Under the pieces are notes generated by a model. That model was not told the DNA's origin, searched no databases, and saw only the letters and a program-made list of their open reading frames with translations. A stretch of 64,000 bases of DNA, taken from positions 15,559-79,558 of the forward strand of contig CALWJV010000006.1 in NCBI GenBank assembly GCA_944381115.1, given 5' to 3'. Each line of letters starts with the position of its first letter. The first letter of the stretch is position 1. Source of the stretch: an uncultured Clostridia bacterium (GTDB lineage: Bacteria; Bacillota; Clostridia; Oscillospirales; CAG-272). Shown one piece after another: positions 1 to 64,000 of this stretch. A program made the position numbers and the translations under genes.

Positions 1-2
1 AT

Positions 3-509
3 ATAATTGAAGAGTATAACAATGCACAAACAAATGAAGATGATAAAATCAGTTATACAGATTACGTAGGTCTTATTATGTCATCTGTAACTTCGATAAT
101 TGACGCAATATCTTATGTTCTTATATTCTTTGTTTCAATATCACTTATAGTTTCCTCGATAATGATAGGCATAATTACCTATATTTCCGTACTCGAACGC
201 TCAAAAGAAATCGGTATACTCCGCGCTATGGGTGCATCAAAACGCGATGTTGCAAATGTATTCAATGCGGAAACGCTCATTGTCGGGTTTACCTCGGGAG
301 CAATAGGTATAATTATCACAATACTTCTTAACATCCCCATAGGTCTTGTAATAAAACACCTGTCCGGAATTTCAGGAATAGCATCATTACCGGTAGGCGG
401 AGCAATCATACTTGTTATAATCAGTATGACTCTAACTCTTATATCAGGACTCATTCCCGCAAGGATTGCCGCTAAAAAAGATCCTGTTGAGGCACTTCGT
501 TCCGAATAA
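3..509 (+). CDS. ABC transporter permease, FtsX/MacB family (C-terminal part; gene starts before window)
   Basis: Frame open from base 3 (IIEEYNNAQ...) into the listed ORF; motifs SVLERSKEIGILRAMGA and PARIAAKKDPVEALRSE. Confidence 0.9.
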   Translation: MIEEYNNAQTNEDDKISYTDYVGLIMSSVTSIIDAISYVLIFFVSISLIVSSIMIGIITYISVLERSKEIGILRAMGASKRDVANVFNAETLIVGFTSGAIGIIITILLNIPIGLVIKHLSGISGIASLPVGGAIILVIISMTLTLISGLIPARIAAKKDPVEALRSE

Positions 510-552
510 AAATATTTTATTCTTCAGTTAAATTAAATTAACCAAATAACAA

Positions 553-590
553 AAACGGGAATATTTTTTAAATTATTCCCGTTTATTTTC
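553..590 (+). terminator. Rho-independent terminator
   Basis: AAACGGGAATA...TATTCCCGTTT inverted repeat followed by a T-rich tract. Confidence 0.7.
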
Positions 591-612
591 TTAGTTCTTT
601 TTAAAAAAAATA

Positions 613-641
613 TTGATTTTTGATTATTACTATGTTATAAT
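613..641 (+). promoter_or_regulatory. Sigma-A type promoter for the HAD hydrolase gene
   Basis: TTGATT-17 bp-TATAAT with TG extended -10. Confidence 0.55.
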
Positions 642-758
642 GATGATATATTAAATGAGTGATTTTAAACTTTCAATGTTTATATTATTTTACTTAAATA
701 TTTTGAAAAGTTTTATTTAATCTTATTTTCTAAAAATAAAATTAACGGAGAATATAAA

Positions 759-1466
759 TTGGAGAAATGGATTTTATTTGACCTTGACGGTACATTGCTT
801 CCTATGGATCAGGAGGTTTTCACCAAGGCATATTTTAAAGAACTTGCAAAAAAACTTGCCCCTTACGGATATGATCCCGAAGTACTTGTAAATGCAATTT
901 GGTCAGGTACGGCAGACATGGTAAAAAACAATGGACAAAATACCAACAAAACTGTTTTTTGGGATAGATTTTTTAAAATATTCGGGGAAGGAGCAAAAAA
1001 CCATCTTTCGGTCATTGACGAGTTTTATCGGATAAATTTTGATAATATAAAAAATTTCTGCGGATATAACCCTGAGGCAAAAAAGACCGTTGATGTCCTG
1101 AAAAAAAACGGATATAAAGTTGGTCTTGCAACTAATCCGATTTTCCCGCTAACAGCAACGGAACTAAGAATTAAATGGGCTGGATTTACACCGGAAGACT
1201 TTAAGTTTTACACAACGTACGAAAATTCTTACTACTGTAAGCCTAATACCGATTACTACAAAAGTATACTTGAAAAGTACGGGATCAGTCCCGAAAACTG
1301 CATAATGGTCGGAAATGACGTTTGCGAGGATATGGTTGCCGAAAAACTCGGAATTAAAGTATTTTTGCTTACAGACTGTATAATAAACAAAGAAGGAAAA
1401 GATATTTCTGTCTATCCTCACGGAAGTTTTTCTGATTTGCTGAAATTTTTAAAAATCGAAAAATAA
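759..1466 (+). CDS. HAD-superfamily hydrolase
   Basis: Motif I FDLDGTL, KP motif, motif IV GNDxxED; TTG start after GGAG. Confidence 0.9.
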   Translation: MEKWILFDLDGTLLPMDQEVFTKAYFKELAKKLAPYGYDPEVLVNAIWSGTADMVKNNGQNTNKTVFWDRFFKIFGEGAKNHLSVIDEFYRINFDNIKNFCGYNPEAKKTVDVLKKNGYKVGLATNPIFPLTATELRIKWAGFTPEDFKFYTTYENSYYCKPNTDYYKSILEKYGISPENCIMVGNDVCEDMVAEKLGIKVFLLTDCIINKEGKDISVYPHGSFSDLLKFLKIEK

Positions 1467-1541
1467 CCAATATGGCAGTTCTGCATACATTGCCTGTTAT
1501 GCGCATAAACTTTGTAAAAACAGTTTAAAGGAGAACCTGCC

Positions 1542-2435
1542 GTGGAAAAAATAAACCTGATTGAACTTCTGAAAATTGTTTTAATCGGAATTATAGAAGG
1601 TATTACCGAATGGCTACCAATAAGCAGTACCGGACACATGCTGCTTTTTGACTCATTTATACCTCTGAACGCAACAGAAGAATTCAAAGAAATGTTTTTC
1701 GTTGTAATACAACTCGGCGCAATACTTGCAGTTTTTGTAATGTTCCGAAAAAAAATGATACCTTTCGGTATAAAATCAATATTAGATCTTAAAGATAACA
1801 GTTTGGCACAGAACAACGAAAAAAAAACCACCGAAAAAAAGAGTCTATATATAAAAAAAGATATATTTATGATGTGGGTCAAGGTAGCGGTCGCTTGCAT
1901 TCCGTCTGCTATCCTCGGCCTTGTCTTTGATGACTTTCTTGAAAAATATTTCGGAAACACATTGACTATCTCTATAATGCTGATATTTTACGGTATACTT
2001 TTTATCGTCATTGAGTATCTAAACAAAAACAGGACACCAAAAACTAACAGTATAGATGATATAGGGTACAAAACAGCAATTATAATAGGACTTTTCCAGG
2101 TGCTGTCTATGATACCCGGCACCTCACGGTCAGGTGCAACAATAATCGGTGCACTGATAATAGGGGTCTCACGCGTTGCGGCAGCGGAATTTACTTTTTT
2201 TCTCGCAATACCTACGATGCTCGGAGCAAGCACACTGAAAATTATAAAATTCGGATTTGATTTTTCAACAGCGGAGATTTTAACTCTTATACTTGGTTCG
2301 ACAGTCGCATTCACCGTTTCGGTTTTTGCAATAAAATTTTTGATGAATTTTGTTAAGCGTCACGATTTTAAATTTTTCGGGTACTACCGGATCGCACTCG
2401 GAATAATAGTACTTGCTGTATTTTTCTTAAATTAA
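1542..2435 (+). CDS. uppP: Undecaprenyl-diphosphate phosphatase (BacA/UppP)
   Basis: EGITEWLPISSTGH and PGTSRSGATI signatures; multiple TM segments. Confidence 0.95.
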   Translation: MEKINLIELLKIVLIGIIEGITEWLPISSTGHMLLFDSFIPLNATEEFKEMFFVVIQLGAILAVFVMFRKKMIPFGIKSILDLKDNSLAQNNEKKTTEKKSLYIKKDIFMMWVKVAVACIPSAILGLVFDDFLEKYFGNTLTISIMLIFYGILFIVIEYLNKNRTPKTNSIDDIGYKTAIIIGLFQVLSMIPGTSRSGATIIGALIIGVSRVAAAEFTFFLAIPTMLGASTLKIIKFGFDFSTAEILTLILGSTVAFTVSVFAIKFLMNFVKRHDFKFFGYYRIALGIIVLAVFFLN

Positions 2436-2513
2436 ATTTTTTTAATATCGTATAACACGTATGCCCTAAACCAATGATAGAACTGCATAATGCAGCCAAA
2501 CGGAGAAATAAAA

Positions 2514-3410
2514 ATGTCTGAAAATAAAAAGGATTTTAAAGATAATAATCAATATTTTTCTGAGGAAGATATTGTTTCCGCAGAAGAAACAACAAACAAA
2601 AATTCATCCCCGGAACAGACTACATTAAATAAAAATTCTGTGCCTGATACAGAAACAGAAAATTCAAATGACTTTTTGTCAGAAATAATTTTACCGACAA
2701 CAGAATCCGATGTAACAGTCAAAAAAAACAAACTTACATTGTCAGATATATGGTTTTACTATAAATGGCACGTTCTTATAGTACTTTTTTTTGTAACGAT
2801 CTTTACAGTACTGATCGTACAAACAGTTACAAAGGAAAAATTTGATGTACGTATGCTCTACGCAGGTCCTGTTATCTTAAGTGATGAGAATAAAACCGCA
2901 ATAACAGACGCATTGAATCAAAATATTGACTCAGACTATAACGGTGACGGCCAAAAAAATTCTGAACTTTTCGACCTCATACTTATGACTAATGAAGAAA
3001 TTAAAGAAATGAACGATAAAGGCGTTGACCCTTATTTTTTAAATCCTTCATTTGTAAATGATAACAGAGAAACACTTGCTGTAAATTCAATGGCAGGAGA
3101 TTATGTAATATTTTTAATCGATGCTGATTATTATCAGAATCTCCACGACAACGGTGCTTTTGTGACACTTGACAGTATGGGAATCACAAACGGAACAAGG
3201 TACGACGACTGTGCACTGTATTTAAACTCCCTTGATTTCGCCAAATTTTATACTGCATTCCACATATTTCCCGATGATACTCTTATATGTGTAAAGCAAC
3301 TTTCTTTGAACGCAAAAAATAAAGCGGCAATGCTTTGGGAGCAAAATAAAAAATATTTTAAAACCCTGACGGAAATAAAACTTCCAGAAGGATTTGTTCC
3401 GGCAAAATGA
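2514..3410 (+). CDS. Hypothetical single-pass membrane protein
   Basis: Acidic N-terminus, WFYYKW then a TM helix, DYNGDG loop; ATG 2514 chosen for GGAG RBS. Confidence 0.75.
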   Translation: MSENKKDFKDNNQYFSEEDIVSAEETTNKNSSPEQTTLNKNSVPDTETENSNDFLSEIILPTTESDVTVKKNKLTLSDIWFYYKWHVLIVLFFVTIFTVLIVQTVTKEKFDVRMLYAGPVILSDENKTAITDALNQNIDSDYNGDGQKNSELFDLILMTNEEIKEMNDKGVDPYFLNPSFVNDNRETLAVNSMAGDYVIFLIDADYYQNLHDNGAFVTLDSMGITNGTRYDDCALYLNSLDFAKFYTAFHIFPDDTLICVKQLSLNAKNKAAMLWEQNKKYFKTLTEIKLPEGFVPAK

Positions 3411-3445
3411 TAATATTAAAAATTTTTGAAAGAGACGGTAAATAT

Positions 3446-4120
3446 ATGAAAAAAGCAATAGACGATAACACAGTAAGTTCAGAAAATCAGGTTACCAAAA
3501 ACCAAAGTGTCTATACACTCGGTAAAAAAGATGCTGATGTAAAAATTGCAATCCTCGGAAATTCAATAACAAGACACGGACCCAAGCACGATATCGGATG
3601 GGATCATGATTTCGGAATGGCTGCAAGCGACATAGAACATGATTATGTACACTTACTTTATAAAAAACTTTTAAAATACGGTATAAATTGTTTCATAGTG
3701 GTAAAGCAATTTGCTACATGGGAAAGAAATTTTACGTGTGTTCTAAACGATGATATATCGGAAATAAGAGATTATCAACCTGATATTATTGTTTTCAGAC
3801 TTGGAGAAAACGTAAATAAGAGTGTAAACAAAGAAGTTTTTAAAGCTGAAACAGAAAAACTCCTTTATAACATCGGCAATGGAAAATCAAAACTGTTGCT
3901 TACAACCTGTTTTTGGCACCACGATGCAGTTGATGAAGTCATACGCGAAATTTGTTTCGAAAAAGGTCTTACACCAATTGAACTCGGTGACCTCGGCGAA
4001 CTTCCGGAAATGAAAGCAATCGGATTGTTCGATCACAGCGGCGTTGCCGCTCATCCAGGCGACCTCGGTATGGAAAATATTGCAACGCGGATCTTTGAAG
4101 GACTAAAAAAACTCATTTAA
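3446..4120 (+). CDS. SGNH/GDSL-family hydrolase
   Basis: GNSIT block I, LGEN block III, C-terminal HPGDLG; ATG 3446 preferred over 3407. Confidence 0.85.
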   Translation: MKKAIDDNTVSSENQVTKNQSVYTLGKKDADVKIAILGNSITRHGPKHDIGWDHDFGMAASDIEHDYVHLLYKKLLKYGINCFIVVKQFATWERNFTCVLNDDISEIRDYQPDIIVFRLGENVNKSVNKEVFKAETEKLLYNIGNGKSKLLLTTCFWHHDAVDEVIREICFEKGLTPIELGDLGELPEMKAIGLFDHSGVAAHPGDLGMENIATRIFEGLKKLI

Positions 4121-4341
4121 GTTTATGTCGACAGTTAAGAATCATGCGGATTTATTCAGACTACTTTGTATTTTATAAAACAACTTTATTTCTTGACTCA
4201 AAACAATAAACAGAAAGATCATTTTTTCACGTAAAATTTTTTGTTAGTAAATCTTCTTTATATTAATTAACTAAAGTCAATATCTTCAATATATGCAAAT
4301 CTTTATGCAGAACATAAATTTTCAAATTATATTTTATTAAT

Positions 4342-4390
4342 AAAATAAAAATCGGTTTGTTGTAATCAAATGCAAACCGATTTTTATTTT
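4342..4390. terminator. Bidirectional Rho-independent terminator between convergent genes
   Basis: Perfect 18-bp inverted repeat AAAATAAAAATCGGTTTG/CAAACCGATTTTTATTTT. Confidence 0.8.
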
Positions 4391-4441
4391 CAGTATTTTG
4401 ATTTTTTTACTTCTTTACCAAGCCCCGTCCTTTAATATTAT

Positions 4442-5938
4442 TTAAATTTCACCTGTATTTCGCCTACGCATATTTACCTTGCAGATAACGGCAAATCCGA
4501 TAAGTCCGATCGGTATTACACCGCAGAATAAAGTTGCAAATGTATACAAAAACCACTTTGGCACCTCTATACTTGCGGAAACAGGAATATTTGCCGGAAT
4601 AGGATCTTTATATGTATTTTCTGTTAGCGTATTAATAAAATAAGTTAAAGTAAGCAAATTTCCGCCGTTGGTGTAAATTGTATATTCTTCGTAAAGTATG
4701 CTTGGGGAAGATATCCAGACGACACCTCCTCCTGCTTCATTAAATGCTGAAATTCCCGTATATCTTAATTTACGTGTATCCTTTTCTTGATCAAATTTGT
4801 AATCGGCTACATCATCTGTTGTATAACTTTCCGGAGATGTTGTTAAGATAGGCTTTATTGTAATCCCCTGCGGTACATTTTCCATAAGTGTTATGGCGGT
4901 GGTACCTGCAAGTAAAATAGTCCCTGCCTGATCTTCAAGAATGTCTGCAAGTCCTTCATCAGTAACATCAGGTACTGTATACGCAGGAATTTTTTCATAA
5001 TTGTAAAGTTCGTTATCTTCGCAAAGATATTTACCGTCACTTTCCAGCCCGTATTCATTTAAAAGATAATTCAAACCGGAATAGTCAATACCGTATGATG
5101 TAACTAAAAACAGTTTCCCGCCGTTTTTCATATATTCCGAAAGTTTATTTTTTTCTGTATCTGTTATATCAGAATTTGGAAAAAGAAGAAGAAGATCGGT
5201 ATCCTGCGGAACTTCTATTCTATCTAAATTTATCCATGAAATATCTATACCGAAATTTCCGATAAGATTACTTACATCAAAGGAAGGGGCATCTTCTTCG
5301 TGTCCTACAACAACATATACTTTTTTCAAAGAGTCCGAAATAACATATCTTATCGCAGAATTTACGCTTTCTTCGTATTCATAACCTGTAAACAAACCTT
5401 CGTATACGGCATATTTTTTCAGAAAATCTGTAAAACTTATATCCGATATAGCACCTGACTCACGGTATGTTGCATAGATCTGAAAATTATAGTTATATGC
5501 ATTATTATCGAAATAAAACAAATCATAGTAAGGGATAAATTTATAGCGCTTTGAGGATTCAACAACTATACTGTTTGCCGGAGGAGTTGACCCGCAATAT
5601 TCAAAAATTTTATCTGCATCTGCTAATGGATCAAGAAGTTTTAATTTTATATTTTTGTTTTTAAAACAGTATCTTTCCAAAAAAGTGCGTATTCCGTCAT
5701 TTTCTTCTCCCGTCGGGGCAATAAGATATATTGTGATTGGTTCATTAATTTTAGAGATAAGATCTTCGGTTTCCGAAGACAGAGTATACATAGAATTTGC
5801 TGAAAGGTCAATTCTTGTAATTCCACTTGGTAAAAATTTTACCCCGGCAAAAATAAGCAGTGCAACAAGGGTTGCCGAACAAATGACTATAAAAAAGGCA
5901 ATTTTACTGCCTATTTTCTTTGATAATTTATCAAACAT
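4442..5938 (-). CDS. GldG-like ABC transporter auxiliary component
   Basis: N-terminal TM, DLSANSMYTLS motif, GHEE, YMKNGGKL, C-terminal TM; follows an ABC-2 permease. Confidence 0.8.
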   Translation of the reverse strand: MFDKLSKKIGSKIAFFIVICSATLVALLIFAGVKFLPSGITRIDLSANSMYTLSSETEDLISKINEPITIYLIAPTGEENDGIRTFLERYCFKNKNIKLKLLDPLADADKIFEYCGSTPPANSIVVESSKRYKFIPYYDLFYFDNNAYNYNFQIYATYRESGAISDISFTDFLKKYAVYEGLFTGYEYEESVNSAIRYVISDSLKKVYVVVGHEEDAPSFDVSNLIGNFGIDISWINLDRIEVPQDTDLLLLFPNSDITDTEKNKLSEYMKNGGKLFLVTSYGIDYSGLNYLLNEYGLESDGKYLCEDNELYNYEKIPAYTVPDVTDEGLADILEDQAGTILLAGTTAITLMENVPQGITIKPILTTSPESYTTDDVADYKFDQEKDTRKLRYTGISAFNEAGGGVVWISSPSILYEEYTIYTNGGNLLTLTYFINTLTENTYKDPIPANIPVSASIEVPKWFLYTFATLFCGVIPIGLIGFAVICKVNMRRRNTGEI

Positions 5939-5955
5939 TTTCTTTTCCCCCTTTA

Positions 5956-6819
5956 TTACTCGTATTTTCGCCTTTTAAGTTGAAGCAACGAAAAAATCAG
6001 AAACAGTGCAGAATAAAGTATTAAATGTATGACTGCAGTAATATCAAGAGGCCCGTAAATTATTTTGTTAAGAGCCGTACACGGAGATATTATCTCAAGA
6101 AAAGTTGCAAAAGCAAACGCAAATGCCCCGGAAGTTACAAAATAAAATAATATCAGAACCGCCTCAGCTATACAGAAAAAAAACAAAGCAACAAGCCCGG
6201 ATCTTGTAAAAAAATATATCACTGACGATACGGCAAGCAATATGGCTGTAAGCAAAAGAAGACTGCTGTTTTTTGAAAGTGGTATAATTCCGGAAAGAAT
6301 TGCTAAAAAATATATTAAAATTACCGTAATGTAGGATGCAATATAAGAATATTTTTTCTTTTTTGCTGTAACAGATATGAAAATGCAAAGGCTCATAACG
6401 GATATTCCGAACAACAGATATCCGCCGAGAGAAGCAAATGATGATGAAAAATTAACAACACCGAAAAATCCAAAAATAAACGGCATTAAAAATAAAAAAA
6501 TATAAGGAATAAAAAATACGGTAAAAGCAGCAAGGGCTTTTCCGAAAACAAGTGCTGTAATCGGTATTCCCAAAGACATTTCAGTACGCTCAAAGCCACT
6601 TTCTTTGTCAGCAGAAAACAATTCTGACATTAAAATCGGAAGGGCAACCAATAACACTATTTCAATAAATTCAACTGAATATTCTATTATTGAATACCCC
6701 GTATTGAAATTGATATATGTAAGAATTGCTCCCTGTGCCAAAAACATTATTGCAAGGAAAACATATGTTTTAAAACTTCGCATAAGCGTTTTAAGCGTCA
6801 ATAAATAGACAGATTTCAT
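5956..6819 (-). CDS. ABC-2 type permease (GldF-like)
   Basis: Highly hydrophobic; FSADKESG...LVFGKALA pattern; operon context. Confidence 0.8.
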   Translation of the reverse strand: MKSVYLLTLKTLMRSFKTYVFLAIMFLAQGAILTYINFNTGYSIIEYSVEFIEIVLLVALPILMSELFSADKESGFERTEMSLGIPITALVFGKALAAFTVFFIPYIFLFLMPFIFGFFGVVNFSSSFASLGGYLLFGISVMSLCIFISVTAKKKKYSYIASYITVILIYFLAILSGIIPLSKNSSLLLLTAILLAVSSVIYFFTRSGLVALFFFCIAEAVLILFYFVTSGAFAFAFATFLEIISPCTALNKIIYGPLDITAVIHLILYSALFLIFSLLQLKRRKYE

Positions 6820-6886
6820 TCAAATGATCCTTTCTCCCCATCTTTAAAATAATTTATGCGCATCTTTTATCTTTTATTTTATAATT

Positions 6887-7915
6887 TTATTCATCTTCAG
6901 AGAAATCAAACGTGTCTTCTGCTTTTATACTTTCTTCAATTTCTGTATCTTCTTTTTCGGTTTCGTTATCATCATCATGATTGAAAGATATAAGAGACTT
7001 TGTTATTTTGGTAATTTTACTTGGTTTATTTTCTTCATATTCACTTCTCTTTGCTTTGTCCTTTTCTGTAAGTTCACCGATTATATTAAGAAGGGCTTCT
7101 TTGTCAGACCTAAGTTCAAGCAAAGGAAGTTTTGCTTTTGTAAGTTGTTTTTTTATTTTGTTTCTCGTTTCGGCTGCTTTAAACATAGCAATCTTTTTTA
7201 CATTAACGCAATAAATATTTTCTCTGACAGTTTCAGTTATTTCCGGATTAAATCTGCTTAATGCAGCATTTATCGACTCTTTTTCACCTCTAATTAAACA
7301 AATAATATCTGTTTCATGAATATCAGTACTGAAAAGCGTTTTCGTATCCCCGAAATATATTTGATTTCCCGCAGACATAACCAGGAGTTTATTGCTTATT
7401 TCTTTGCATTCAAAAACTGATGACGAAGAAAAAATTACCGGCACATCTTCTGAAACTGATTTAATTAGAAATTTTAAATCTCCGTATTCATCGTAACTGA
7501 GGTTATAGTATGGATCTTCTGAAATTATCAAGTCCGGGTCCCCTATAAGGGATGATGCTATGCAAAGTGTAAATCTTTCAAAATTTGAAAGAAATTCAAT
7601 TCTTTTTTCAGAAAAAGACTCTATAATATCTGAAATTTTTTCTGAAAGTTCTTTTACTTTTTTTATACCTTGTATAAAATCAATATATTCTTTTGCTGTA
7701 ATTGCCAAAGGAAGAGGGCTGCCTTTAGGAAGGTACGATACTTTTTTTATTCCCTTCACTTCTCCTCCGTCAGCAAATTTTATACCTGCTAATGTCTCTA
7801 ACAGTGCAGCACTCCTTTCGGGTTTTTTTGAAAGTATGCATAAAACTCCGTTATCAAATGCAAAAGAAATATTTTTAAAAAAATCCGTTTTAAATAAATC
7901 GACAGTTTTAATCAT
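6887..7915 (-). CDS. ABC transporter ATP-binding-like protein with degenerate catalytic motifs
   Basis: ABC scaffold recognisable (KNISF, TLAG, SYLP, LIGDPDLII) but Walker A/B, signature and H-loop altered; ATG 7915 after GAGG. Confidence 0.75.
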   Translation of the reverse strand: MIKTVDLFKTDFFKNISFAFDNGVLCILSKKPERSAALLETLAGIKFADGGEVKGIKKVSYLPKGSPLPLAITAKEYIDFIQGIKKVKELSEKISDIIESFSEKRIEFLSNFERFTLCIASSLIGDPDLIISEDPYYNLSYDEYGDLKFLIKSVSEDVPVIFSSSSVFECKEISNKLLVMSAGNQIYFGDTKTLFSTDIHETDIICLIRGEKESINAALSRFNPEITETVRENIYCVNVKKIAMFKAAETRNKIKKQLTKAKLPLLELRSDKEALLNIIGELTEKDKAKRSEYEENKPSKITKITKSLISFNHDDDNETEKEDTEIEESIKAEDTFDFSEDE

Positions 7916-8047
7916 TTTTACCTCATTACAATTCAAATTCGTAGCCTTAAATTTGTAATCAACTCTTAATATTTTATACCCTCAATGTGAAAAGCATATG
8001 ATAAATATGGAAACCTTTAGTTAATTTAAAAAAAACTGCAAAACCCC

Positions 8048-8076
8048 TTGATATTTTTGGGAATTTATGTTAAACT
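8048..8076 (+). promoter_or_regulatory. Putative sigma-A promoter of pgk-tpiA
   Basis: TTGATA-17 bp-TAAACT with TG extension. Confidence 0.45.
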
Positions 8077-8168
8077 TATGTATGAATAGTATATCGGCGT
8101 ATATTGTTAAATTTACACATGCATGTTTTACATGTATATGCCGTTAAAAAAGAAAGGAATTTTTACCT

Positions 8169-9473
8169 ATGATGTATAACAAAAAAACTATAGAAGACAT
8201 TGAAGTTTCAGGAAAGAAAGTCCTCGTACGTTGCGACTTTAACGTACCGCTTAAAGACGGAGTGATCACAGATGACAAAAGAATCGTCGGTGCCATTCCT
8301 ACCATCAAATATCTTGTTGATAATGGCGCTGCCGTTATTCTTTGTTCTCATATGGGTCGTCCTCATAATATCTTTAACGAAAAACTAAAACTTGATAAAA
8401 AAGAAATAAAGAAGATAGATGCTCTTCCGGAAGAAGAAAGAGAAGCTGCCACAGCAGCCGCTCTTGAAAAGGCCAAAGGAGATATTAAAAAACTTTCTTT
8501 GGCTCCTGTTGCAAAAAGAATTTCCGAACTCCTCGGCAAAGAAGTTATCATGGCTAAAGATGTAGTCGGAGAAGATGCAACAGCTAAGGCCGCCGCCCTT
8601 AAACCAGGAGAAATCATGCTTCTTGAAAATGTCCGTTTCCACGAAGAAGAGGAAAAGAACGATGAGGCTTTTGCAAAAAAACTCGGTTCTATGGCTGATA
8701 TATACGTAAATGACGCATTTGGTACTGCCCACAGAGCACATGCATCTACAGCAGGTGTTGCACAATTCTGCCCCGAAATTCCTGCTGTTTGCGGATACCT
8801 CATTCAAAAAGAAATCACTATAATGGGAAATGCTCTTTCAAATCCTAAACGCCCGTTCGTTGCTATACTTGGTGGAGCAAAAGTTTCCGATAAAATCGGT
8901 GTTATCAACAATCTTATTGATAAAGTTGACACCCTTATTATCGGAGGCGGAATGGCTTATACTTTTTTAAAGGCTCTTGGCAATAGTATCGGAACATCTC
9001 TTTGTGAAGAGGATAAGCTTGAACTGGCTAAGTCACTTATTGATAAAGCACATGAAAAAGGCATAAACTTTATGCTCCCTGTTGATAACATTATTGCACA
9101 CAGCTATGCCGAAGATGCTGTTTGCATGAGAATTTACTCTGACTCCATTCCTGATGGCTGGATGGGACTTGATATCGGAAGTACAACTGCAGAACTTTAC
9201 GCAAAAACTCTTTCAGACGCTGGAACTGTTGTATGGAACGGACCAATGGGTGTTTCAGAATGGGAAAACTTCGCAAATGGAACACGTTGCGTTGCCAAGG
9301 CGCTTGCAGAGTGTAAAGGAATAACAATTATAGGAGGCGGTGATTCCGCGGCTGCTGTTGAAACTCTCGGATTTGCAGACAAAATGACTCACGTTTCCAC
9401 AGGCGGAGGTGCCTCCCTCGAATTTCTTGAAGGTCTTGAACTTCCCGGCATAGCATGCCTTAACGATAAATAA
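8169..9473 (+). CDS. pgk: Phosphoglycerate kinase (with internal insertion)
   Basis: [47 protein letters not shown]. Confidence 0.98.
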
Positions 9474-9537
9474 TCACAATTTTTAACTATTAATAATATG
9501 TTGTCACAAATAATAACTATAAAGGATATAATTAAAT

Positions 9538-10305
9538 ATGGATAAGGCTAAAAGACCCGTTGTTATAGCGGGAAACTGGAAAATGAATAAAACTCCTGCT
9601 GAAGCAAAAACGCTTATTGAAGAACTCAAACCAATGGTATCAGGTAAAAAAGGATGTGACATTGTTCTTTGCGTTCCGTATGTAGATATTTCCGTGGCAG
9701 TTGAGTCTACCAAAGGAACTAACATTAAAATCGGTGCTGAAAACGTACATTTTGCCGAAAGCGGTGCTTATACAGGTGAAATATCCTCAAAAATGCTAAA
9801 AGAATGCGGTGTTGAATATGTTATAATCGGACACTCAGAGCGCCGTCAGTACTTTGCCGAAACCGACGAAACCGTTAATCTTCGTACAAAGGCTGCTCTT
9901 GCAGAAGGACTGAAAGTTATCCTCTGTGTTGGAGAAGTTAAAGAGCAAAGACTTTCTGGTATAACCGATGAAATAGTTTCAATACAAACAAAACTTGATC
10001 TTGCAGGTGTGAATGCTGATGACATGAAGAACGTTATAATTGCTTATGAACCCGTATGGGCAATCGGAACAGGGCTTACGGCAACTCCGGAGCAAGCAGA
10101 CGAAACATGCGGTGTAATAAGATCAACTCTTGCAAAACTTTACGGCGAAAACATCGCTGAGTCAACCGTTATACAGTATGGCGGCTCTATGAATGCAAAA
10201 AATGCCGCAGAACTTCTCGCAAAGAAAAACGTTGACGGAGGACTTATCGGTGGTGCTTCTCTTAAGGCTCCCGACTTCACTGTAATTGTTGAAGCCGCTC
10301 AATAA
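9538..10305 (+). CDS. tpiA: Triosephosphate isomerase
   Basis: AGNWKMN, IGHSERR, AYEPVWAIGTG, GGLIGGASL. Confidence 0.98.
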   Translation: MDKAKRPVVIAGNWKMNKTPAEAKTLIEELKPMVSGKKGCDIVLCVPYVDISVAVESTKGTNIKIGAENVHFAESGAYTGEISSKMLKECGVEYVIIGHSERRQYFAETDETVNLRTKAALAEGLKVILCVGEVKEQRLSGITDEIVSIQTKLDLAGVNADDMKNVIIAYEPVWAIGTGLTATPEQADETCGVIRSTLAKLYGENIAESTVIQYGGSMNAKNAAELLAKKNVDGGLIGGASLKAPDFTVIVEAAQ

Positions 10306-10334
10306 TTTAATTTTTACTTAAGGAGAGAAAAAAT

Positions 10335-10553
10335 ATGAAAGCACGTATAGAACTCAACACAATGACTGATGTTACGGACTTCGTTGCAATAGTATCCGCT
10401 GTTCCCGGTCAGGTATACCTTTCTGACGGTAAACATCAGCAGATCTGCGCAAAATCTCAACTCGGTGCCATTCTTGCAAAAATGGAGTGGGATGAAATAT
10501 ACTGTATTTCCGACGAAGATATAAGTGGAAGCATTGTTCGTTTCATAGTTTAA
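10335..10553 (+). CDS. Small HPr-like protein lacking the His15 motif
   Basis: 72 aa, AAGGAG RBS, ICAKSQLG resembles the HPr Ser46 motif; pattern of short clostridial HPr-family proteins. Confidence 0.65.
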   Translation: MKARIELNTMTDVTDFVAIVSAVPGQVYLSDGKHQQICAKSQLGAILAKMEWDEIYCISDEDISGSIVRFIV

Positions 10554-10568
10554 CGTTTCATAGTTTAA
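10539..10568 (+). repeat. Perfect 15-bp tandem duplication spanning a stop codon
   Basis: CGTTTCATAGTTTAA twice in tandem. Confidence 0.9.
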
Positions 10569-10814
10569 TTTAAATAATTTAAAAATATAATTTGTAAACC
10601 GCTCCTGCCATTTAAATGTAACAGAGGAAAATCACTGTCACATTTATAATTTTTTAAAAAATGTCTGATGATTAATTTACGGATAGATAATCAGGCGGTT
10701 ATATTATTCAACGGCTACTTGTCGTCGGGGGTCAGTGGCTTAATAAATTTTTCAGGCAAATCTTTACTGCTCTATAAAATAGTTTAAAACTTTGCAAAAA
10801 GACAAAATTAAAGT

Positions 10815-10854
10815 AAAAGGGTATGTTTTAAAAACAGAAACATACTCTTTTTTT
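10815..10854 (+). terminator. Rho-independent terminator
   Basis: AAAAGGGTATGTTT...AAACATACTCTTTT plus T-tract. Confidence 0.7.
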
Positions 10855-10913
10855 GTATAATTTTATATCGACTGAATTACCTGTTTTTTTTTATCCGTAC
10901 TTGTCAAAAACAC

Positions 10914-10942
10914 TTGACTTTAAATATAATTTAGTGTATAAT
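10914..10942 (+). promoter_or_regulatory. Sigma-A promoter
   Basis: TTGACT-17 bp-TATAAT upstream of CDS 10996. Confidence 0.7.
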
Positions 10943-10995
10943 GTAATTAATATACAAATTTTTGTTTAACCAATAAATATACAAAGGAGAGTAAA

Positions 10996-12045
10996 ATGGC
11001 TAAGAAAAAAACTCCTTCTCCGATAAGATTTTATACTTCGCTGATTGAGCAGATAAAAACCAATAAAGTTGCCTTTGCTGTTTTTTTGGTATTAAGACTT
11101 GCGGTAATTTTGGTAATAATTCGCTGTATTGTAGATAAACGGTATGAAAGTATTTTCACAGCTGGACTTGCCCTTATCCTATTTTTAATACCCCCGTTTG
11201 TTGAAAAAAATTTTAAAATAGAACTTCCGACTGTTTTGGAAACACTTGCTTATATATTTATTTTTTGTGCTGAAATATTCGGAGAAATCAGCGGATTTTA
11301 TCAAAAATTTGCCTTTTGGGATACAATGTTACATGTGACAAACGGATTTATATTTGCAGCCGTCGGCTTTTGTCTTATAGATATAATAAACCAAAATCCC
11401 AAAATCAAATTCCGGACTTCTCCCGTATATGTTGCTATCACTGCTTTTTGTTTTTCGATGACAATAGGTGTTTTTTGGGAATTTTTTGAATTTGCCGCTG
11501 ACAGAACACTTTTAATCGATATGCAAAAAGACAGAATAATCAACTCTTTTTCTTCTTTAACTCATCCAATTGATGGTCAAATTATAGAAAACATTACAAA
11601 AACAACAATTGAATACGGCAATGGACAGATAGCGATCATCGAAAGAGGGTACCTCGACATAGGTCTTATTGATACAATTAAAGATATGTTCGTCAATTTC
11701 ATAGGAGCCGTTGTTTTCAGTGTTATAGGATATTTTTATATAAAGCACAGAGGTAAAGGTAAGATAGCAAAACAATTTATTCCGGTACTTATGCATAAAG
11801 ATAACAAAAACGATGAACTCCCGGACGAAAACCCAGATATAGACAAATATATAGCGGAAAAGTCCGCCGATGAAAATATTTCATCTGAAAACAATGTTTC
11901 AGACATACAATCAGAAAGCCCTGATTATGACAATTCTGAAGATATACCATGTGATAATGAAAAAGGCGCTGTTGATAAAGACTCTCAAATTCAAAATGAA
12001 AATACAGATTCCGAAGATTGCAGTGAAAATAGCAATAATTCTTAA
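10996..12045 (+). CDS. Integral membrane protein (YjdF/DUF2238-like) with acidic C-terminal tail
   Basis: Several TM helices, WDTMLH, WEFFEF, DTIKD motifs; last ~80 aa D/E/N/S-rich; AAAGGAG RBS. Confidence 0.7.
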   Translation: MAKKKTPSPIRFYTSLIEQIKTNKVAFAVFLVLRLAVILVIIRCIVDKRYESIFTAGLALILFLIPPFVEKNFKIELPTVLETLAYIFIFCAEIFGEISGFYQKFAFWDTMLHVTNGFIFAAVGFCLIDIINQNPKIKFRTSPVYVAITAFCFSMTIGVFWEFFEFAADRTLLIDMQKDRIINSFSSLTHPIDGQIIENITKTTIEYGNGQIAIIERGYLDIGLIDTIKDMFVNFIGAVVFSVIGYFYIKHRGKGKIAKQFIPVLMHKDNKNDELPDENPDIDKYIAEKSADENISSENNVSDIQSESPDYDNSEDIPCDNEKGAVDKDSQIQNENTDSEDCSENSNNS

Positions 12046-12055
12046 TACAATATTT

Positions 12056-12094
12056 AAAATAAAGCGGATCGCTCAACGCGATCCGCTTTATTTT
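12056..12094. terminator. Bidirectional Rho-independent terminator
   Basis: Perfect 17-bp inverted repeat AAAATAAAGCGGATCGC/GCGATCCGCTTTATTTT between convergent genes. Confidence 0.85.
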
Positions 12095-12195
12095 ATTTGA
12101 CTGTCACCCAATCATTATCAACCTTTTAAACTTTTCAAGATATTTCGGTACGTATTCAATTATAAATATCTGTATTTTTGATTACTTATAACTTT

Positions 12196-13518
12196 CTAAC
12201 CTGTTTTTTCTGAATTTTCCGGATACCCGCCGGTCTTAAGAATTATCTCCGGCTTTGCCTTATTATTAACGGTATCATCGGTTATAATAACCTTCTCAAC
12301 ATCATTTCTTGAAGGTATCTCGTACATAATATCGAGCATTGTCTCTTCAATTATCGCCCGCAAACCGCGCGCTCCTGTGTTTCTTTCAATAGACTTTTCC
12401 GAAATAGCTTTAAGTGCACTGTCAGTAAATTCAAGGTCTACTTTATCAAGACTGAACAGTTTCTTATATTGTTTTACAAGTGAATTTTTAGGCTCTATCA
12501 GTATCCTGATCAATGCATTCTCATCAAGGCTGTCAAGACTTACTATTATCGGCAGACGACCGACAAGTTCAGGTATCAGTCCGAATTTTACCACATCTTG
12601 TGGTATTACATCTTTATAAGGCGAATTTGAAAGTTTTTCCGCTTTTGTCATTATTGTACTGTTAAATCCAATGGCAGATCCGCCTTTACGCGTCTCAACT
12701 ATATCCTGAATCGTATCAAATGCTCCGCCGCATATAAACAGTATATTTTCAGTATTTATTCTTATAAATTCCTGATTCGGGTGCTTTCTTCCCCCCTGCG
12801 GAGGAACATTTGCAACCGTACCCTCAAGTATTTTAAGAAGTGCCTGCTGTACTCCTTCACCGGAAACATCTCTGGTAATAGATCGGTTTTCGGAACGTCT
12901 TGAAATCTTGTCTATTTCGTCGATATATATGATTCCCATTTCGGCAAGTTCTATATTATAGTCTGCCGCCTGAATAAGTCTTAAAAGTATATTTTCAACA
13001 TCTTCTCCGACATACCCTGCTTCGGTCAGCGTTGTAGCATCTGCTATTGCAAACGGTACTTTTAACGTTTTGGCAAGAGTCTGAGCAAGATAGGTCTTCC
13101 CCACTCCTGTGGGGCCGAGAAGAAGAACATTGCTCTTTTGAATTTCCACATCGTCACTGTTCCTCTTTTTATTACCTGTTTTTTTGCTGCCAAATGAAGT
13201 TGAAGGGCTTTGTAAAATCCTTTTATAGTGATTGTAAACTGCTACGGAAAGCGCTTTTTTCGCATCTTCCTGACCTATTACATAATCATCAAGTATCTTC
13301 TTTATTGTCTTGGGTCTCGGAAGTGTTTCGTAATTCAATGCGGAAACATTTCCGCTTACTTCTACCTCACTTATAATTTCATTACAGGTTTCTACACAGT
13401 TATTGCATATATAAAGACCTGTCGGGGATGGGATCAAAAAATTTACCTGATGCTCATTTCTTCCGCAAAAAATGCAATGCCTTGCAGACGAATTTCCTGG
13501 TGTACGATTATTTGCCAT
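12196..13518 (-). CDS. clpX: ATP-dependent Clp protease ATP-binding subunit ClpX
   Basis: N-terminal CxxC zinc finger, [36 protein letters not shown] loop. Confidence 0.98.
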
Positions 13519-13637
13519 TATTCGGGTGTTTCCTTTCTAAATAAGGTCTGTTCAAGTTTAAAAATCAGTAAATACCGTATATTTCAAAGGCTTTAAAACC
13601 TTGACATACATCGCACAGACACCGCCTTGAAAAAAGA

Positions 13638-14222
13638 TCAACTTCTCTTTTCTATAACTTTATCAACTAGACCGTATTCCATTGCCTCCTGTGCGGTAAG
13701 GAAATTATCTCTGTCGGTATCCTTTTCTATAATTGAAAGTGGCTTTCCGGTATTTGCGGCAAGTATCCTATTAAGTTTATCCTTTGTACGTAAAATATGT
13801 TCGGAATGTATTTTTATATCAGACGCCTGACCTTGAAATCCTCCGAGAGGCTGATGAATCATTATCTCACTGTTCGGAAGGGCAAAACGCTTTCCTTTTG
13901 CACCGGCAGAAAGTAAAAACGCACCCATGCTTGCTGCCATACCGACACATATTGTTGATACATCACATTTAATAAAATTCATTGTATCGTATATGGCAAG
14001 ACCAGCGGAAACGGAACCGCCGGGACTGTTTATATAAAATGAAATATCCTTATCTGCATCCTGTGATTCAAGGAATAAAAGTTGTGCGACTACAAGAGAC
14101 GCTGTTACGTCGTTTACATCCTCAGAAAGAAAAATGATTCTGTCGGTAAGCAGGCGAGAATAAATATCGTAGGCACGCTCGCCGTGGTTAGTTTGTTGTA
14201 TTACGGTTGGTACAAGAGCCAT
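13638..14222 (-). CDS. clpP: ATP-dependent Clp protease proteolytic subunit
   Basis: [40 protein letters not shown]. Confidence 0.98.
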
Positions 14223-14326
14223 ATGTTTTTACCGTCCCTTTCTTATTTTTATTATTTTTTATGTTTTTAATGTTTCAATTAATAATGCTTTTTATCTCAA
14301 ACTGTTTTATTTTATTTATAGGGTAT

Positions 14327-14359
14327 AGGACGGCGGTAAAAATATTTCACCGCCGTCCT
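14327..14359 (-). terminator. Stem-loop between tig and clpP (terminator or processing site)
   Basis: AGGACGGCGGT...ACCGCCGTCCT inverted repeat; weak U-tract on the minus strand. Confidence 0.5.
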
Positions 14360-14426
14360 TGATTATAACTTTATGTTATTTGTTTTATTCATCCAGCATA
14401 CCTGATTTTTATTTTTCTCTATCTGC

Positions 14427-15746
14427 TTAAACTGTTTCGGATTCAGAATTCTTTTCTTCGGCTTTCTTTTCCGTTACTACCGCATTATCCTTTACAAACT
14501 TAAGAGCAGTCTGAATATCAAGATCTGCAGCAATATCTTCCTTTGCAACTGCCTCTTTGACTTTTTCGACTTCCATGGAATATGCAGTAGCCAAACGATT
14601 GTATTCAGCCTCTATTTCTTCATCAGTTGCTTTGATACCTTCCGCTTTTACTACTGCTTCAAGTGCAAGACGAACTTTTACAGAGCGTTCTGCACGGGGA
14701 CGGAAGTTTTCACGGAGTTGGTCAAGGGTTTGGTTAGTATATTTAAAATATGTGTTAAGATCAAGCCCGTTTGAACGAAGTTGCATATCGTATTCTCGGA
14801 TTTGATTTTCCACTTCATTGGTAAACATTGAATCCGGAATATCTGCCTCCATGTTTTCGATAAGGGCATCAAGTATTCTGTTTTCTGTGATCTGATCTGT
14901 TGTCTTAACCATTCTTTCAGTTATCTTTGCTCGTATATCTGCTTTATATTCATCAAGAGTATCAAAAGACATATCTTTTGCAAATTCATCGTCAAGTTCA
15001 GGAAGTTCTTCCTTCGTTATACCGTGGAGTTTGCACTTAAATACCGCTTCTTTGCCTGCAAGTTCTTTTGCACCGTAATCGGCTGGGAATGTTACGTTTA
15101 CATCAAATTCTTCGCCTATGTTCTTTCCGGCGACCTGCTCTTCAAAGCCGGGGATAAACTGACCTGATCCAAGTTTAAGTTTGTGGTGCTCTCCTTTTCC
15201 GCCTTCAAACGGTACTCCGTCTACAAAGCCTTCATAATCTATGTCCGCGGTGTCTCCCATTTCGGAAGCACGGTCAGTAACTTCGACTTCTCTTGCGCCT
15301 CTCTGCTGTGCGGCTTTTATATCGGCATCGACCATTTCATCTGTTACTTCAATGGGATCTTTTTCCGCTTTAAGTCCTTTATATTCTTTAAGTGTTACCT
15401 CTGGCTTTACGTCAACGGTCGCTTTAAGCACTGCGTCTTCGCCGTCATTAACGGATACTATCTCAAATTCGGGACGTGACACGACAGAAAGACCTGCTTC
15501 TTTTATTGCCGCTTCATAAGTATCGGGAAGAAGGTTGTTTATTGCGTCGTCTACGAATACTCCCTTTCCGTAAAGCTTTCTGACCATTGCAAGAGATGCC
15601 TTTCCTTTACGGAATCCGGGTATATTCATCTTGCCGATCTCTTTTTTATAAACTTTTTCGATCTCCGCATCGAGAGCGGTTCTTTCTATACCGATCTGGA
15701 GTTCTACGCGGTTTTTCTCAAGTTTTTCTGTTTTAATAAGACTCAT
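14427..15746 (-). CDS. tig: Trigger factor
   Basis: IPGFRKGK ribosome-binding motif, FKBP domain FIPGFEEQ, ELDDEFAK; tig-clpP-clpX synteny. Confidence 0.97.
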   Translation of the reverse strand: MSLIKTEKLEKNRVELQIGIERTALDAEIEKVYKKEIGKMNIPGFRKGKASLAMVRKLYGKGVFVDDAINNLLPDTYEAAIKEAGLSVVSRPEFEIVSVNDGEDAVLKATVDVKPEVTLKEYKGLKAEKDPIEVTDEMVDADIKAAQQRGAREVEVTDRASEMGDTADIDYEGFVDGVPFEGGKGEHHKLKLGSGQFIPGFEEQVAGKNIGEEFDVNVTFPADYGAKELAGKEAVFKCKLHGITKEELPELDDEFAKDMSFDTLDEYKADIRAKITERMVKTTDQITENRILDALIENMEADIPDSMFTNEVENQIREYDMQLRSNGLDLNTYFKYTNQTLDQLRENFRPRAERSVKVRLALEAVVKAEGIKATDEEIEAEYNRLATAYSMEVEKVKEAVAKEDIAADLDIQTALKFVKDNAVVTEKKAEEKNSESETV

Positions 15747-15840
15747 TTTTATACTTCGTCGCCGGAAATATTATGAAGCAGCGACGCTCCTTTCGTTTTT
15801 ACAATTCCTTATATGATTTTCATTATTATATGCTTTTTTG

Positions 15841-15869
15841 ATTTTACTATTTTTTAATGAAAAAGTCAA
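15841..15869 (-). promoter_or_regulatory. Putative sigma-A promoter of tig
   Basis: Minus strand TTGACT-17 bp-TAAAAT. Confidence 0.55.
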
Positions 15870-15972
15870 CTGTTTTTATTCAAAATTAATACTTCGTCAA
15901 CAAATTATTTAATTATATTCTCTCTTTAAAAAATAAATGACCTGTTTTTGAGATTTATGAATGTTTTTGATA

Positions 15973-16677
15973 CTAATTTATTTTCATGGGTGTAAAATCA
16001 AGATAATCTGCAGAAATAATTGTAAATTTTATCCCTTCAAACTCAAAAAACGGCGGCATATCGTATCTTCCATGAATATGGCCGTAATAGCAGTCCTTTA
16101 CACTGTATTTTTTCAAAATGTCAACAATCTCTCTGCACAAAAAATCATTCAGCACCGGCGGAAAATGGAAAAATACAAGTTTTTTTGCATTACCCGGATA
16201 TTTTGAGGCAGCAGAGAGACTTAAATTAAGTCTGCCCGCTTCCCTTGCAACTATCTTTTGATAATCAGAGTTTCCCGGCATATTTTTTTCGTCACTGTAC
16301 CAACCTCGGCTTCCGCATATAACCGTGTTTTCTTCAAAATATGCGTTATTATAAAGTATTTTTATTGTTTCAATGCTGTTTTTTTCAAAAAACTTCTCTA
16401 TTTTTGATAAAGTCCCCCACCAATAGTCGTGGTTACCCTTGCCTATTATTTTTTTCCCCGGCAGCGAGTCAAGAAGCAAAAGATCTGCTCTTGCTTCTTC
16501 CATACTCATTCCCCAGGATATATCTCCGGGAATTATAACTGTATCATCTTTTCCCACAGTTTTTATCCAGTTATTTTTGAGTTTTTCAGTCCAATTATTC
16601 CAACGTAAGCCGAAAATGTCCATTGGCTTTGATACGCTTTCGGACAAATGCGTATCGGCTATTGCAAATACAGACAT
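15973..16677 (-). CDS. Calcineurin-like metallophosphoesterase
   Basis: ADTHLS, PGDISW, GNHDYWW, HFPP, YGHIH. Confidence 0.9.
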   Translation of the reverse strand: MSVFAIADTHLSESVSKPMDIFGLRWNNWTEKLKNNWIKTVGKDDTVIIPGDISWGMSMEEARADLLLLDSLPGKKIIGKGNHDYWWGTLSKIEKFFEKNSIETIKILYNNAYFEENTVICGSRGWYSDEKNMPGNSDYQKIVAREAGRLNLSLSAASKYPGNAKKLVFFHFPPVLNDFLCREIVDILKKYSVKDCYYGHIHGRYDMPPFFEFEGIKFTIISADYLDFTPMKIN

Positions 16678-16764
16678 GATTTTCCTTTCTATTTCTCAAA
16701 AACGGATAATTGCCTTTTTTTCGGAAATAATATTTTAAAATACTTCATTAAGCGAGGGTTAAAA

Positions 16765-16959
16765 ATGGATAACGGAAAAAAACAGAATAAACCGATAAAA
16801 AATGTAGCATGTGACGTAATCAGTTGCGCTTACCACGACGGTATAAGCAGTTGCACCGCAAAACAAATTTCAATAGGACCGTTCGAAGCACAAAATTGCT
16901 ATGATACGGTTTGTGCAACATACAAGCCGCGACAGCAGACACAAAACTTTCAAGATTGA
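16765..16959 (+). CDS. DUF1540-like small Cys-rich protein
   Basis: CDVISCAYH...CTAKQISIG...CATY pattern; ATG 16765 after GAGG. Confidence 0.75.
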   Translation: MDNGKKQNKPIKNVACDVISCAYHDGISSCTAKQISIGPFEAQNCYDTVCATYKPRQQTQNFQD

Positions 16960-16962
16960 TTT

Positions 16963-18456
16963 TTAAAGTATTCCGGTAACAGCTTCAGCCATTTTGCCGC
17001 TTTCAATTACTTTTGTAAATCGTACCGGCTTTTTGTCAAGATCTGCAAGCGGCGCTGTTACCGGTACACCGGTAAGTGCAGAAAGCGCTTCAATAGCCGC
17101 AGTTCCTTCCGGTGCAGGGCTGTTTTCCAAGGCACTGTAAACGGACGAAGCAAATTTGTAAGGACTTGCCGTTGAGGCAATTACAATACGATTTGCGGCG
17201 TTTTTTCCCGCGGCGGCAAGATACTGTACCGCACAGTTTATACCGACAGAGGAATGTGTATCCGCAAGATAGTTATAACCGCAGTAAAGGTCTTTAATAG
17301 TTTTTGCGGTACCCTCTTCATCGCAGAAATATCCGACAAAATCATTTTTTATTTTAGCTATTATTTCTTCGCTTACCTGATATTTTCCGGTATTTTTTAA
17401 TTGTTCCATATATTCTCCCGTTGCTTCATATCCGGCAACAAGATATAAAAGACGCTCGAGGTTAGAAGAAATAAGAATATCCATTGACGGCGACATTGTA
17501 GTATGGAATATGCGGTTTCTGTCATAAATACCGGTATTTAAAAAATCTGTAAGTACATTGTTTTTATTTGATGCACAGACTAGTTTATTTACCGGAAGAC
17601 CCATTTGCTTGGCAATATATGCAGCAAAGATATTGCCGAAATTTCCGGTCGGAACGCAGATATCTATTTTTTCACCGTTTGTAATATCACCGTTTGAAAT
17701 AAGATCACAGTATGCGGAGATATAATACACTACCTGCGGCACAAGTCTGCCCCAGTTTATGGAGTTTGCAGACGAGAAAAAATACCCTTTTTCATCAAGC
17801 GTCTTTTGCATTACGGCATTGGAAAAGATCTTTTTGACACCGTTTTGAGCATCGTCAAAGTTACCTTTAACGGCGATGACTTCTACGTTTTTTCCTTCCT
17901 GTGTAGCCATTTGAAGTTTTTGTACACGGCTTACACCGTCAACAGGATAAAATACCGCAATTTTGACTCCGTCAACGTCTTTGTACCCTTCAAGTGCTGC
18001 TTTTCCGGTATCGCCGGAGGTGGCGACCAATATAAGAGCGGTTCTTTTTTCACCGGTCTTTTTAAGTGCTCTCACAAAGAGTTTGGGCATTATTTGAAGT
18101 GCCATATCCTTGAATGCCACCGTCGGACCATGCCAAAGTTCAAGCACTCTCATTTTTTCCCCGATAGCAGCCACGGGTGCCGCTCCTCCGGGAAACCTTG
18201 CCTCACTGTACGCATCCGAGCAATCTAAAAGGAGTTCGCAGTATGTATAGTCCGTTAAAAATTTCGAAAGAACCGTTGCCGCTCTTTCAGAATAATTCAT
18301 TGACGCAAGTTTTTCTATCTCTCCGTCTTCAAGGATCGGAAATTTTTCCGGCATATACAGTCCGCCGTCCGGTGCAAGCCCCTGTTTTATCGCACCTGCG
18401 GCCGTTGTAGGTTCTCCGTTTACGATCCCGTATCCTCTTGTACTTATGTAGTTCAT
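16963..18456 (-). CDS. thrC: Threonine synthase
   Basis: YISTRG, GLAPDGGLY, HGPTVAFKD (PLP Lys), ATSGDTG, VPTGNFGN. Confidence 0.96.
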   Translation of the reverse strand: MNYISTRGYGIVNGEPTTAAGAIKQGLAPDGGLYMPEKFPILEDGEIEKLASMNYSERAATVLSKFLTDYTYCELLLDCSDAYSEARFPGGAAPVAAIGEKMRVLELWHGPTVAFKDMALQIMPKLFVRALKKTGEKRTALILVATSGDTGKAALEGYKDVDGVKIAVFYPVDGVSRVQKLQMATQEGKNVEVIAVKGNFDDAQNGVKKIFSNAVMQKTLDEKGYFFSSANSINWGRLVPQVVYYISAYCDLISNGDITNGEKIDICVPTGNFGNIFAAYIAKQMGLPVNKLVCASNKNNVLTDFLNTGIYDRNRIFHTTMSPSMDILISSNLERLLYLVAGYEATGEYMEQLKNTGKYQVSEEIIAKIKNDFVGYFCDEEGTAKTIKDLYCGYNYLADTHSSVGINCAVQYLAAAGKNAANRIVIASTASPYKFASSVYSALENSPAPEGTAAIEALSALTGVPVTAPLADLDKKPVRFTKVIESGKMAEAVTGIL

Positions 18457-18542
18457 TTTACTTCAAAACCTTTCTGTGTTTTATTTTTTATTCACCATAT
18501 AGATATGCTTTTCACATTATTTTTTCTTGCCATTTAATATTT

Positions 18543-19331
18543 TCAGTTATCAGGAAGATATTTAAGTGATTTTAAAAATGCAAGTGTCTTAAATTCTTTG
18601 TCTATGTGATTTACGAGATATTTCTCACAATACTCTGCAAAAATCTGATACCTTTCCGGACTTAATTCAAAAGAAAGGTATCTTTTTGCGTTTGAATACG
18701 ATACATACCTCATAGCATTAAGAAGTTCTTTATCAAGAAGCATCAACAATGCAGTATGTCCTTCGCGTATACCTGTCAATGCGTTGTGTTTTCTATGACA
18801 TTCGTCACAGTGCATAACGCCGTCCATTACATCAAGATACATTATTTCCGATTCTTCTTTTCCGCATTCACTGCAACAAACAAGATCGGGCGTAAATCCA
18901 CAGACTGCTGCCGTACGGAGTTCAAATGCCGCTTTGATTATCTGTCGCGGCTTAAGATTTCTGTCAAGTGCATAAAGGGTATTAAGGATAAGTTGGAGCA
19001 TCTCGCTTTCATCGCTGTTTTCAACGCACACTTCGTTTGCAACTTCGCATATGTACAGTGACGTTGCCGTATCTTCAAGACTTGTCCTTATGTTTGAAAA
19101 GCCCTCAAGTTCACGTGCCTCACGGACCCATGGCCGTCCCCCTCTGTCAGCAGTAATGAATTCGCTGTAACACATCGGCATACATGCACCTGATGCTTTG
19201 TTTTTAAGGCTTGACCCGCCCTTTAAAAGAACCGATATCTTACCGTATTCTGCCGTAAGAACAGAGAGCAGTTTATCGTTTTCTCCCCATGTCGTATCCG
19301 ACAAAACAAGTCCTTTAAAATTTGATAGCAT
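18543..19331 (-). CDS. recO: DNA repair protein RecO
   Basis: GENDKLLSVLTAEYGKI, two CxxC zinc motifs; follows era. Confidence 0.93.
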   Translation of the reverse strand: MLSNFKGLVLSDTTWGENDKLLSVLTAEYGKISVLLKGGSSLKNKASGACMPMCYSEFITADRGGRPWVREARELEGFSNIRTSLEDTATSLYICEVANEVCVENSDESEMLQLILNTLYALDRNLKPRQIIKAAFELRTAAVCGFTPDLVCCSECGKEESEIMYLDVMDGVMHCDECHRKHNALTGIREGHTALLMLLDKELLNAMRYVSYSNAKRYLSFELSPERYQIFAEYCEKYLVNHIDKEFKTLAFLKSLKYLPDN

Positions 19332-19379
19332 AAATATTTCACCCGATTTGGCATTTTTACATTAAAGCAATCTTAAATG

Positions 19380-20273
19380 CTATTTTTCATCCATACCTTT
19401 AAACCCGAAGTTGTTCAAAAGCACATCGCTGTTACGCCAATTTTCTTTTACTTTGACCCAAAGATCAAGAAACACCTTTATACCGAAAAATTTTTCGATA
19501 TCTTCTCTGGCACGGCTCCCTATAAGTTTCAGCATTGCTCCGTTTTTTCCGATTATTATGCTCTTATGGGAGTTTTTTTCACAAAATATTTCGGCACGGA
19601 TTTTTAAAATTTTTTCACTTTCTTTAAACTCCTCTATTACAACTGCTGTTCCGTGAGGGATTTCGTCTTCAATAGTACGCAGTATCTTTTCTCTTATTAT
19701 TTCGGCCGCAATCACCTTTTCCGGCTGATCTGTTATTGCGTCTTCCGGAAAGAACCATTCCCCTTCATTTATAAACTTGTCCACTTCTGACAAAAGAATA
19801 TCGATACCTTTGTTTTTTATTGCAGAAATCGGTACCACAGCATCAAAGCAGTGTTCTAATGAATAAATCTTTATGGTATCTCCTATTATCTCCGGATTTG
19901 TTCTGTCTGTTTTATTTATTGCAAGGATAGACGGAAGCCCGGTACTCTTTATCTTCTCTATCAGGAAATGTTCAATTTCTCCACAATTTGCCACAGGTTC
20001 CACCATAAGTATAACAGCATCCACTCCGGCAAAAGCGCTGTTCGTTTCCCATACCATTCTGTCACCGAGTTTTGTCTTTGGTTTATGCATACCTGGGGTA
20101 TCCATAAATACATACTGAATTTCGCCTTTTGTAAGTATACCGGTTATCTTATTTCGTGTTGTCTGGGTTTTTTTTGATACTATGGCAAGTTTTTCTCCAA
20201 CGAGGGTATTGAGAAGGGTGGATTTGCCGACATTCGGTCTACCGACTATCGCTATAAAACCTGTTTTTTTCAT
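19380..20273 (-). CDS. era: GTPase Era
   Basis: GRPNVGKSTL, QTTR, DTPG, NKTD, KH motif IIGKNGAMLK. Confidence 0.97.
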   Translation of the reverse strand: MKKTGFIAIVGRPNVGKSTLLNTLVGEKLAIVSKKTQTTRNKITGILTKGEIQYVFMDTPGMHKPKTKLGDRMVWETNSAFAGVDAVILMVEPVANCGEIEHFLIEKIKSTGLPSILAINKTDRTNPEIIGDTIKIYSLEHCFDAVVPISAIKNKGIDILLSEVDKFINEGEWFFPEDAITDQPEKVIAAEIIREKILRTIEDEIPHGTAVVIEEFKESEKILKIRAEIFCEKNSHKSIIIGKNGAMLKLIGSRAREDIEKFFGIKVFLDLWVKVKENWRNSDVLLNNFGFKGMDEK

Positions 20274-20423
20274 TTTATTTATTTTTCCGTTTCGTTGTTT
20301 TCTTTTTTTCGCTATACACTATAATTCATATACATTTTTCATCATAAACAATGTAACATTATTTTTTGCAGGCAAAACATACAAAAATGAATTTTTCAGA
20401 TGCACTGTCAGTATAATGCAAGT

Positions 20424-20891
20424 TTACCGAAAAAGACCCATTTTGTTGAGTATGGCCTCCTGCTTTGCAAACATTTCATGTTCATCGTCAAGATCAGCCT
20501 CATGATCATAACCAAGAAGATGAAGTACAGAATGAACAGTAAGAAAAGCAATTTCACGTTCCAATGAATGCCCGTATTCCTCTGCCTGCGTCCTTGCATT
20601 TTCAAGCGATATGACTATATCGCCGAGAGCAGTTTTCTCTCCCTCTATTACCTCTATTTCCCCTGATTCATAAAGCGGAAAGGAAAGAACGTCCGTTTCT
20701 CTGTCAATGTTTCTGTACTTGCAGTTCAGCTTTTTTATTTCTTGGCTATCGACAAACGTTACAGAAAGTTCTGCTTCAAACGGTGTTTTTTCGTATTTCA
20801 GAGCCTGTTCGACCGCACGTCTGACGAGTCCGGAAATTGCCTTTGTTACCTCGACCTTATCCTGTTTGTTTTCAATGTAGATTTTATTCAT
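20424..20891 (-). CDS. ybeY: rRNA maturation endoribonuclease YbeY
   Basis: TDVLSFP, LGDIVIS, HSVLHLLGYDH. Confidence 0.96.
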   Translation of the reverse strand: MNKIYIENKQDKVEVTKAISGLVRRAVEQALKYEKTPFEAELSVTFVDSQEIKKLNCKYRNIDRETDVLSFPLYESGEIEVIEGEKTALGDIVISLENARTQAEEYGHSLEREIAFLTVHSVLHLLGYDHEADLDDEHEMFAKQEAILNKMGLFR

Positions 20892-21886
20892 TTGGCTTTA
20901 GTTTCCGAACTCCTTTTCTTTTTTTCGTCCTTTTTTTCATATGCCGCTATAATTGCTTTTACAAGTCTGTGTCTTACAACATCATTTTTTGTAAACCTAT
21001 GAACGGCTATATCTTCTATACCCGCAAGTATCTCAGATGCTTCTATAAGCCCGCTCGCAGTTCCTCTTGGAAGGTCTATCTGGGTTACATCACCGGTTAT
21101 AACTATCTTTGAACGGGTACCAAGTCTGGTTAAAAGCATCTTCATCTGCTCACGTGTCGTATTCTGCGCTTCATCAAGAATTATAAAAGCATCGTCAAGA
21201 GTACGTCCTCTCATATATGCAAGCGGGGCTATTTCAATCGTTCCGCGTTCAATGTGCCTTGCGTATACTTCTGGGCCCAGCATTTCAAAAAGCGCATCAT
21301 AAAGAGGACGCAGATACGGGTCAATTTTATTTTGAAGATCTCCGGGGAGAAACCCAAGTTTTTCACCTGCTTCAACTGCAGGACGCGTCAGAATTATTCT
21401 CGAGATCTCCCTTGCTCGAAGTGCCGTTACCGCCATGGCGACCGCAAGAAATGTTTTACCTGTTCCCGCCGGACCTATTCCGAATACTATCGTATTCTTT
21501 TTTATCAGTCCCACGTACTGTTGCTGACCGATCGTTTTTGGTTTTATAGGGTTTCCGTTAACCGTTACGCAAATGCAGTCCTCTCCGTATCCGAGAAGTT
21601 CTTCTTCTTTTTTTTCAATAACGGTATCCGCTACATATTCCACCGTTTGAAGCGAGAGCGTTCCCTGAAGCCTTACGGTCTTCATAAGTATGGTAAGAGC
21701 CTTTGCAGCACCTTCAACTTTTTCATCGTTTTCCCCGCTTATGATTATACAGTTTCCGCTTTCGTTTTCACGGTTGACACAGTCAACAGAAAACTTTTTT
21801 TCAATCATTTTCATATTTTCGTCAAGAGGTCCGAATAATGCGTTCAGATTTTCAGTACCTTCAGTCTTTATCTTTTTTTCTGCCAT
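20888..21886 (-). CDS. phoH: PhoH-family ATPase
   Basis: GPAGTGKTFLA, RPAVEAGEKLGFLPG, YMRGRTL, LDEAQN. Confidence 0.95.
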   Translation of the reverse strand: MAEKKIKTEGTENLNALFGPLDENMKMIEKKFSVDCVNRENESGNCIIISGENDEKVEGAAKALTILMKTVRLQGTLSLQTVEYVADTVIEKKEEELLGYGEDCICVTVNGNPIKPKTIGQQQYVGLIKKNTIVFGIGPAGTGKTFLAVAMAVTALRAREISRIILTRPAVEAGEKLGFLPGDLQNKIDPYLRPLYDALFEMLGPEVYARHIERGTIEIAPLAYMRGRTLDDAFIILDEAQNTTREQMKMLLTRLGTRSKIVITGDVTQIDLPRGTASGLIEASEILAGIEDIAVHRFTKNDVVRHRLVKAIIAAYEKKDEKKKRSSETKAK

Positions 21887-21980
21887 TATATTGCTTCCTT
21901 TGAGTTCAGATCCTTCGTTTTACTTTCTCAATATCCTGTTATTTTACGAAACCTCAAAACCGCTTCGCTTTAAATCAATT

Positions 21981-23168
21981 CTATTTTGTGAGACCCTTAC
22001 TCGGAACCGCTATCTCAACTATGCAGCCATACTGTGCACGCGCTGTCCATCCGGTCTCTGTTTCCGTATACTCGGTCTTTACAAATGTAAGTTCCCCGTC
22101 TCCGAGCGAATCTGTTATTTTTTTATAAAGTTGTCTTTCCGCTTCAATTCTTGCCTCTTCATTTTCTCTTGAAATCGATCTTGTGACTGTTTTTTGCTCA
22201 ACATACGTCTTTACCGTAATTGGAATTTCCAAAACACCGAAAAATGTCACGTTTTTCTCACTTTCCAAAACAGCGCCGTCCGTGCTTCCAAATAAAAAAT
22301 CGTGTCCGAAGACAGATATTATCTTCCCTTTATTTTCTCCTGGTTCACTGAAAGTAAACTTTTCACTGAAAGGGATCACAACTTCTTGAGTTCTGGTTAT
22401 CTCCGCTTTTACCGATCCGACTGCATTCTCAACTCTAAGCGGAGGAACGTCAGTTATCTGCATTCCGCTGCCTGAAATAAGCCCCGTAATAAGAACATCG
22501 CCTTTTTTCACGACTGTCCCTACTTTTACGACAGCGCTTCCTTCGTAAACAAGTATACTTTTTATTACCCCGCCTTCGGAAGCAACAAGCAAAGGACCGT
22601 TTTCCGTGACTTCGTCTGGCCTTGATTCTGTTTCTTTCAAATTAAGTATTACCGTAGTACCTTTGAAATTGAGCGCTGCCCAGGAAAGTTCCGGATGTTC
22701 TTTTAGAAAATAACTTGCTATCGTTTGACGGTCAATATCTGAAATTTTACTTCCAACTTTAACTCCCATTTCTGAAAGTTCTGCACTTATTTGCTCTTTT
22801 GAAATAAGTTCATTTCCGATTATGTCTATTCTCCAAACAAAAAGTGTTGATATCCAGAGAAGGGCAGCAAAAATGAAAAATCCGCACAAAAGTCCGTATC
22901 TTTTTCCGTATTTTGAGCAAATTCTTTTAAATCCATATATATTTATAATATATACCATTATATTTAATTTGTCAAGAGCGGGAGCGATTTTTTTCAGTAG
23001 CGACGGAGAAATTTCGGTATATATTCCTCCCTTTTCATTACAGGACGAAATTTTCGCACTTATTCCGTTATCAACAAAAAAACTTAGAAGAGCGTCTTTA
23101 TTACAGTCATCAGCATAAATTTTTACTCTTCCTTCAAAAAATTTTATGACTGAAGATAAGATTCCCAT
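21981..23168 (-). CDS. yqfD: Sporulation protein YqfD
   Basis: TM then VWRIDIIGN, LSWAALNFKGT, VKKGDVLITG; yqfC-yqfD-phoH synteny. Confidence 0.85.
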   Translation of the reverse strand: MGILSSVIKFFEGRVKIYADDCNKDALLSFFVDNGISAKISSCNEKGGIYTEISPSLLKKIAPALDKLNIMVYIINIYGFKRICSKYGKRYGLLCGFFIFAALLWISTLFVWRIDIIGNELISKEQISAELSEMGVKVGSKISDIDRQTIASYFLKEHPELSWAALNFKGTTVILNLKETESRPDEVTENGPLLVASEGGVIKSILVYEGSAVVKVGTVVKKGDVLITGLISGSGMQITDVPPLRVENAVGSVKAEITRTQEVVIPFSEKFTFSEPGENKGKIISVFGHDFLFGSTDGAVLESEKNVTFFGVLEIPITVKTYVEQKTVTRSISRENEEARIEAERQLYKKITDSLGDGELTFVKTEYTETETGWTARAQYGCIVEIAVPSKGLTK

Positions 23169-23256
23169 AACTTTTCTCCTTTTCCTCAGGTTTCTTACGC
23201 TTTTATTTTAAAATTATTTTTCAGTAAACCGCATAAATACTTTTAAGATTATTATT

Positions 23257-23532
23257 TTATTGTTCAATCTCGTCTGTAATTTTAAGCGCACTTATTTTTC
23301 CGGAAAGTTTTATTTCATTTCCGAAATATGTAGAAACGGTAATTCCTTCCCCGTTTATTTCCATAATTCCGTCAAACAGGCAAAGGCGCACCGTATCAGA
23401 GGTATAGTGCAGGACCTTTCGACAGCCGCATACTGTTATTTCCTTTGTCGATCTTAAAAAAGCACTGCTTTCCTTTTGAAAACACTTATTTTTTAAATTA
23501 ATTTTTTTTCTTTTCTTCCCGATATTCGCCAT
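23257..23532 (-). CDS. yqfC: YabP/YqfC-family sporulation protein
   Basis: Small beta-rich protein upstream of yqfD; ATG 23532 after GGAGG. Confidence 0.7.
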   Translation of the reverse strand: MANIGKKRKKINLKNKCFQKESSAFLRSTKEITVCGCRKVLHYTSDTVRLCLFDGIMEINGEGITVSTYFGNEIKLSGKISALKITDEIEQ

Positions 23533-23671
23533 AAATCCTCCCTTTGATCTGGCATATAAATATTTTGCCAGGCTCATAAGCATAAAAGCCGCTTGATATT
23601 TCGGTATTTTGTAAAAAATAAATGCATAAAATAAAAAGCAGACTTAAGATACTATATGCGGAGGTAAACCT

Positions 23672-24787
23672 TTGAATACATATATACAAAAAAATAATTC
23701 CGTTGCCGATAATAAAAAAAATCAGAAAAAAAATTTTTTTCCTATCGAAAACTTCAGTTTTACCGAAATAAAAAATAATGCGCTTCCTCGCAACAAAGAA
23801 AAAACACTGCAAAAAAAAAGGACTGCGGTCAAAATACTGCTGTTTTTTTCTGTTTTTTTGACTTCAGCATATCTTTTATTACACCCGTCCACCGCATTTA
23901 ATGCTGTTTTTGATGCGCTGCTGTTCTGTGTTAAAACACTTGTACCGGCACTTTTTCCGTTTATGATTGCCGGTGAAATAATTATTTTATCCGGATTCCC
24001 CATGATTTGCGAAAAAATATTCGGAAAACTTTTTTACCGTGTTTTCGGAATAAGCGGGAAAGGTGCTTCTGCATTTATTGTAGGAGCGTTTTGCGGATTT
24101 CCGGTAGGCGCAAAAACCGCCGTTTCGCTTTATGAGTCAGGCGAAATTGAAAAAAAAGATGCCGAAAAATTGTCGGGAATATGTAATAACGGAGGAATCG
24201 GATTTATAATTTCCGGAATCGGGGCAGGTATTTGGCAAAACCCCAAATTCGGAATTCTACTTTATCTATCACAAATACTTTCCGCCGTTATCACGGGTTT
24301 TTTTCTTTTTGGTATGAACAAAAAAGAAAAAAGCGTTCCCCTACGCTCCGACGCTAAAGATACCTCCGAAAAAAATTTTAACCTTTCCGAGGTGCTTTCA
24401 AAAGCAATTTCAACTTCGGTTTTATCAATACTCAAAGTTATAGGATTTGTCGTATTTTTTGAACTTATCCTCACCGTTTTATCAGAAATACTACTTCTTG
24501 CAGGTGCAAATTCATACATAGTAAGTCTTATTTGCACGGTAACGGAAATAAGTTCCGGCGCAAAATCACTGCATAATCTTTCATTTTTAAATCCGTTTTC
24601 ATCAAATATGGCAAAAATACTGACCTTTTCTCTTTGTGCATGGGGTGGATTTTCGGTTTTTATGCAATTCTGTGCTTTTGCTTATCCATCCGGAATAGGC
24701 ACAAAAAAATATTTGAAATCAAAATTTGTACAGTCAATTGTTTGCACACTGATCGGAACAGTTCTTGTACTTTTAAAAGTGGTTTAA
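23672..24787 (+). CDS. ylbJ: Sporulation integral membrane protein YlbJ-like (nucleoside recognition gate family)
   Basis: VPALFPFMI, GAFCGFPVGA, EISSG, WGGFSV; TTG start after GGAGG. Confidence 0.8.
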   Translation: MNTYIQKNNSVADNKKNQKKNFFPIENFSFTEIKNNALPRNKEKTLQKKRTAVKILLFFSVFLTSAYLLLHPSTAFNAVFDALLFCVKTLVPALFPFMIAGEIIILSGFPMICEKIFGKLFYRVFGISGKGASAFIVGAFCGFPVGAKTAVSLYESGEIEKKDAEKLSGICNNGGIGFIISGIGAGIWQNPKFGILLYLSQILSAVITGFFLFGMNKKEKSVPLRSDAKDTSEKNFNLSEVLSKAISTSVLSILKVIGFVVFFELILTVLSEILLLAGANSYIVSLICTVTEISSGAKSLHNLSFLNPFSSNMAKILTFSLCAWGGFSVFMQFCAFAYPSGIGTKKYLKSKFVQSIVCTLIGTVLVLLKVV

Positions 24788-24874
24788 TATACAATTAAAT
24801 TTGACCTGCATATAATGTAATAGAGAATGCAAATTCTGTATTCTCCATTAACCCAAAGAAGGGAAACAGCAAAA

Positions 24875-25093
24875 ATGAATACCGAGATCACCATAGTACT
24901 GCGTTCGCTTACTCACGCAGTGAAGGGTCAAAAACTGCTTCTAACAAGCGGAATTCACTGTAAAATAATAAGACTTTCCGATCTTGATGAGGGATGCGGA
25001 TACGGGATTTCAGTTTCGGCCCCATTAGCCGATGCCGCAGCGAAAATACTGAAAAGCAACCGTATTCCGGTAATAAAAATCATGCGCGGCTGA
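24875..25093 (+). CDS. DUF3343-like small protein (putative S/Se carrier)
   Basis: SLTHAVKGQKLL...GCGYGI pattern; immediately upstream of a cysteine desulfurase. Confidence 0.7.
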   Translation: MNTEITIVLRSLTHAVKGQKLLLTSGIHCKIIRLSDLDEGCGYGISVSAPLADAAAKILKSNRIPVIKIMRG

Positions 25094-25113
25094 TCTTTTC
25101 TGCTGAAAACATT

Positions 25114-26262
25114 ATGGAACGTATAATTTATCTAGACAATGCGGCTACAACTTTTCCGAAACCTTCTGAAGTAATAAGTGAGGTTACGAGTACACTTCGT
25201 TCCGGATGCGGAAATCCGGGCCGCTCTTCTCATCGACTTTCACTTGCTGCTGCAAATACCGTATATAAGTGCCGAAGCAGGATCGTTTCTCTTTTCGGCG
25301 GCAAAGAAGATAATGTTGTATTTACTGTAAACGCCACAGGTGCTTTAAATCTTGCCATCAAAACAACGCTCCGAAAAGGAGACCATGTGCTGATCTCCGA
25401 TATAGAACACAATTCTGTACTGCGTCCCGTTCATTCACTTAAAGAAAAGGGACTTATAAGTTATGACATCTATACGGCTTTTGAAGATCCGGATAGACAG
25501 ATCAGTGAGTTAAAGAAAAAAATTAAGCCGAATACGGCTATGATATGTGCCTGCCACCATTCCAACATTTGTAATCTTACTCTTCCCATAAAAGAAATAG
25601 GCGCATTTTGCCGAAAAAGTGGGATAATTTTTCTCGTTGATGCTTCACAAAGCGCCGGAATACTTCCTATAAATACAGAAAATTTTTATATTGATCTTTT
25701 GTGTGCTCCCGGACACAAAGGACTTTACGGTCCTCCCGGAGCAGGTTTTGTTATTTTCGGCGAACGTTTTGACGAGCAACTTACCGATACTTTTTGTGAA
25801 GGCGGAAACGGCGTGCGTTCACTTTCTCCGTTAATGCCTGATTTTCTTCCGGACCGTCTTGAAGCCGGAACTCTTCCGCTTATACCGATCTCCGGACTTT
25901 CAAAAGGAATAGATTTTATAAATAAATTTTCTCCCGGTACAATTTTTGAAAAAGAAAAGCGGCTCTGCACTTTAATGAGAGACCGCCTTGCCGGTTCGAA
26001 CAAAATAAGATTCTACGATCAAAAGGCAGGCAGTATACTTCTGTTTTCTGTTTCAGGGCTAGTCTCTGAAAAAGTTGCCGCCTATCTTGATGAACAAGGA
26101 ATATGCGTAAGAGCAGGGTTTCATTGTTCACCGCTTGCGCACAGAAAACTCGGAACTCCGGAAAACGACGGTGCTGTAAGAGTAAGTTTCGGCGCATTCA
26201 ATACAGAAAGAGACGTAAACGACTTTTGCTTTTATATGGAAAGATTTATCAAAAAAATTTGA
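25114..26262 (+). CDS. Class V PLP enzyme, cysteine desulfurase family
   Basis: YLDNAATTFPKP, EHNSV, DASQ, PGHKGLYGP (PLP Lys), RAGFHC (catalytic Cys). Confidence 0.92.
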   Translation: MERIIYLDNAATTFPKPSEVISEVTSTLRSGCGNPGRSSHRLSLAAANTVYKCRSRIVSLFGGKEDNVVFTVNATGALNLAIKTTLRKGDHVLISDIEHNSVLRPVHSLKEKGLISYDIYTAFEDPDRQISELKKKIKPNTAMICACHHSNICNLTLPIKEIGAFCRKSGIIFLVDASQSAGILPINTENFYIDLLCAPGHKGLYGPPGAGFVIFGERFDEQLTDTFCEGGNGVRSLSPLMPDFLPDRLEAGTLPLIPISGLSKGIDFINKFSPGTIFEKEKRLCTLMRDRLAGSNKIRFYDQKAGSILLFSVSGLVSEKVAAYLDEQGICVRAGFHCSPLAHRKLGTPENDGAVRVSFGAFNTERDVNDFCFYMERFIKKI

Positions 26263-26312
26263 TACCGTGAAAACTCATTCTGTTTTGTTCCAAAATAATA
26301 GTCGTATTAATT

Positions 26313-26350
26313 AAAAAAAATGCCGTCTTTCGGGACGGCATTTATTTTTT
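26313..26350. terminator. Bidirectional Rho-independent terminator
   Basis: AAATGCCGTCT-TTCG-GGACGGCATTT flanked by A and T tracts between convergent genes. Confidence 0.8.
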
Positions 26351-26353
26351 AAT

Positions 26354-26695
26354 TCAGATAAGTTCTTTAACTTTAGAGCTCTTGCCGACTCTGCTACGCA
26401 GATAGTTGAGTTTTGCACGTCTGACCTTACCTTTTCTTACTACCTCAACTTTAGCAATGTTGGGGGAGTGTACGGGGAATATTTTTTCAACACCAACGCC
26501 GTAAGAAATTTTTCTTACGGTAAATGTTTCGGAAACTCCGCCGCCCTTTTTTGCAATTACAGTGCCCTCGAAAATCTGAATTCTTTCGCTTGCTCCGTCT
26601 TTGATCTTACAGTGAACTTTGACTGTTTCACCAATGTTTACAACAGGGGCATTTTCATTTAATTGCTCATTTGTAAAAGCCTGAATCAAATCCAT
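26354..26695 (-). CDS. rplS: 50S ribosomal protein L19
   Basis: [36 protein letters not shown]. Confidence 0.98.
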
Positions 26696-26717
26696 GTTGG
26701 CTTCCTCCTTACATCTT

Positions 26718-26751
26718 AGACGTTCATGCAGAGCCTCGCAGCGGACCGTCC
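26718..26751 (-). ncRNA. Ribosomal protein L19 leader (cis-regulatory)
   Basis: GGACGGUCCGCUGCG-AGGCUC-UGCAUGAACGUCU hairpin with CCGCU internal loop directly upstream of the rplS RBS; matches recalled L19_leader pattern. Confidence 0.75.
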
Positions 26752-26769
26752 GTATTTTATATTAAGTGT

Positions 26770-26798
26770 ATTATATCATACAAATTTGTTTTTTTCAA
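26770..26798 (-). promoter_or_regulatory. Sigma-A promoter of rplS
   Basis: Minus strand TTGAAA-17 bp-TATAAT with TG extension. Confidence 0.65.
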
Positions 26799-26932
26799 CC
26801 CTTTCACAAAAAATTTACATTTTTCTTAAATCTTGAGCAAGTAAAAATATGTTTACGGATATTTACTGATCTTGACATGTAAAGCCGCAAAAAAATATTT
26901 TTACTTATATTGTTAAAAATTTCGGAAAACTA

Positions 26933-26961
26933 TTGATATAAAACTATTATCGTGTTATAAT
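26933..26961 (+). promoter_or_regulatory. Sigma-A promoter of apgM
   Basis: TTGATA-17 bp-TATAAT with TG extension. Confidence 0.65.
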
Positions 26962-27004
26962 ATTTTTAATTTTAATTTAACCTAAAGAAAGATGAACTAT
27001 AAAA

Positions 27005-28225
27005 ATGAAATATTTTGTCTTACTCTGCGACGGTGCAGCAGACTATCCTATTGAAACCTTAAACGGTGGCACCCCTCTTTCAACGGCAAAAAAACCAACC
27101 ATGGATGCATTGGCAAAAAAATCATTTGCAGGAACTGTATCAAATGTGCCAAACGGCATGGTCCCGGAATCGGATACCGCCAACCTCGCCGTTCTTTCAT
27201 ATAACCCTGGAATATACTCAAAAGGACGTTCCCCACTTGAGGCCATGTCCCTCGGAATTGATATGAAACCAAATGATACAGCATACCGTTGTAATGTAGT
27301 TACGATCGGCAATCCGGGTGAAACAGAAGTTCCTTATGAAGAAAAAATCATGGTGGATCACGGCGCCGACGAGATCACAACAGCCGAGGCTGACGAACTT
27401 ATCAAATCACTTCAGGCTGAAATGGGAGATGAGCATAAACATTTTTATACCGGAGTCAGTTACAGGCACTGCCTCATCTGGAATAACGCTCCTGAATTCA
27501 GAGATTTTATGCGTCCTCACGACATACTGGGTCAGAAAATAACTCGGTATCTTCCAGGTGAGCCATTTCTTTCCATTCAGAAAAAAAGTTACGAAATACT
27601 TAAAGACCACCCTGTAAATCTTAACAGAATAAAAAGAGGTATTCGCCCGGCAAACTCCGCCTGGTTCTGGTCACCGGGGAAAAAACCGGCACTTCCCTCT
27701 TTCAAAGAAAAATGGAACCTTGATGCTTCGGTAATTTCAGCAGTTGACCTTATAAAAGGTATTGCAATTTGCGCAGGTATACATTCAGTCAATGTAAAAG
27801 GTGCAACAGGAAACATAAACACAAATTTTAAAGGAAAGGGGGAAGCGGCAATAAATGAATTCAGAAACGGTAAAGAATTTGTATACGTTCATGTCGAAGC
27901 CCCAGATGAGTGCGGACACCGTGCAGAACTTGATAACAAAATACTTTCCATAGAAAAAATAGATACTGAAATTTTAAAGCCGGTATATGAGTATTTGCAG
28001 ACATGTAAGGAAGATTTTAAAATAATGGTCCTTCCCGATCATCCTACCCCTATATGTAAACGTACTCATACAATGGACCCCGTTCCGTTTATTATTTATG
28101 ACAGCAGAAATGAACGCAACGGTATTGTGTCATTTAATGAAGAAAATGCCAAAGCCACCGGAATTTATCTCTCACGGGGAGAAAATCTTATGAATCTTCT
28201 TGTTAACGGAAAAATATCCGGATAA
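27005..28225 (+). CDS. apgM: Cofactor-independent phosphoglycerate mutase, ApgM (archaeal-type) family
   Basis: DGAAD, SDTANL, GRSPLEA, HVEAPDECGH, PDHPTP, H-T-x-D-P-V-P metalloenzyme motifs. Confidence 0.85.
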   Translation: MKYFVLLCDGAADYPIETLNGGTPLSTAKKPTMDALAKKSFAGTVSNVPNGMVPESDTANLAVLSYNPGIYSKGRSPLEAMSLGIDMKPNDTAYRCNVVTIGNPGETEVPYEEKIMVDHGADEITTAEADELIKSLQAEMGDEHKHFYTGVSYRHCLIWNNAPEFRDFMRPHDILGQKITRYLPGEPFLSIQKKSYEILKDHPVNLNRIKRGIRPANSAWFWSPGKKPALPSFKEKWNLDASVISAVDLIKGIAICAGIHSVNVKGATGNINTNFKGKGEAAINEFRNGKEFVYVHVEAPDECGHRAELDNKILSIEKIDTEILKPVYEYLQTCKEDFKIMVLPDHPTPICKRTHTMDPVPFIIYDSRNERNGIVSFNEENAKATGIYLSRGENLMNLLVNGKISG

Positions 28226-28361
28226 ATTCCTTTTTAATACTTTTGATAAATTTTTTTAAAAATCTGCTCCAAATTGTTTTAATCTCTTAAATAAATTTTT
28301 TGGTAATTAAAATTTTTCAGCCACAAATTTTATTATTATATCACGGCAGAACGGAATAAAA

Positions 28362-28943
28362 ATGGATAATAACTTGGAAAAAATTCCAGATACAGGTGAA
28401 AAAAAAGTACCTGACAAATTCAGCAGAATTTTTGAATGGATTGAACTTTTTACACTTTATTTTTCAATAGGACTGATAATATTGCTCCTGTTTTTCAAGC
28501 ACAGTCCTGTTGTCGGAATATCTATGAACCCGACACTTAATAACGGAGATATTTTGATTGTATCAACATTTAATTATACCCCTAAATCCGGGGATATAAT
28601 CGTATGTCAATCGGAAAAATACGGACTGGATACTCCACTTGTAAAACGCATAATCGCAACAGAAGGACAGACTGTCACGATAGATTATGAAAATTGGTCG
28701 GTTACCGTTGACGGAATAAAACTTGATGAAGACTATGTAAATTTCACCGGCGGAATTATGAAACCTTCAAATTATCTTGACGGTACTTTTACAGTACCGG
28801 AAAATCACGTTTTTGTAATGGGAGACAACCGAAACGCTTCAACTGACAGCCGGGATTCACATGTCGGCTTTATTGACGAGCGTTATATTCTCGGAAAAGT
28901 CAGTTTAAAACTTTTACCATTATCGGATTTTAAAAAATTTTGA
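28362..28943 (+). CDS. lepB: Signal peptidase I
   Basis: SMNPTL (Ser), VKRII (Lys), GDNRNASTDSR. Confidence 0.95.
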   Translation: MDNNLEKIPDTGEKKVPDKFSRIFEWIELFTLYFSIGLIILLLFFKHSPVVGISMNPTLNNGDILIVSTFNYTPKSGDIIVCQSEKYGLDTPLVKRIIATEGQTVTIDYENWSVTVDGIKLDEDYVNFTGGIMKPSNYLDGTFTVPENHVFVMGDNRNASTDSRDSHVGFIDERYILGKVSLKLLPLSDFKKF

Positions 28944-29122
28944 TATTTGGTTTTTGAAAATCCTGTAAAATTTTCTCGTTTTATCGGTAAATGAACAGAG
29001 TCTCGCTTTTAAAGATTACAAGTAATTTACCGGAAAATTATTTTAAAAATAATCCGGTCAAATTTTTGTTTTTATATAAAAATTAAAATGTGTAAACAGA
29101 CAACTTTGCAAGGAGATAAAAA

Positions 29123-29989
29123 ATGCAATCAAAACAAATACAGTGGTTTCCCGGACACATGGCAAAAACCAAAAGACTTATAAAAGAAAGCCTTCCTTTA
29201 GTGGATTTTGTGATTGAAATACTGGATGCAAGAATACCTTATTCCTCTCACAATCCGGATATAGAAAAGCTTTCCGAAAATAAGCCTCGCATAATACTGC
29301 TGAACAAAGCCTCACTTGCATCTCCTTCGGTAAACCGTCAGTGGAAAACATATTACAAAAAAATAAATACCGACTGTATCTTTACAGATTGCAATACGGG
29401 AGAAGGATTTGGAGAAATAATGCCTGCAATAAATACGCTGCTTGCTGATAAACTTGTAAGATACAGCGAAAAAGGTATGTCAGGAAAAGCACTTAAAGCA
29501 CTGGTCGTCGGAATACCGAATTCAGGAAAAAGTACTTTTATAAATCGTATGGCAGGATCCGTAAAAGCAAAAGCCGAAAACCGTCCCGGAGTAACCAAGG
29601 ACAAACAATGGGTCCAGACGAAACACGGACTTTACCTCCTTGATACCCCAGGTGTACTTTGGCCCAAATTCGATGACAGATCTGTAGGCGAATGTCTCGC
29701 AATTACCGGAGCAATAAGAGACGGGGTTCTTGACGTTGAAGAGATCGCCTGTCTGCTTATTGCAATGCTACGTAAAATCGCACCTGATATTTTTTGTCAG
29801 CGTTATAAAATAAGCAATGAAAATATATCGGAAAAATATTCTGATTATGATATTTTAACAGAAATAGGTAAAAAAAGAGGATTTCTTATCGGCGGAGGTG
29901 AAATTAATACAGAAAGAACTGCATTAATGCTCCTTGATGAATTCCGTAACGGCAAGATAGGAAGAATTTCTCTTGAATTTCCGGGTTAG
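29123..29989 (+). CDS. rbgA: Ribosome biogenesis GTPase RbgA/YlqF
   Basis: IQWFPGHMAK, DARIP, GIPNSGKST, DTPGVLWPK. Confidence 0.96.
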   Translation: MQSKQIQWFPGHMAKTKRLIKESLPLVDFVIEILDARIPYSSHNPDIEKLSENKPRIILLNKASLASPSVNRQWKTYYKKINTDCIFTDCNTGEGFGEIMPAINTLLADKLVRYSEKGMSGKALKALVVGIPNSGKSTFINRMAGSVKAKAENRPGVTKDKQWVQTKHGLYLLDTPGVLWPKFDDRSVGECLAITGAIRDGVLDVEEIACLLIAMLRKIAPDIFCQRYKISNENISEKYSDYDILTEIGKKRGFLIGGGEINTERTALMLLDEFRNGKIGRISLEFPG

Positions 29990-30201
29990 CCGATATATCT
30001 TAAAAAATCTTTTGAATTAAAATGATAATTGCATGTATGGGAATACTTTTTATATAAGGAACAGAAAATCGATCAATATAAATTTTTAAATATTCAGGTT
30101 ACTGAAAATTCAAAAAATCTTTATTTAACTCAAATTTATAAATACAGATAGATAAAAACCGATATTAAAGTGTGATATAAAATCAATAAAGGCGGTAAGA
30201 T

Positions 30202-30831
30202 ATGGCTGAAAGAATTATTTCCACCATAACTTGGGATATCGAAGAAGAATATTTTGCAAAAGGATTTAAGGTAATTTGCGGTACAGACGAAGCAGGCAGA
30301 GGACCTCTTTGCGGGCCGGTTGCCGCGGCTGCATGCATTCTACCCAGAGGATTTATTCTTCCGGGGCTCAACGATTCCAAAAAATTATCAGAAAAAAAAC
30401 GTGAAGAACTTTTTGAAATAATAAAAAATAATGCGGTATCTTACGCAGTGGAACTTGTTTCAAACGAAATTATTGATAAAATAAATATTCTTAATGCGTC
30501 TCAACTTGCAATGCGAAAATCCATAGAAAAACTCACCACTGCACCTGACCTTGCTTTAGTGGACGGAAATATTGCAAGAGACTTTCCATGTAATGCTGTA
30601 ACAATAATAAAAGGCGATGCAAAATCTCCAAACATCGCCGCAGCGTCGATACTTGCGAAGGTAACCCGTGACCGCATTTGCATCGAACTTGATAAAAAAT
30701 ATCCGGAATACAACATTGCGAAACACAAAGGATATCCGACAAAAGAACATATGAATGCCGTAAGAAAATACGGTCCGTCCCCTATACACAGAATTTCATT
30801 TCTCGGTTTTTTAAATAAAAATGAAAAATAA
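30202..30831 (+). CDS. rnhB: Ribonuclease HII
   Basis: DEAGRGPLCGPV, DSKKL, KGD, AAASILAKVTRD, HKGYPT. Confidence 0.97.
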   Translation: MAERIISTITWDIEEEYFAKGFKVICGTDEAGRGPLCGPVAAAACILPRGFILPGLNDSKKLSEKKREELFEIIKNNAVSYAVELVSNEIIDKINILNASQLAMRKSIEKLTTAPDLALVDGNIARDFPCNAVTIIKGDAKSPNIAAASILAKVTRDRICIELDKKYPEYNIAKHKGYPTKEHMNAVRKYGPSPIHRISFLGFLNKNEK

Positions 30832-31192
30832 TATACTTGTCGGACAATACGGCGAATCAGCCGCAGCAGAGTATCTTACCGCACTTGGTTACGAAATAAA
30901 AGAACGGAATTTTCGGACTCCGACAGGCGAAATAGATATAATTGCAGAAAATGAAGGAAAAACAGTTTTTGTTGAGGTAAAATCACGCAGTGCGTACACA
31001 AACTCAAGGTACGGAAGACCTTCAAACGCAGTGAATTTCAGAAAAAGAAAAAATTTTATTTCAGCCGTAATGGTTTATCAAAAATTACATCCCGAGTCAC
31101 AGCGATGCAGGATTGATGTTATAGAAGTTTATTTTCTGAACGGAAATACCGAAATAAATCATATAAAGAGTGCTTTCGGAAATCAAAAATAA
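30821..31192 (+). CDS. YraN-family (UPF0102) endonuclease-like protein
   Basis: GEIDII, VFVEVKSR, RIDVIEV; follows rnhB. Confidence 0.9.
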   Translation: MKNNILVGQYGESAAAEYLTALGYEIKERNFRTPTGEIDIIAENEGKTVFVEVKSRSAYTNSRYGRPSNAVNFRKRKNFISAVMVYQKLHPESQRCRIDVIEVYFLNGNTEINHIKSAFGNQK

Positions 31193-31286
31193 AAATACCG
31201 ATCACAAATATCCGTACATACAGGCATACTTTGATCTCCATTCACTATCCACCATACTTTGAAAATCACTTAAAATTTAAAACGCT

Positions 31287-33665
31287 ATGTCAGAATATAA
31301 AAAAGCAATTAAAACACTCGAATTTAATAAAATCCGTGAACTTTTAGCAGAATGTGCAGTTACTGACGGTGCAAAAAAAGCGGCACTTTTTTTGACACCG
31401 GAAAGCGATATTGTAAGAATTAAAAAAATGCAGTCGGAAACCGCTGCTGCAAGATATCTTATTTCAAAAAAATCATTTCCATCTTTTTTAAATATTAAAG
31501 ATATCGGTGATATAATAGAAAAAGCACGAAAAAAGTCTGCCCTTTCTTCATCTGAACTTATTGAAACGGCAAATGTTCTCCGCACAGCAAGAATGCTTAT
31601 TGATTATATAGAAAGCGGTAACGCTGAAGAAACGGTTATAGATATAATCTTCAGAAGACTTACTCCAAACCGTTTTTTGGAAGAAAAAATATACCGTTCA
31701 CTGCCAAGCGAGGATTATGTCGCCGACGAAGCCAGTCCGGCACTTGCCGACATTCGCAGAAAAATACGGCACAGCCAAAGCGCTGTAAGGGAAACACTTC
31801 AAAAATATGTTTCAGGCGCATACGGAAAATATTTACAGGAAAATATAATCACAGTAAGAAATGATAGGTTTGTCGTTCCTGTAAAGGCTGAATACAAAAA
31901 TGAGATCAAGGGACTGGTTCATGATACTTCGGCAACCGGAGCGACAGTTTTCATAGAACCTTATGCCGTCGTTGAGGCAAACAATGAACTCCGTGAACTT
32001 CAAAATAAAGAATCCAGGGAAATTGAGCGTATTTTATTTTCCCTTTCATCTGACTGCGCACTTCACGGAGAAACAATTCTCCTAAACTACATGAACATAA
32101 CAAACCTTGCATTTATTTTTGCAAAAGCGCAGTTTGCCGAAAAACTCTGTGCCGTTGAACCTATAATTTCAGAAAAAAGAATAATTAATTTACAAAAAGC
32201 AAGGCATCCTTTGCTTGACTCTAAAACAGTCGTACCTATCAGCGTAACGCTCGGACAGGATTTTGACACGCTCGTAATAACCGGACCCAATACCGGCGGA
32301 AAAACGGTAACACTCAAAACTCTCGGACTTTTTGCATTGATGGCACAGTCGGGACTTCATCTGCCGGCTGAAAAAGCAGAATACGGAGTATTTGAAGAGA
32401 TACTTGCAGATATTGGTGATGAACAAAGCATCGAGCAATCTTTATCTACTTTTTCCTCACATATGACAAATATAATCAAAATTTTAAATCAAGTAAGCCA
32501 TGAAAGTCTTGTGCTATTTGATGAACTCGGTGCAGGAACTGATCCTGTGGAGGGTGCGGCAATTGCAATTTCGGTACTTGAAGAAGTCCGCTCTTACAAA
32601 GGTGCGCTTTGCGCCGCAACCACTCATTATTCCGAATTAAAAGAATATGCGACGAATAAAGAAGGTGTTACAAATGCAGGCTGCGAATTTGATATTCAGA
32701 CATTAAAACCGACTTATAGACTCATAGTGGGTGCGCCCGGACGTTCAAATGCTTTTGCAATATCGGAAAAACTCGGACTCTCCAAAAACATAATCAGCCG
32801 TGCAGAACATTTTATAAGTGCGGAAAACAGGCGATTGGAAGATGTCATATCCGCTCTTGACAAACAAAGGACGGAACTTGAAAAAATGAAGTCCGATCTT
32901 GAAAATCAAAAGCGAGAATTTGAGAATTACCAAAATGAAAAAAGAAAATATATAGACGATTTATCTGAAAGAACATATCGAGACACGCAAAATCTTCGCG
33001 ATCAAGCAGCTCGTATGATGGAGAGCGCAAAAGCATCTTCTTCTTTTGTTTTTAATAAACTTCAAAAGCTTCAAAAACAAGAGGAAAACAAGCAAACTAA
33101 AGAATCATTAGAGAGAGCGCGAAACGAAATACGAAACAGTATCAAAAGCGCTGAAAAAGCTCTGATCTCAGGTAAAAAAGAAATTTCTGAAGGTTCAGTG
33201 CCCACATCTCCGCTTAAAGTCGGAGATGAAATTTTAATATCTTCATTAAATACTTTAGGGACCGTCATAAAACCCGCTGATAAAGATGGAAATATTACAG
33301 TGCGCGCGGGTGTAATTTTAATTAAAACAACTTTAGACAATTTAAGAACCATAAACAGCAAAAAAACGTGTCAAAAAAATAAAATTGGTACTATAAGCAA
33401 AACATTGGCTAATAAAAACTTTAAGGCAGAAATCGATCTTCGCGGTATGACAGGTGACGAAGCATGGTTTGCTGTCGACAAATATATTGATGACGCAATA
33501 CTTGCAGGAGTAAATTCGGTAACACTTTTGCACGGAAAAGGTACCGGCGCACTACGTCAGGCACTTTGGAATATGCTTAAAAAAGAAAAGAGAGTTGCAT
33601 CTTTTCGGTCCGGAAATTACGGTGAAGGAGATTACGGTGTAACCGTAATCGAAATAAAACGCTGA
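31287..33665 (+). CDS. mutS2: Endonuclease MutS2
   Basis: TGPNTGGKT, DIGDEQSIEQSLSTFSSHM, DELGAGTDP, C-terminal Smr domain (DLRGM, HGKGTG). Confidence 0.96.
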   Translation: MSEYKKAIKTLEFNKIRELLAECAVTDGAKKAALFLTPESDIVRIKKMQSETAAARYLISKKSFPSFLNIKDIGDIIEKARKKSALSSSELIETANVLRTARMLIDYIESGNAEETVIDIIFRRLTPNRFLEEKIYRSLPSEDYVADEASPALADIRRKIRHSQSAVRETLQKYVSGAYGKYLQENIITVRNDRFVVPVKAEYKNEIKGLVHDTSATGATVFIEPYAVVEANNELRELQNKESREIERILFSLSSDCALHGETILLNYMNITNLAFIFAKAQFAEKLCAVEPIISEKRIINLQKARHPLLDSKTVVPISVTLGQDFDTLVITGPNTGGKTVTLKTLGLFALMAQSGLHLPAEKAEYGVFEEILADIGDEQSIEQSLSTFSSHMTNIIKILNQVSHESLVLFDELGAGTDPVEGAAIAISVLEEVRSYKGALCAATTHYSELKEYATNKEGVTNAGCEFDIQTLKPTYRLIVGAPGRSNAFAISEKLGLSKNIISRAEHFISAENRRLEDVISALDKQRTELEKMKSDLENQKREFENYQNEKRKYIDDLSERTYRDTQNLRDQAARMMESAKASSSFVFNKLQKLQKQEENKQTKESLERARNEIRNSIKSAEKALISGKKEISEGSVPTSPLKVGDEILISSLNTLGTVIKPADKDGNITVRAGVILIKTTLDNLRTINSKKTCQKNKIGTISKTLANKNFKAEIDLRGMTGDEAWFAVDKYIDDAILAGVNSVTLLHGKGTGALRQALWNMLKKEKRVASFRSGNYGEGDYGVTVIEIKR

Positions 33666-33735
33666 CTGCCAAAATCAGCCAAACTGTATTATAACATGGG
33701 GATACGGAAAAATACTTTTAACGTCTCATTAACGC

Positions 33736-33764
33736 TTGACAAAAGCGCAAAAGGCTGTTATAAT
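33736..33764 (+). promoter_or_regulatory. Consensus sigma-A promoter of the sugar cluster
   Basis: TTGACA-17 bp-TATAAT with TG extension. Confidence 0.8.
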
Positions 33765-33829
33765 AAGTTATATTTGCAATAATAATTATAATATAAAAAA
33801 AGAGTATGGATTCAGAAAGGAAAATAATT

Positions 33830-34675
33830 ATGGCAAATTTTGTATTAAGTGCTTTTACCGATGAATATTCTCAGGATTTTTCCAAACAAATTGACGGTAT
33901 GCTTAAAAACGGTGTGCAATACACTGAAATCAGAGGCGTTAACGGAAAAAACATTTCCGCACTTACGTTTGAAGAAGCAAAAGAAGTAAAAAAACAATTG
34001 GAAGCAAACGGTCTCGGCGTCTGGTCTGTCGGGTCACCCCTTGGAAAAATCAAACTTACCGATGATATAAACGCTCACATTGAACTTACAAAACATGTTT
34101 GCGAACTTGCAAATGTTCTCGGAACACCAAGGATCAGGGTTTTTTCTTTTTTTGTACCTGATACTTCAAACATCGCACCTTACAGAACCCAGGTTTTTGA
34201 TTATATGAGTAAAATGCTTGATGTAGCAAATGAAAACGGTGTGATTCTATGCCATGAAAACGAAAAAGGTATTTTCGGTGAAAAAACCGAGGGCTGTGTT
34301 GAGATAATGAAGTACTTCAATGGAGGGTATAAATGTATTTTCGACCCTGCAAACTTTGTCCAGGCGGATGTGGTAACGTACCCTGATGCATTTAACCAAC
34401 TTAAAGATTACATATATTACATGCACATTAAAGACTGCCGCCCTGATAAAACGGTTGCACCTGCCGGAAAAGGCATCGGTCATATTCCTGAAATACTTGC
34501 AGAACTAAAGAAACTTCCCGGCACAATGACTCTTACTGTTGAGCCTCACCTTCGTGTATTTTCAGGACTTGACAAACTTGAAAACAAGGACGACAAATCA
34601 AAAATTATTGATCAGTACCCTACAAGCGAAGCAGCATTTACAGCGGCCGTTGACGCTCTTAAGGCATTACTCTGA
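33830..34675 (+). CDS. Sugar phosphate isomerase/epimerase (xylose isomerase-like TIM barrel)
   Basis: HENE, FDPANF, MHIKD, VEPHL metal-ligand pattern; ATG 33830 after GAAAGG. Confidence 0.88.
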   Translation: MANFVLSAFTDEYSQDFSKQIDGMLKNGVQYTEIRGVNGKNISALTFEEAKEVKKQLEANGLGVWSVGSPLGKIKLTDDINAHIELTKHVCELANVLGTPRIRVFSFFVPDTSNIAPYRTQVFDYMSKMLDVANENGVILCHENEKGIFGEKTEGCVEIMKYFNGGYKCIFDPANFVQADVVTYPDAFNQLKDYIYYMHIKDCRPDKTVAPAGKGIGHIPEILAELKKLPGTMTLTVEPHLRVFSGLDKLENKDDKSKIIDQYPTSEAAFTAAVDALKALL

Positions 34676-34870
34676 TATTGATTTTATGTGTCAATTAAAA
34701 TTCGGCGTCTGATCTTCATTGATTTTGCGCCGAAAATTTTTAAAATAAAATTTATTCAATAAAAAACATTAAACTAAGAAAAACAGACAAGCCAGTATAA
34801 TTACAGGTAAGTGAGTTTTCAAATTAAAAATTGCTTTATTTAATATATTATAAAGAAAGGGATCTCCTAT

Positions 34871-36343
34871 ATGTCAGAACTTAAAATGTTGGCTATTGAC
34901 CTCGGCGCAACAAGCGGCCGCGGCATAATTGGCGCATTCGACGGAAAAAAACTCTCCCTTACGGAAAATCATCGTTTCGATGATAACTCATCTTATATTG
35001 CAGGAACTCTCCAATGGAATATAATGGATATTTATGAAAATATAAAGACGGCCATAAAAAATTCCGGCGAAAGCATTAAAAGTATAGGTATAGACACTTG
35101 GGGAGTTGATTACGGTCTTATAGACAAAAGCGGCCGTCTTATAGGAAACCCGGTAAACTACCGGGACGGACGTACCGACGGTATGATTGAGTATGCCGAA
35201 AAATACATGAGTAAGGAAGCTCTTTACAGTGTTACCGGTATCCAGTTCATGAATTTCAACACGGTTTATCAACTCCTTGCTGAAATTAATTTAAATCCGA
35301 AACTCCTTGACTCTGCAGACAAACTCCTTATGATCCCGGATCTTTTGAATTACTTTTTGACAGGTGTAAAATTAAATGAATATACAAATGCAACCACCGG
35401 AGCACTTGTAGATGCAAAAACCGGCAAATGGGCATACGATGTATTGAAAAAATTCGGTATTCCTTCTCACATTTTCGGTGATATCGTACTCCCCGGAACA
35501 AAGGTAGGAAAACTTACCGATCAAGTTAAGTCGGAAGTCGGAAATATAAACGCCGATGTATTCACAGTTGCGTCTCACGATACTGCATCTGCAATAATGG
35601 CTGTTCCCTCTACAAATAAAGACTTCGTTTACATAAGTTCCGGAACATGGTCACTTATGGGTACCGAACTTTCCTCTCCCGTTATATCCGAAAAATCTCT
35701 TGAATACACATTCACAAACGAAGGCGGTGCTGAAGGAAAAATATGCTTCCTTAAAAACATAATGGGTCTTTGGATCCAAACAGAATGCCGCAGAGACTTT
35801 GCAAAAAAAGATGGCTTTAAAACATCTTATGATGATCTTGCCGCAATGGGCGATGCAAGCGAACCTATGCGTTCTGTAATCGACCCCGACGACGTTTTAT
35901 TTACCCCACCGGGAAATATGACCGGAAGAATTGCAGACTATTGCAGAAAAACAGGTCAGCCGATTCCTGAAACCAAAGGTGAATTCGTCCGGTGCGTATT
36001 CGACAGCCTTGCGTTACGTTACCGCAACACTTTACGTAAGATCGAGGATATGTCCGGTATAAAGACTCCGTTTATACACATTATAGGCGGCGGTTCCAAA
36101 GAAACACTCCTTTGTCAGTACACTGCAGATGCTTGCGGGATCCCGGTTTATGCAGGTCCAAGCGAAGCAACAGCCATAGGCAATCTTGTATCTCAATTAC
36201 TTGCCCTCGGTGAACTCGGAAGTCTTACGGAGGCAAGACAAATGGTAAAAGATTCTTTTGACGTAAAATGCTATGAACCTAATTTGAAAAACAAAAAAAT
36301 TTGGGATACAGGTTACGAAAAATTTTTAACATTAACCAAATAA
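34871..36343 (+). CDS. rhaB: Rhamnulokinase-family FGGY sugar kinase
   Basis: AIDLGATSGR, IDTWGVDY, YRDGRT, SHDTASA, SSGTWSLMG, KNIMGLW; exact substrate uncertain. Confidence 0.85.
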   Translation: MSELKMLAIDLGATSGRGIIGAFDGKKLSLTENHRFDDNSSYIAGTLQWNIMDIYENIKTAIKNSGESIKSIGIDTWGVDYGLIDKSGRLIGNPVNYRDGRTDGMIEYAEKYMSKEALYSVTGIQFMNFNTVYQLLAEINLNPKLLDSADKLLMIPDLLNYFLTGVKLNEYTNATTGALVDAKTGKWAYDVLKKFGIPSHIFGDIVLPGTKVGKLTDQVKSEVGNINADVFTVASHDTASAIMAVPSTNKDFVYISSGTWSLMGTELSSPVISEKSLEYTFTNEGGAEGKICFLKNIMGLWIQTECRRDFAKKDGFKTSYDDLAAMGDASEPMRSVIDPDDVLFTPPGNMTGRIADYCRKTGQPIPETKGEFVRCVFDSLALRYRNTLRKIEDMSGIKTPFIHIIGGGSKETLLCQYTADACGIPVYAGPSEATAIGNLVSQLLALGELGSLTEARQMVKDSFDVKCYEPNLKNKKIWDTGYEKFLTLTK

Positions 36344-36606
36344 ATCTGAATTTAGAAAAACATTCAGATTTGAAAAATAAAAAAGATATCCGTAGTTTTC
36401 CGGATATGCTTGTAAAATTACGTTTACTTAGTTTTTTTATACTTTATTCTCTAAAATATTTTTCAAACTTATATATATTTATATTTTAAAATTTTAAAAA
36501 TCTTAAAAACATCCTACATTTTTACGCAGGCAAAACAGTATCATTTGTTCTTTAACATATAACGGTAAATATAAAATTCCCATATTACCGAAAGGAAATT
36601 TTTAAA

Positions 36607-37647
36607 ATGATTAATCTCGAAAAAGAAATTCGTGAGCAAACGAAAACAATAATAGCCACATATCGGTCATGCCTTCCTATAATAAAAGAGATAGTGTCAG
36701 CGGCAAAGGTCAAGGATACAAATCTTATTTACTTCGTGGCAAGAGGAACATCAGACCATGCCTGCATATATGCGCAATACCTATTCCAGACAGTAATAGG
36801 GATTCCTTGCGCTCTTGCAACCCCTTCCGTTATTACAAAGTATAAAGGAAAACTGTGCTTTAAGAATACACTTGTCATAGGTGTCTCTCAATCAGGTGCC
36901 GCAGAGGACGTGATGGCAGTACTTAACCGCGCAAAAAATTGCGGCGCCATTACGGTCGGTATCACCAACACCCCAGGTTCTCTTGTTGCAACGACAGCGG
37001 ATCATCACATATACCTTGGTGTCAGTGAAGAAAAGTGCATTGCAGCAACAAAGACATTTACTGCACAACTTGCAGTCATGACCGCTATGGCAGCGGTCTG
37101 GGCAGACGATAAGGAAATTTTTGCCGGAATGGAGGAAATATCTGACAAGGTCGCCGAGCTTTTAAACACTGTACCAACACAGATAGAGTCAATAATAAAC
37201 AACTTCATTTTCCTTGATAACGGAGTCGTTATAGGGCGTGGATATAATTACTCCATCGCGCGTGAAGGTGCTCTGAAAATACTTGAAACAAACAAAATAA
37301 ACATGTACGGATACTCCATGTCCGATTTTTATCACGGTCCTTTTGCCTGCCTTACAAACGGCGGAACCGTATTTCTTATAGCATCTGACGGTGTTATGTA
37401 CGATGATTCCAAGGCTATTCTTGAAAAACTTTGCAATACACCTGCCCGCGTAATAGTTCTTTCAGATAACGAAGAAATCCTAAAAAACTGCAAGTATGCA
37501 ATAAAAGTACCATCAGTCAGAAGCGAAATATTTTCTCCCTACATGTTTGCAATAACATTTCAAATATTTGCGTTAAAATTAGCGGAAATAAAAGGTATTG
37601 ATCCTGATAAATCAAACATTATAAAAAAGATAACTGTTACAAAATGA
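36607..37647 (+). CDS. SIS-domain protein (GlmS/AgaS-like sugar isomerase/deaminase)
   Basis: ARGTSDHA, SQSG, AATKTF, EGALKILE, HGP, C-terminal KITVTK; no glutaminase domain. Confidence 0.88.
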   Translation: MINLEKEIREQTKTIIATYRSCLPIIKEIVSAAKVKDTNLIYFVARGTSDHACIYAQYLFQTVIGIPCALATPSVITKYKGKLCFKNTLVIGVSQSGAAEDVMAVLNRAKNCGAITVGITNTPGSLVATTADHHIYLGVSEEKCIAATKTFTAQLAVMTAMAAVWADDKEIFAGMEEISDKVAELLNTVPTQIESIINNFIFLDNGVVIGRGYNYSIAREGALKILETNKINMYGYSMSDFYHGPFACLTNGGTVFLIASDGVMYDDSKAILEKLCNTPARVIVLSDNEEILKNCKYAIKVPSVRSEIFSPYMFAITFQIFALKLAEIKGIDPDKSNIIKKITVTK

Positions 37648-37854
37648 TCAATGAAACTGTTTTACGGTATATTATAAAAATACGTAAGACAGTTTTATTT
37701 TATTTTTTAATCAAATAATGTAAAAAATATACAAAAAACATGATCTTTTTTAAAAAAAAATTTTACAGTAAAATTAATAAAGTTGTTGAAAATTGTTTGT
37801 TTTTTTGTTATAATAGTATATATAAATTATCTGCTATTTCGGAGGAAAAAAATA

Positions 37855-38997
37855 ATGGAAATGGAACAAATATGCGGCAAACTCAGTATAATGGGTACAA
37901 GAGGCTGCGATGAGTTTCTTAATAAAGTGGATACATGGCTCAAAACATGGTCCGGAAATGATGAAACAACTTTGATTCATCCGCAATATATACGTTTCGG
38001 AACAGGGGAAGCAAAAGTTGTAATAAACGATTCCATGCGTAACCATGATATTTTTGTTTACGCAGATGTTTTTAATCACGGCGTAAAATTCAAAATGTAC
38101 GAAAAAGAATATCCAATGAGTCCGGATGACCACTTCCAGGATCTTAAAAGACTTATTTGTTCTTTTGCCGGTAAAGGTCGCAGAGTAAATGTAATTATGC
38201 CTATGATCTACGAAGGCAGACAGGATAAACGTACACTTCGTGAGTCTCTTGATGCAGCAATCTCTCTTCAGGAAATTTCCAATATGGGCGCTGAAAACAT
38301 TATTTCATTCGATATACATAATATAGGTATACAAAATGCAATACCTATGTGTAGTTTTGACAATGTCCACCCGACTTACCAGATGATAAAAGCTCTTCTT
38401 AAAAAAATACCTGATATTGCAATTAATAAAGAAAAACTTATGATGATCTCCCCCGATGAAGGCGGAATGAATCGTTGTATGTACTATTCCTCTGTTTTAA
38501 AACTCGAACTCGGTACCTTCTACAAACGTCGCGACTACACTGTAATCAAGGATGGTAAAAATCCGATAAAGGCTCATCAGTACCTTGGAAAACCGGTACG
38601 GGATAAAGATGTTATAATCGTTGACGACATAATTTCCTCCGGTGAATCCGTTCTTGATGTTGCAAGACAACTAAAATCAAGAGGAGTTAAACGCGTTTTC
38701 ATATTTGCCTCGTTCGGACTTTTCTGTAACGGTCTTAAAAAAATCGATAAAGCGTATAAAGACGGTGTTATTGATCAGATCTTTACGACAAACCTTATAT
38801 ACAGAACCGATGAACTAAGATCAAGAGAATGGTATACAGAAGTCGATATGTCAAAATATGTTGCGCTACTCATTGCCACACTTCATCAAAATAACAGCAT
38901 AAGCACCATGCTTAACCAAGTCGACAAAATCCATAAGCTCATTGAAAAACTTGATGAAAACGGATTATTAAAGCCCGAATACAGAGGGACACTTTAA
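37855..38997 (+). CDS. prs: Ribose-phosphate pyrophosphokinase (long clostridial type)
   Basis: YEGRQD, SPDEGG, KRR, VIIVDDIISSGES PRPP motif; ATG 37855 after GGAGG. Confidence 0.9.
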   Translation: MEMEQICGKLSIMGTRGCDEFLNKVDTWLKTWSGNDETTLIHPQYIRFGTGEAKVVINDSMRNHDIFVYADVFNHGVKFKMYEKEYPMSPDDHFQDLKRLICSFAGKGRRVNVIMPMIYEGRQDKRTLRESLDAAISLQEISNMGAENIISFDIHNIGIQNAIPMCSFDNVHPTYQMIKALLKKIPDIAINKEKLMMISPDEGGMNRCMYYSSVLKLELGTFYKRRDYTVIKDGKNPIKAHQYLGKPVRDKDVIIVDDIISSGESVLDVARQLKSRGVKRVFIFASFGLFCNGLKKIDKAYKDGVIDQIFTTNLIYRTDELRSREWYTEVDMSKYVALLIATLHQNNSISTMLNQVDKIHKLIEKLDENGLLKPEYRGTL

Positions 38998-39064
38998 TAA
39001 AAACAAAAACGGGGTTGTATATACAGCTCCGTTTTAATTGTTTCAGCGTAAGGAGTAAAATTAT

Positions 39065-39736
39065 ATGTGCGAAAATGAAAAAGAAAAATTGAAAAACAAG
39101 CAAAAATTCACAACAGACGACCTTCTGAAAATTATAAAAATCCTCCGAGGTAAAGGAGGTTGCCCTTGGGATGCTGAACAAACTCACAAAAGTATAATCC
39201 CAGGACTTATTGAAGAAACTTATGAAACGGTAGAAGCAATCGAAAAAGAAAACCCCGATATGCTCTGTGAAGAACTTGGAGATGTGTTACTACAGGTAAT
39301 TTTCCATGCAGATATTTCAGCTGACGAAGGAAATTTTACGTACGATGATGTTGTCAGCGGTATATGTAAGAAAATGATTACACGACATCCGCACGTTTTC
39401 GGTAATGTAAGCGTCGAAAACTCCGATGAAGTTTTAAAAAATTGGGATAAGATCAAGGCTGAAACAAAATCGCAAAGTAATCTTTATCAAAAATTGGATT
39501 CCGTTGCAAAACCTCTTCCTGCACTTATGCGTATACAGAAACTTATACATAAGGCTGCAAAGGAAAATGTCAGACCAGATGATAACCTTTTGACCGGAAT
39601 TGAGGGTGAAGCGGCAAACGCTCTGCTTTCTGCTGTTTACAAATGTGAGCAACTTAGCATTAATGCCGAAACTGTCCTACGCCGACTTTCAGATGCATTT
39701 ATAGAACAGGTACATGATACGTCAAAAAACAAATAA
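39065..39736 (+). CDS. mazG: MazG-family nucleoside triphosphate pyrophosphohydrolase
   Basis: GCPWDAEQT, EETYE, EELGDVLLQ, RHPHVF; second domain degenerate. Confidence 0.9.
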   Translation: MCENEKEKLKNKQKFTTDDLLKIIKILRGKGGCPWDAEQTHKSIIPGLIEETYETVEAIEKENPDMLCEELGDVLLQVIFHADISADEGNFTYDDVVSGICKKMITRHPHVFGNVSVENSDEVLKNWDKIKAETKSQSNLYQKLDSVAKPLPALMRIQKLIHKAAKENVRPDDNLLTGIEGEAANALLSAVYKCEQLSINAETVLRRLSDAFIEQVHDTSKNK

Positions 39737-39827
39737 AAGTAACTGTAAATCATTTGGAAATTTTTTACATAAATATAATACTTTTGTGATATTGTTTAAG
39801 TATTTTTCAAGTGTGCCTTAACAAACA

Positions 39828-39855
39828 AAAAGGAGCAGATAAATCTGCTCCTTTT
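39828..39855. terminator. Bidirectional Rho-independent terminator
   Basis: AAAAGGAGCAGAT-AA-ATCTGCTCCTTTT between convergent genes. Confidence 0.8.
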
Positions 39856-39856
39856 A

Positions 39857-41653
39857 TTATTTATACTGTGAATAATACAATTCTGCATAAACTCCGTTTT
39901 TCTTCAATAATGTTTCGTGATTTCCGCTCTCTGCTATCTCCCCGTCTTTCATTACCAAAATCACATCAGCATTCTGTATAGTAGAAAGTCTGTGTGCAAT
40001 TACAAAACATGTCTTTCCCTCCATAAGTCTGCACATAGCTTCGCTTATCTTTGCCTCTGTTCTCGTGTCAACATTTGAGGTTGCCTCATCAAGAATCAGT
40101 ATCACACTTTTCGGAAGCATTGCTCTTGCTATTGTCATTAACTGCTTTTGCCCCTTTGATATATTTGCACCGTTATCGGTTATCTCCGTTTCATACCCGC
40201 TTGGTAACGCTTCAATAAATCCGTTAATTTTTGCCCTCTCCGCAACCGCCTTTACCTGATCCGCAGTTACATTTTCACTGCCATAAGCAATATTATCGTA
40301 AACACTTCCGTTAAACAACCATGTATCCTGTAAAACCATTGTAAACGATTTTCGCATTTCATCTCTTTTTCTTTCACGTATATCAATACCGTCTATCAAT
40401 ATACTTCCGTCATTTACATCGTAAAACCGCATTAAAAGATTTACAATGGTTGTCTTACCTGCGCCGGTATGTCCTACTATAGCCACTATACTTCCCGGCT
40501 CCACTTTTAAATTAAAATTCTTTATAATAATTTTATCGTCTTCGTAACCAAAATTTACATTTTTAAATTCAATTTGACCGTTTGTAATCGGATCGGATAC
40601 TGCATTTTCTTTATCCGGGGTATCCTCTTTTTCGTCCATAAGACGGAAAATACGTTCACCAGCCGCAAATGCTGACTGTATTTCACTATATATATTTGTA
40701 ATTTCATTTATAGGACCCGAAAATTTTCTTGAGTAAAGAACAAATGACGAAATCGCACCAAGCGAAAGAGTTTCTGGTGAATACAAATAAAGCAATGCGC
40801 CGAAAAAAGATATGAGTGCAAGAGAAATGTTATTTATAAAATTTACAGAAGGTCCTGCAATACATGAATATCTGTCAGAGCGATAATAGGCATCTGTCGC
40901 TGCCGTATTCTTAATCTCAAAACGATGAGTAAATTCGGACTCCTTATTATATGCCTTTATTGTCCTGAAACCGCCTATTGATTCTTCAGCAAATCCATTC
41001 ATTTCTCCGAGTTTTCCGGAACGTTCTCTGAAAAGAGGTCTTCCTCTTTTTGCCCTGTACCGTGAAAAAATTATAGACATAGGTATTGTTATCAAAAAGA
41101 CCAGTACAAGTAGCCTTGAAATTGTAAGCATCATAATAAACGAACCCGTAACTGTTATAAGCGCAGTACAAATTTGTATCAGATCTGCAGATAGAGATGC
41201 ACTTACTGTGTCAACATCATAAGACATTGTACTTATTATCTCACCGGACTGATGTGTATCAAAAAATTTTATCGGCATGCGTGACAGTTTTTGATAAAGA
41301 TCCCGGCGAATGTTGAAAGTTATTCTTTTGCTAACTTTGGTCATGAGAAAAGACTGCAAAAAAGTAAGACCGGCTGAAAAAATATAAAATACTGCCATAA
41401 GTTTAACATAGTAGAAAACTTTTTCAAAATCAACGCCTTCCGGTTTTATTGCGTTAATAGCCGGTTCAGAAAGTTTTGGTCCGATAAGTGCAAACAAATT
41501 GCTGAATACAACTATCACACCGATTATGATTAAAGGCAGACGCATCTGGTTAAGATATTTCCAAAGACGAAAAATAACCGCTTTTCTCCGCTCTGAACTG
41601 AGTTTTTCTGCTCCCATGCCTCTGCCGCGAGTCATATTTGGCGCTTTATTCAC
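39857..41653 (-). CDS. Heterodimeric ABC exporter subunit (TM288-like)
   Basis: TMD plus NBD: GHTGAGKT, ISKGQKQ, ILDEATS, AHRLST; GTG 41653 after GGGGG preferred, ATG 41713 possible. Confidence 0.92.
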   Translation of the reverse strand: MNKAPNMTRGRGMGAEKLSSERRKAVIFRLWKYLNQMRLPLIIIGVIVVFSNLFALIGPKLSEPAINAIKPEGVDFEKVFYYVKLMAVFYIFSAGLTFLQSFLMTKVSKRITFNIRRDLYQKLSRMPIKFFDTHQSGEIISTMSYDVDTVSASLSADLIQICTALITVTGSFIMMLTISRLLVLVFLITIPMSIIFSRYRAKRGRPLFRERSGKLGEMNGFAEESIGGFRTIKAYNKESEFTHRFEIKNTAATDAYYRSDRYSCIAGPSVNFINNISLALISFFGALLYLYSPETLSLGAISSFVLYSRKFSGPINEITNIYSEIQSAFAAGERIFRLMDEKEDTPDKENAVSDPITNGQIEFKNVNFGYEDDKIIIKNFNLKVEPGSIVAIVGHTGAGKTTIVNLLMRFYDVNDGSILIDGIDIRERKRDEMRKSFTMVLQDTWLFNGSVYDNIAYGSENVTADQVKAVAERAKINGFIEALPSGYETEITDNGANISKGQKQLMTIARAMLPKSVILILDEATSNVDTRTEAKISEAMCRLMEGKTCFVIAHRLSTIQNADVILVMKDGEIAESGNHETLLKKNGVYAELYYSQYK

Positions 41654-41793
41654 TTTCCATCCCCCTTTTTCGTTTTTCGAAAAACTTAAAATTTTTATTG
41701 CCGCTGTATCCAATCATTAAAATATCTGATTTTTAAATAAAAACTTCATTCAGTTTTTGAGTCTTTATGACTTGCCTTGATCTTAATATACTC

Positions 41794-43554
41794 CTATGCC
41801 ATCTGCGCATTTACTGTTTCACGGTAAAGTACACAATTTTCCATAAGGTAATCATGACTTCCCATACCTGCGACCTCGCCGTCATCCATAACTATTATTA
41901 AATCAGCGTTCATTATTGTACTCGCCCTTTGTGCAACAATAATTTTTGTACATTGGGTATAATTTTTTGCAAGATTTTTACGCAAAATAGAATCGGTTTT
42001 GTAATCAAGACCACCGCAAGAATCGTCAAGTATAAGTATGTCCGGCTTTCCCGCAATTGCTCTTGCAATAAGAAGTCTTTGTTTCTGTCCTCCGCTAAGG
42101 TTCGCTGCTTTGACATCAAGCATATGCCCGTAACCGTCCTTCTTTTCTTTTATAAAATTGTCAGCAAGAGCATTTACTGCGGCGTATGTTATTTCTTCAT
42201 CGGATATTTCTCTTTCAAACCGGATGTTTTCTTTTATGGTATCGGACATAAGAAAATCAGTTTGAAGCGCCGATCCAAACATTTTATATAGTTCTGCTCT
42301 CGGTATGAAATTTATATTTTCGCCGTTTATTTTGATTTCTCCGCTGTCTGCTTTGTAAAAGCGAAGGAGCAGGTTTACAATAGTTGTTTTACCGGATCCC
42401 GTTGACCCGATTATTCCCAATGTTTCCCCCCTCTTTAAATTAAATGAGAGATTTTCAATATTATTTTTCCTTTTAAGGTACGAAAATGTTACATTTTCAA
42501 ACGAAATGTGGTAATCTGAAACTTGTGTTTTTTTACTTTCCTGTTTTTTTCCTCTAACATCACCGTAAATATAGTCATCGTCAGTCGGAGACAAAAGTAC
42601 CTCATTAAGTCTTTTCCCGGATGCGACGCCCTTACTTATCTGCATAAAAATCCTGTTTATCATCATCATTGCAGTAAGTATAATGGTAAAATAACTTAAA
42701 AAAGCTATAATAACCCCCGGTTTTATGATTCCGTCACGGACTCTGTATGCACCAATAAGTATTACAAAGCAAAACCCGAGATTCAAGAAAATATTCAGTA
42801 CCGGACCGGAAAGTCCAGTTGTTATATTCGCTTTACTGTCAACTTTGTATATTTTTTCGTTTATCTTAGCAAAACGTTGCTTTTCGTATTCGGTTTTTGA
42901 AAGTGCCTTTATTACTCTTATACCATCCATGTTTTCGCGAAGCACGCCAACCATATCATCGTTACTTTTCTGAACATCACCAAATATTTTTATGCCCTTT
43001 CTTGATATAAAATAAATTATTATAAAAACTACAAACATTAGACATACAAGTATAAGTGTCAAAACTCTGTCAAGGAAAAATGTTATTATTATTCCTCCTA
43101 TGACAATTATAGGTCCGCGTATTCCTCCTTTTTGTACCATTGCAAGCATATTATGAAGATTATATGTATCACTTGTAAGCCTTGAAATAAGAGTTGGCAC
43201 GGTAAATTCATCTGTTTTTTGGCAGGAAAGCGCAAGAGTTTTTACATAAACATCATGGCGAAGTTTTCCGGTTATTCTACTTGCCGTTTTTGCTGCCATT
43301 CTGTTTGCGCTTATGTTACCAATAAGCGCAACTAAAGCACAAAAAACCATCAAAAGACCGTAAAGTATCATCTTTCTTAAATCTTTTGCCGGAGCAAGAG
43401 TGTCCACCATATAAGAAAGTACGGAAGGTAAAATAAGTTCCGCAAATGTGCCGATAAATTTAACCGTTACAGTAATTATTACAGCAAATTTATAGGGCCG
43501 TATGTAATCTATAACGGTTATATATTCATTTGGATTTTTTTTGTTCTTTTTCAT
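41794..43554 (-). CDS. Heterodimeric ABC exporter subunit (TM287-like)
   Basis: TMD plus NBD: GSTGSGKT, LSGGQKQ, non-canonical ILDDS and AQR. Confidence 0.92.
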   Translation of the reverse strand: MKKNKKNPNEYITVIDYIRPYKFAVIITVTVKFIGTFAELILPSVLSYMVDTLAPAKDLRKMILYGLLMVFCALVALIGNISANRMAAKTASRITGKLRHDVYVKTLALSCQKTDEFTVPTLISRLTSDTYNLHNMLAMVQKGGIRGPIIVIGGIIITFFLDRVLTLILVCLMFVVFIIIYFISRKGIKIFGDVQKSNDDMVGVLRENMDGIRVIKALSKTEYEKQRFAKINEKIYKVDSKANITTGLSGPVLNIFLNLGFCFVILIGAYRVRDGIIKPGVIIAFLSYFTIILTAMMMINRIFMQISKGVASGKRLNEVLLSPTDDDYIYGDVRGKKQESKKTQVSDYHISFENVTFSYLKRKNNIENLSFNLKRGETLGIIGSTGSGKTTIVNLLLRFYKADSGEIKINGENINFIPRAELYKMFGSALQTDFLMSDTIKENIRFEREISDEEITYAAVNALADNFIKEKKDGYGHMLDVKAANLSGGQKQRLLIARAIAGKPDILILDDSCGGLDYKTDSILRKNLAKNYTQCTKIIVAQRASTIMNADLIIVMDDGEVAGMGSHDYLMENCVLYRETVNAQMA

Positions 43555-43611
43555 TGTTCTTAAATTACTCTTTTATTTCTTTATATTATTTCTTTATATA
43601 TAATATATTAT

Positions 43612-44151
43612 CTATTTTATCTTTAAAAGATCTTGTATTTTCCTGCACTCTTCAATAACCTGATATGTTACAATACCGTCATCAATTGCGTTATGAGATC
43701 TTACCTTTATTCCAAGAAGATTCTTTAACGTTTCAAGTTTGTGGTTTTCTGATTTTATGTATTTTCTTGCAAGTTTTAAACTGTCTCTTATTTCATTATC
43801 AATATTGTATCCAAGCAAAAAACATATCGGGAGTATAAATCGACTGTCAAACAATGCGTTATGTGCAAATAAAATGTCGTTTTTTATAAATGAGACAAAT
43901 TTCGGTACGGCATCTTCAATATAAGGAGCATTTTTTACCATATCTTCGGTTATTCCAGTAAGTTGGGTTATATGCGGAAGAATTTTTCCTCGCGGTTTTA
44001 CATATGTTTGGAATTTTTCTTTAATTTTCTTTTTTTGTATCCTTACAGCACCGATTTCTATTATTTCATTATTTTCGGGAGAAAATCCTGTGGTTTCGAG
44101 ATCAAAGACAACATAATTTTCTGGGATAATATTGCCTGCTTCTTTTTTCAT
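43612..44151 (-). CDS. Stand-alone DEDDh 3'-5' exonuclease (Pol III epsilon-like)
   Basis: FDLETTG, EIIEIGAV, AHNALFD, HNAIDD. Confidence 0.9.
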   Translation of the reverse strand: MKKEAGNIIPENYVVFDLETTGFSPENNEIIEIGAVRIQKKKIKEKFQTYVKPRGKILPHITQLTGITEDMVKNAPYIEDAVPKFVSFIKNDILFAHNALFDSRFILPICFLLGYNIDNEIRDSLKLARKYIKSENHKLETLKNLLGIKVRSHNAIDDGIVTYQVIEECRKIQDLLKIK

Positions 44152-44436
44152 TTCATAAATCCTTATGGTTAGTTAATAAAATCAATGCCAAAATTTTTGC
44201 TGTTTACTTTAATTTTAATATTTCAAAAACCATGGTCAATTACTAATTTTAAATTTTTAATAAATCGGTACATTCCAATACCTTAATAATATTTTATATT
44301 ATAAATCATAACAAAAAAAAAGTCAATACGTTTTTGCAAACTAATAAAATTCAAAAAATCATAAAAAACTTGAAAAAATGAGAAAAAAAGAGATTTTGCC
44401 CTTTTTTGTTTTTATAACTGCTTTTTTTTAAAAAAG

Positions 44437-44482
44437 TTTAACCTTCTTTGACTTTGACTTTGTTTGACTTTTATGCTATAAT
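44437..44482 (+). promoter_or_regulatory. CtsR operator overlapping the sigma-A promoter of the ctsR operon
   Basis: TTTAACC-N3-TTTGACT (44437-44453) and TTTGACT-N3-TTTGACT (44453-44469), reverse complements of RGTCAAA heptads; TTGACT-17 bp-TATAAT (44454-44482). Confidence 0.85.
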
Positions 44483-44582
44483 TATGCCCGTATAAGAAAA
44501 ACGGTAGTTACCCAGTAACTTTCTTAAAACAAAATTTTAAACTGTTTATTTCAGGCAAGTTGAGAAAAGAGGTCAAAAATAA

Positions 44583-45005
44583 ATGTTAAGCGATATTATT
44601 GAAAAAATGCTTATGGAGATGATCGAGGAAGAAGGCGGTCACCTTGAACTAAAGCGGAACGAACTTGCAGAACAGATCGGCTGTGTGCCAAGTCAGATAA
44701 ACTACGTAATAACATCTCGGTTTACTCCTGAAAAAGGATATATCATAGAGAGCAGACGCGGTGGAGGAGGATATGTTCGCATTACAAAAAAAGTAATGCA
44801 AAAAAACGAATATTTAATGCATCTCTTTTATTCAATAGGAAATGTTCTTGATATTAAAAGTGCAAGGATATTCATAGATGATCTTAAACAACGGGGTATG
44901 ATCACACAGCGCGAGGCGGCCATATCAAATATTGCAAACTCTTATACTGATAACGATACGGTCAGAGCAAACCTAATTAAAAAAATTATTTTATCTATCA
45001 TATAA
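44583..45005 (+). CDS. ctsR: Class III stress gene repressor CtsR
   Basis: CVPSQINYVITSRF, ESRRGGGGYVRI. Confidence 0.95.
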   Translation: MLSDIIEKMLMEMIEEEGGHLELKRNELAEQIGCVPSQINYVITSRFTPEKGYIIESRRGGGGYVRITKKVMQKNEYLMHLFYSIGNVLDIKSARIFIDDLKQRGMITQREAAISNIANSYTDNDTVRANLIKKIILSII

Positions 45006-45020
45006 TAGGAGGATAAAGCC

Positions 45021-45548
45021 ATGTTATGTCAAAGATGTCATAAAAACAATGCAACGGTACATGTAAAACAGATAATAAACGGAGAAGTAAGTCAACTTAT
45101 GCTTTGTGCAGAATGCGCGGAAAAGGAAAATTTTGGTTCTTTTTTCGGAATTGGTAATGATAACCTTTTTTCGGGATTTTTCAGTGACAGTATTCTCGGA
45201 AATACTTTTACATCAGAAAAGAAAGTTTGTCCTCTCTGTAAATCAACAAGACGTGATCTTGCAAGAACAGGACGCGCAGGCTGTGCAAAATGCTATGAAG
45301 TTTTTTCCGATGAGCTTTCAAAAATTATTTACGGTATACACGGAAATACAACACATTCCGGGTCAGCACCAGGCAGACATATAGAAGAAATTGAAAAAAA
45401 TAAAGAAATAGATGCTTTGAAAAAAGAGCAGGAGACGGCTATTCTTGAAGAAGATTATGAAAAAGCTGCCGAAATAAGAGATAAAATAAAAGCAATCGAA
45501 AACGTCACAAGCAACAATTTAGAAAAAAAGAACGGGGAGGATAAGTAA
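45021..45548 (+). CDS. mcsA: McsA (CxxC motifs and UVR domain)
   Basis: Four CxxC motifs, [13 protein letters not shown]; operon position. Confidence 0.93.
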   Translation: MLCQRCHKNNATVHVKQIINGEVSQLMLCAECAEKENFGSFFGIGNDNLFSGFFSDSILGNTFTSEKKVCPLCKSTRRDLARTGRAGCAKCYEVFSDELSKIIYGIHGNTTHSGSAPGRHIEEIEKNKEIDALKKEQETAILEEDYEKAAEIRDKIKAIENVTSNNLEKKNGEDK

Positions 45549-45549
45549 G

Positions 45550-46566
45550 ATGGCATGGTATACTGAAAACGGAAAGCTTCAGGACGTCGTAATTTCTACC
45601 AGGGTGCGTTTTGCACGCAATCTGGAAAATTACCCTTTTCCGGAACGACTTAACGATAAAGGTGCAGAAGAAATAATTGAAACGGTATCGGAAACACTAA
45701 ACGGTTACAGTTGTGAAAAATTCGGCGCTTTCGATAAGACAAGATTACGTTCATATATGGAAATGCATTACGTAAGTTCTGAATTTTCAGCGTCAAATAA
45801 ACCGCGTGCACTGTTGAGCGGAGAAAATGACAGCGTAAAGATCATGGTCTGCGAAGAAGATCATCTAAGGATTCAAAGTATCGTTGCGGGATTTGCGCCG
45901 AAAAAAGCATACGAATATGCATGCAAAGCAGATGACTTGATATGTAAAAAACTAAAAATAGCGTATAGCGAAAAATATGGCTATCTTACAAGTTGTCCAA
46001 CCAACCTCGGTGTTGCAATGAGAGTCTCTGCAATGCTTTGCCTGCCTGCGCTCACAGCCGGTAACGCCATAAGTGCATACGGAGAAGCTATGAGTAAGAT
46101 GGGGATCACAATCCGAGGACTTTACGGAGAAGGAAGTGAATCCGCAGGCTGTCTTTACCAGATTTCCAACCGTGCTTCCCTCGGAACAGGCGAAAAAGAA
46201 ATTATAAAACTTCTCACTGACGTTGTAAAAAACCTTGTTGAAGCGGAACGAAAAGCAAGAAAAAATCTTTTTGAATTGAACAGTGAGTCTGTTACAGATA
46301 AAATATGCAGAAGTATCGGACTCCTAAAAAACGCGCACATTCTTTCATCTTCCGAATTCAACAGCGGTTTTGCCGATATGAAAATGGGAGTATCCCTCGG
46401 AATACTTGAAGGTATAAGTGATGAAAAAATGAGTGAGATGTTGGTTGCCGTTCAGCCTGCAACGATCTCCCTTACTAAAGAAGGTCTTGAAGGAGACATG
46501 GCAAGAGATATGGCAAGAGCAAAGATAGTACGTGATATGCTCAGTACAGTAACAATAAAACATTAA
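45550..46566 (+). CDS. mcsB: Protein arginine kinase McsB
   Basis: STRVRFARNL, EEDHLRIQ, GYLTSCPTNLG, IRGLYGEGS. Confidence 0.93.
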   Translation: MAWYTENGKLQDVVISTRVRFARNLENYPFPERLNDKGAEEIIETVSETLNGYSCEKFGAFDKTRLRSYMEMHYVSSEFSASNKPRALLSGENDSVKIMVCEEDHLRIQSIVAGFAPKKAYEYACKADDLICKKLKIAYSEKYGYLTSCPTNLGVAMRVSAMLCLPALTAGNAISAYGEAMSKMGITIRGLYGEGSESAGCLYQISNRASLGTGEKEIIKLLTDVVKNLVEAERKARKNLFELNSESVTDKICRSIGLLKNAHILSSSEFNSGFADMKMGVSLGILEGISDEKMSEMLVAVQPATISLTKEGLEGDMARDMARAKIVRDMLSTVTIKH

Positions 46567-46701
46567 TTAAAAAATACAATTAATTTAAGAAAAAAATATA
46601 TATTGGTTTTAACTGGATTTTATAGGTATCTATCGGTAAAATTCAAATAATAAACCCCATTTTAAAGCCGCATTTAAAGGCGTCAGAACGGAGGATATAA
46701 T

Positions 46702-49170
46702 ATGCAAAATAAATTTACACAATACGCAGAAGCAGCGCTTAATGAAGCACTTGTACAAGCAGGAAACCTCGGTCATACAGATGTCGGATCAGAGCATTTG
46801 CTCCTCGGCATTTTAAGTGTTCCCGAGTGTTCTGCAGCAAAAATTTTAGAAAAGCACGGTATAGATTACGAGTCCATGTTTGAATCCGTAAAAACACACA
46901 TGGGTTACGGGACTCCTACAAATCCTACTCCGAGAAACATTACCCCAAAATTGAATGCGATCATACAGTCTTCGGCATATGAGGCGACAAAGAGAGGTAG
47001 TCAGGCAATAGGTACGGAACATCTGCTTATTTCCATTCTTTCAATTACCGACTCGGTTGCCGTAAGACTTCTCGCCATGGAAGGTGTCAATATATCAGAC
47101 CTCGGCAGAGATCTTATCACTATGATGAACGGGTCCGACGACGGAGAATCACCTTCCGAAGATCCCGACGGCTCATATAACCCAAGAAGCGGTGGATCAC
47201 ACAAAGGGCTTGAAAATCTTAAAAAATACGGAAAAGATCTTACCAAAATGGCAAAAGAGGGTAAGCTCGACCCTGTGATCGGACGTGAAAACGAAACCGA
47301 AAGACTTATCCAGATTCTTTCAAGACGTACAAAAAACAATCCTTGTCTTATAGGTGAAGCAGGTGTTGGTAAAACCGCAGTTGTTGAGGGACTTGCGGAA
47401 AAAATTGTAAGCGGCAATGTCCCGGAAAACCTGAAAGGAAAATCAATATTCAGCCTCGATGTTTCAGGTATGCTCGCAGGAACCAAATACAGAGGTGAAT
47501 TTGAAGAACGTTTAAAAGGTGTTATAAACGAAGTCAAAAACAACAAAAATATAATTTTGTTTATTGATGAAATTCATACTATTGTCGGAGCAGGAGCAAC
47601 ATCTGAAGGTAGTATGGATGCCGCAAACATTATTAAACCGGCACTTTCAAGAGGTGAATTTCAGGTTATCGGCGCCACTACGATTGCAGAATACAGAAAA
47701 TATATAGAAAAAGACGCTGCTCTTGAACGTCGTTTCCAGTCTGTCACCGTCGGAGAACCTACACCGGAAGATGCAGTAAAAATATTAATGGGTCTGAGAC
47801 CCCGTTACGAGGAACACCATAAACTTAAAATATCCGACGAGGCTATCAATGCGGCAGTTTCTCTTTCAAGACGTTACATCGGTGACAGATATCTTCCCGA
47901 TAAAGCAATAGACCTTGTGGACGAAGCAGCATCGCGTAAGCACATCGGTACTCTTTCCATGCCGGAAGATCTGAGGACACTCGAAAAGGAAACCAAAAAA
48001 CTTGCAGATGAAAAAAGAGATGCAATAGTAAATCAAAATTTTGAAAAAGCAGCAGAAATACGTGATAAAGAAACGAAATTAAATAAGGAATACGAAGAAA
48101 AAAAGGCAGAATGGGAAAAAACCAAAACACCTGACATGGATACTGTTACTGCAGATGACATTGCTGAAATAGTAACGCAGTGGACAGGTATTCCCGTAAA
48201 AAAACTTGCAAACGAAGAAGAAAGCAGACTTCTTAATCTTGAAAAACTTTTACACGAAAGGGTAATAGGTCAGGACGAGGCTGTAACTTCTGTCGCAAAT
48301 GCAATAAGACGTTCAAGGATAGGTCTTAAAGACCCGAACCGTCCCGCAGGTTCGTTTATTTTCCTCGGACCGACGGGTGTCGGTAAGACGGAGCTTTCCA
48401 AGGCTCTTGCCGAGATACTTTTTGGCGACGAAAACGCAATGATAAGGGTAGATATGTCTGAGTACATGGAAAAAGCGAGCGTATCCAAAATGATAGGTTC
48501 GCCCCCCGGTTATATCGGATATGACGAAGGCGGCCAACTTACTGAAAAGATAAGGCGTAAACCCTACTCCGTTGTACTTTTTGATGAAATTGAAAAGGCA
48601 CACCCTGATGTATTTAACCTTATGCTTCAAATACTCGATGACGGAATCTTAACAGACTCTCAAGGCAGACGCGTCGATTTTAAAAACGCAGTCATAATAA
48701 TGACTTCAAACCTCGGTGCACGTGAAATTACCACAACAGGAAAGACCTTAGGTTTTACTTCTTCAAATGCACCTGCAGATGAAAAAGCGGCTACAAGAGA
48801 ACGTGTTATGTCTGCTCTTAAAGAGGCGTTTCGTCCGGAATTTCTTAACAGGATAGACGAAATAATAATTTTCGATAAACTTTCTGACAGCGACATACGT
48901 AAGATCGCCAATAACATGATCGCATCTGTTGTAAAACGTATATCGGCTATCGGAGTCAATATAAGTTTTGACGAAAAAGCTATTGACTATCTTGCCAAAG
49001 AAGGTACCGACAAAGTTTACGGAGCAAGACCTCTGCGCCGTACCATCGTTCATAAAGTTGAGGACGGATTTGCAACGGCAATGCTTGCCGGAAAGTTTAC
49101 CAAGGGCGATACTGTAAACGTCTCAGCGGACAAGGACGGACTCATATGGAACAAAGAAGAGAAAAAATAA
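46702..49170 (+). CDS. clpC: ATP-dependent Clp protease ATP-binding subunit ClpC
   Basis: Clp-N repeats, two AAA+ modules ([16 protein letters not shown]), UVR domain. Confidence 0.96.
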
Positions 49171-49258
49171 TTTTCATTTAAAAAATCTTTATGAATCTCA
49201 GTCAATAAAGTGATGAAAAAATCCAGTATGTTACTTTTATAACCATAAATAAATATTT

Positions 49259-49300
49259 AAAAAAGTCCCCGGAAAGAAAAATTTTCCGGAGACTTTTTTT
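49259..49300. terminator. Bidirectional Rho-independent terminator
   Basis: AAAAAAGTCCCCGGAAA...TTTCCGGAGACTTTTTT between clpC and azlD. Confidence 0.75.
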
Positions 49301-49613
49301 AAATCAGATACATCATTACAAATTCAACAATAAAAACTACCGAACACGATGCAATCGCTACTTTAAAAAGACCTGCACCGAACCATGCAAGCACTACTCC
49401 GACTATCAGCGCTATCGCACCGGAAACCGGAGATTGCGTCGCTTCAATAATTGCCGGAAATGTCATTACCGACAAAGTAACATAAGGAACATAATATAAA
49501 AAAGACTTTAAAAACCTGTTTTTTATCTGTCTGCGTATAAGAACAATGGGAAGCATTCTGATAAGATAGGTAACACTTGCCATAATCAAAATATAAATGT
49601 ATATTTTGAGCAT
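49299..49613 (-). CDS. azlD: AzlD-family branched-chain amino acid transport protein
   Basis: VTYLIRMLP, FLYYVPY; small hydrophobic; 1-bp overlap with azlC. Confidence 0.85.
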   Translation of the reverse strand: MLKIYIYILIMASVTYLIRMLPIVLIRRQIKNRFLKSFLYYVPYVTLSVMTFPAIIEATQSPVSGAIALIVGVVLAWFGAGLFKVAIASCSVVFIVEFVMMYLI

Positions 49614-50356
49614 TATTTTACTTCCTCCGTTTCTTCATCATCTTTTCGGGGAAATAAAATTGCCGCAAAAGCAGAAACAAATATCGTAAGTATGATCGTC
49701 ACTGTGCCGTCGGTGAGTCCCCAAGAATCGGGAACATACCTCGATGCATAACTTAAAACAAAACATATAATAATAATGCCTGATATAACTTTGTTTTTTC
49801 TTGCAGGAGGAATTATTATCGCCAGAAACATTCCGTAAAGAGCAACGCTCAATGCACTTACTATGCTTGTCGGTAACCATGTACCGGCAAGGGCGCCTAT
49901 GACCGTACCCAAAGCCCACAAAGGAACAGCGGTAAACGCCGCTCCGTATATGTAGTACGGGTTTAAAAATCCGTCCCTTGCCATTGTGATACCAAAGATC
50001 TCATCGGTCACAAAGTAACTGCTGAAAAATCTGTGAGAAAGTTTTTCTTCTGGTGAAAATTTCTGACTGAGGGCACAACTCATAAGCATGTATCTTGCAT
50101 TTATGACAAATGTCATTATAGCAACTTCAAGATATGCTGCATTTTTTGATATAAGATCAAACCCGGCATACTCGCCTGCAGATGCAATACACAGCAGGCT
50201 TGCCAAAAACGACTGAAAAACGGAAAGTCCGGAATTTTTTGCCATTATACCGAGGGCAAACGATACCGCAAGATACCCAAGTCCTATCGGCACGGCATCT
50301 CTCATCCCTTCCGCAAATACCTTTTTGCGTCCTTTTTTTATGTCCAAAAGGTCCAT
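49613..50356 (-). CDS. azlC: AzlC-family branched-chain amino acid permease
   Basis: PIGLGYLAVSF, INARYMLMS, VTDEIF; ATG 50356 preferred over TTG 50377. Confidence 0.88.
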   Translation of the reverse strand: MDLLDIKKGRKKVFAEGMRDAVPIGLGYLAVSFALGIMAKNSGLSVFQSFLASLLCIASAGEYAGFDLISKNAAYLEVAIMTFVINARYMLMSCALSQKFSPEEKLSHRFFSSYFVTDEIFGITMARDGFLNPYYIYGAAFTAVPLWALGTVIGALAGTWLPTSIVSALSVALYGMFLAIIIPPARKNKVISGIIIICFVLSYASRYVPDSWGLTDGTVTIILTIFVSAFAAILFPRKDDEETEEVK

Positions 50357-50525
50357 TTCCTTGCTCCAATTCAACAATTTAATCCGATGTATTCAGGCGG
50401 TAACTTTATGCCCTTGAAAAAAATTTCAAAGGGCATTTTATTGCTTTACACGAGAAGGCGAATATAATTTTATACTCTAATGTATTTAAAAATTACTTCT
50501 TTTTTTGAAATTTTACAATTTTTAA

Positions 50526-51341
50526 TTATGTAGCGGCTATTCCGAAAACCTTCGCGGCATTGTACCCGAGAAGTTTTTTGTATTCTTCCTCGGAAAAGCC
50601 GAGAGACATGAGTTTTGAAAGTTCTTCCGATGCATCCCACATCGGATAATCGGTAGCAAACATAACTCTGTCTATTCCGAACGCCATAATATATTCTTTC
50701 ACTTTCTCATTTGGCAAAAACGGGAAAGACGATGAACAGTCGACATAAAGATTTTCAAATTTCGGAAGTTTCTTTGTTGCTTCTTCCCAGACCGACCAGC
50801 CTCCGAGGTGAGCGCCTATTATAATAAGGTCCGGAAAACTTTTAAGTACCGGGATAAGTTGATCGGGGTTGGAATTGTTGTACCTATAATCACCCGTGTG
50901 CATCAGTATCGGAAGTCCGTGATTTTCGCAAAGCTCGTATATCTTCATACACTTTTTGTCGTCTATTCTGAAATTCTGAATATCGGGGTGGAGTTTTACG
51001 CCGTGAAGCGAAAGTTCGCACAGGTGATCAAAATCGCCTTCAATATCGGCGCTGTCGGGATGAAGCGTACCGAGTCCGGTGAGTTTTCCTTTGTACTCTG
51101 CTTCCTCTTTTGCGATAAATTCATTGATGCTTTTTACCTGCTTCGGTACCGAGGCGACGGATTGTACCACAAAATGGTCGATCCCGACCTTTGTACCCTC
51201 TTTGACCATGTCTCCTGCAATTCCGTTTTTCAGCGAATGAAGGCCGTAAAATGTATTTGTACCGTTAACGGCTCTTTCCGCTATTTTTTCCGGATAGATA
51301 TGACAGTGCGCATCCACCGTAAAAAATTTATTTTGATACAT
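50526..51341 (-). CDS. Amidohydrolase-2 family metal-dependent hydrolase
   Basis: DAHCH, GVKLHP, MHTGD, AHLGG, FATDYP; TAATG overlap with upstream gene. Confidence 0.88.
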   Translation of the reverse strand: MYQNKFFTVDAHCHIYPEKIAERAVNGTNTFYGLHSLKNGIAGDMVKEGTKVGIDHFVVQSVASVPKQVKSINEFIAKEEAEYKGKLTGLGTLHPDSADIEGDFDHLCELSLHGVKLHPDIQNFRIDDKKCMKIYELCENHGLPILMHTGDYRYNNSNPDQLIPVLKSFPDLIIIGAHLGGWSVWEEATKKLPKFENLYVDCSSSFPFLPNEKVKEYIMAFGIDRVMFATDYPMWDASEELSKLMSLGFSEEEYKKLLGYNAAKVFGIAAT

Positions 51342-53860
51342 TATGCCGTCACCACTTTTGCTGCTTTTTGGAGTCCGAGTTTTTCAATAGCTTCCTCACG
51401 CATTTTATACTTAAGGATCTTTCCGGCTACATTCATCGGAAACTCCTTTACAAAGTCTATATATTTCGGTACTTTATGCCTTGCCATATGGGCATTGATA
51501 TATTCTTTCATCTCCTCGGAGGTCATGGTCTCACCGTCTTTCAGAATTATACAAGCCATTATCTCTTCACCGTACTGCTCATCGGGAACGCCTATTACCT
51601 GAACGTCCTTTACCTTCGGATGGGTATAGATGAACTCCTCTATTTCCTTCGGGTAAATATTCTCACCGCCGCGGATAATCATGTCTTTGAGACGACCGGT
51701 GATACGGTAGTTTCCTTCTTTCGTGCGGCAGGCAAGGTCTCCGGTATGGAGCCAGCCATCCTTGTCAATCGCGGAGGCGGTCGCCTTGGGCATCTTGTAG
51801 TATCCCTTCATTATGTTATAACCTCTTGCAACAAACTCGCCAGTGACCTCATCCGGACACTCTTCTCCCGTTTCTGGGTCAACTATCTTACATTCGATCT
51901 CAGGGAGCGCGCGTCCGACGGTTCCGACTCTGACTTCAATCGGGTCATCTGTCGAACTCATAGTACATCCGGGAGATGCCTCCGTCTGACCGTAAACTAT
52001 CGTTATTTCGTCCATGTGCATCTTCTTTATAACATCGCGCATAACGGAAATCGGGCAGGGGCTTCCAGCCATAATACCGGTACGCATATGCGAAAAATCG
52101 GTCTTTGCAAAGTCCTCATGTTCAAGAAGTGCAATAAACATCGTGGGAACTCCGTGGAATGCGGTTATCCTCTCGGCGTTTATACATGCAAGCGCCGGTT
52201 TCGGTGCGTAATACGGGAGCGGGAGGAGTGTAACTCCGTGTGTCATACTTGCGGTCATGGCAAGGACCATTCCGAAACAGTGGAACATCGGGACCTGTAT
52301 CATCATTCTGTCCGCGGTGGAAAGATCCATTCTGTCTCCGATACATTTACCGTTATTTACGACATTGTAATGAGTAAGCATAACGCCCTTGGGGAATCCC
52401 GTGGTTCCGGAAGTATACTGCATATTGCATACGTCATCCTTATCAACGGCGTCTGCTCTTCTGTATACCTCTTCGACCGGTACCATATCCGCCCTTGCTA
52501 TCGTCTCTTCCCATGTCAGACAGCCCTTTTGTTTAAATCCTACGGTAATTACGTTGCGGAGGAAAGGCAGACGGCGGCTGTGAAGAGGCGTTCCAGGTTT
52601 TGTATTTGCGAGTTCTGGACAAAGTTCTGCAATGATCTCAGAGTAATTTGAATCACGGTAACCGTCGATCATGACAAGCGTATGAGTATCTGACTGCTTC
52701 AAAAGGTATTCGGCCTCGTGAATCTTATATGCGGTGTTCATTGTGACGAGAACTGCTCCTATTTTCGTTACCGCCCAGAATGCTATATACCACTGAGGTA
52801 TATTCGTTGCCCAGACCGCTACGTGGTCTCCGGGCTTTACGTTAAGAGAGATAAGACTGCGGGCGAAAGTATCGACGTCCTTGCGGAACTCATAGTATGT
52901 TCTTGTATAGTCAAGCGTCGTGTACTTGAATGCAAGTTTATCGGGAAATTCCTCTACCATACGGTCAAGTACCTTCGGGAAGGTCAGATCGATCAGCATT
53001 TCCTTTTTCCAGATATATCTGCCGGTGTGGGCTTTGTTGTAATAAAGCGAGCTATCCGACTTTGAGGTGTCGCTGAACTGGCTCATAAAGTTTTCAAACT
53101 GTGACAGTACTATTTCGAGGTCATCGATCTCTTCGCACCATTTCGGATCCCATTCAAGTGAGATAAAGCCGTTATAGTTGACCGAACGCAGTGCGCAGAT
53201 AAGTTCGTTTATCGGGAGACTTCCCTCCCCCACAAGGCAATAATTTATGCCTTTATCAGTCTTTTCGGCATCCTTTATATGAATGTGCTTTACGTAAGCG
53301 CCAAGAGTTTCGATCGTGGTCTCGGGAGACTGTTCCGCTATAAAACAAGTGGAATAAACATCCCACAGTGCGGAAAGGCTGTCACTTGCAAAACTGTCGA
53401 GCATGTCGCGCAATTTTTTTGCGTCACTGAACAGTCCGCTTGTTTCAAGAAGGATGTCTACCCCTGCGTTTTCCGCTATGGGGAGTATTTGGGAAAGGAA
53501 TCCACGCACTGTATCAAAATCGTTTTCTCCGTGGGAGGACGCATGTACTCTTATATAAGGTATATGAAGGTTTTCGGCGATCTTTATGCACTCTTTGAGT
53601 TCTTCCATTGCCTCTTCGGACTTTTCCGTATCGGCGGGATCGCATATGCTGTCTATGCACGGAATGCTGAGTTTCATCTCATAAAGTCTTCTGAGCGTTG
53701 CGGCGGTCGCGTATTCATTGAATGCGCTATCACTGCTTGTAAAGAGTTTGTTTTTTATATTGTGAAGTTCTATTCCGGAAAAGCGAAGATCTTTTGCTAT
53801 ATCGCAAAACTGCTCAAAACTTTTTCCGTGCCAACCCTTTGTTGAAAATGAAAGTTTCAT
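51341..53860 (-). CDS. Fusion: xylose isomerase-like TIM barrel plus AMP-forming acyl-CoA synthetase
   Basis: aa ~1-260: LLET, WD, HIHIKD, SLEW; C-terminal part: YTSGTTGFPKG, YGQTE, GWLHTGD, GRLKDMIIRGGEN, GKILK. Confidence 0.9.
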   Translation of the reverse strand: MKLSFSTKGWHGKSFEQFCDIAKDLRFSGIELHNIKNKLFTSSDSAFNEYATAATLRRLYEMKLSIPCIDSICDPADTEKSEEAMEELKECIKIAENLHIPYIRVHASSHGENDFDTVRGFLSQILPIAENAGVDILLETSGLFSDAKKLRDMLDSFASDSLSALWDVYSTCFIAEQSPETTIETLGAYVKHIHIKDAEKTDKGINYCLVGEGSLPINELICALRSVNYNGFISLEWDPKWCEEIDDLEIVLSQFENFMSQFSDTSKSDSSLYYNKAHTGRYIWKKEMLIDLTFPKVLDRMVEEFPDKLAFKYTTLDYTRTYYEFRKDVDTFARSLISLNVKPGDHVAVWATNIPQWYIAFWAVTKIGAVLVTMNTAYKIHEAEYLLKQSDTHTLVMIDGYRDSNYSEIIAELCPELANTKPGTPLHSRRLPFLRNVITVGFKQKGCLTWEETIARADMVPVEEVYRRADAVDKDDVCNMQYTSGTTGFPKGVMLTHYNVVNNGKCIGDRMDLSTADRMMIQVPMFHCFGMVLAMTASMTHGVTLLPLPYYAPKPALACINAERITAFHGVPTMFIALLEHEDFAKTDFSHMRTGIMAGSPCPISVMRDVIKKMHMDEITIVYGQTEASPGCTMSSTDDPIEVRVGTVGRALPEIECKIVDPETGEECPDEVTGEFVARGYNIMKGYYKMPKATASAIDKDGWLHTGDLACRTKEGNYRITGRLKDMIIRGGENIYPKEIEEFIYTHPKVKDVQVIGVPDEQYGEEIMACIILKDGETMTSEEMKEYINAHMARHKVPKYIDFVKEFPMNVAGKILKYKMREEAIEKLGLQKAAKVVTA

Positions 53861-55248
53861 TTTGTTTTCTCCTCATACACTGTTTTGTTTACCGCATTGA
53901 TATAAGCCTTTATTGATGCTTCCATTATATCGGTGGAAATGCCGTTTCCGGAGTAAACCTTACCGTCGTTACGGAGTTTTACCAAAGCATATCCCATGGC
54001 TTCCTGTCCTTCAGTTACCGACTGTATCTGGAAATCGTCCAGTTCGAAACGGCGTCCTATTATCTGACTGAGCGTCTTAAATGAGGCGTCTATCGGGCCG
54101 TCTCCTGTTGAGATTCCGCTTATATATTTTCCGTCTTTTTCAAGTTTTATCTGAGCGGACGAATCAATTATATTACCGTTATTTATAAGGTAACTTACGA
54201 GTTTGTACGTCGGCGGTACTTGAAGCGCAACACTCGATACTATCGCATCAAGATCCTTTGCAGTTATCTTTTTCTTCTCCGCAACACGTTTGAACTCCTC
54301 ATAAACTCTTTTAAGATCGTCATCCGAAAGGTCGTATCCGAGTTTCTTTACGGCGTCAAAAATACTTTCCTCGCTGTCGTGTACATCGAATACATTTACA
54401 TTGTCGGAAATTTCGATCTTAGTAGATGCGTTAACTTTCTTACCGCCTTCAATCCACTCTATCTGATTTACACTGCGGTTAAGTATATTGTAATTTATAC
54501 CGGAGAAAAGCCCGCATCTTTCTCCGCAACCGAAAAGTATCTTTGCAAAATCGTCAAGTCCGGTGATATCCTTTTTGCCTACACAGCATTTTATTTCATC
54601 AACACTGGCCTTTGCCGCCATGACTGCGGAAGCGCTTGCCATACCGTTCGTGTTTTTACATACCACGCCGACAGTAACTTTTTCAAGTTCCGGTATGTTT
54701 GTATAAGTATCTTTTATAAAAGCGGCAAATTCGTCTGGAAGCATTGCGCCTTCGTCATCGCAAAGGGTTACGGCTTTTACTCCCGCGTCTATTGCGCCGA
54801 TTACCATTTCACGAAGGAATGCACTGTCGGCGCGTGTTGCGTCTTCGGCATAAAACTCCACATTTTCGCATTTTGCCGTTGCCGCGGCAAAAATCTCTTT
54901 TGCAAAAATCACCATTTTTGCCGGTTTTTTATGATAAACATACTCCATCTGTATCGAGGAAACAGGGAGCCTTACTGCCATACGGGCATTTTTCGAGCCG
55001 GATATCGCGGCGGCGGCGGCATCTATGCTTTCCGTGCTGCTTCCTGATTCTACACAGAGGGCACTGTTTTTTATAAATGCGGAAACTGTACGTATAAGAA
55101 GCGAATCCGCTTTTGTATTCTCTATCTTCGGCATATATATAACATCAACATTAAGGTTATCAAGGCATCTTGCGACCTCAATCTTTTCTTTAAATGATAA
55201 TGTCGGATAGACTGTAAGAGTCATATCAGAAATTATAATCTTTTTCAC
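53857..55248 (-). CDS. LeuA (2-isopropylmalate synthase)-like protein with degenerate catalytic domain and intact regulatory domain
   Basis: VEFYAEDATRAD and LPDEF recognisable; GDGPIDA and STDIMEASIKAYINA retained; DRE and HxH motifs absent; GTG start after GAAAGG. Confidence 0.85.
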   Translation of the reverse strand: MKKIIISDMTLTVYPTLSFKEKIEVARCLDNLNVDVIYMPKIENTKADSLLIRTVSAFIKNSALCVESGSSTESIDAAAAAISGSKNARMAVRLPVSSIQMEYVYHKKPAKMVIFAKEIFAAATAKCENVEFYAEDATRADSAFLREMVIGAIDAGVKAVTLCDDEGAMLPDEFAAFIKDTYTNIPELEKVTVGVVCKNTNGMASASAVMAAKASVDEIKCCVGKKDITGLDDFAKILFGCGERCGLFSGINYNILNRSVNQIEWIEGGKKVNASTKIEISDNVNVFDVHDSEESIFDAVKKLGYDLSDDDLKRVYEEFKRVAEKKKITAKDLDAIVSSVALQVPPTYKLVSYLINNGNIIDSSAQIKLEKDGKYISGISTGDGPIDASFKTLSQIIGRRFELDDFQIQSVTEGQEAMGYALVKLRNDGKVYSGNGISTDIMEASIKAYINAVNKTVYEEKTK

Positions 55249-55277
55249 TTTGTTTTCCTTCTTTCTTCTGTTTTTAT

Positions 55278-55560
55278 AAAAAAAGCCCCCGAAGCCATAA
55301 TGGCTTCAGGGGCGAATTTATCCGTGTTACCACCCTGTTTACCGCAAAATACGGTCACTCTGTGAGGCTCTGACAAGCCTTTTGCCTTGATAACGGAGCA
55401 ATCCGGAATCTCTTAATGAACCATGCTTGTACGGCAAAACAGGTCTGTTCGGAGATTCTGCTCGGGAATGAGACTTTATCCGTCTTCCGCATATCGGACT
55501 TACACCAAATGCCGACTCTCTGTGACGCTTTCAAACGGAAAATAATTCCTTCTTAGCATT
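55278..55560 (-). ncRNA. T-box riboswitch, probable Leu specifier (CUC)
   Basis: Stem I with AGAGA and GGUG, specifier CUC-A at 55472-55469 before closing UUCC, CCGUUAUC box, T-box AGGGUGGUAACACG (55336-55323), terminator hairpin 55278-55313 with U-tract. Confidence 0.9.
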
Positions 55561-55583
55561 TTCTCATGTTTGACAACGAATTA

Positions 55584-55612
55584 ATTATACCACAAAGAAA
55601 GACACTTTTCAA
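55584..55612 (-). promoter_or_regulatory. Sigma-A promoter of the Leu T-box operon
   Basis: Minus strand TTGAAA-17 bp-TATAAT with TG extension. Confidence 0.7.
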
Positions 55613-55662
55613 TGTATAAATTATGAATTTTCTGGGTAATTTTTTGATATTTACTATCAATA

Positions 55663-56727
55663 TTACTTTATCGGGACTGTCCAGCCGTACTTATCTTCAA
55701 TCTTACCCCACTGGATTCCGGTAAGAGTATCATAAAGATGAGAGGTTACCTCTCCGATCTTTCCGTCGTTGATTATGTACTTGACATCTTTATAGCAGAG
55801 TTCGCCAATAGGAGAAACAACAGCCGCCGTTCCGGTTCCCCATGCCTCTTCGAGTTTGCCGTCTGCAAGAGCCTTACCGATCTCATCGATGCTTATGCGT
55901 CTTTCGCTGACTTTATATCCTTCTGCTCTGAGAATTTCGAGGCACGACTTTCTTGTTATACCGGGAAGTATGGATCCGGTAAGTTGAGGAGTTACGACCT
56001 CGCCGTCGATCTTAAACATTACGTTCATTGCACCGACCTCTTCGATATATTTACGTTCTACACCGTCAAGCCAGAGTACCTGAGAATAACCCTTTTCTTC
56101 CGCCTTTTCGCCTGCACGGTTACTTGCGGCATAGTTACCTCCGCACTTTGCTTCTCCGGTACCGCCTCTTACGGCTCTGACGTCTTCCGCTTCTATCATG
56201 ATCTTAACGGGGTTTATACCCTCTTTATAATAACTTCCGACGGGAGATGTGATGATCATAAATGTTGCATGCTTTACGGAATGAACTCCGAGAGTCTCGT
56301 CGTTTCCGAACATAAACGGACGGATGTAAAGCGATGTTCCGGGTGCAGAAGGTACCCAATCTTGCTCGAATTTAATAAATTCGGTAAGAATTTGCATTGC
56401 GGTATCTTCCGGTATCTGCGGAAGGCAGAGACGCTCTGCGGAACGGTTCATCCTGCGTATGTTTTCCATCGGTCTGAAAAGTTGAACACTTCCATCGGAC
56501 TTTCTATACGCTTTGAGACCTTCGAAGACCTCGGAGCCGTAATGAAGTGCCGTACATGCGGGATGAAGTTCTATCTTTCCGAACGGAACTATTCTTGCAT
56601 CATGCCAGCCTTTTTCGGGATTATATTCCATAATGAACATATGATCGGTAAAATATTTACCGAATCCGAGTACAGAAGCCTCGGGCTTTACCGCCGGAGC
56701 GGTCGTTTTTGTTATTTTGATTTCCAT
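55663..56727 (-). CDS. ilvE: Branched-chain amino acid aminotransferase
   Basis: FGKYFTDHM, FEGLKAY, LYIRPF, AKCGGNYA (PLP Lys), EEVGAMN, ILPGITR. Confidence 0.96.
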   Translation of the reverse strand: MEIKITKTTAPAVKPEASVLGFGKYFTDHMFIMEYNPEKGWHDARIVPFGKIELHPACTALHYGSEVFEGLKAYRKSDGSVQLFRPMENIRRMNRSAERLCLPQIPEDTAMQILTEFIKFEQDWVPSAPGTSLYIRPFMFGNDETLGVHSVKHATFMIITSPVGSYYKEGINPVKIMIEAEDVRAVRGGTGEAKCGGNYAASNRAGEKAEEKGYSQVLWLDGVERKYIEEVGAMNVMFKIDGEVVTPQLTGSILPGITRKSCLEILRAEGYKVSERRISIDEIGKALADGKLEEAWGTGTAAVVSPIGELCYKDVKYIINDGKIGEVTSHLYDTLTGIQWGKIEDKYGWTVPIK

Positions 56728-56904
56728 GACTTATTCATCTCCGAAATTAAATCAAATTTTTGTCGTCCGGCAGATCCGAAAGACTTTCCGTAACGGAAAA
56801 ACCTTCGAAAATTACCGTGCGTAATAAAATCTCAGTATTCTGAATCGCCGGTCTTGCATGTCTTTTTTCTTAACTCATACGAAAGACATACTATTTACCG
56901 GTTT

Positions 56905-57450
56905 TCAGTTTTCTTTATAGTTTTTTCCGAGGATCATTGCACTTAGATTGGTTTCGAGCATATCGATATGTCTTGCCGAAATTACTTTTTTCAGTGCGGC
57001 ATCAACTGCTTCCTTGTCGTCAAACTCTCCGTTCTCCTTAAGAACTTTACCCATAATGATCATGTTTGCAAGAGTAGGAATATTGTTATCCGACGCCATC
57101 TGTGTTGCTGGAATATAGAAAACGTTTACATCCGCTCTCTTTACCTTGCGATCTATAAGTGTTGAATCAACATAGATCGTTCCACCGGGAACGACGCTGT
57201 CCTCGTATCTGTCAAGTGACGGAAGGTTCATTGCGATAAGTACATCTGGTTTTGAAACTATCGGAGAACCGACCGGTATGTCGCTTATAATAACGCTACA
57301 ACTTGCGGTTCCTCCTCTCATTTCGGGTCCGTATGAAGGAAGCCAACTTACATTCGCACCGTCTATAAGGCCTTTATAAGCAAGGAATTTTCCTGCAAAC
57401 AGAATTCCCTGACCGCCGAATCCGGCGATAAGATACTGTGTTGTTTTCAT
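56905..57450 (-). CDS. 2-oxoacid:ferredoxin oxidoreductase gamma subunit
   Basis: [17 protein letters not shown]; ATG 57450 after AAGGAG. Confidence 0.93.
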
Positions 57451-57463
57451 TGTATTTTCCTCC

Positions 57464-58207
57464 TTATTTCTGTGCAGATCTGTCCTTATATACACCAAGA
57501 GGGTAATAAGGAATCATTTTTTCATCGATCCACTTGAGAGCCTTTTCCGGAGTAAGTCCCCAGTTAGTCGGACAACTTGAAATTACTTCAACAAAGGAAA
57601 ATCCCTTTCCGTTTACCTGGTTTTCAAAAGCCTTCTTTATGGCCTTTTTTGCATTTTTTATGTTCTTAACATTATTTACGGCAACACGCTCAATGTACTC
57701 GGGACCGTCAAGTTGCGAAAGCATCTCACAGACCTTTATCGGGTAACCGCAGAGGTTTACGTCTCTTCCGTAAGGAGATGTCTGCGTGACCTGTCCGGGA
57801 AGGGATGTAGGAGCCATCTGTCCGCCTGTCATACCGTATATTGCGTTATTAATAAATATAATAGTAATATTTTCATTTCTTGCGGCGGAGTGGACCGTTT
57901 CTGCCATACCTATGGAAGCCAGGTCTCCGTCACCCTGATATGTAAATACTATGTTCTCGGGGTCGGAACGTTTTACACCTGTTGCAACTGCCGGAGCACG
58001 TCCGTGAGCCGCTTCTATCATATCACAGTTAAAATAATCATATGCCATAACAGAACAGCCGACAGGTGCTATTCCGATCGTTCTGCCTTCTATTCCGAGT
58101 TCATCGATTACCTCGGCAACAAGACGGTGGATTATACCGTGTGTACATCCGGGACAGTAATGAAACGGTACGTCGGAAAGAGCATGCGGTTTATCAAATA
58201 CTACCAT
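57464..58207 (-). CDS. 2-oxoacid:ferredoxin oxidoreductase beta subunit (TPP-binding)
   Basis: YCPGCTHG, HGRAPAVATG, GDGD...NN TPP motif, YGMTGGQ, CPTNW. Confidence 0.93.
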   Translation of the reverse strand: MVVFDKPHALSDVPFHYCPGCTHGIIHRLVAEVIDELGIEGRTIGIAPVGCSVMAYDYFNCDMIEAAHGRAPAVATGVKRSDPENIVFTYQGDGDLASIGMAETVHSAARNENITIIFINNAIYGMTGGQMAPTSLPGQVTQTSPYGRDVNLCGYPIKVCEMLSQLDGPEYIERVAVNNVKNIKNAKKAIKKAFENQVNGKGFSFVEVISSCPTNWGLTPEKALKWIDEKMIPYYPLGVYKDRSAQK

Positions 58208-59274
58208 TAGTTATTACCTCCTTTTTCCGCCGCGGCTTCTATTGCGGCAAGTACCTGCTCCGGAGACGGTATCATACCTCCAGTACGGTTGCAAAGCGTT
58301 ACATCCGCTTTTCCGTTTACGGCAAGTTTTATGTCTTCGATCATCTGACCCATCGAAAGTTCAACGGATATAAACGTTTTTGCTTTTTCTGCCGCTTTTG
58401 CAATTTGCTTTTCTGGGAACGGCCAAAGCGTTATAGGTCTGATCATACCCGCTTTAATACCTTTTTTGCGTGCCTCGTTAATAGCGTTCTTGGAAACACG
58501 AGCAGCAATACCGAATGCTACAATGCAGATCTCCGCATCTTCCATAAGATAATCTTCATATCTGACTTCGTTCTGCTTTATTGTCTCGTAACGCTGATAG
58601 CGATCATAGTTTGTTTTTTCAAGAATTTCGGGTTTGAGGAAGAGAGAGTTTATTATGTTATGCTTTCTCTGCATCTTAGTTCCAGTGACCGCCCATGGTT
58701 TTTCTATGCTCTTTTCTACCGGAATGTCAAGGGAAACAGGCTCCATCATCTGTCCCATCGTTCCATCTGCAAGGATCATAGAAGTCATGCGGTATTTATC
58801 CGCAAGTTCAAATCCTTTGACGGTAAGTTCCGCCATTTCCTGAACGGAAGCAGGGGCAAGAACAATCATATGGAAATCTCCGTGAGCTCCACCCTTTGTT
58901 GCCTGGAAGTAGTCGGACTGCGAGGGCTGAATACCCCCGAGTCCCGGCCCGCCTCTCTGAACATTTATGACAAGTGCCGGAAGATCGGCTCCTGCCAGAT
59001 ATGACAAGCCTTCTCCTTTAAGAGATATTCCGGGACTGCTTGAAGATGTCATTACACGCTTGCCCGTTGAGGATACGCCGTATACCATGTTAATCGCTGC
59101 GATCTCGCTCTCGGCTTGAAGAAATACTCCGCCTATTTTAGGCATTCTTTTTGCCATGTAAGCAGCAATCTCGGTCTGAGGTGTTATCGGATAGCCGAAA
59201 TAATGTCTGCATCCTGCGATGATAGCCGCTTCGGCAATCGCTTCGTTACCTTTCATTAAAACCTTATCTGCCAT
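58207..59274 (-). CDS. vorB: 2-ketoisovalerate:ferredoxin oxidoreductase alpha-type subunit (VorB family)
   Basis: GYPITPQTE, QAESEIAAINM, TSSSSPGISL, RGGPGLG, QSDYFQATKGG. Confidence 0.88.
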   Translation of the reverse strand: MADKVLMKGNEAIAEAAIIAGCRHYFGYPITPQTEIAAYMAKRMPKIGGVFLQAESEIAAINMVYGVSSTGKRVMTSSSSPGISLKGEGLSYLAGADLPALVINVQRGGPGLGGIQPSQSDYFQATKGGAHGDFHMIVLAPASVQEMAELTVKGFELADKYRMTSMILADGTMGQMMEPVSLDIPVEKSIEKPWAVTGTKMQRKHNIINSLFLKPEILEKTNYDRYQRYETIKQNEVRYEDYLMEDAEICIVAFGIAARVSKNAINEARKKGIKAGMIRPITLWPFPEKQIAKAAEKAKTFISVELSMGQMIEDIKLAVNGKADVTLCNRTGGMIPSPEQVLAAIEAAAEKGGNN

Positions 59275-59283
59275 TTTAAAGTC

Positions 59284-59490
59284 CTACCTTTCTACCTTGA
59301 TTATACAGTCAGGACACATCGTAGCACAGAATGCGCAGCCAATGCATGCGACCTCGTTTACTGCTTCTACTGGGTGATGTCCTTTTTGATTGATTTTGTC
59401 GGCGGCAAGTGCAAGTACGCCTTTTGGGCAGACGCCTACGCAAAGACCGCATCCCTTACAATTGTCGGTTTTAAATGTCAGTTTTGCCAT
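59284..59490 (-). CDS. 2[4Fe-4S] ferredoxin (oxidoreductase delta subunit)
   Basis: Two CxxCxxCxxxCP motifs. Confidence 0.93.
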   Translation of the reverse strand: MAKLTFKTDNCKGCGLCVGVCPKGVLALAADKINQKGHHPVEAVNEVACIGCAFCATMCPDCIIKVER

Positions 59491-59504
59491 TGTAAACTCT
59501 CCTT

Positions 59505-60164
59505 TTACATATATTTTTGCAAATTTATCGGATATAAATTTTTTATCTTTCCTTCAAGTTCCGGCAGAAGTTTTTTATACACTGTTGTATAAGCTATCGG
59601 AAGACCCGTTCTTTTTGCGACCTCTTCTACAAACGGTACTGATAAAAGAACTGTATTCGTGTCTGTCTCTTTGCCTAAATTGGAGTTATTTATGATAGAG
59701 GTAAATTTTAGTCTGCACGCCTGTTCTATCTCCGTCATGACCTCTATGGCACTTTCAGGAGTACTTGTAAGCGGTCTGTATTTATTTACCACATATATCA
59801 TTTCGTAATTGTTTTCCTGCTGTATCTTCGGAACCAGTCTTCCCAGAGCCAAAGCACCCCGCTCGTCTCCTCCAACGTCAAGTATACTGTAAAGCGTCTT
59901 GTCATCGGTAACAGCATACATCTCCTGAGGGAGCGCCGGAATATCAACATTGCTGTTAGCATATTTTGAGCAGATCAGCCGTATACCGTTTTTATTCAGT
60001 AGATCTTCGCTGTCCTTTGTACGGAAATACGGATTGACTATATCGATGTCCGCTATCGCGGTATTTTCGTGTTGTTTTTTTAGATCGAGTGAAAGGGATA
60101 CGGCAATATTTGTCTTACCGCTTCCGTAATGTCCCGATATTATAGTAATTCGTTTGAAATCCAT
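59505..60164 (-). CDS. P-loop ATPase (MinD/ParA/CobQ-like) associated with vor genes
   Basis: GHYGSGKTN, DIDIVNPYFRT, LDVGGD; ATG 60164 after GAGG. Confidence 0.85.
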   Translation of the reverse strand: MDFKRITIISGHYGSGKTNIAVSLSLDLKKQHENTAIADIDIVNPYFRTKDSEDLLNKNGIRLICSKYANSNVDIPALPQEMYAVTDDKTLYSILDVGGDERGALALGRLVPKIQQENNYEMIYVVNKYRPLTSTPESAIEVMTEIEQACRLKFTSIINNSNLGKETDTNTVLLSVPFVEEVAKRTGLPIAYTTVYKKLLPELEGKIKNLYPINLQKYM

Positions 60165-60178
60165 CGCGTTGCCTCTTA

Positions 60179-62464
60179 TCAAAGTTTGTTACGCTGGATC
60201 TTTCCGCTTGTCGTTTTGGGAAGTTCATCTCTGAAAACAACTATTCTCGGGTATTTGTAAGGAGCAGTATGAGTTTTTACGTAATCCTGTATCTCTTTTT
60301 TAAGCGCTTCGGACGGCTCGGTTCCTTTTACAAGAACGACGCTTGCCTTGACGACCTGTCCTCTTACCTCATCAGGAGCGGCGGAAACACCGCATTCGAG
60401 AACATAAGGAAGTTCCATAATAACGCTTTCTATCTCAAACGGACCTATGCGGTAACCGGAAGACTTTATAACGTCGTCAACACGTCCGACATACCAGTAG
60501 AATCCGTCCTCATCGCGCCATGCAACGTCTCCGGTGTGGTAGTAACCGTCGTGGCGTACCTCAGCGGTCTTTTCCGGGTCGTTGTAGTACTCGGTAAACA
60601 GTCCGCATGGAGAGCCGTTGGCAATATTTACAACTATCTCTCCGGACTCACCGACTGCCGCAGGCTTTCCTTCAGGAGTAAGAAGTTCAACATCGTATAT
60701 CGGTGCCGGCTTACCCATGGAACCTATTTTATGCGGAGCACCTGTCAGGTTTCCTATGATCATTGTACTTTCCGACTGACCGAATCCTTCAAGGATCTGA
60801 AGTCCCGTCGCCTTTTCAAACTGTCTGTAAACCTCCGGGTTGAGCGCTTCTCCCGCCGTCGTCATATGCTTAATGGAAGAAAGATCGTATTTTGAGATAT
60901 CTTCCTTTATCATCATACGGAGCATCGTGGGTGGTGCGCAGAATGTCGTGATATTGTATTTTGCAAACATCGGAAGTATATCCGCTGCGTTGAAGCGATC
61001 GAAATCGTATACGAACGTTGCCGCTTCGCAGAGCCACTGACCGTAAAATTTACCCCACATGGCCTTTGCCCATCCAGTATCGGATATGGTAAAGTGGAGC
61101 CCGTCCGGGCAGACGTTGTGCCAATATTTTGCAGTGTGGAAATGACCAAGCGCATATTTATAATTATGAACTGCAATCTTCGGGTATCCCGTCGTTCCCG
61201 AGGTAAAGAACATGAGCATAGTGTCGTCGCCGCCGGGAGTCTGTTCAGTACGTTCGAAATGCGTACTGAAAAGTTCGCATTCTTCGTCAAAATTTCTCCA
61301 ACCTTCGCGGTTTCCGCTGACTATCAGTTTATATACAAGTGTCGGGCATTTATCCGCAACAAAGTCGACCTGCTCGGCAGCGATTCCGTTTCCTGCGCAG
61401 ATTATGGCTTTTACTCCCGCCTTGTTGAAACGATATTCGTAGTCATGAGAAAGAAGTTGATTCATTGCGGGGATCGCAATAGCACCTATCCTGTTAAGCC
61501 CCAAAACAGCATACCAAAACTGATAGTGACGTCCGAGTACCAGCATGACTTTGTCGCCTTTTTTTATACCGAGCGATTTGAAATAGTTGGCCGCCCTGCA
61601 TGAAAGCCTTTTCATATCTTTGAATGTGAATCGAGTCTCCTTTTTATCGGCAGATATATGGAGCATCGCAAGTTTATCTGGTGATTTTTTTGCAATTTCA
61701 TCTATAATATCAAAGGCAAAATTGAATTTTTCAATATTTTTGAATTTAATGGATATCGGGGTACCGTTTTCGTTTTCAACTACATCGACAAACTTTTTGT
61801 ATACACGGTCCTCGGTGTCCTTGCTTACCGACGCTTGTGACTTTGATACCGGTGCTTCAAGTTCCGCATCCGGCTCTCCCGCCGGGTTAAGGACCATCGC
61901 GTAAAAGTAACAATCCTCTCCTCCAATGGCTATCATTCCGTGTGGCGTTGCACTGTCGTAGTAAATAGTATCGCCCGCTCCGAGAATCTCGCTGTGATCC
62001 CCTATCTGCACCTTAAGATGTCCTTTTATAACTATATCGCATTCCTGACCTTCGTGAGTCGTAAGTTCTATTGGCTTTTCCTGAGCCTCTTTGCTGTATT
62101 CACTGCAAACGTACAAAGGCTCGGCTATCCTGTTTTTAAACGAGGGTGCAAGGTTGTAATAAGTCATACCATGCGCCTGTTCGATCTTTTGTCCGCCGCC
62201 GCTTCTTGTAAGCGTATAGGACATCAGTTTCGGGCTTTGTCCCGCTATGATATCAGTAACGTCGACGTTAAAAGCGGCCGCACAACGGTATATAAAAGCA
62301 AAATTAAGATCGGAGTGACCGTTCTCGCATTCTATGTACTCCTGCTCGCTGACATCAGTCTTTACAGCCATCTCGGCCGTACTGAGCCCTTCTATCTCAC
62401 GGAGTTCTTTTATTCTCTCCGCCATTTCCCTGATCTTCAAATCAAGTCCTGTTGCATTTTTCAT
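60179..62464 (-). CDS. Fusion: XRE HTH-cupin plus medium-chain acyl-CoA synthetase
   Basis: RIKELRE...ENG HTH, cupin HEGQE/YYDSATPHGM, then FTSGTTGYPK, DTGWAKAMWGKFYGQW, GFGQSE, YYHTGD, PKTTSGK; ATG 62464 after GGAAAGG. Confidence 0.92.
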   Translation of the reverse strand: MKNATGLDLKIREMAERIKELREIEGLSTAEMAVKTDVSEQEYIECENGHSDLNFAFIYRCAAAFNVDVTDIIAGQSPKLMSYTLTRSGGGQKIEQAHGMTYYNLAPSFKNRIAEPLYVCSEYSKEAQEKPIELTTHEGQECDIVIKGHLKVQIGDHSEILGAGDTIYYDSATPHGMIAIGGEDCYFYAMVLNPAGEPDAELEAPVSKSQASVSKDTEDRVYKKFVDVVENENGTPISIKFKNIEKFNFAFDIIDEIAKKSPDKLAMLHISADKKETRFTFKDMKRLSCRAANYFKSLGIKKGDKVMLVLGRHYQFWYAVLGLNRIGAIAIPAMNQLLSHDYEYRFNKAGVKAIICAGNGIAAEQVDFVADKCPTLVYKLIVSGNREGWRNFDEECELFSTHFERTEQTPGGDDTMLMFFTSGTTGYPKIAVHNYKYALGHFHTAKYWHNVCPDGLHFTISDTGWAKAMWGKFYGQWLCEAATFVYDFDRFNAADILPMFAKYNITTFCAPPTMLRMMIKEDISKYDLSSIKHMTTAGEALNPEVYRQFEKATGLQILEGFGQSESTMIIGNLTGAPHKIGSMGKPAPIYDVELLTPEGKPAAVGESGEIVVNIANGSPCGLFTEYYNDPEKTAEVRHDGYYHTGDVAWRDEDGFYWYVGRVDDVIKSSGYRIGPFEIESVIMELPYVLECGVSAAPDEVRGQVVKASVVLVKGTEPSEALKKEIQDYVKTHTAPYKYPRIVVFRDELPKTTSGKIQRNKL

Positions 62465-62498
62465 AATACATTTCCTTTCCATTTTATGGGAAGCAGAC

Positions 62499-62775
62499 AA
62501 AAAGCCCGTCCCAAAGATTTTCTTTGAGACGAGCCTGAAATTCAAACCCGCGGTACCACTCAAATTGCAGTATAGACTGCCTCCTCAGGGTCAATAAACC
62601 CTTTCGCACTTACGCGGCTGTCACGGGGAGGGTCTACGGAAAATTCTTTCTTCCTCCCGGCTCGGAAGTTACAAACTTCAAGATCTCGTTTAACGGCTTT
62701 CACCATAAAACCCCGTAGAGTTTAATACCGTCTCTCTGCAAAACTACGTTCTCAAGTCCTCTTCGTCAACGCCTT
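62499..62775 (-). ncRNA. T-box riboswitch, probable Val specifier (GUA)
   Basis: Stem I with AGAGA and GGUGAAA, specifier GUA-A at 62672-62669 before closing CUUC, T-box UUGAGUGGUACCGCG (62563-62549), terminator GCUCGUCUCAAAGA/UCUUUGGGACGGGC plus U-tract. Confidence 0.9.
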
Positions 62776-62785
62776 TAATACCAAC

Positions 62786-62814
62786 ATTATAGCACCATAA
62801 TTTCATTTTGTCAA
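62786..62814 (-). promoter_or_regulatory. Consensus sigma-A promoter of the Val T-box operon
   Basis: Minus strand TTGACA-17 bp-TATAAT with TG extension. Confidence 0.85.
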
Positions 62815-62939
62815 TAGTTTTTTTCAAAAAAAATTACCTTTTTCAATCATTTTCAAGATCGGACAAATAAAAAAGAAAAATTTCTAAAAAATTCTTCCTT
62901 TTTATTTTATATTTACCTTTTTTATATAAATTTTTTATA

Positions 62940-63167
62940 TTAACTGTCTTTTTTCGCCGGACCTGAACTGTTTTTTTTATCGATAAACAGTACTGTAACC
63001 AGAATTCCTATAAGCGGGAGCGGCAGATATATAAAATCTGTTACCTTCAGAATATCTTCATTTGAAGGGGCAAATTCCGGAATGAACGATAATATAAATG
63101 CAATAAATACCGTTAACGAAAGTATACCGATAAGTACGTATATCACGGTTTTAAAAACTTTGTTCAT
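62940..63167 (-). CDS. Small hypothetical membrane protein (2 TM)
   Basis: Two hydrophobic segments; AAGGGTG and AAAAGG upstream of ATG. Confidence 0.6.
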   Translation of the reverse strand: MNKVFKTVIYVLIGILSLTVFIAFILSFIPEFAPSNEDILKVTDFIYLPLPLIGILVTVLFIDKKNSSGPAKKDS

Positions 63168-63460
63168 CCTTTTTCACCCTTTCTTTTGTTTATTTTTTTT
63201 AAATCAGTAATTAATTTTATTATGCTTTTTAATTTTTATTTCGTTAATATTTTAACATATTTTTTCTAATTTGTAAAGGTTATAAAATTACATAATAATA
63301 GTATATTAATTGCATATTTTTTTTAAAATCAAAGACTTAAATAAAAAAAATTATATTGAATGTCAAAAAATAAACGAAAATCTTGATTTTACAATCTTTG
63401 ACTTTCGTTTTAAGTTATTAATTTTTGTTATTTTTTATTAAAACAATATAAATGCATAGT

Positions 63461-63904
63461 TCAATCAACTATTTCTGTCTCAGCCGAAAAAAATGACCCA
63501 TTTCCCAGAACAATGATTCTGATTTTGCCTTTCATTACATTTTCATTAACCTGAAGATTCCAAGAAAATTCGCCGTCACTGTTTGACCGTACAGGAGAAA
63601 AACTCATTACATTTCCGTCAGAATCAGGATAATAAAATTTAATGTTATATTCGGTATACCTTTCACCTTTGAACTTAAGAGAAACAGTTTGCCCTGCGAT
63701 AATTCTTTCCGGCAAATTCAATGGTTCAACAGCCTTTCCGACGCATTTAATACCATCATCCCTGTCTCCGGGTACTTCCTGTACAGAAAATTCATCTACT
63801 CTGTAAACAGCAATATTTTCTTCTCTTTTATTAAAGTTTACTATGATCAAACAAAAAAGAACAATTGAAACCGTCAAATGAAAAACCGTCTTTTTAAACA
63901 TCAT
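63461..63904 (-). CDS. Hypothetical exported or membrane-anchored protein
   Basis: N-terminal hydrophobic segment, beta-rich C-terminus, AAGGGGG RBS. Confidence 0.65.
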   Translation of the reverse strand: MMFKKTVFHLTVSIVLFCLIIVNFNKREENIAVYRVDEFSVQEVPGDRDDGIKCVGKAVEPLNLPERIIAGQTVSLKFKGERYTEYNIKFYYPDSDGNVMSFSPVRSNSDGEFSWNLQVNENVMKGKIRIIVLGNGSFFSAETEIVD

Positions 63905-64000
63905 TATCCCCTTTTTGTGTTGTTATATTTTGTTTAAAATTATTTAAGCATATATTTGTAATCTGAAGATTTTAACATTTTTATATTCCAATATCATTAT

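Follow-up and report, generated by a model that had tools for sequence, protein, structure and literature searches.

Two operons in a 64,000-nucleotide stretch of DNA from an uncultured Clostridia bacterium (the window, meaning the whole stretch analysed) most likely belong to a T-box-controlled salvage regulon that replaces the ilv/leu pathway and rebuilds valine, isoleucine and leucine from exogenous isobutyrate, 2-methylbutyrate and isovalerate. In the proposed scheme, uncharged tRNA-Val, tRNA-Ile or tRNA-Leu would bring about antitermination at the matching leader, and a dedicated AMP-forming ligase would convert the acid to its branched acyl-CoA, spending ATP (to AMP and PPi). A single four-subunit VorB-type 2-oxoacid:ferredoxin oxidoreductase (VOR), working in the synthase direction, would then turn acyl-CoA, CO2 and reduced ferredoxin into the 2-oxoacid and CoA, and IlvE would transaminate the 2-oxoacid to the amino acid.

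The proposed chemistry is identical to the reductive carboxylation described for rumen anaerobes by Allison and co-workers in the 1960s-70s, in which carboxylation and amination lead from isovalerate to leucine, isobutyrate to valine and 2-methylbutyrate to isoleucine (PMC7356843); an isoleucine route by carboxylation was likewise inferred in Methanobrevibacter ruminantium (PMC2812497). The rumen work was physiological and isotopic and used classical isolates, whereas the present system is defined by its genes, with three T-box switches and additional conserved proteins, in uncultured Clostridia. The earlier note on this DNA knew of no description of the gene set as a unit, a literature search returned none, and the search on reductive carboxylation gave no paper naming the gene set, dedicated ligases or their regulation.

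Two T-box units in the window

Twelve genes, all on the minus strand, lie tightly packed in two units, each with a near-consensus promoter, a T-box leader (GUA, Val; CUC, Leu) and a terminator. The two T-box units of co-oriented genes and their positions had been put forward in the earlier note and were borne out by domain, covariance-model and promoter/terminator scans. The features, in the direction of transcription, are as follows.

62786..62814, minus strand: unit A promoter-like site, TTGACA-17-TATAAT, TG-extended (12/12 matches; a consensus match only)
62522..62778, minus strand: unit A T-box leader, specifier GUA (Val); RF00230, 69.9 bits, E 1e-13, model 1-219
60179..62482, minus strand: XRE HTH (HTH_19/HTH_3) and Cupin_2 fused to an AMP-forming acyl-CoA ligase of MACS/MbcS type (AMP-binding, AMP-binding_C)
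59505..60182, minus strand: small P-loop NTPase, CbiA/ParA-like (CbiA domain, E 1.8e-6)
59284..59490, minus strand: oxidoreductase delta subunit, 2x[4Fe-4S] ferredoxin-like (Fer4_7; OorD and OGOR-delta models below cut-offs)
58207..59274, minus strand: 2-oxoacid:ferredoxin oxidoreductase alpha subunit, VorB type (NF005507, 543 bits, cut-off 399)
57464..58207, minus strand: oxidoreductase beta subunit, thiamine diphosphate binding (TPP_enzyme_C; PorB_KorB models below cut-offs)
56905..57498, minus strand: oxidoreductase gamma subunit (POR domain, E 7.5e-32), likely start ATG 57450
55663..56727, minus strand: branched-chain amino acid aminotransferase IlvE (NF009897, 482.5 bits, cut-off 307; TIGR01123, 407.3, cut-off 250)
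55584..55612, minus strand: unit B promoter-like site, TTGAAA-17-TATAAT, TG-extended (11/12 matches), just 5′ of the Leu T-box
55285..55563, minus strand: unit B T-box leader, specifier CUC (Leu); RF00230 match 55563-55305, 96.4 bits
53857..55248, minus strand: LeuA-like protein, HMGL-like plus LeuA_dimer, with a dead barrel and a conserved regulatory domain
51341..53860, minus strand: fusion of a xylose-isomerase-like TIM barrel (residues 1-280) with an AMP-forming acyl-CoA ligase (AP_endonuc_2, AMP-binding)
50526..51341, minus strand: Amidohydro_2 metal-dependent hydrolase, accessory (E 1.2e-30)
49613..50377, minus strand: AzlC-family membrane protein (E 6.4e-39, 134 bits, cut-off 32.1)
49299..49613, minus strand: AzlD-family membrane protein (E 2e-13, 50.8 bits, cut-off 23.7)
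49259..49299, minus strand: terminator-like hairpin after azlD, end of unit B (17-pair stem plus T-run)

The Val and Leu leaders were the only T-boxes found in the whole window. The Val leader, which directly follows the unit A promoter-like site, scored under the RF00230 gathering score of 93 bits, yet it aligned to the full model, and orthologous Val leaders of relatives scored 79.6-101.6 bits with GUA or GUC as specifier. The Leu leader exceeded the gathering score. Specifiers were read from the cmscan alignments as GUA, then A, and CUC, then A, and the T-box cores UGGUACCGCG and UGGUAACACG aligned as well. G+C-rich terminator-like hairpins with T-runs were present at 62536-62502 (Val leader) and 55313-55285 (Leu leader). 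Both leaders thus have the sequence features of T-box elements with specifier and terminator, and tRNA-dependent antitermination is predicted for them. A weak "NsiR1" match at 49259..49299 coincided with the terminator-like hairpin of unit B.

Genome context and distribution among relatives

The source genome (1.8 Mb, 95.3% complete) comes from a group of uncultured Clostridia whose DNA was detected in chicken gut metagenomes; no RNA run contained the stretch. Profile searches of the whole assembly found no ilvC, ilvD, genuine leuA, leuB or leuC, which extends to the genome the absence of ilv/leu genes that had been remarked on for the window. The best ilvC score was 18 bits and ilvD gave no match; a leuB-like match (141 bits) scored highest as isocitrate dehydrogenase, the leuC-like match reached 79 bits, the ilvB-like match 314 bits against a cut-off of 538, and no second LeuA match was present in the genome.

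A third ligase module lies about 9.6 kb outside the window in the same genome (contig C6, 88798-91466), where an Ile (AUC) T-box (88798-89112) is followed by a 754-aa XRE-cupin-ligase. The earlier note had described a complete system with one ligase for valine and isoleucine and another for leucine. This allocation was wrong: an Ile, a Val and a Leu T-box each control a separate ligase, three in all, and the window contains only part of the system. The direction and route proposed there, supply rather than catabolism and acid to acyl-CoA to 2-oxoacid to amino acid, do fit the missing ilv/leu genes and the match of specifier to module, the single VOR, the MacsMa-like ligase and the complementary distribution set out below. 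No role had been offered for the LeuA-like protein, the TIM domain, the amidohydrolase, the P-loop protein or AzlCD.

The gene set is widespread among related uncultured bacteria and was syntenic across 42 related loci from many families. In these relatives the specifier matches the module: isoleucine with ligase copy 1, valine with copy 2 and leucine with the LeuA-like gene. By cmscan alignment, leaders before copy 1 read AUC (6/6) and those before copy 2 GUA (5/5). Pattern reading of 37 ligases gave 14 AUC, 13 GUA and 2 GUC, with five at contig ends, three unread and no other codon. Among 23 leaders read before the LeuA-like gene, 21 were CUC, one CUG and one CCC (CUC in 8/9 by cmscan alignment; a further 13 CUC and one CUG by pattern reading); in 10 of the 42 loci no T-box preceded this gene.

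The module was also complementary in its distribution to LeuA and IlvD in a survey of 201 genomes of the order, with ilvD cross-counts tallied by hand. The LeuA-like pseudo-LeuA occurred in 47 genomes, none of which (0/47) had a genuine LeuA match. An ilvD above cut-off was found in 5 of these 47 genomes versus 85 of the 154 others, and in 11 of the 71 genomes with a fused XRE-cupin-ligase versus 79 of the 130 others, tallies that overstate the association because related genomes are not independent. For three ilvD-positive genomes (G103, G109 and G178) the fetched locus lacked a copy of the unit A ligase; G109 nonetheless keeps the P-loop gene, vorDABG and ilvE beside the Leu module.

The leucine unit

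The first gene of unit B shares with LeuA its domain order (HMGL-like barrel, then LeuA_dimer) and follows a Leu (CUC) T-box, an arrangement also reported for Geobacter leuA (PMC2700814). As a working LeuA the protein was rejected, with catalytic motifs lost in 43/43 orthologues and all 15 LeuA models listed below their cut-offs (best NF002086, 267.6 bits against 532). RDGEQ and HxH are metal/substrate-binding motifs of LeuA, and GIHQHG is a linker segment. With five genuine LeuAs of the same order as the reference for motif conservation, RDGEQ was absent and the GIHQHG segment deleted in all 43 orthologues; HxH was absent in all 43 as well, one of them retaining the second His, and HCHND of solved LeuAs aligned with VCKNT. 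Unlike LeuA, it is not a functional member of the family and never occurs alongside a genuine copy. Its homologues are named "hypothetical protein" at NCBI.

The LeuA_dimer domain of this protein was readily recognised (PF08502, E 2e-33). Identity to genuine LeuAs was 35-48% in this domain versus 28-34% in the barrel, and columns conserved in at least 90% of sequences numbered 62 in the 188-residue regulatory domain versus 31 in the 275-residue barrel. Constraint on the protein has shifted from the barrel to the regulatory domain. In the normal leucine pathway, leucine inhibits LeuA, the enzyme of the first committed step. We tentatively suggest, as one possible reading of these alignments, that the LeuA-like protein descends from isopropylmalate synthase, lost catalytic activity and kept its leucine-binding domain, and that it might sense leucine and exert feedback control on the adjacent TIM-ligase in the manner of leucine on LeuA. 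HisZ-HisG offers an analogue for this putative role: there an enzyme of an amino acid pathway has a catalytically dead paralogue as its allosteric regulatory subunit (PMC9734150); the families are unrelated, and the likeness lies in a dead enzyme relative mediating end-product feedback.

The TIM-ligase encoded next is of the PRK12583 type (705 bits, cut-off 832) and is a putative isovalerate-CoA ligase. The LeuA-like gene, TIM barrel and ligase were adjacent in 42/42 loci, the ligase part being seen in 40 and two loci being cut by contig ends.

Because the salvage scheme needs none of the pseudo-LeuA, the TIM domain, the amidohydrolase, the P-loop protein or AzlCD, it leaves part of the module's function over. 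An alternative, which we consider unlikely, would make the LeuA-like protein, the TIM domain and the amidohydrolase enzymes acting on a lactone, hydroxy acid or conjugate, with the ligase substrate or 2-oxoisocaproate as product, so that the unit would not be a simple isovalerate activator. It would give work to three proteins that simple salvage leaves without a role, and the invariant coupling of the TIM-ligase fusion to the LeuA-like gene speaks for it. The TIM domain matched AP_endonuc_2 at 88.5 bits (cut-off 31.1). E-D-H-E is the usual metal tetrad of this family; in favour of the alternative, the tetrad is intact in the window, as in about a dozen orthologues, and against it, the tetrad is replaced in most of the 43 (D to N, H to R/Q/L, E to V/A). 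Also in its favour, the amidohydrolase keeps its metal ligands (HxH, H, H, D) in 17/17 sequences; the best PDB match of this protein, 3IRS, is itself uncharacterised. On the opposing side, the amidohydrolase gene was present in only 16 of 42 loci and missing from 26. The loss of metal and catalytic motifs from the LeuA-like barrel in 43/43 orthologues counts against this alternative as well, as does the confinement of strong conservation to the ligase part (69-96% identity among the 42 loci). The preferred reading remains salvage of isovalerate by the TIM-ligase.

The membrane proteins that end the unit passed the Pfam gathering scores for AzlC and AzlD and failed the TIGR00346 equivalog (48 against 332 bits). 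AzlCD stood beside the module in one of the 42 related loci, and neither AzlCD nor the amidohydrolase is a core part. BrnQ was not found in the source genome.

The valine and isoleucine ligases, VOR and IlvE

The XRE-cupin-ligase of unit A has an uncertain start, either ATG 62482 or ATG 62464, and its reading frame is open to TTG 62563 within the leader. Its ligase domain matched PDB 3ETC with 618 bits (E 8.6e-185). This structure is MacsMa, whose preferred substrate is reported as 2-methylbutyrate (PMC10455477). Orthologues in relatives were 72-86% identical over the ligase part. Among NCBIfam models, MbcS scored highest against both XRE-cupin-ligases, with 437 bits (Val-linked) and 450 bits (Ile-linked) against a cut-off of 850 (NF047394), so that both failed the equivalog test and were filed as relatives, not members, of the MbcS/MACS group. 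Since the scores of all three ligases fall under their equivalog cut-offs, substrates are not fixed by family; the Val-linked enzyme is a putative isobutyrate-CoA ligase. By their catalytic domain, the Val- and Ile-linked enzymes belong with MacsMa and MbcS, but they add an N-terminal XRE HTH and cupin of about 240 residues and stand behind T-boxes with VOR and IlvE. These XRE-cupin heads might have a sensing role analogous to that proposed for the LeuA-like protein, or a DNA-binding role. Unfused ligase relatives of 547-600 aa (51-58% identity) occurred in other genomes of the order.

The resemblance to MbcS raises the improbable alternative that these MACS/MbcS-type ligases chiefly feed branched-chain fatty acid synthesis, with amino acids secondary, in keeping with the reported aid of Staphylococcus aureus MbcS to such synthesis from isobutyrate and 2-methylbutyrate (PMC10026030, PMC11167679). 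The scores lie far under the MbcS equivalog cut-off, however, and control by the charging of tRNA-Val, tRNA-Ile and tRNA-Leu, co-transcription with VOR and IlvE, and a distribution complementary to ilvD and leuA all point to amino acid supply. The acyl-CoAs may be used for both lipids and amino acids.

The VOR genes encode the delta, alpha, beta and gamma domains expected of a four-subunit enzyme. The alpha subunit exceeded the VorB cut-off and was accompanied by a TPP-binding beta, a gamma and a 2x[4Fe-4S] delta subunit, which places the set in the VOR family. The beta, gamma and delta subunits scored below every equivalog cut-off, the top-scoring models of beta and delta, also below cut-off, being 2-oxoglutarate enzymes. 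The VorB family name fixes neither substrate nor direction; we infer both from the surrounding genes of the operon and from the T-box specifiers, the position of the VOR within a T-box regulon implying the synthase direction. The window alpha subunit was the sole above-cut-off VorB match in the genome, which also has one PFOR, a candidate ferredoxin reducer for VOR. IlvE exceeded its equivalog cut-offs and was assigned to that family. VOR and IlvE lie downstream of the Val leader only, so that leucine- or isoleucine-specific starvation would need their basal or read-through expression.

A catabolic role, in which IlvE deaminates valine, isoleucine and leucine, VOR oxidatively decarboxylates the 2-oxoacids and the acyl-CoAs are released as branched acids, is highly improbable: VOR-type enzymes are reversible with oxidation as their best-known role, IlvE is likewise reversible and gene families alone do not set the direction, but a T-box turns genes on at uncharged cognate tRNA, the wrong signal for degradation, the CoA enzymes are AMP-forming ligases, where energy-conserving release would call for a phosphotransacylase/kinase, an ADP-forming synthetase or a CoA-transferase, and the genome has no other branched-chain amino acid synthesis, the module being depleted where LeuA or IlvD is present.

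In contrast to other VORs, this one always follows a small P-loop NTPase and lies inside a T-box regulon; the P-loop gene directly preceded vorD in 15/15 related loci showing vorD. Its product probably acts as an accessory to the VOR. It has conserved Walker A and D-x-D-x-x-NPYF motifs and no conserved Cys in the alignment; a PDB search returned no relative, and its nearest Atlas clusters were unnamed proteins with CobQ/CobB/MinD/ParA domains.

Elsewhere in the source genome, another T-box precedes a PaaK-like ligase (549 bits, cut-off 646), IorA (728, cut-off 651), IorB and an ACT-like protein, with an ambiguous specifier, UUC or UCU. Synthesis of phenylalanine from phenylacetate is cited in PMC7356843. 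The T-box, PaaK-like ligase and IorAB follow the same salvage logic for aromatic amino acids; the arylacetate route, by a PaaK-type ligase and indolepyruvate:ferredoxin oxidoreductase, shares this logic with the branched-chain modules and differs from them in ligase family and oxidoreductase. In keeping with that logic, a second acyl-CoA ligase and also a TrpB-like enzyme stand behind further T-boxes of this genome.

Gene content and T-box leaders

Twelve closely packed genes of one orientation occupy the minus strand at 49259-62814. When gene families were assigned with Pfam and NCBIfam and the leaders and specifiers were re-derived, the arrangement described in the earlier note, twelve co-oriented genes in two T-box units, proved right in all parts. 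The Val unit runs from its leader through ligase A to ilvE, and the Leu unit from its leader through the LeuA-like gene (pseudo-LeuA) to azlD. Specifiers were read from cmscan alignments.

62814-62786, minus strand: promoter-like site (12/12 matches), directly upstream of the Val leader
62522-62778, minus strand: Val T-box leader, full-length, Rfam 69.9 bits (E 1e-13, under the gathering score), specifier GUA+A
Val unit, minus strand: XRE-cupin-ligase (ligase A), HTH_19/HTH_3, Cupin_2 and AMP-binding; top model MbcS, 437 bits (cut-off 850)
59505-60182, minus strand: P-loop protein, CbiA/ParA-like, about 220 aa
Val unit, minus strand: delta subunit of the 2-oxoacid:ferredoxin oxidoreductase (VOR), 2x[4Fe-4S]
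Val unit, minus strand: alpha subunit of VOR, VorB type; NF005507, 543 bits (cut-off 399)
Val unit, minus strand: beta subunit of VOR, TPP-binding, with the gamma subunit beside it
Val unit, minus strand: IlvE; NF009897, 482 bits (cut-off 307)
55612-55584, minus strand: promoter-like site (11/12 matches), directly upstream of the Leu leader
55305-55563, minus strand: Leu T-box leader, Rfam 96.4 bits (over the gathering score), specifier CUC+A
Leu unit, minus strand: LeuA-like protein, HMGL-like and LeuA_dimer; all LeuA models under cut-off
Leu unit, minus strand: TIM-ligase (ligase B), AP_endonuc_2 TIM barrel joined to an AMP-binding ligase; PRK12583, 705 bits (cut-off 832)
Leu unit, minus strand: last genes, an Amidohydro_2 protein, AzlC and AzlD

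The two promoter-like sites were the top two of the minus strand, and terminator-like hairpins were located at the end of both leaders and after azlD. Beyond the two T-box leaders, the Rfam scan of the window returned nothing else of note; matches to NsiR1 at 49258-49318 and 55278-55332 (25-28 bits, cut-off 39) corresponded to the intrinsic terminator hairpins of the Leu unit and the Leu leader and are not sRNAs.

The window is G000:C6:15559-79558 of the source assembly G000 (1.80 Mb, 19 contigs, 95.3% complete). The stretch also turned up in sequencing runs of a single study labelled chicken gut metagenome, all of them DNA; no RNA run carrying it was listed. The lack of the usual pathway genes for Val, Ile and Leu (BCAA), noted for the window, was upheld genome-wide. 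Family searches of the whole assembly reached at best 18 bits for ilvC and gave no match to ilvD, and the LeuA-like query returned itself alone, with no second LeuA. The leuB-like match (141 bits) scored best as isocitrate dehydrogenase, the leuC-like match (79 bits) lay within a 741-aa frame, and the ilvB-like match reached 314 bits against a cut-off of 538. The last of these, an acetolactate-synthase-like thiamine-diphosphate enzyme of 649 aa at G000:C13:74832-76781 (L094:833-2782), is present despite there being no ilvC or ilvD in the genome. No BrnQ was found in G000, which carries two BPD_transp_2 permeases of unassigned specificity, one PFOR (1695 bits) and a single VorB-type enzyme, that of the window.

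Eleven T-box matches were obtained in G000, and one of them, outside the window, heads a further ligase.

G000:C6:88798-89112: Ile T-box leader, 54.5 bits, specifier AUC+A
G000:C6:89202-91466, directly after the Ile leader: third ligase, an XRE-cupin-ligase of 754 aa; top model MbcS, 450 bits

The Ile and Val leaders have an antiterminator sequence in common, and the third ligase shares 75% identity with ligase A over the catalytic region and 47% over the N-terminal one. G000 therefore has a ligase for each of three leaders, Ile, Val and Leu. The suggestion of one ligase for both Val and Ile was thus abandoned, as was that of a complete system within the stretch, since the Ile leader and its separate ligase lie outside it.

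Specifier codons, ligases and proposed branched-acid carboxylation

Leaders in related genomes were read in two ways, from cmscan alignments and with a pattern fixed to the conserved flank. By cmscan, the codon before the LeuA-like gene was CUC in 8/9 leaders (the window and loci L051, L063, L071, L088, L076, L079 and L062). The ninth, L085:10725-10969 of genome G149, carries the proline codon CCC in flanks otherwise as in L088, which could be a true change, a variant or an assembly error. Pattern reading of the Leu unit added 13 CUC and 1 CUG, so that CUC was found in 21 of the 23 LeuA-like leaders read, ten more T-boxes having been detected with codons outside the 23. Overall, a T-box motif preceded the LeuA-like gene in at least 32/42 loci, a floor because the pattern missed the real leader of L062, which cmscan recovered; in loci without a leader at this position the gene comes after ilvE or another gene.

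For the XRE-cupin-ligases, the cmscan specifier was AUC before copy 1 (6/6 leaders) and GUA before copy 2 (5/5), and pattern reading of 37 such ligase genes gave 14 AUC, 13 GUA, 2 GUC, 5 contig ends and 3 unread, with no other codon. In a FastTree phylogeny of the ligase domains, 13 of 15 Val-linked ligases formed one clade without an Ile-linked member (support 0.99), around which the Ile-linked ligases were paraphyletic. Three specifier codons, each bound to its own ligase over distant families, are difficult to account for if each ligase does not help to supply the amino acid named by its T-box codon.

The catalytic domain of ligase A matched PDB 3ETC at 618 bits (E 8.6e-185); this is MacsMa of Methanosarcina acetivorans, for which 2-methylbutyrate is the favoured substrate according to PMC10455477. 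The PDB sequence search gave no close characterised relative of ligase B (best match 251 bits). Its assignment to isovalerate, the probable substrate, draws on its place behind a Leu T-box, on the missing leuABCD, on VOR and IlvE being shared, and on how strongly the protein is conserved. AMP-forming chemistry favours acid activation.

A route from branched acid to acyl-CoA, to 2-oxoacid by VOR and CO2, and to amino acid by IlvE is the best explanation of these genes, and a likely one. This core of the earlier interpretation stood; its ligase allocation gave way to three ligases with three T-boxes, and pseudo-LeuA, the TIM domain, the P-loop protein, the amidohydrolase and AzlCD fall outside the scheme. 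It has been known since the 1960s that rumen and gut anaerobes need branched short-chain acids, which they carboxylate into Val, Ile and Leu. A full-text literature search (subscription journals and supplements being beyond its reach) found no genetic definition of this route and no description of the gene set, of the linkage of T-box, ligase and VOR, or of a LeuA pseudoenzyme. PMC7356843 cites carboxylation routes for isovalerate, isobutyrate and 2-methylbutyrate, and PMC2812497 infers an Ile route from a genome. The biochemistry is old. The locus adds a variant of a pathway already known in kind, with a regulatory element that may be new. What results is a gene set open to test. It comprises the three ligases, IlvE, a single VOR together with its probable accessory NTPase, and the three T-box switches, in each of which the codon points to what the module makes. 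Standard annotation would call its carriers BCAA auxotrophs. Recognition of the regulon alters how amino-acid fermenters and fibre degraders are predicted to cross-feed and bears on branched-acid feed supplements.

Distribution and accessory proteins

The LeuA-like query was searched in 201 genomes of the same order. Pseudo-LeuA was found in 47, including G000, as one full-length match (E 2e-88 or better, 37-56% identity), and genuine LeuA (about 510 aa, appearing as two shorter matches) in 71; none of the 47 also held a LeuA-type second match. In a sample of the class, an orthologue was present in 78/400 genomes, the carriers belonging to many families. As descriptive counts, tallied by hand from result tables over related and hence non-independent genomes, ilvD above cut-off occurred in 90/201 genomes of the order: in 5/47 with the LeuA-like gene against 85/154 others, and in 11 of the 71 with a fused XRE-cupin-ligase (at least 700 aa) against 79/130 others. 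Pseudo-LeuA is accordingly a marker found mostly in genomes without ilvD and never beside genuine LeuA. Three ilvD-positive genomes (G103, G109 and G178) had no ligase A copy in the fetched locus; of these, G109 retains the P-loop gene, vorDABG and ilvE next to the Leu module, an arrangement that would fit a Leu-only form of the system. Unfused MACS-type ligases (547-600 aa, 51-58% identical to the window ligase domain) occur in many genomes of the order with ilvD and genuine LeuA; fusion to XRE and cupin domains thus looks specific to the salvage regulon.

Synteny was mapped by tblastn of the window proteins over 42 loci (40 fetched around pseudo-LeuA orthologues and two close MAG loci). The TIM domain came next after the LeuA-like gene in all 42, followed by ligase B in 40, the remaining two stopping at contig ends. 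Identities were 69-96% for the ligase part, 37-79% for the LeuA-like part and 29-86% for the TIM part. Most loci also had an XRE-cupin-ligase close by, often two in tandem.

The P-loop gene stood directly upstream of vorD in 15/15 loci where vorD was visible, and its product is a candidate for an as yet unrecognised accessory factor of oxidoreductases of this type. Walker A and an invariant D-x-D-x-x-NPYF motif are conserved. Because no Cys was conserved among 17 sequences, a NifH-like ATP-driven electron donor or Mrp-like Fe-S carrier was set aside. Sequence search of the PDB found no relative, and the Atlas gave generic neighbours, with no named family past CbiA/ParA.

The E-D-H-E tetrad of the TIM domain was retained in the window protein and about a dozen orthologues and replaced by N, R/Q/L and V/A in most, which makes it unlikely that the usual type of catalysis is conserved. 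Its PDB sequence search gave a remote match, 3WQO (E 1.5e-4), and its Atlas neighbours bore generic family names. The amidohydrolase, present in 16/42 loci, is optional with conserved metal ligands; its PDB match was 3IRS, an uncharacterised protein. AzlCD, found in 1/42 loci, is a local addition.

Pseudo-LeuA as a candidate sensor and further T-box units

Forty-three pseudo-LeuA orthologues, whose homologues NCBI names 'hypothetical protein', were aligned with five genuine LeuAs of the same order. In all 43, RDGEQ and HxH were missing (the second His being left in one) and the GIHQHG segment was wholly deleted; the Glu of EDAxR varied, and HCHND of solved LeuAs read VCKNT in the window protein. 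The GDGP and G-x-G-x-STD motifs were common to both groups. In pseudo-LeuA, 62 columns were conserved at 90% or more in the 188 residues of the C-terminal domain and 31 in the 275 residues of the barrel, and genuine LeuA barrels had 112 invariant columns. Constraint appears to have moved to the C-terminal domain.

By likeness to the feedback inhibition of LeuA, pseudo-LeuA would be a leucine-binding regulatory protein, a role for which HisZ (PMC9734150) is the analogue drawn on. It would be a clean case of a biosynthetic enzyme reused as a probable sensor. Complex prediction for pseudo-LeuA and the TIM domain with two alignments (0.01 against a mark of 0.32) carries no weight for or against contact.

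A more far-reaching reading, offered tentatively and with the odds against it, is that pseudo-LeuA, descended from isopropylmalate synthase but without its catalysis, stayed on as a leucine sensor when leuABCD was lost and gates the isovalerate-activating TIM-ligase, and that the XRE-cupin-ligases are 'trigger enzymes' combining catalysis with DNA or ligand sensing. With the three T-boxes and a VOR-specific P-loop protein, these would make up a self-contained layered regulon, which would underlie genetically the need for branched acids in about a fifth of the sampled Clostridia genomes. If so, the Leu unit would represent a new kind of pathway control.

Several other T-boxes of G000, all outside the window, precede ligase, uptake or synthase genes.

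G000:C15:32445-37003 (L090:445-5004): PaaK-like unit behind a T-box (94.9 bits) whose specifier is UUC or UCU, according to how far the stem reaches
G000:C1:62947-65153 (L089) and G000:C16:154-2131 (L091): two Tyr (UAC) T-boxes
G000:C5:52659-54485 (L092): Trp (UGG) T-box and TrpB-like PLP enzyme; NF009057, 676 bits (cut-off 366)

In the first, the T-box is followed by a PaaK-like phenylacetate-CoA ligase (549 bits, cut-off 646), IorA (728 bits, cut-off 651), IorB and a 141-aa ACT-like protein, which looks like a counterpart of the BCAA system leading from arylacetate to aromatic amino acid. One Tyr T-box stands ahead of a 554-aa acyl-CoA ligase (PRK06187-like, 411 bits, cut-off 476) and the other ahead of a sodium:solute symporter; together they could serve to take up a precursor acid of tyrosine and to activate it. 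The Trp unit suggests indole salvage. Judging by the genes behind these T-boxes, the organism appears to use fermentation acids for the salvage of several amino acids, with T-boxes as the switch. Further T-boxes of G000 lie ahead of valS-, pheST-, aspS/gatAB- and thrS-like genes, identified solely by their size and position.

Follow-up and report, generated by a model that had tools for sequence, protein, structure and literature searches.

The window, the whole stretch of 64,000 nucleotides of DNA that was analysed, holds at 51341..53860 on the minus strand a single reading frame for an 839-amino-acid protein in which a xylose-isomerase-like TIM barrel precedes an acyl-CoA ligase of the ANL type. 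The first-pass annotation had reported this barrel-ligase ORF without a strand; Pfam searches confirm it and the strand can now be added. It is the middle gene of three. Directly upstream, with the end of the one gene and the start of the other sharing ATGA, a gene at 53857..55248 (minus strand) encodes a 463-amino-acid protein with a degenerate HMGL-like barrel and a LeuA_dimer domain, here termed pseudo-LeuA. Downstream, with the fusion stop and the next start overlapping in TAATG, a gene at 50526..51341 (minus strand) encodes a 271-amino-acid protein of the Amidohydro_2 hydrolase/decarboxylase family (107.7 bits). The three genes are a translationally coupled trio behind a T-box with a CUC specifier.

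The leader is at 55305..55563 on the minus strand and matches the T-box family RF00230 of Rfam over its full length (model positions 1-219) with 96.4 bits, the gathering score being 93. On the same strand its specifier codon, CUC for leucine, is at 55470..55472 and is followed by A, the T-box core GGTGGTAACACG is at 55323..55334, and an intrinsic terminator hairpin, with a stem of 13 base pairs of which nine are G-C and a run of U, is at 55285..55313, where it and the 3′ side of the antiterminator overlap. Score, length, specifier and terminator are thus all those of a T-box leader, and the leucine T-box control of the trio that had been proposed from the letters is borne out. With a CUC T-box that has a terminator, the signal that induces the trio is likely to be uncharged tRNA-Leu. 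Ahead of the leader is a promoter-like site (55584..55612, minus strand; TTGAAA, a 17-nucleotide spacer and a TG-extended TATAAT) in which 11 of 12 positions match the consensus, this being a consensus match only, with no evidence of function. Of 66 related loci, at least 43 have the T-box core ahead of the LeuA-like gene, and none was seen there in the other 23; an Rfam search at E ≤ 0.01 found no T-box at this place in L032, L050, L057 and L078. CUC is at the same position in 39 of the 43 related leaders by rule, with the remaining four read by eye, and the core is also upstream in 27 of 38 further loci of the window's type (class II, see below) from an order-wide sample.

The genes for AzlC (49613..50377) and AzlD (49299..49613), both on the minus strand, form a branched-chain amino acid transport pair that may share the transcript of the trio, ending at a terminator at 49259..49299. 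As neither has a match in the 80 related loci, they do not belong to what is conserved in the module. On the other side, again on the minus strand, are the gene for the branched-chain aminotransferase IlvE (55663..56727; NF009897, 482.5 bits against a cut-off of 307) and those for a four-subunit 2-oxoacid:ferredoxin oxidoreductase (56905..59490), namely gamma (56905..57498, POR), beta (57464..58207, TPP_enzyme_C), alpha (58207..59274, POR_N with PFOR_II) and the Fer4 subunit delta (59284..59490, Fer4_7). IlvE is within the flank of 26 of the 80 related loci, at least one oxidoreductase subunit is found in 32, and the oxidoreductase, IlvE or an HTH-cupin ligase is at most 6 kb away in 47. The HTH-cupin ligase of the window is at 60179..62563 (MbcS-like NF047394, 437 bits against a cut-off of 850), and a T-box with the valine specifier GUA is at 62522..62778. 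Paralogous HTH-cupin ligases of related loci are behind T-boxes with AUC (17 cases), GUA (3) and GUC (1), and further ligases of the window's own genome are preceded by Ile (AUC) and Tyr (UAC) T-boxes. The wider pattern is that Val, Ile, Leu and Tyr each have a T-box and a ligase of their own.

The two halves of the fusion

Residues 20-238 of the fusion match AP_endonuc_2 (PF01261; 88.5 bits against a cut-off of 31.1), residues 299-688 match AMP-binding (PF00501; 314.6 bits, gathering score 29.9) and residues 739-814 match AMP-binding_C (PF13193; 66.6 bits, gathering score 24.5). The barrel domain is taken as residues 1-262 (53075..53860) and the ligase as residues 272-839, which with the stop codon occupy 51341..53047. 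Between them, at 53048..53074 and like both of them on the minus strand, is a low-confidence linker of about ten residues (263-271); in the AlphaFold2 model pLDDT is below 50 at residues 265-270, and the stand-alone ligases of loci where the two parts are split start aligning at residue 272-293 of the fusion.

ANL enzymes have as core motifs T/S-S-G-T-T-G-x-P-K, YGxTE, TGD, the hinge GR.KD and a C-terminal catalytic Lys. The first reading had called the ligase motifs complete, and all were found: YTSGTTGFPKG at 482-492, YGQTE at 623-627, TGD at 706-708, GRLKD..RGGENIYP at 722-737 (GRLKD itself at 722-726) and GK at 813-814 with K817. They are conserved across 69 aligned relatives, in which the core motifs are invariant or at least 90% conserved, and with both Pfam domains they place the protein among the ANL acyl-CoA synthetases. 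The best NCBIfam match is PRK12583 (NF009233), over residues 286-831, but at 705 bits it does not reach the subfamily cut-off of 832, and the name of that model, fatty acid CoA ligase, is generic. The nearest unfused Atlas cluster is labelled '3-methylmercaptopropionyl-CoA ligase family' (score 0.94). The best solved ligase relatives span only residues 472-822 and differ in substrate, and no close characterised relative of the fusion's ligase was found.

Residues 1-285 are modelled as a confident (beta/alpha)8 barrel (AlphaFold2, pLDDT 92.7) that matches solved xylose-isomerase-like barrels with Z of 25-29 and rmsd of 2.3-2.9 over 240-258 residues, at a sequence identity of only 13-22%. Art22 (Z 28.9), IolI (27.3) and AsbF (27.1) are among these, and 9koj aligns over 248 residues with Z 28.9 and rmsd 2.3. 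A metal-binding and catalytic Glu/Asp/His/Glu tetrad, defined from the ketose 3-epimerases, marks active members of PF01261, and in active xylose-isomerase-like barrels a substrate-binding His follows three residues after the metal Asp. As had been noticed at the outset, the window's barrel has the tetrad, with E139 in ILLET, D167 in LWD, H194 in HIHIKD (D197 being its Asp) and E236 in SLEW, but has Ser170 in place of the usual His.

Forms of the module and its LeuA-like partner

The barrel-ligase fusion is real and very common among gut bacteria, relatives being encoded in 592 stretches (one-genome-per-species contigs); confinement to one assembly, which the first-pass annotation had named as a finding that would count against its reading, is not what is seen. 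The module occurs in three forms, reported here as new. In the split form a ligase gene is followed by a barrel gene, in some cases under a Leu T-box; the split-pair ligases of L115, L116 and L121, three of ten split loci, are behind CUC T-boxes. Class I fusions have no pseudo-LeuA alongside, T-box and pseudo-LeuA both being absent and the neighbours unrelated. Class II fusions, the window's copy included, are behind pseudo-LeuA in every locus with upstream DNA: of 80 loci, 76 have a LeuA-like gene immediately before the fusion and four have no upstream DNA, and the gene is likewise upstream in 38 of 38 further genomes of the order-wide sample.

That a pseudo-LeuA is encoded directly upstream had been recognized from the start, and the loss of its catalytic motifs is evident in detail. 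The protein has an HMGL-like match of 95.7 bits and retains the LeuA_dimer domain (115.5 bits against 24.9), but is well below the LeuA equivalog cut-offs (NF002086, 267.6 against 532 bits; TIGR00973, 233.7 against 598.7 bits). RDGEQ, HxH, the GERAGNA loop and the HESGIH segment are missing while GDGPIDA is kept; in the alignment LRDGDQ is opposite LTVYP with a deletion and HCHND is opposite VCKNT, and the family consensus has no His at the HxH positions. As it lacks the Arg and Asp of catalysis, the two metal-binding His and two active-site loops, the product, to judge by its sequence, is not a LeuA enzyme. Its regulatory domain has a pairwise identity of 0.68 as against 0.39 for the N-terminal barrel, and G382, D383, G384, P385 and A388 are invariant in the family. 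The corresponding domain of LeuA holds a leucine-binding pocket for feedback inhibition, as described in the available portion of one report (PMC12967937), and pseudo-LeuA may sense leucine and hold the ligase back, so providing feedback inhibition of the first committed step.

None of 39 class II genomes gave a canonical LeuA match, as against 23 of 43 class I genomes and 99 of 301 overall, an anticorrelation that overstates the count of independent events since kin are not independent. In the window's own genome, which is 95.3% complete, there is no leuA, leuC or leuB over the NCBIfam cut-offs. Without a canonical LeuA match in the 39 genomes, class II organisms need a leucine source. For the subfamily at large the substrate need not be leucine-tied everywhere, as class I fusions are without T-box and pseudo-LeuA and over half of their genomes keep LeuA.

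A route to leucine and the alternatives

On balance the fusion is probably, with appreciable room for doubt, a leucine-starvation-induced short- or branched-chain acyl-CoA ligase, most likely one converting isovalerate to isovaleryl-CoA on a route to leucine. Leucine starvation, sensed as uncharged tRNA-Leu by the T-box, would switch on the trio, and the ligase half would activate isovalerate to isovaleryl-CoA. The four-subunit oxidoreductase would reductively carboxylate this to 2-oxoisocaproate, which IlvE would transaminate to leucine in the last step, and the regulatory domain of pseudo-LeuA may sense leucine and feed back on the ligase. The first-pass annotation had named an isovalerate-CoA ligase as candidate, and for this predicted substrate the genomic context, with Leu T-box, oxidoreductase and IlvE present and a LeuA match absent, fits, as do the paralogous ligases behind Val, Ile and Tyr T-boxes.

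The ligase might also supply isovaleryl-CoA under scarce leucine chiefly to prime the synthesis of iso-branched fatty acids, or for some further acyl-CoA use, rather than for leucine synthesis. MbcS offers a precedent, scavenging branched acids for lipid primers (PMC10026030). A Leu T-box would be equally logical for sparing leucine, the adjoining oxidoreductase and IlvE are reversible in principle and could equally run catabolically, and LeuA is kept in 23 of the 43 class I genomes. That lipid supply is the main purpose is nevertheless unlikely, given that all 39 class II genomes are without a canonical LeuA match and the window's own genome without leuA, leuB and leuC matches, and that the ligases behind Val, Ile and Tyr T-boxes fit amino-acid supply better, there being no lipid rationale for Tyr. 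Lipid priming and the leucine route can, besides, coexist.

The strictly conserved amidohydrolase fits nowhere in a simple three-step pathway, and a longer one can be envisaged in which the ligase activates another leucine-related acid (hydroxy, keto or dicarboxylic), which is then remodelled to isovaleryl-CoA or 2-oxoisocaproate by the barrel acting as a dehydratase or isomerase and by the Amidohydro_2 protein acting as a hydratase, decarboxylase or hydrolase. The metal ligands of the amidohydrolase, H12, H14, H118, H148, H178 and D231, are the same in all 41 sequences compared, and the gene is also downstream of the split ligase-barrel pair in L116. The association of barrel and ligase is ancient, with two independent arrangements (split ligase-barrel and fused barrel-ligase), and dehydratases such as AsbF and a keto-glucal hydratase are among the fold relatives. 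The tetrad, kept in the window's barrel, is likewise unbroken in all 12 class I barrels and all five split ones, and the equivalent of residue 170 is His in all 12 class I fusions. In class II, however, the tetrad is complete in 40 of 69 barrels and broken in 29, with D167N in 18 and E236V in 13 of the 69, and a tree that uses only the ligase half calls for at least 7-12 independent changes; residue 170 is there His in 16, Ser in 12, Tyr in 12 and Ala in 10 of 69. The fold matches, tied at Z 25-29, point to no specific chemistry, and the closest solved relative of the amidohydrolase is an uncharacterised protein. The amidohydrolase is present in only 42 of the 80 related loci, though some contigs are short, and the cassette has no conserved reductase or other step that would be needed. 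Such a multi-step pathway therefore seems improbable.

For the barrel the first-pass annotation had offered two roles, a catalytic step or the docking of pseudo-LeuA. With so many tetrads incomplete, a catalytic step cannot be essential to class II, though it is still conceivable for the window's own barrel with its full tetrad. Docking is ruled out as the original role by the split pairs and class I fusions, where barrel and ligase are associated without any pseudo-LeuA; the barrel would instead appear to be an ancestral partner of this ligase subfamily. In class II it evolves far faster than the ligase half (pairwise identity 0.43 against 0.80), its substitutions suggest relaxed constraint with repeated loss of the metal site, and its role there is probably structural or regulatory, as an appendage, and not that of an essential enzyme.

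It is highly improbable that the protein is a generic short- or medium-chain fatty-acid CoA ligase with no special leucine link and the T-box a lineage-specific accident. In favour of this are the NCBIfam names, which are only generic, the missing T-box and variable neighbours of class I, and the breadth of the DmdB-like family that forms the nearest named unfused cluster. Against it, CUC T-boxes recur before fused and split forms in many species, the LeuA-derived protein is linked to the fusion without exception (76 of 76 and 38 of 38) and canonical LeuA is matched in 0 of 39 class II genomes.

The leucine route from isovalerate can be taken a step further, tentatively and with more doubt than confidence. 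The regulatory domain of LeuA would have been kept as a dead subunit and re-attached to an enzyme not homologous to LeuA, the isovalerate-CoA ligase, with the decaying barrel as docking surface, so that two pseudoenzyme barrels would have transplanted allosteric leucine feedback from one pathway to the other, on top of T-box control, in lineages that lost the textbook leucine pathway.

Comparison with known systems

The locus provides candidates, in hundreds of uncultured species, for a ligase, a tRNA-sensing switch and possibly a leucine-sensing subunit. The barrel has the look of a pseudoenzyme in the making, intact in the split form and class I and with its metal site repeatedly lost only in class II, where pseudo-LeuA is part of the operon and the genomes gave no match to canonical LeuA. 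Should the sensor idea be true, it would show that allosteric regulation is transferable to a replacement pathway. No publication that assigns these genes, their T-box wiring, the fusion of barrel and ligase or the catalytically dead LeuA came up in literature searches, and in the papers searched the genes for the isovalerate-activating step or its control are not described.

The AMP-binding plus AMP-binding_C architecture and the core motifs are common to the fusion and the PRK12583/DmdB-like ANL ligases, but those lack the N-terminal barrel, and the fusion is below their cut-off, T-box controlled and paired with pseudo-LeuA. In being full length, and in its CUC and its terminator/antiterminator, the leader is like the Leu T-box leaders of Bacillota genes for amino-acid supply. 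Usual targets of these are synthetase, transporter and ilv-leu biosynthesis operons, whereas here an acyl-CoA ligase cassette is governed. The barrel shares fold and Glu/Asp/His/Glu tetrad with ketose 3-epimerases, IolI, UlaE, AsbF and Art22, and differs from these xylose-isomerase-like enzymes in its ligase fusion and in having Ser for His. AsbF works beside an adenylating enzyme in petrobactin synthesis, a remote precedent for the teaming of barrel and ligase. LeuA and pseudo-LeuA have domain order and a LeuA_dimer with GDGPIDA in common, but in the latter catalytic residues and active-site loops are missing and the score is far under the cut-offs.

In Staphylococcus aureus the acyl-CoA synthetase MbcS, which acts on branched short-chain acids (PMC10026030, PMC11167679), does the job proposed for the fusion, ATP-dependent activation of such acids from outside to their CoA esters. 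It belongs to a different ligase subfamily, feeds lipid synthesis and has neither barrel nor T-box. The MbcS-like match in the window is that of the HTH-cupin ligase, not of the fusion. The need of rumen and gut anaerobes for branched-chain volatile fatty acids, and the formation of leucine from isovalerate, have been known since the 1960s. The isovalerate carboxylation pathway comes from labelling work on rumen bacteria (Allison et al. 1962, 1966, as cited in PMC7356843). The classical work consists of labelling data and not genes; in the window all three activities that the pathway needs, ligase, oxidoreductase and transaminase, are predicted side by side.

The barrel-ligase fusion and its distribution

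The 839-residue open reading frame singled out by the first-pass annotation (51341..53860) is real and lies on the minus strand. Pfam assigns it AP_endonuc_2 at residues 20-238 (88.5 bits), AMP-binding at residues 299-688 (314.6 bits) and AMP-binding_C at residues 739-814 (66.6 bits), and its barrel is a member of PF01261. The metal-ligand motifs quoted for the barrel are all present (E139, D167, H194 with D197, and E236), as is the serine reported in place of a histidine (Ser170, three residues on from D167); the ligase motifs, also described as complete, are so, and do not vary in any of the 69 aligned relatives. AlphaFold2 folds residues 1-285 with confidence into a TIM barrel (pLDDT 92.7). 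Its nearest solved xylose-isomerase-like barrels are Art22 (Z 28.9), IolI (27.3) and AsbF (27.1), with UlaE and the ketose 3-epimerases at about 26 and sequence identities to these fold relatives of 13-22%. Fold searches returned only generic barrels of this type, with tied Z of 25-29 and no single functional neighbor. The full-length model (pLDDT 84.8, pTM 0.65) came as output without inter-domain information. Some 10 linker residues join barrel and ligase, modeled with low confidence at 265-270, and stand-alone ligase relatives align to the fusion from residue 272-293 on.

That the fusion might be unique to one assembly had been allowed for at the outset, and it is not: the architecture is present in the best 120 protein clusters, all with PF01261, PF00501 and PF13193, 76-92% identical and 832-844 residues long. 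Relatives are encoded in at least 592 stretches of a one-genome-per-species collection (592 of 600 among the matches listed), and from the matches listed 80 loci were kept for analysis. An even sample of 301 genomes from the order, Oscillospirales, has a barrel-family match in 142, with open frames of at least 800 codons at 82 of 147 matched places as counted from the table; in a sample of 401 genomes from the phylum the corresponding figure is 20 of 50, and several families outside the order are represented. Because of the 120 fused clusters, the 592 or more stretches and the long frames at 82 of the 147 places, an assembly or annotation artefact is rejected as the origin of the fusion. In one relative (L029, 141..2663) the frame is interrupted by a stop at codon 319, just past the joint; a sequencing error, recent breakage or secondary splitting could each account for this, and the sequence was left out of the alignment.

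The coupled operon and its LeuA-like gene

The fusion is the middle member of a translationally coupled minus-strand trio. A promoter-like site (55584..55612, matching the consensus at 11 of 12 positions) precedes a full-length T-box leader (55305..55563), and the earlier claim of a Leu T-box is borne out both by its score (96.4 bits; gathering score 93) and by CUC, followed by A, at the specifier position (55470..55472). After a terminator with a 13-bp stem (55285..55313) comes the LeuA-like gene (53857..55248), whose stop overlaps the start of the fusion as ATGA, and the fusion stop in turn overlaps the start of an Amidohydro_2 gene (50526..51341) as TAATG. Genes for AzlC and AzlD (49299..50377, minus strand) follow 148 nt further on and may be co-transcribed with this cassette under the Leu T-box, since a strong terminator (49259..49299, minus strand) occurs only after AzlD; neither has a match in the 80 related loci. 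The Amidohydro_2 enzyme has six metal or catalytic residues, identical in all 41 sequences compared, and look-ups of its cluster (Atlas) and of solved structures gave uncharacterised relatives only, the closest solved one included.

Upstream of the cassette are genes for IlvE (over the NCBIfam cut-off), a four-subunit 2-oxoacid:ferredoxin oxidoreductase, a CbiA-like P-loop protein and a paralogous acyl-CoA ligase carrying helix-turn-helix and cupin domains, hereafter the HTH-cupin ligase. Within 6 kb, 47 of the 80 loci have the oxidoreductase, IlvE or an HTH-cupin ligase. The CbiA/ParA-like gene (59505..60182, minus strand), which sits between the ligase and oxidoreductase genes, is in 30 of them.

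The LeuA-like protein scores 267.6 bits against an equivalog cut-off of 532. When aligned to solved LeuAs and to one true LeuA of a related genome, it lacks the RDGEQ motif, with a deletion at the same place, has VCKNT where both histidines of HxH should be, and is without the GERAGNA loop and the HESGIH segment; the family consensus has the same catalytic losses as the window copy. It is a pseudoenzyme, a dead LeuA. A de novo route to isovaleryl-CoA, in which this protein would take the first step by condensing acetyl-CoA with a keto acid, is rejected, since the protein has lost every canonical catalytic residue along with two active-site loops.

The LeuA_dimer regulatory domain is by comparison well kept, with G382, D383, G384, P385 and A388 invariant and a pairwise identity within the family of 0.68, as against 0.39 for the N-terminal barrel. 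A passage of PMC12967937 describes LeuA regulatory domains as having a leucine-binding pocket that serves feedback inhibition. The pseudo-LeuA may sense leucine and modulate the ligase.

Three forms of the module and the state of the barrel

Barrel and ligase occur together in three forms. In the split form a stand-alone ligase gene is immediately 5′ of a stand-alone barrel gene on the same strand (10 of 12 fetched loci, some with overlap), so that the genes run in the opposite order to the domains of the fusion; the ligase is 55-62% and the barrel 28-33% identical to the corresponding half of the window protein, and the loci fetched have no LeuA-like gene. Class I fusions have an overall identity of 60-65% to the window protein, and in all 12 loci fetched there is no adjoining pseudo-LeuA and no T-box core, the neighbors being unrelated. 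Class II, the form in the window, has a LeuA-like gene directly upstream in 76 of the 80 loci, the remaining four having no upstream DNA, and in 38 of 38 further genomes of the order sample. In a tree from the ligase half alone, the split between the 12 class I and the 69 class II rows has an SH-aLRT of 98%.

Two catalytically complete LeuA-family genes of 519 and 524 codons (L129, contig 35 of genome G091; 10116..13249, minus strand), one of them over the LeuA cut-off, lie 0.7 kb upstream of one class I fusion, a layout that might resemble the ancestral arrangement behind the pairing with pseudo-LeuA. Elsewhere in the genome of the window (contig 15, 166523-167332; L086) is a stand-alone xylose-isomerase-like barrel of 277 residues, 26% identical to that of the fusion and with no adjoining ligase in its 1.5-kb flanks.

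The metal-ligand tetrad E139/D167/H194/E236 is intact in five of five split barrels, in most stand-alone representatives and in all 12 class I fusions, where position 170 is a histidine as well. In class II, where D167N (18 sequences), E236V (13) and other changes of E236 are found, it is intact in just 40 of 69 sequences. On the ligase-only tree, 12 changes of tetrad state are required within class II, and well-supported branches force at least seven of them. At a matched ligase identity of about 0.80, barrel identity is 0.42 in class II versus 0.61 in class I. From the losses and the faster divergence it follows that constraint on the catalytic site of the barrel is relaxed, and specifically so in loci that have the pseudo-LeuA. 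The class II barrel would mainly be a structural or regulatory appendage. The window's own barrel keeps the tetrad and belongs to a small clade with four intact members and one changed.

Leucine and the other T-box-controlled ligases

Among the related loci that could be evaluated, at least 43 of 66 have a T-box core in the 600 nt ahead of the LeuA-like gene, a lower bound in that the strict pattern missed AGTGGTACC-type cores and a widened one was used later; in the order sample the count is 27 of 38. A positional rule reads the specifier as CUC in 39 of the 43 leaders, the other four being mis-anchored by the rule and CUC by eye. With Rfam, leaders exceed the gathering score in four of ten loci tested, and in four loci no T-box was found upstream of the LeuA-like gene at E≤0.01. 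A CUC T-box is also directly ahead of the stand-alone ligase in three of ten split loci (L115, L116 and L121).

In the genome from which the window comes (1.80 Mb, 95.3% complete) nothing matches leuA, leuC or leuB over NCBIfam cut-offs. Of the 301 genomes in the order sample, 99 match canonical LeuA (TIGR00973, E≤1e-100), as do 23 of the 43 with class I and none of the 39 with class II. Related genomes not being independent, these figures describe an association only; the classes were split by similarity to a stand-alone barrel, and 12 loci of class I and 38 of class II were checked directly. No anticorrelation with LeuA is found when fused genomes are taken together (23 of 82, versus 76 of 219 others); it is seen solely with the pseudo-LeuA-linked class II taken alone. 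In two split loci a UGG (Trp) T-box (L122, 506..748; L123, 8808..9052) is ahead of a PALP-family gene, with the ligase-barrel pair about 325 nt past that gene, so in some lineages the module may have no tie to leucine.

Other amino acids have comparable arrangements. A second T-box in the window, with a GUA (Val) specifier (62522..62778, minus strand; 69.9 bits, under the gathering score, with E 5e-15 in the region searched), is upstream of the HTH-cupin ligase, an HTH_XRE and Cupin_2 protein fused to an MbcS-like acyl-CoA synthetase (437 bits to NF047394, under its 850-bit cut-off). As the T-box shows, the 794-codon frame of this ligase (60179..62563, minus strand) is over-extended at the 5′ end, and the true start must be downstream of 62522. 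Its paralogues in related loci have Ile or Val T-boxes, at times two in tandem, the same positional rule giving AUC 17 times, GUA three times and GUC once. About 10 kb past the window end (contig 6, 88425-92966; L083) an AUC (Ile) T-box of 54.5 bits, under the gathering score, is ahead of a further ligase paralogue. On contig 1 of the same genome (61492-65541; L082) a UAC (Tyr) T-box (3336..3662 of the locus, minus strand; 94.6 bits, over the gathering score) precedes a 554-residue AMP-binding ligase, followed by a metallophosphoesterase and RibF; the substrate of this ligase may be an aryl-acetate, activated so that reductive carboxylation can lead to tyrosine.

This pairing of a T-box with a ligase, repeated for each amino acid, fits a scheme in which the ligase activates an acid with one carbon fewer than the respective 2-oxo acid, after which reductive carboxylation and then transamination would lead to the amino acid. 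Formation of leucine from isovalerate by that chemistry is described in a part of PMC7356843 that cites Allison et al. 1962 and 1966. The first-pass interpretation, a candidate isovalerate-CoA ligase under a Leu T-box, is supported in part, as to the T-box and the conserved fusion; we infer that isovalerate is the substrate and that flux through the oxidoreductase and IlvE is towards leucine.

In literature outside most subscription journals, neither the fusion nor the dead LeuA nor the wiring to a T-box was found described. The locus provides a 60-year-old physiological observation with genes that can be tested, and may be an example of a leucine sensor carried by a pseudoenzyme. Within the ANL superfamily the fusion's ligase is nearest to the PRK12583 / DmdB-like group, yet it scores under the PRK12583 subfamily cut-off, and the operon as a whole is a T-box-controlled supply operon with an ANL ligase, both of known kinds.

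Follow-up and report, generated by a model that had tools for sequence, protein, structure and literature searches.

The window, by which we mean the whole stretch of 64,000 nucleotides from an uncultured gut Clostridia bacterium analysed here, carries a minus-strand operon headed by a gene for a protein that resembles 2-isopropylmalate synthase (LeuA) but appears to have lost its active site, and which we call pseudo-LeuA (Table 1). The original prediction had the coordinates of this gene right, and every motif it quoted is found in the translation. As it had also claimed, the GTG start has a ribosome-binding site, AAGGA, 9 nt upstream, and the stop codon overlaps the start of an 839-aa fusion gene in an ATGA. 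The fusion joins a xylose-isomerase-like TIM domain to an acyl-CoA ligase domain, and is followed by an Amidohydrolase_2 protein and by the AzlCD transporter pair, which occurs near pseudo-LeuA only in the window and one other of the 43 loci compared. Adjoining this operon, the host genome carries a second one behind a Val T-box, encoding a ligase together with Vor and IlvE, both over their NCBIfam cut-offs (VorB, 543.2 versus 399; IlvE, 482.5 versus 307).

Table 1. Features of the pseudo-LeuA locus, in window coordinates.
Feature	Position	Strand	Remarks
Neighbouring operon	55663..62778	-	T-box, HTH-cupin-acyl-CoA synthetase, ParA-like protein, VorD, VorA/B/G, IlvE
T-box of neighbouring operon	62522-62778	-	sub-threshold; specifier GUA (Val)
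Promoter-like site	55584..55612	-	TTGAAA-17-TATAAT with TG, just upstream of T-box; 11/12 consensus matches; consensus match only
T-box leader (RF00230)	55305..55563	-	Rfam 96.4 bits vs gathering 93
Leu specifier	55470-55472	-	CUC, then A; within T-box leader
T-box sequence	55322-55335	-	AGGGUGGUAACACGG; within T-box leader
Terminator hairpin of T-box leader	55285-55313	-	13-bp stem, then U run
Pseudo-LeuA	53857..55248	-	463 aa, GTG start
Dead (beta/alpha)8 barrel of pseudo-LeuA (predicted)	aa 1-250 = 54499-55248	-	residue loss vs LeuA, AF2 model
Shortened accessory region of pseudo-LeuA	aa 251-327		disordered at aa 271-284
LeuA_dimer regulatory domain of pseudo-LeuA	aa 328-456 = 53881-54267	-	Pfam
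Xylose-isomerase-like TIM domain (AP_endonuc_2)	53006..53860	-	N-terminal part of 839-aa fusion; 88.5 bits
Acyl-CoA ligase domain (AMP-binding + AMP-binding_C)	51341..53005	-	part of fusion; PRK12583-like, 705 bits, under 832 cut-off
Amidohydrolase_2 protein	50526..51341	-	same operon; accessory, next to the pair at roughly half the loci
AzlC	49613-50377	-	branched-chain transporter pair, operon end
AzlD	49299-49613	-	branched-chain transporter pair, operon end
Terminator-like hairpin	49259-49299		after AzlCD

Pseudo-LeuA contains both of the Pfam domains of LeuA, HMGL-like (PF00682) at aa 16-223 with 95.7 bits, and LeuA_dimer (PF08502), which exceeds its cut-off of 24.9 with 115.5 bits and is matched in 42/42 family members. 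All NCBIfam LeuA equivalogs score far under their cut-offs, the highest being NF002086 (267.6 bits versus 532), while TIGR00973 reaches 233.7 bits versus 598.7. The AF2 model, with an overall pLDDT of 86.9, predicts a fold like that of LeuA, consisting of an intact (beta/alpha)8 barrel in which all 8 beta/alpha units are modelled at pLDDT above 90, and a regulatory domain made up of two C-terminal beta-beta-beta-alpha units. Foldseek ranks M. tuberculosis LeuA structures highest for this model, among them the leucine-bound 3FIG, and the barrel fits truncated IPMS (3rmj, 3eeg, 3ewb) with an rmsd of 1.7-1.9 Å. It had been anticipated that automated annotation would miscall such a protein leuA, which holds for the ESM Atlas ('putative 2-isopropylmalate synthase') but not for NCBI, where 4/4 named homologue clusters are called 'hypothetical protein'.

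The residues that LeuA uses for catalysis have been replaced or deleted. In the window protein, the metal ligand positions of LeuA are occupied by V13, V196, and K198, and the substrate-Arg position by T12, in the altered motifs DMTLTVYPT (aa 8-16) and VCKNT (aa 196-200); a third altered motif is CVGKKDIT (aa 222-229). Mutation of R80 or E218 is reported to abolish IPMS activity (PMC10464499), and roles in IPMS catalysis are described for R80, E218, and H379 (PMC10464499, PMC9860122). To see how far the loss extends, 42 pseudo-LeuA family members were compared with 26 true LeuAs of the same order at positions conserved in at least 90% of the LeuAs, a position being counted as kept when found in at least 90% of pseudo-LeuA members and as lost when kept in no more than 10%. 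In the catalytic domain, 15 of 74 such positions are kept and 29 lost, and in the accessory region 2 of 26 are kept and 15 lost, with the H-E-x-G-x-H-Q block absent by deletion in 100% of the 42 members. The metal Asp is retained in 2% of members, as is each of both HxH histidines, the substrate Arg in 29%, and the catalytic Glu141 in 24%; GERA is deleted in 98-100%, and a Glu invariant in LeuA has become Lys in 95%. The claim that the enzyme is catalytically dead, made from the RDGEQ, HxH, and GERAGN motifs and the missing HExGxH block, is thus borne out across the family.

The regulatory domain has fared differently, with 10 of 14 LeuA-conserved positions kept and only 1 lost, through a change from D to E at a LeuA-invariant position that 100% of family members share. 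The motifs GDGPIDA (aa 382-388), SVTEGQEAMG (aa 410-419), and STDIMEAS (aa 438-445) are retained in the window protein, with the first, a G-x-G-P-x-x-A motif, invariant or nearly so across the family. Besides the positions that LeuA conserves, about 12 others in the C domain are invariant. Mean pairwise identity within the family is 57% for the regulatory domain versus 35% for the barrel, the reverse of the order seen in 7 LeuAs (37% and 45%, respectively), so that the domain is not only preserved, as originally proposed, but better conserved than in real LeuAs. A per-domain dN/dS check, run on orthologue pairs with unsaturated dS, put the N domain at about 0.06-0.09 and the C domain at 0.01-0.05, with most values within 0.02-0.04. 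Of 10 regulatory positions that discriminate between LeuA and CimA, 9 are in the LeuA state in this family and 0 in the CimA state. In essence, these sequence comparisons support a LeuA derivative that is not catalytic but is held by purifying selection, with constraint centred on the regulatory domain. The barrel must nonetheless have some role of its own, because it too is under selection and several charged residues in it are invariant (among the invariant positions are D8, E102, K108, E131, D136, R139, and D164).

Pseudo-LeuA was found in 73/301 genomes sampled in the host's order and 77/400 in the class, counts that overstate independence since the compared genomes are related. The family is monophyletic inside the order's LeuAs, with 42/42 members in one clade (SH-aLRT 100), an old one with representatives in many of the class's families. 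None of the orthologues compared is frameshifted or unlinked: the frame is open in each of the 42 found in other genomes, at 455-473 aa, in keeping with the intact 463-aa frame in the window, and the TIM-ligase fusion lies directly downstream on the same strand in 43/43 loci. The two genes are no more than 10 nt apart in 39 of these loci and overlap in 12. Because orthologues with intact frames repeat the arrangement, the locus pattern is not due to chance. The partnering ligases likewise form one clade (43/43, SH-aLRT 100). Pseudo-LeuA was never seen beside the ligase-only form of the gene, and no natural fusion protein of pseudo-LeuA and ligase was found, which speaks weakly against a subunit of the ligase.

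The 839-aa fusion is itself well conserved, with a mean column identity of 71% in the alignment of 42 orthologues. Its TIM domain has, as judged from its residues, a degenerate active-site signature where pseudo-LeuA is present, an observation absent from the original prediction. R33, N141, H169, H170, R173, and K239, which are invariant in 20/20 fusions that occur without pseudo-LeuA, are lost in the window fusion, and of 84 TIM positions conserved in pseudo-LeuA-free fusions, 27 are kept and 25 lost in those with pseudo-LeuA. The same comparison of the ligase domain gives 256 of 332 kept and 10 lost, with no fixed ligase-domain substitutions marking the pseudo-LeuA-associated clade. Fusions lacking any pseudo-LeuA were found in at least 43 sampled genomes, of which 13, by one reading, also lack LeuB, and pseudo-LeuA is therefore required neither for the ligase nor wherever salvage is the only route to leucine.

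Consistent with the proposal that the isopropylmalate route has been replaced, LeuB and LeuC equivalogs, IlvD, and any further LeuA_dimer protein were not found in the host genome, which is 95.3% complete. The sole Iso_dh protein of this genome is IDH-like, and the sole aconitase-family protein is the hydratase PRK11413. LeuB exceeds its cut-off in 4/73 pseudo-LeuA carrier genomes versus 162/228 others. The same four carriers also have a long-form LeuA (765-815 bits), so that loss of the isopropylmalate route is a strong tendency among carriers rather than a rule.

The placement of pseudo-LeuA behind a Leu T-box is confirmed by an Rfam match at the gathering score and by the CUC specifier, with a tRNA-Leu(GAG) present in the host genome. 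An Rfam T-box precedes pseudo-LeuA in 15/20 orthologous loci, with the specifier CUC in 14 and CUG in 1, such that all 16 leaders read, window included, carry Leu codons. A CUC leader also precedes the ligase in 15/20 fusions without pseudo-LeuA and in 9/16 ligase-only loci; the Leu T-box is thus found on the ligase in all three gene architectures. Real leuA is T-box controlled in 7/18 loci of the host's order. LeuA is feedback-inhibited by leucine. The ligand is reported to bind the C-terminal domain of IPMS (PMC9860122).

Together, the dead active site, the kept domain of leucine-binding type, and the constant place beside a leucine-controlled ligase make it probable that pseudo-LeuA senses leucine on behalf of a salvage pathway that yields this amino acid. 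More specifically, we propose that it regulates an isovalerate-CoA ligase as a subunit that senses leucine and does not itself catalyse, a reading to which we give an even chance. A short-form 2-isopropylmalate synthase would have become a pseudoenzyme, keeping the fold of its barrel and regulatory domain while losing metal and keto acid binding, and would now serve as a separate, leucine-binding regulatory subunit for the product of the next gene. This product, most likely an isovalerate-CoA ligase, would activate isovalerate for reductive carboxylation by Vor to ketoisocaproate, which IlvE would transaminate to leucine. Two layers of control may operate here: uncharged tRNA-Leu would switch the operon on through the CUC T-box, and high free leucine would damp the ligase through pseudo-LeuA, perhaps by contact with the ligase's dead TIM domain. 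Since genuine leuA genes of the order are often under T-box control and LeuA is leucine-inhibited, the same two layers would apply to the pseudo-LeuA operon. What we infer in this proposal is that pseudo-LeuA binds leucine and contacts the ligase, that its effect is inhibitory, and that the ligase acts on isovalerate. The original interpretation holds as to a dead LeuA derivative, purifying selection, ligase linkage, the Leu T-box, and the absence of the isopropylmalate route from the host genome, but not as to Vor as a partner for feedback, since Vor is not a conserved neighbour, with Vor and IlvE missing from the fetched flanks in about 11/43 loci.

A different role in the same complex would be that of a structural partner that senses nothing, scaffolding or stabilizing the ligase, or bridging ligase and Vor to channel isovaleryl-CoA, with the C domain as the interface. 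Synteny and translational coupling suit any complex, the additional invariant C-domain positions could reflect an interface, and Foldseek also matches DRE-TIM aldolases complexed with CoA-dependent dehydrogenases (1nvm, 4jn6, 4lrs). Against this role, the conserved regulatory positions of LeuA, including G-x-G-P-x-D-A, are largely retained, as are the states that distinguish LeuA from CimA; partner-free fusions exist whose ligase keeps 81% mean identity, and Vor is not consistently adjacent. We consider this role unlikely. Somewhat less likely again is a regulatory subunit with another ligand (such as isoleucine, valine, ketoisocaproate, or isovalerate) or with the opposite sign, activating the ligase. 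PF08502 responds to isoleucine in CimA (PMC13381585), HisZ activates its partner as well as mediating inhibition (PMC9734150), and the D-to-E change at a LeuA-invariant position is fixed, but the family is nested in LeuA rather than CimA, shows the CimA state at none of the discriminating positions, and stands behind leaders with Leu codons wherever these were read.

There is only a slim chance that leucine is sensed on behalf of a protein other than the ligase, for instance Vor, IlvE, AzlCD, or the amidohydrolase. In most loci Vor, IlvE, and further branched-chain ligases do lie within 9 kb, but only the TIM-ligase adjoins pseudo-LeuA throughout, whereas the other candidates are each missing from a share of the loci. 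Comparably improbable is an enzyme of a new, metal-independent reaction, acting alone or jointly with the TIM domain of the fusion: selection has preserved an intact barrel, with invariant charged residues and the Glu-to-Lys change, yet the positions of its catalytic face vary within the family without being re-fixed, the accessory cap with the catalytic His is deleted, and in the pseudo-LeuA clade the fusion's TIM domain likewise loses its own signature. A decaying, functionless leuA relic, as the vanished active site and the isopropylmalate pathway not found in the host genome might suggest, was rejected as having a negligible probability in view of the uniformly open frames, dN/dS well under 0.1, and a single old clade across many families.

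Returning to pseudo-LeuA as a leucine-sensing subunit of the ligase, its origin (LeuA), likely ligand (leucine), and likely client (the Leu-T-box ligase) can all be named, and the idea is thus directly testable with three purified proteins. The family is also large and cleanly delimited, being present in about a quarter of the order's sampled genomes and about a fifth of the class's. The long-known route by which gut and rumen anaerobes make leucine from isovalerate, defined through physiology, gains gene-level handles in the Leu-T-box ligase, with its three architectures, and in the Val-T-box ligase-Vor-IlvE operon. For annotation, both LeuA Pfam domains in one protein are not evidence for leucine prototrophy. 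A bolder version of the proposal, which we advance tentatively and think somewhat more apt to fail than to hold, is that the short-form IPMS route was given up and LeuA stripped to a leucine receptor that docks on the dead TIM domain of the isovalerate-CoA ligase. Two pseudoenzyme domains would then form an allosteric switch, transferring feedback by the end product from the former committed step to its replacement, and the family would constitute a class of trans-acting amino-acid sensors that is widespread in gut Clostridia but has gone unannotated.

The direct ancestor of pseudo-LeuA is the short bacterial form of LeuA (TIGR00973/NF002086), a DRE-TIM metallolyase among whose representatives in the order it is nested. 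It shares with LeuA the barrel fold, the regulatory domain, and, often, T-box control, but lacks the metal ligands, substrate Arg, GERAGN loop, and HExGxH cap, scores half the family cut-off, and neighbours an acyl-CoA ligase instead of leuBCD. To our knowledge, only a few pseudoenzymes have persisted as allosteric subunits, and most of these are isolated examples, as HisZ is. HisZ is a paralogue of HisRS and the regulatory subunit of the short-form ATP phosphoribosyltransferase HisG; it is alike by analogy, as a non-catalysing, amino-acid-sensing subunit of a pathway's first enzyme, and pseudo-LeuA too is an enzyme paralogue without catalytic residues under purifying selection. The two differ in fold, ligand, and partner enzyme, and the binding and allostery shown for HisZ, which mediates inhibition by histidine (PMC9734150), are inferred for pseudo-LeuA. 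In CimA (citramalate synthase), PF08502 is shared but fused to a live catalytic domain. IlvH/IlvN-type subunits are separate, as proposed for pseudo-LeuA, though the regulatory fold of IlvH is a different, ACT-like one. That PF08502 can act as a portable sensor is indicated by the isolated CimA domain, which was made into an isoleucine biosensor, and IlvH is described as regulating acetolactate synthase as a subunit of its own (PMC13381585). Finally, isovalerate carboxylation to leucine, a route associated with Allison and co-workers, is reported in rumen bacteria (PMC7356843), and what we drew on of the literature on that route describes no gene-level regulator; the context genes of the window fit its sequence of acid, acyl-CoA, Vor, and transamination.

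Pseudo-LeuA is encoded at the head of a minus-strand operon, whose elements are collected in the table below together with those of a neighbouring operon. As the original prediction had proposed from the sequence alone, the gene stands first behind a leucine T-box and its stop codon overlaps the start of the fusion as ATGA; a tRNA-Leu(GAG) is encoded in the same genome. The ribosome-binding site it had mentioned would be an AAGGA 9 nt 5′ of the GTG start, whose position matches Met1 in the orthologues, and the motifs it quoted were all found in their places in the protein. Pfam recognizes an HMGL-like barrel at residues 16-223 (95.7 bits) and a LeuA_dimer domain at residues 328-456 (115.5 bits), while the NCBIfam LeuA models all score far under their cut-offs (267.6 bits vs 532 for the top one) and no NCBIfam model claims the family. 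An AlphaFold2 model, for which 42 orthologues served as input, has a mean pLDDT of 86.9 and predicts eight beta/alpha units with pLDDT above 90, three helices, and a disordered stretch at residues 271-284. In Foldseek, this model is matched best by M. tuberculosis LeuA, with the leucine-bound 3FIG among the entries, and its barrel superposes on the truncated IPMS structures 3rmj, 3eeg, and 3ewb at 1.7-1.9 Å.

Features of the pseudo-LeuA operon and of the valine T-box operon 5′ of it
Feature	Coordinates	Strand	Details
Sub-threshold T-box	62522-62778	minus	69.9 bits; specifier GUA (Val) 62670-62672; ahead of genes 55663-62563
Acyl-CoA synthetase	60179-62563	minus	N-terminal HTH and cupin
Promoter-like site	55584-55612	minus	first element of the pseudo-LeuA operon
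T-box	55305-55563	minus	specifier CUC 55470-55472; terminator 55285-55313
Pseudo-LeuA ORF	53857-55248	minus	463 aa; GTG start
Fusion	51341-53860	minus	839 aa; AP_endonuc_2 (xylose-isomerase-like) TIM domain (53006-53860) and AMP-binding acyl-CoA ligase (51341-53005)
Amidohydro_2 protein	50526-51341	minus	after the fusion
AzlC and AzlD		minus	after Amidohydro_2
Operon terminator	49259-49299	minus	3′ of AzlC/AzlD

We aligned 42 members of the pseudo-LeuA family with 26 bona fide short-form LeuAs of the same order and counted the positions at least 90% conserved in the LeuAs, taking as kept those retained in at least 90% of the family and as lost those retained in at most 10%. The catalytic domain keeps 15 of its 74 LeuA-conserved positions and has lost 29, and the accessory region keeps 2 of 26 and has lost 15. 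The regulatory domain keeps 10 of 14, with a single loss, a D to E change. The metal-binding Asp and both His residues are each retained in 2% of the family and the substrate Arg in 29% (it is Thr in the window), while the 'QxE' Glu, invariant in LeuA, is Lys in 95%. Two segments are deleted, GERA in 98-100% of the family and the H-E-x-G-x-H-Q block of the accessory region in all 42 members. According to an excerpt of one study, substitutions of R80 and E218 abolish the activity of M. tuberculosis IPMS (PMC10464499); part of another places the leucine-binding site of IPMS in its C-terminal domain and residues required for catalysis and allostery in its accessory domain (PMC9860122). At the level of sequence, these losses bear out the predicted dead active site, and the regulatory positions agree with the predicted preservation of the C-terminal domain. 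The data fit a pseudoenzyme that would retain the ligand-sensing module of LeuA.

That the gene is a decaying pseudogene is ruled out by low dN/dS and by open frames in all 42 orthologous loci of other genomes (455-473 aa, none frameshifted), in agreement with the intact frame first described. In a per-domain comparison of the kind the original prediction had suggested, dN/dS over pairs with usable dS is 0.01-0.05, mostly 0.02-0.04, in the regulatory domain vs 0.06-0.09 in the barrel; in the fusion it is 0.03-0.11 for the TIM domain and 0.013-0.04 for the ligase domain. Mean pairwise identity among 106 pseudo-LeuA representatives is 35% in the barrel, 24% in the linker, and 57% in the regulatory domain, and the corresponding values in LeuAs are 45%, 41%, and 37%, from a small sample (n = 7) chosen by similarity to the query. 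In a phylogenetic tree the family forms one clade (42/42, SH-aLRT 100, stem 0.67), which sits among the LeuAs of the order and apart from CimA-like sequences. A word-index search with pseudo-LeuA gave 120 clusters among the matches listed, at 53-100% identity and 457-516 aa, and an exhaustive search ranked 50%-identity representatives of ~455-480 aa, well above 100 of them, ahead of the first true LeuAs. The expectation that automated annotation would miscall the gene leuA failed for the four clusters among the listed matches that NCBI names, each of them 'hypothetical protein', and held for the ESM Atlas, where relatives are named 'putative 2-isopropylmalate synthase' and the window's own sequences are absent. 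The sequencing runs listed for the queried sequence are DNA runs from three studies, with no RNA run among them. In the main texts of open-access papers, we found no account of a LeuA without catalytic activity or of the pseudo-LeuA/fusion pair, and none of the listed papers on PF08502 deals with this family, judged by title or abstract.

Linkage to the fusion was compared over 43 loci: the window, two loci from MAGs, and 40 retrieved from genomes of the order. The fusion lies directly 3′ of pseudo-LeuA on the same strand in all 43, so that the proposed co-occurrence stood without a single unlinked case there; 39 loci have a gap of at most 10 nt, and 12 have overlapping genes. Identity to the window across these loci is 70-96% for the ligase and falls to 38% for pseudo-LeuA and 29% for the TIM domain. 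By Rfam, a T-box lies just 5′ of pseudo-LeuA in 15 of 20 loci, with an aligned specifier of CUC in 14 and CUG in one. Genes for Vor, IlvE, and HTH-cupin ligases are mostly within 9 kb and are not in the fetched flanks of ~11 loci, while AzlCD occurs in two. Roughly half of the 43 loci encode, beside the pair, the Amidohydro_2 protein, whose nearest relative is the uncharacterised BB4693 (3irs); its gene follows the ligase or, at three loci, precedes pseudo-LeuA. A fused long form of pseudo-LeuA was not seen among the 7997 candidates scored, a weak negative result. In a mirror-tree comparison, distances of the pseudo-LeuA domains track the TIM and ligase domains about equally (r 0.68-0.77; partial r 0.29-0.47, every value positive); these values are confounded by shared descent and do not discriminate between the two as the contact domain.

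Full-length, single-piece matches to pseudo-LeuA were found in 73 of 301 sampled genomes of the order; 99 others had two-piece matches only, to proteins of ~500-540 aa that are true short-form LeuA or CimA, and the remaining 129 had none. A full-length match was present in 77 of 400 genomes sampled across the class. None of the 73 carriers showed a second match to the pseudo-LeuA query at E ≤ 1e-20. Of the 73 carriers, four have a LeuB that scores above cut-off, against 162 of the 228 other genomes. The four LeuB-positive carriers (G109, G178, G194, and G204) each have a long-form LeuA (765-815 bits on NF002991), and CimA is also present in G109 and in G143; the P0001 query missed these long-form LeuA and CimA proteins. 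In five other carriers, pseudo-LeuA is the sole LeuA_dimer protein. Strict mutual exclusion of pseudo-LeuA with any LeuA is ruled out by the four long-form proteins; exclusion holds for the ancestral short-form LeuA and, over the whole pathway, is strong without being absolute. The predicted loss of the leucine route is a strong trend among the carriers, with exceptions in those four.

The ligase is more widespread, with matches to the 839-aa query in 176 of 301 genomes at E ≤ 1e-120, and takes three forms: the fusion beside pseudo-LeuA, the fusion without it, and a ligase-only orthologue. Full-length fusions without pseudo-LeuA occur in at least 43 genomes, 30 with LeuB and 13 lacking it. In 19 of 20 such loci fetched there is no LeuA-like neighbour. 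The remaining one, L091 (G091:C35), has the order true LeuA (663 bits), CimA (587 bits), CUC T-box, fusion, and possibly pictures the arrangement ancestral to the pseudo-LeuA operon. Fifteen of the 20 fusions stand behind a T-box-like leader whose specifier position reads CUC, the Rfam gathering score being reached in two of seven loci submitted. Among 16 ligase-only loci, nine have a T-box 5′, all CUC, five of them at gathering score. In the ligase tree, pseudo-LeuA-linked ligases form one clade (43/43, SH-aLRT 100) and the ligase-only forms all fall to one side (16/16), but the root is unsure because the outgroup branch is very long. The data fit a single origin, with pseudo-LeuA apparently co-inherited with a TIM-bearing ligase under leucine T-box control.

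The fused TIM domain, which has weak matches to epimerases and isomerases, differs between fusions with and without pseudo-LeuA. Its mean identity is 60% in fusions without pseudo-LeuA and 42% in the pseudo-LeuA clade. E139, D167, H169, H170, R173, H194, D197, E236, and K239 are invariant in 20/20 fusions without pseudo-LeuA. Among the 43 pseudo-LeuA-linked fusions, 16, the window's included, retain the E-D-H-D-E signature, H169 is kept in six, H170 in five, and R173 in eight, and R33, N141, and K239 are each found in none or one; the window's fusion has none of these six residues. In this clade the TIM domain would be a second dead barrel. The domain has 84 positions conserved to at least 95% when pseudo-LeuA is absent; when it is present, 27 of them are kept and 25 lost. 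The ligase domain has 332 such positions, of which 256 are kept and 10 lost. Three of the lost ligase positions in fusion residues 605-724 (711, 719, and 724) flank the GR(L/I)KD motif at 722-726, which we take to be this superfamily's A8 hinge, and could mark a regulatory surface. No ligase-domain substitution was fixed in the pseudo-LeuA clade at the thresholds used. As a side observation, the fusions of L079-L098, the loci without pseudo-LeuA, carry an enzyme-like TIM signature mostly behind a Leu T-box, and this signature decays in the pseudo-LeuA clade.

On the minus strand 5′ of the pseudo-LeuA operon lie genes for IlvE, VorG/B/A, the VorD ferredoxin, a ParA-like protein, and an HTH-cupin-acyl-CoA synthetase. 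Behind their valine T-box, the synthetase (HTH_3-cupin_2, MbcS-like at 437 bits, under cut-off), the ParA/CbiA-like ATPase, VorD, VorA/B/G, and IlvE look like an isobutyrate-to-valine salvage operon. The synthetase carries a transcription-factor-like head on an enzyme; HTH-cupin acyl-CoA synthetases also occur in locus L032 and many of L039-L078, often as two tandem paralogues, and in L032 a divergent T-box with an AUC (Ile) specifier faces the HTH-cupin ligase. In the window's genome (1.8 Mb, 95.3% complete), LeuB and LeuC equivalogs and IlvD were not found, and a partial KARI_N match of 30 bits is no real IlvC. Apart from pseudo-LeuA, it encodes no HMGL-like protein other than a homocitrate/Re-citrate-synthase-like protein and OadA; its single Iso_dh protein is IDH-like, and a PRK11413 hydratase is its single member of the aconitase family. 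The Rfam T-box model matches this genome eleven times, six of the matches being above gathering score.

It is proposed that the ligase activates isovalerate, feeding an isovalerate carboxylation route to leucine, because of the Leu T-box, the adjacent Vor and IlvE, the valine T-box sister operon, and the absence of genes for making branched-chain amino acids de novo. Carboxylation of isovalerate to leucine is known in rumen bacteria, as described in part of one source (PMC7356843). The simplest role for pseudo-LeuA would be that of a leucine-binding regulatory subunit of this ligase. Leucine is favoured as the ligand because, of ten regulatory-domain positions that distinguish LeuA and CimA, nine show the LeuA state in the family and none the CimA state, a comparison that uses only six CimA sequences and in which the LeuA state is partly expected from descent, and because PF08502 can work as a detached sensor, according to an excerpt (PMC13381585). 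Pseudo-LeuA may dock on the degenerate TIM domain, since it was not found beside any ligase-only form and the part of the fusion that changed on its arrival is the TIM domain. Because the fusion functions without it in many genomes, pseudo-LeuA would be an add-on rather than a necessity. For the reading that pseudo-LeuA is the leucine sensor of the ligase, one of the two targets named in the original prediction, we hold the balance to be even. Such a pairing would follow a logic similar to that of HisZ with HisG, the binding and inhibition by pseudo-LeuA being our proposal.
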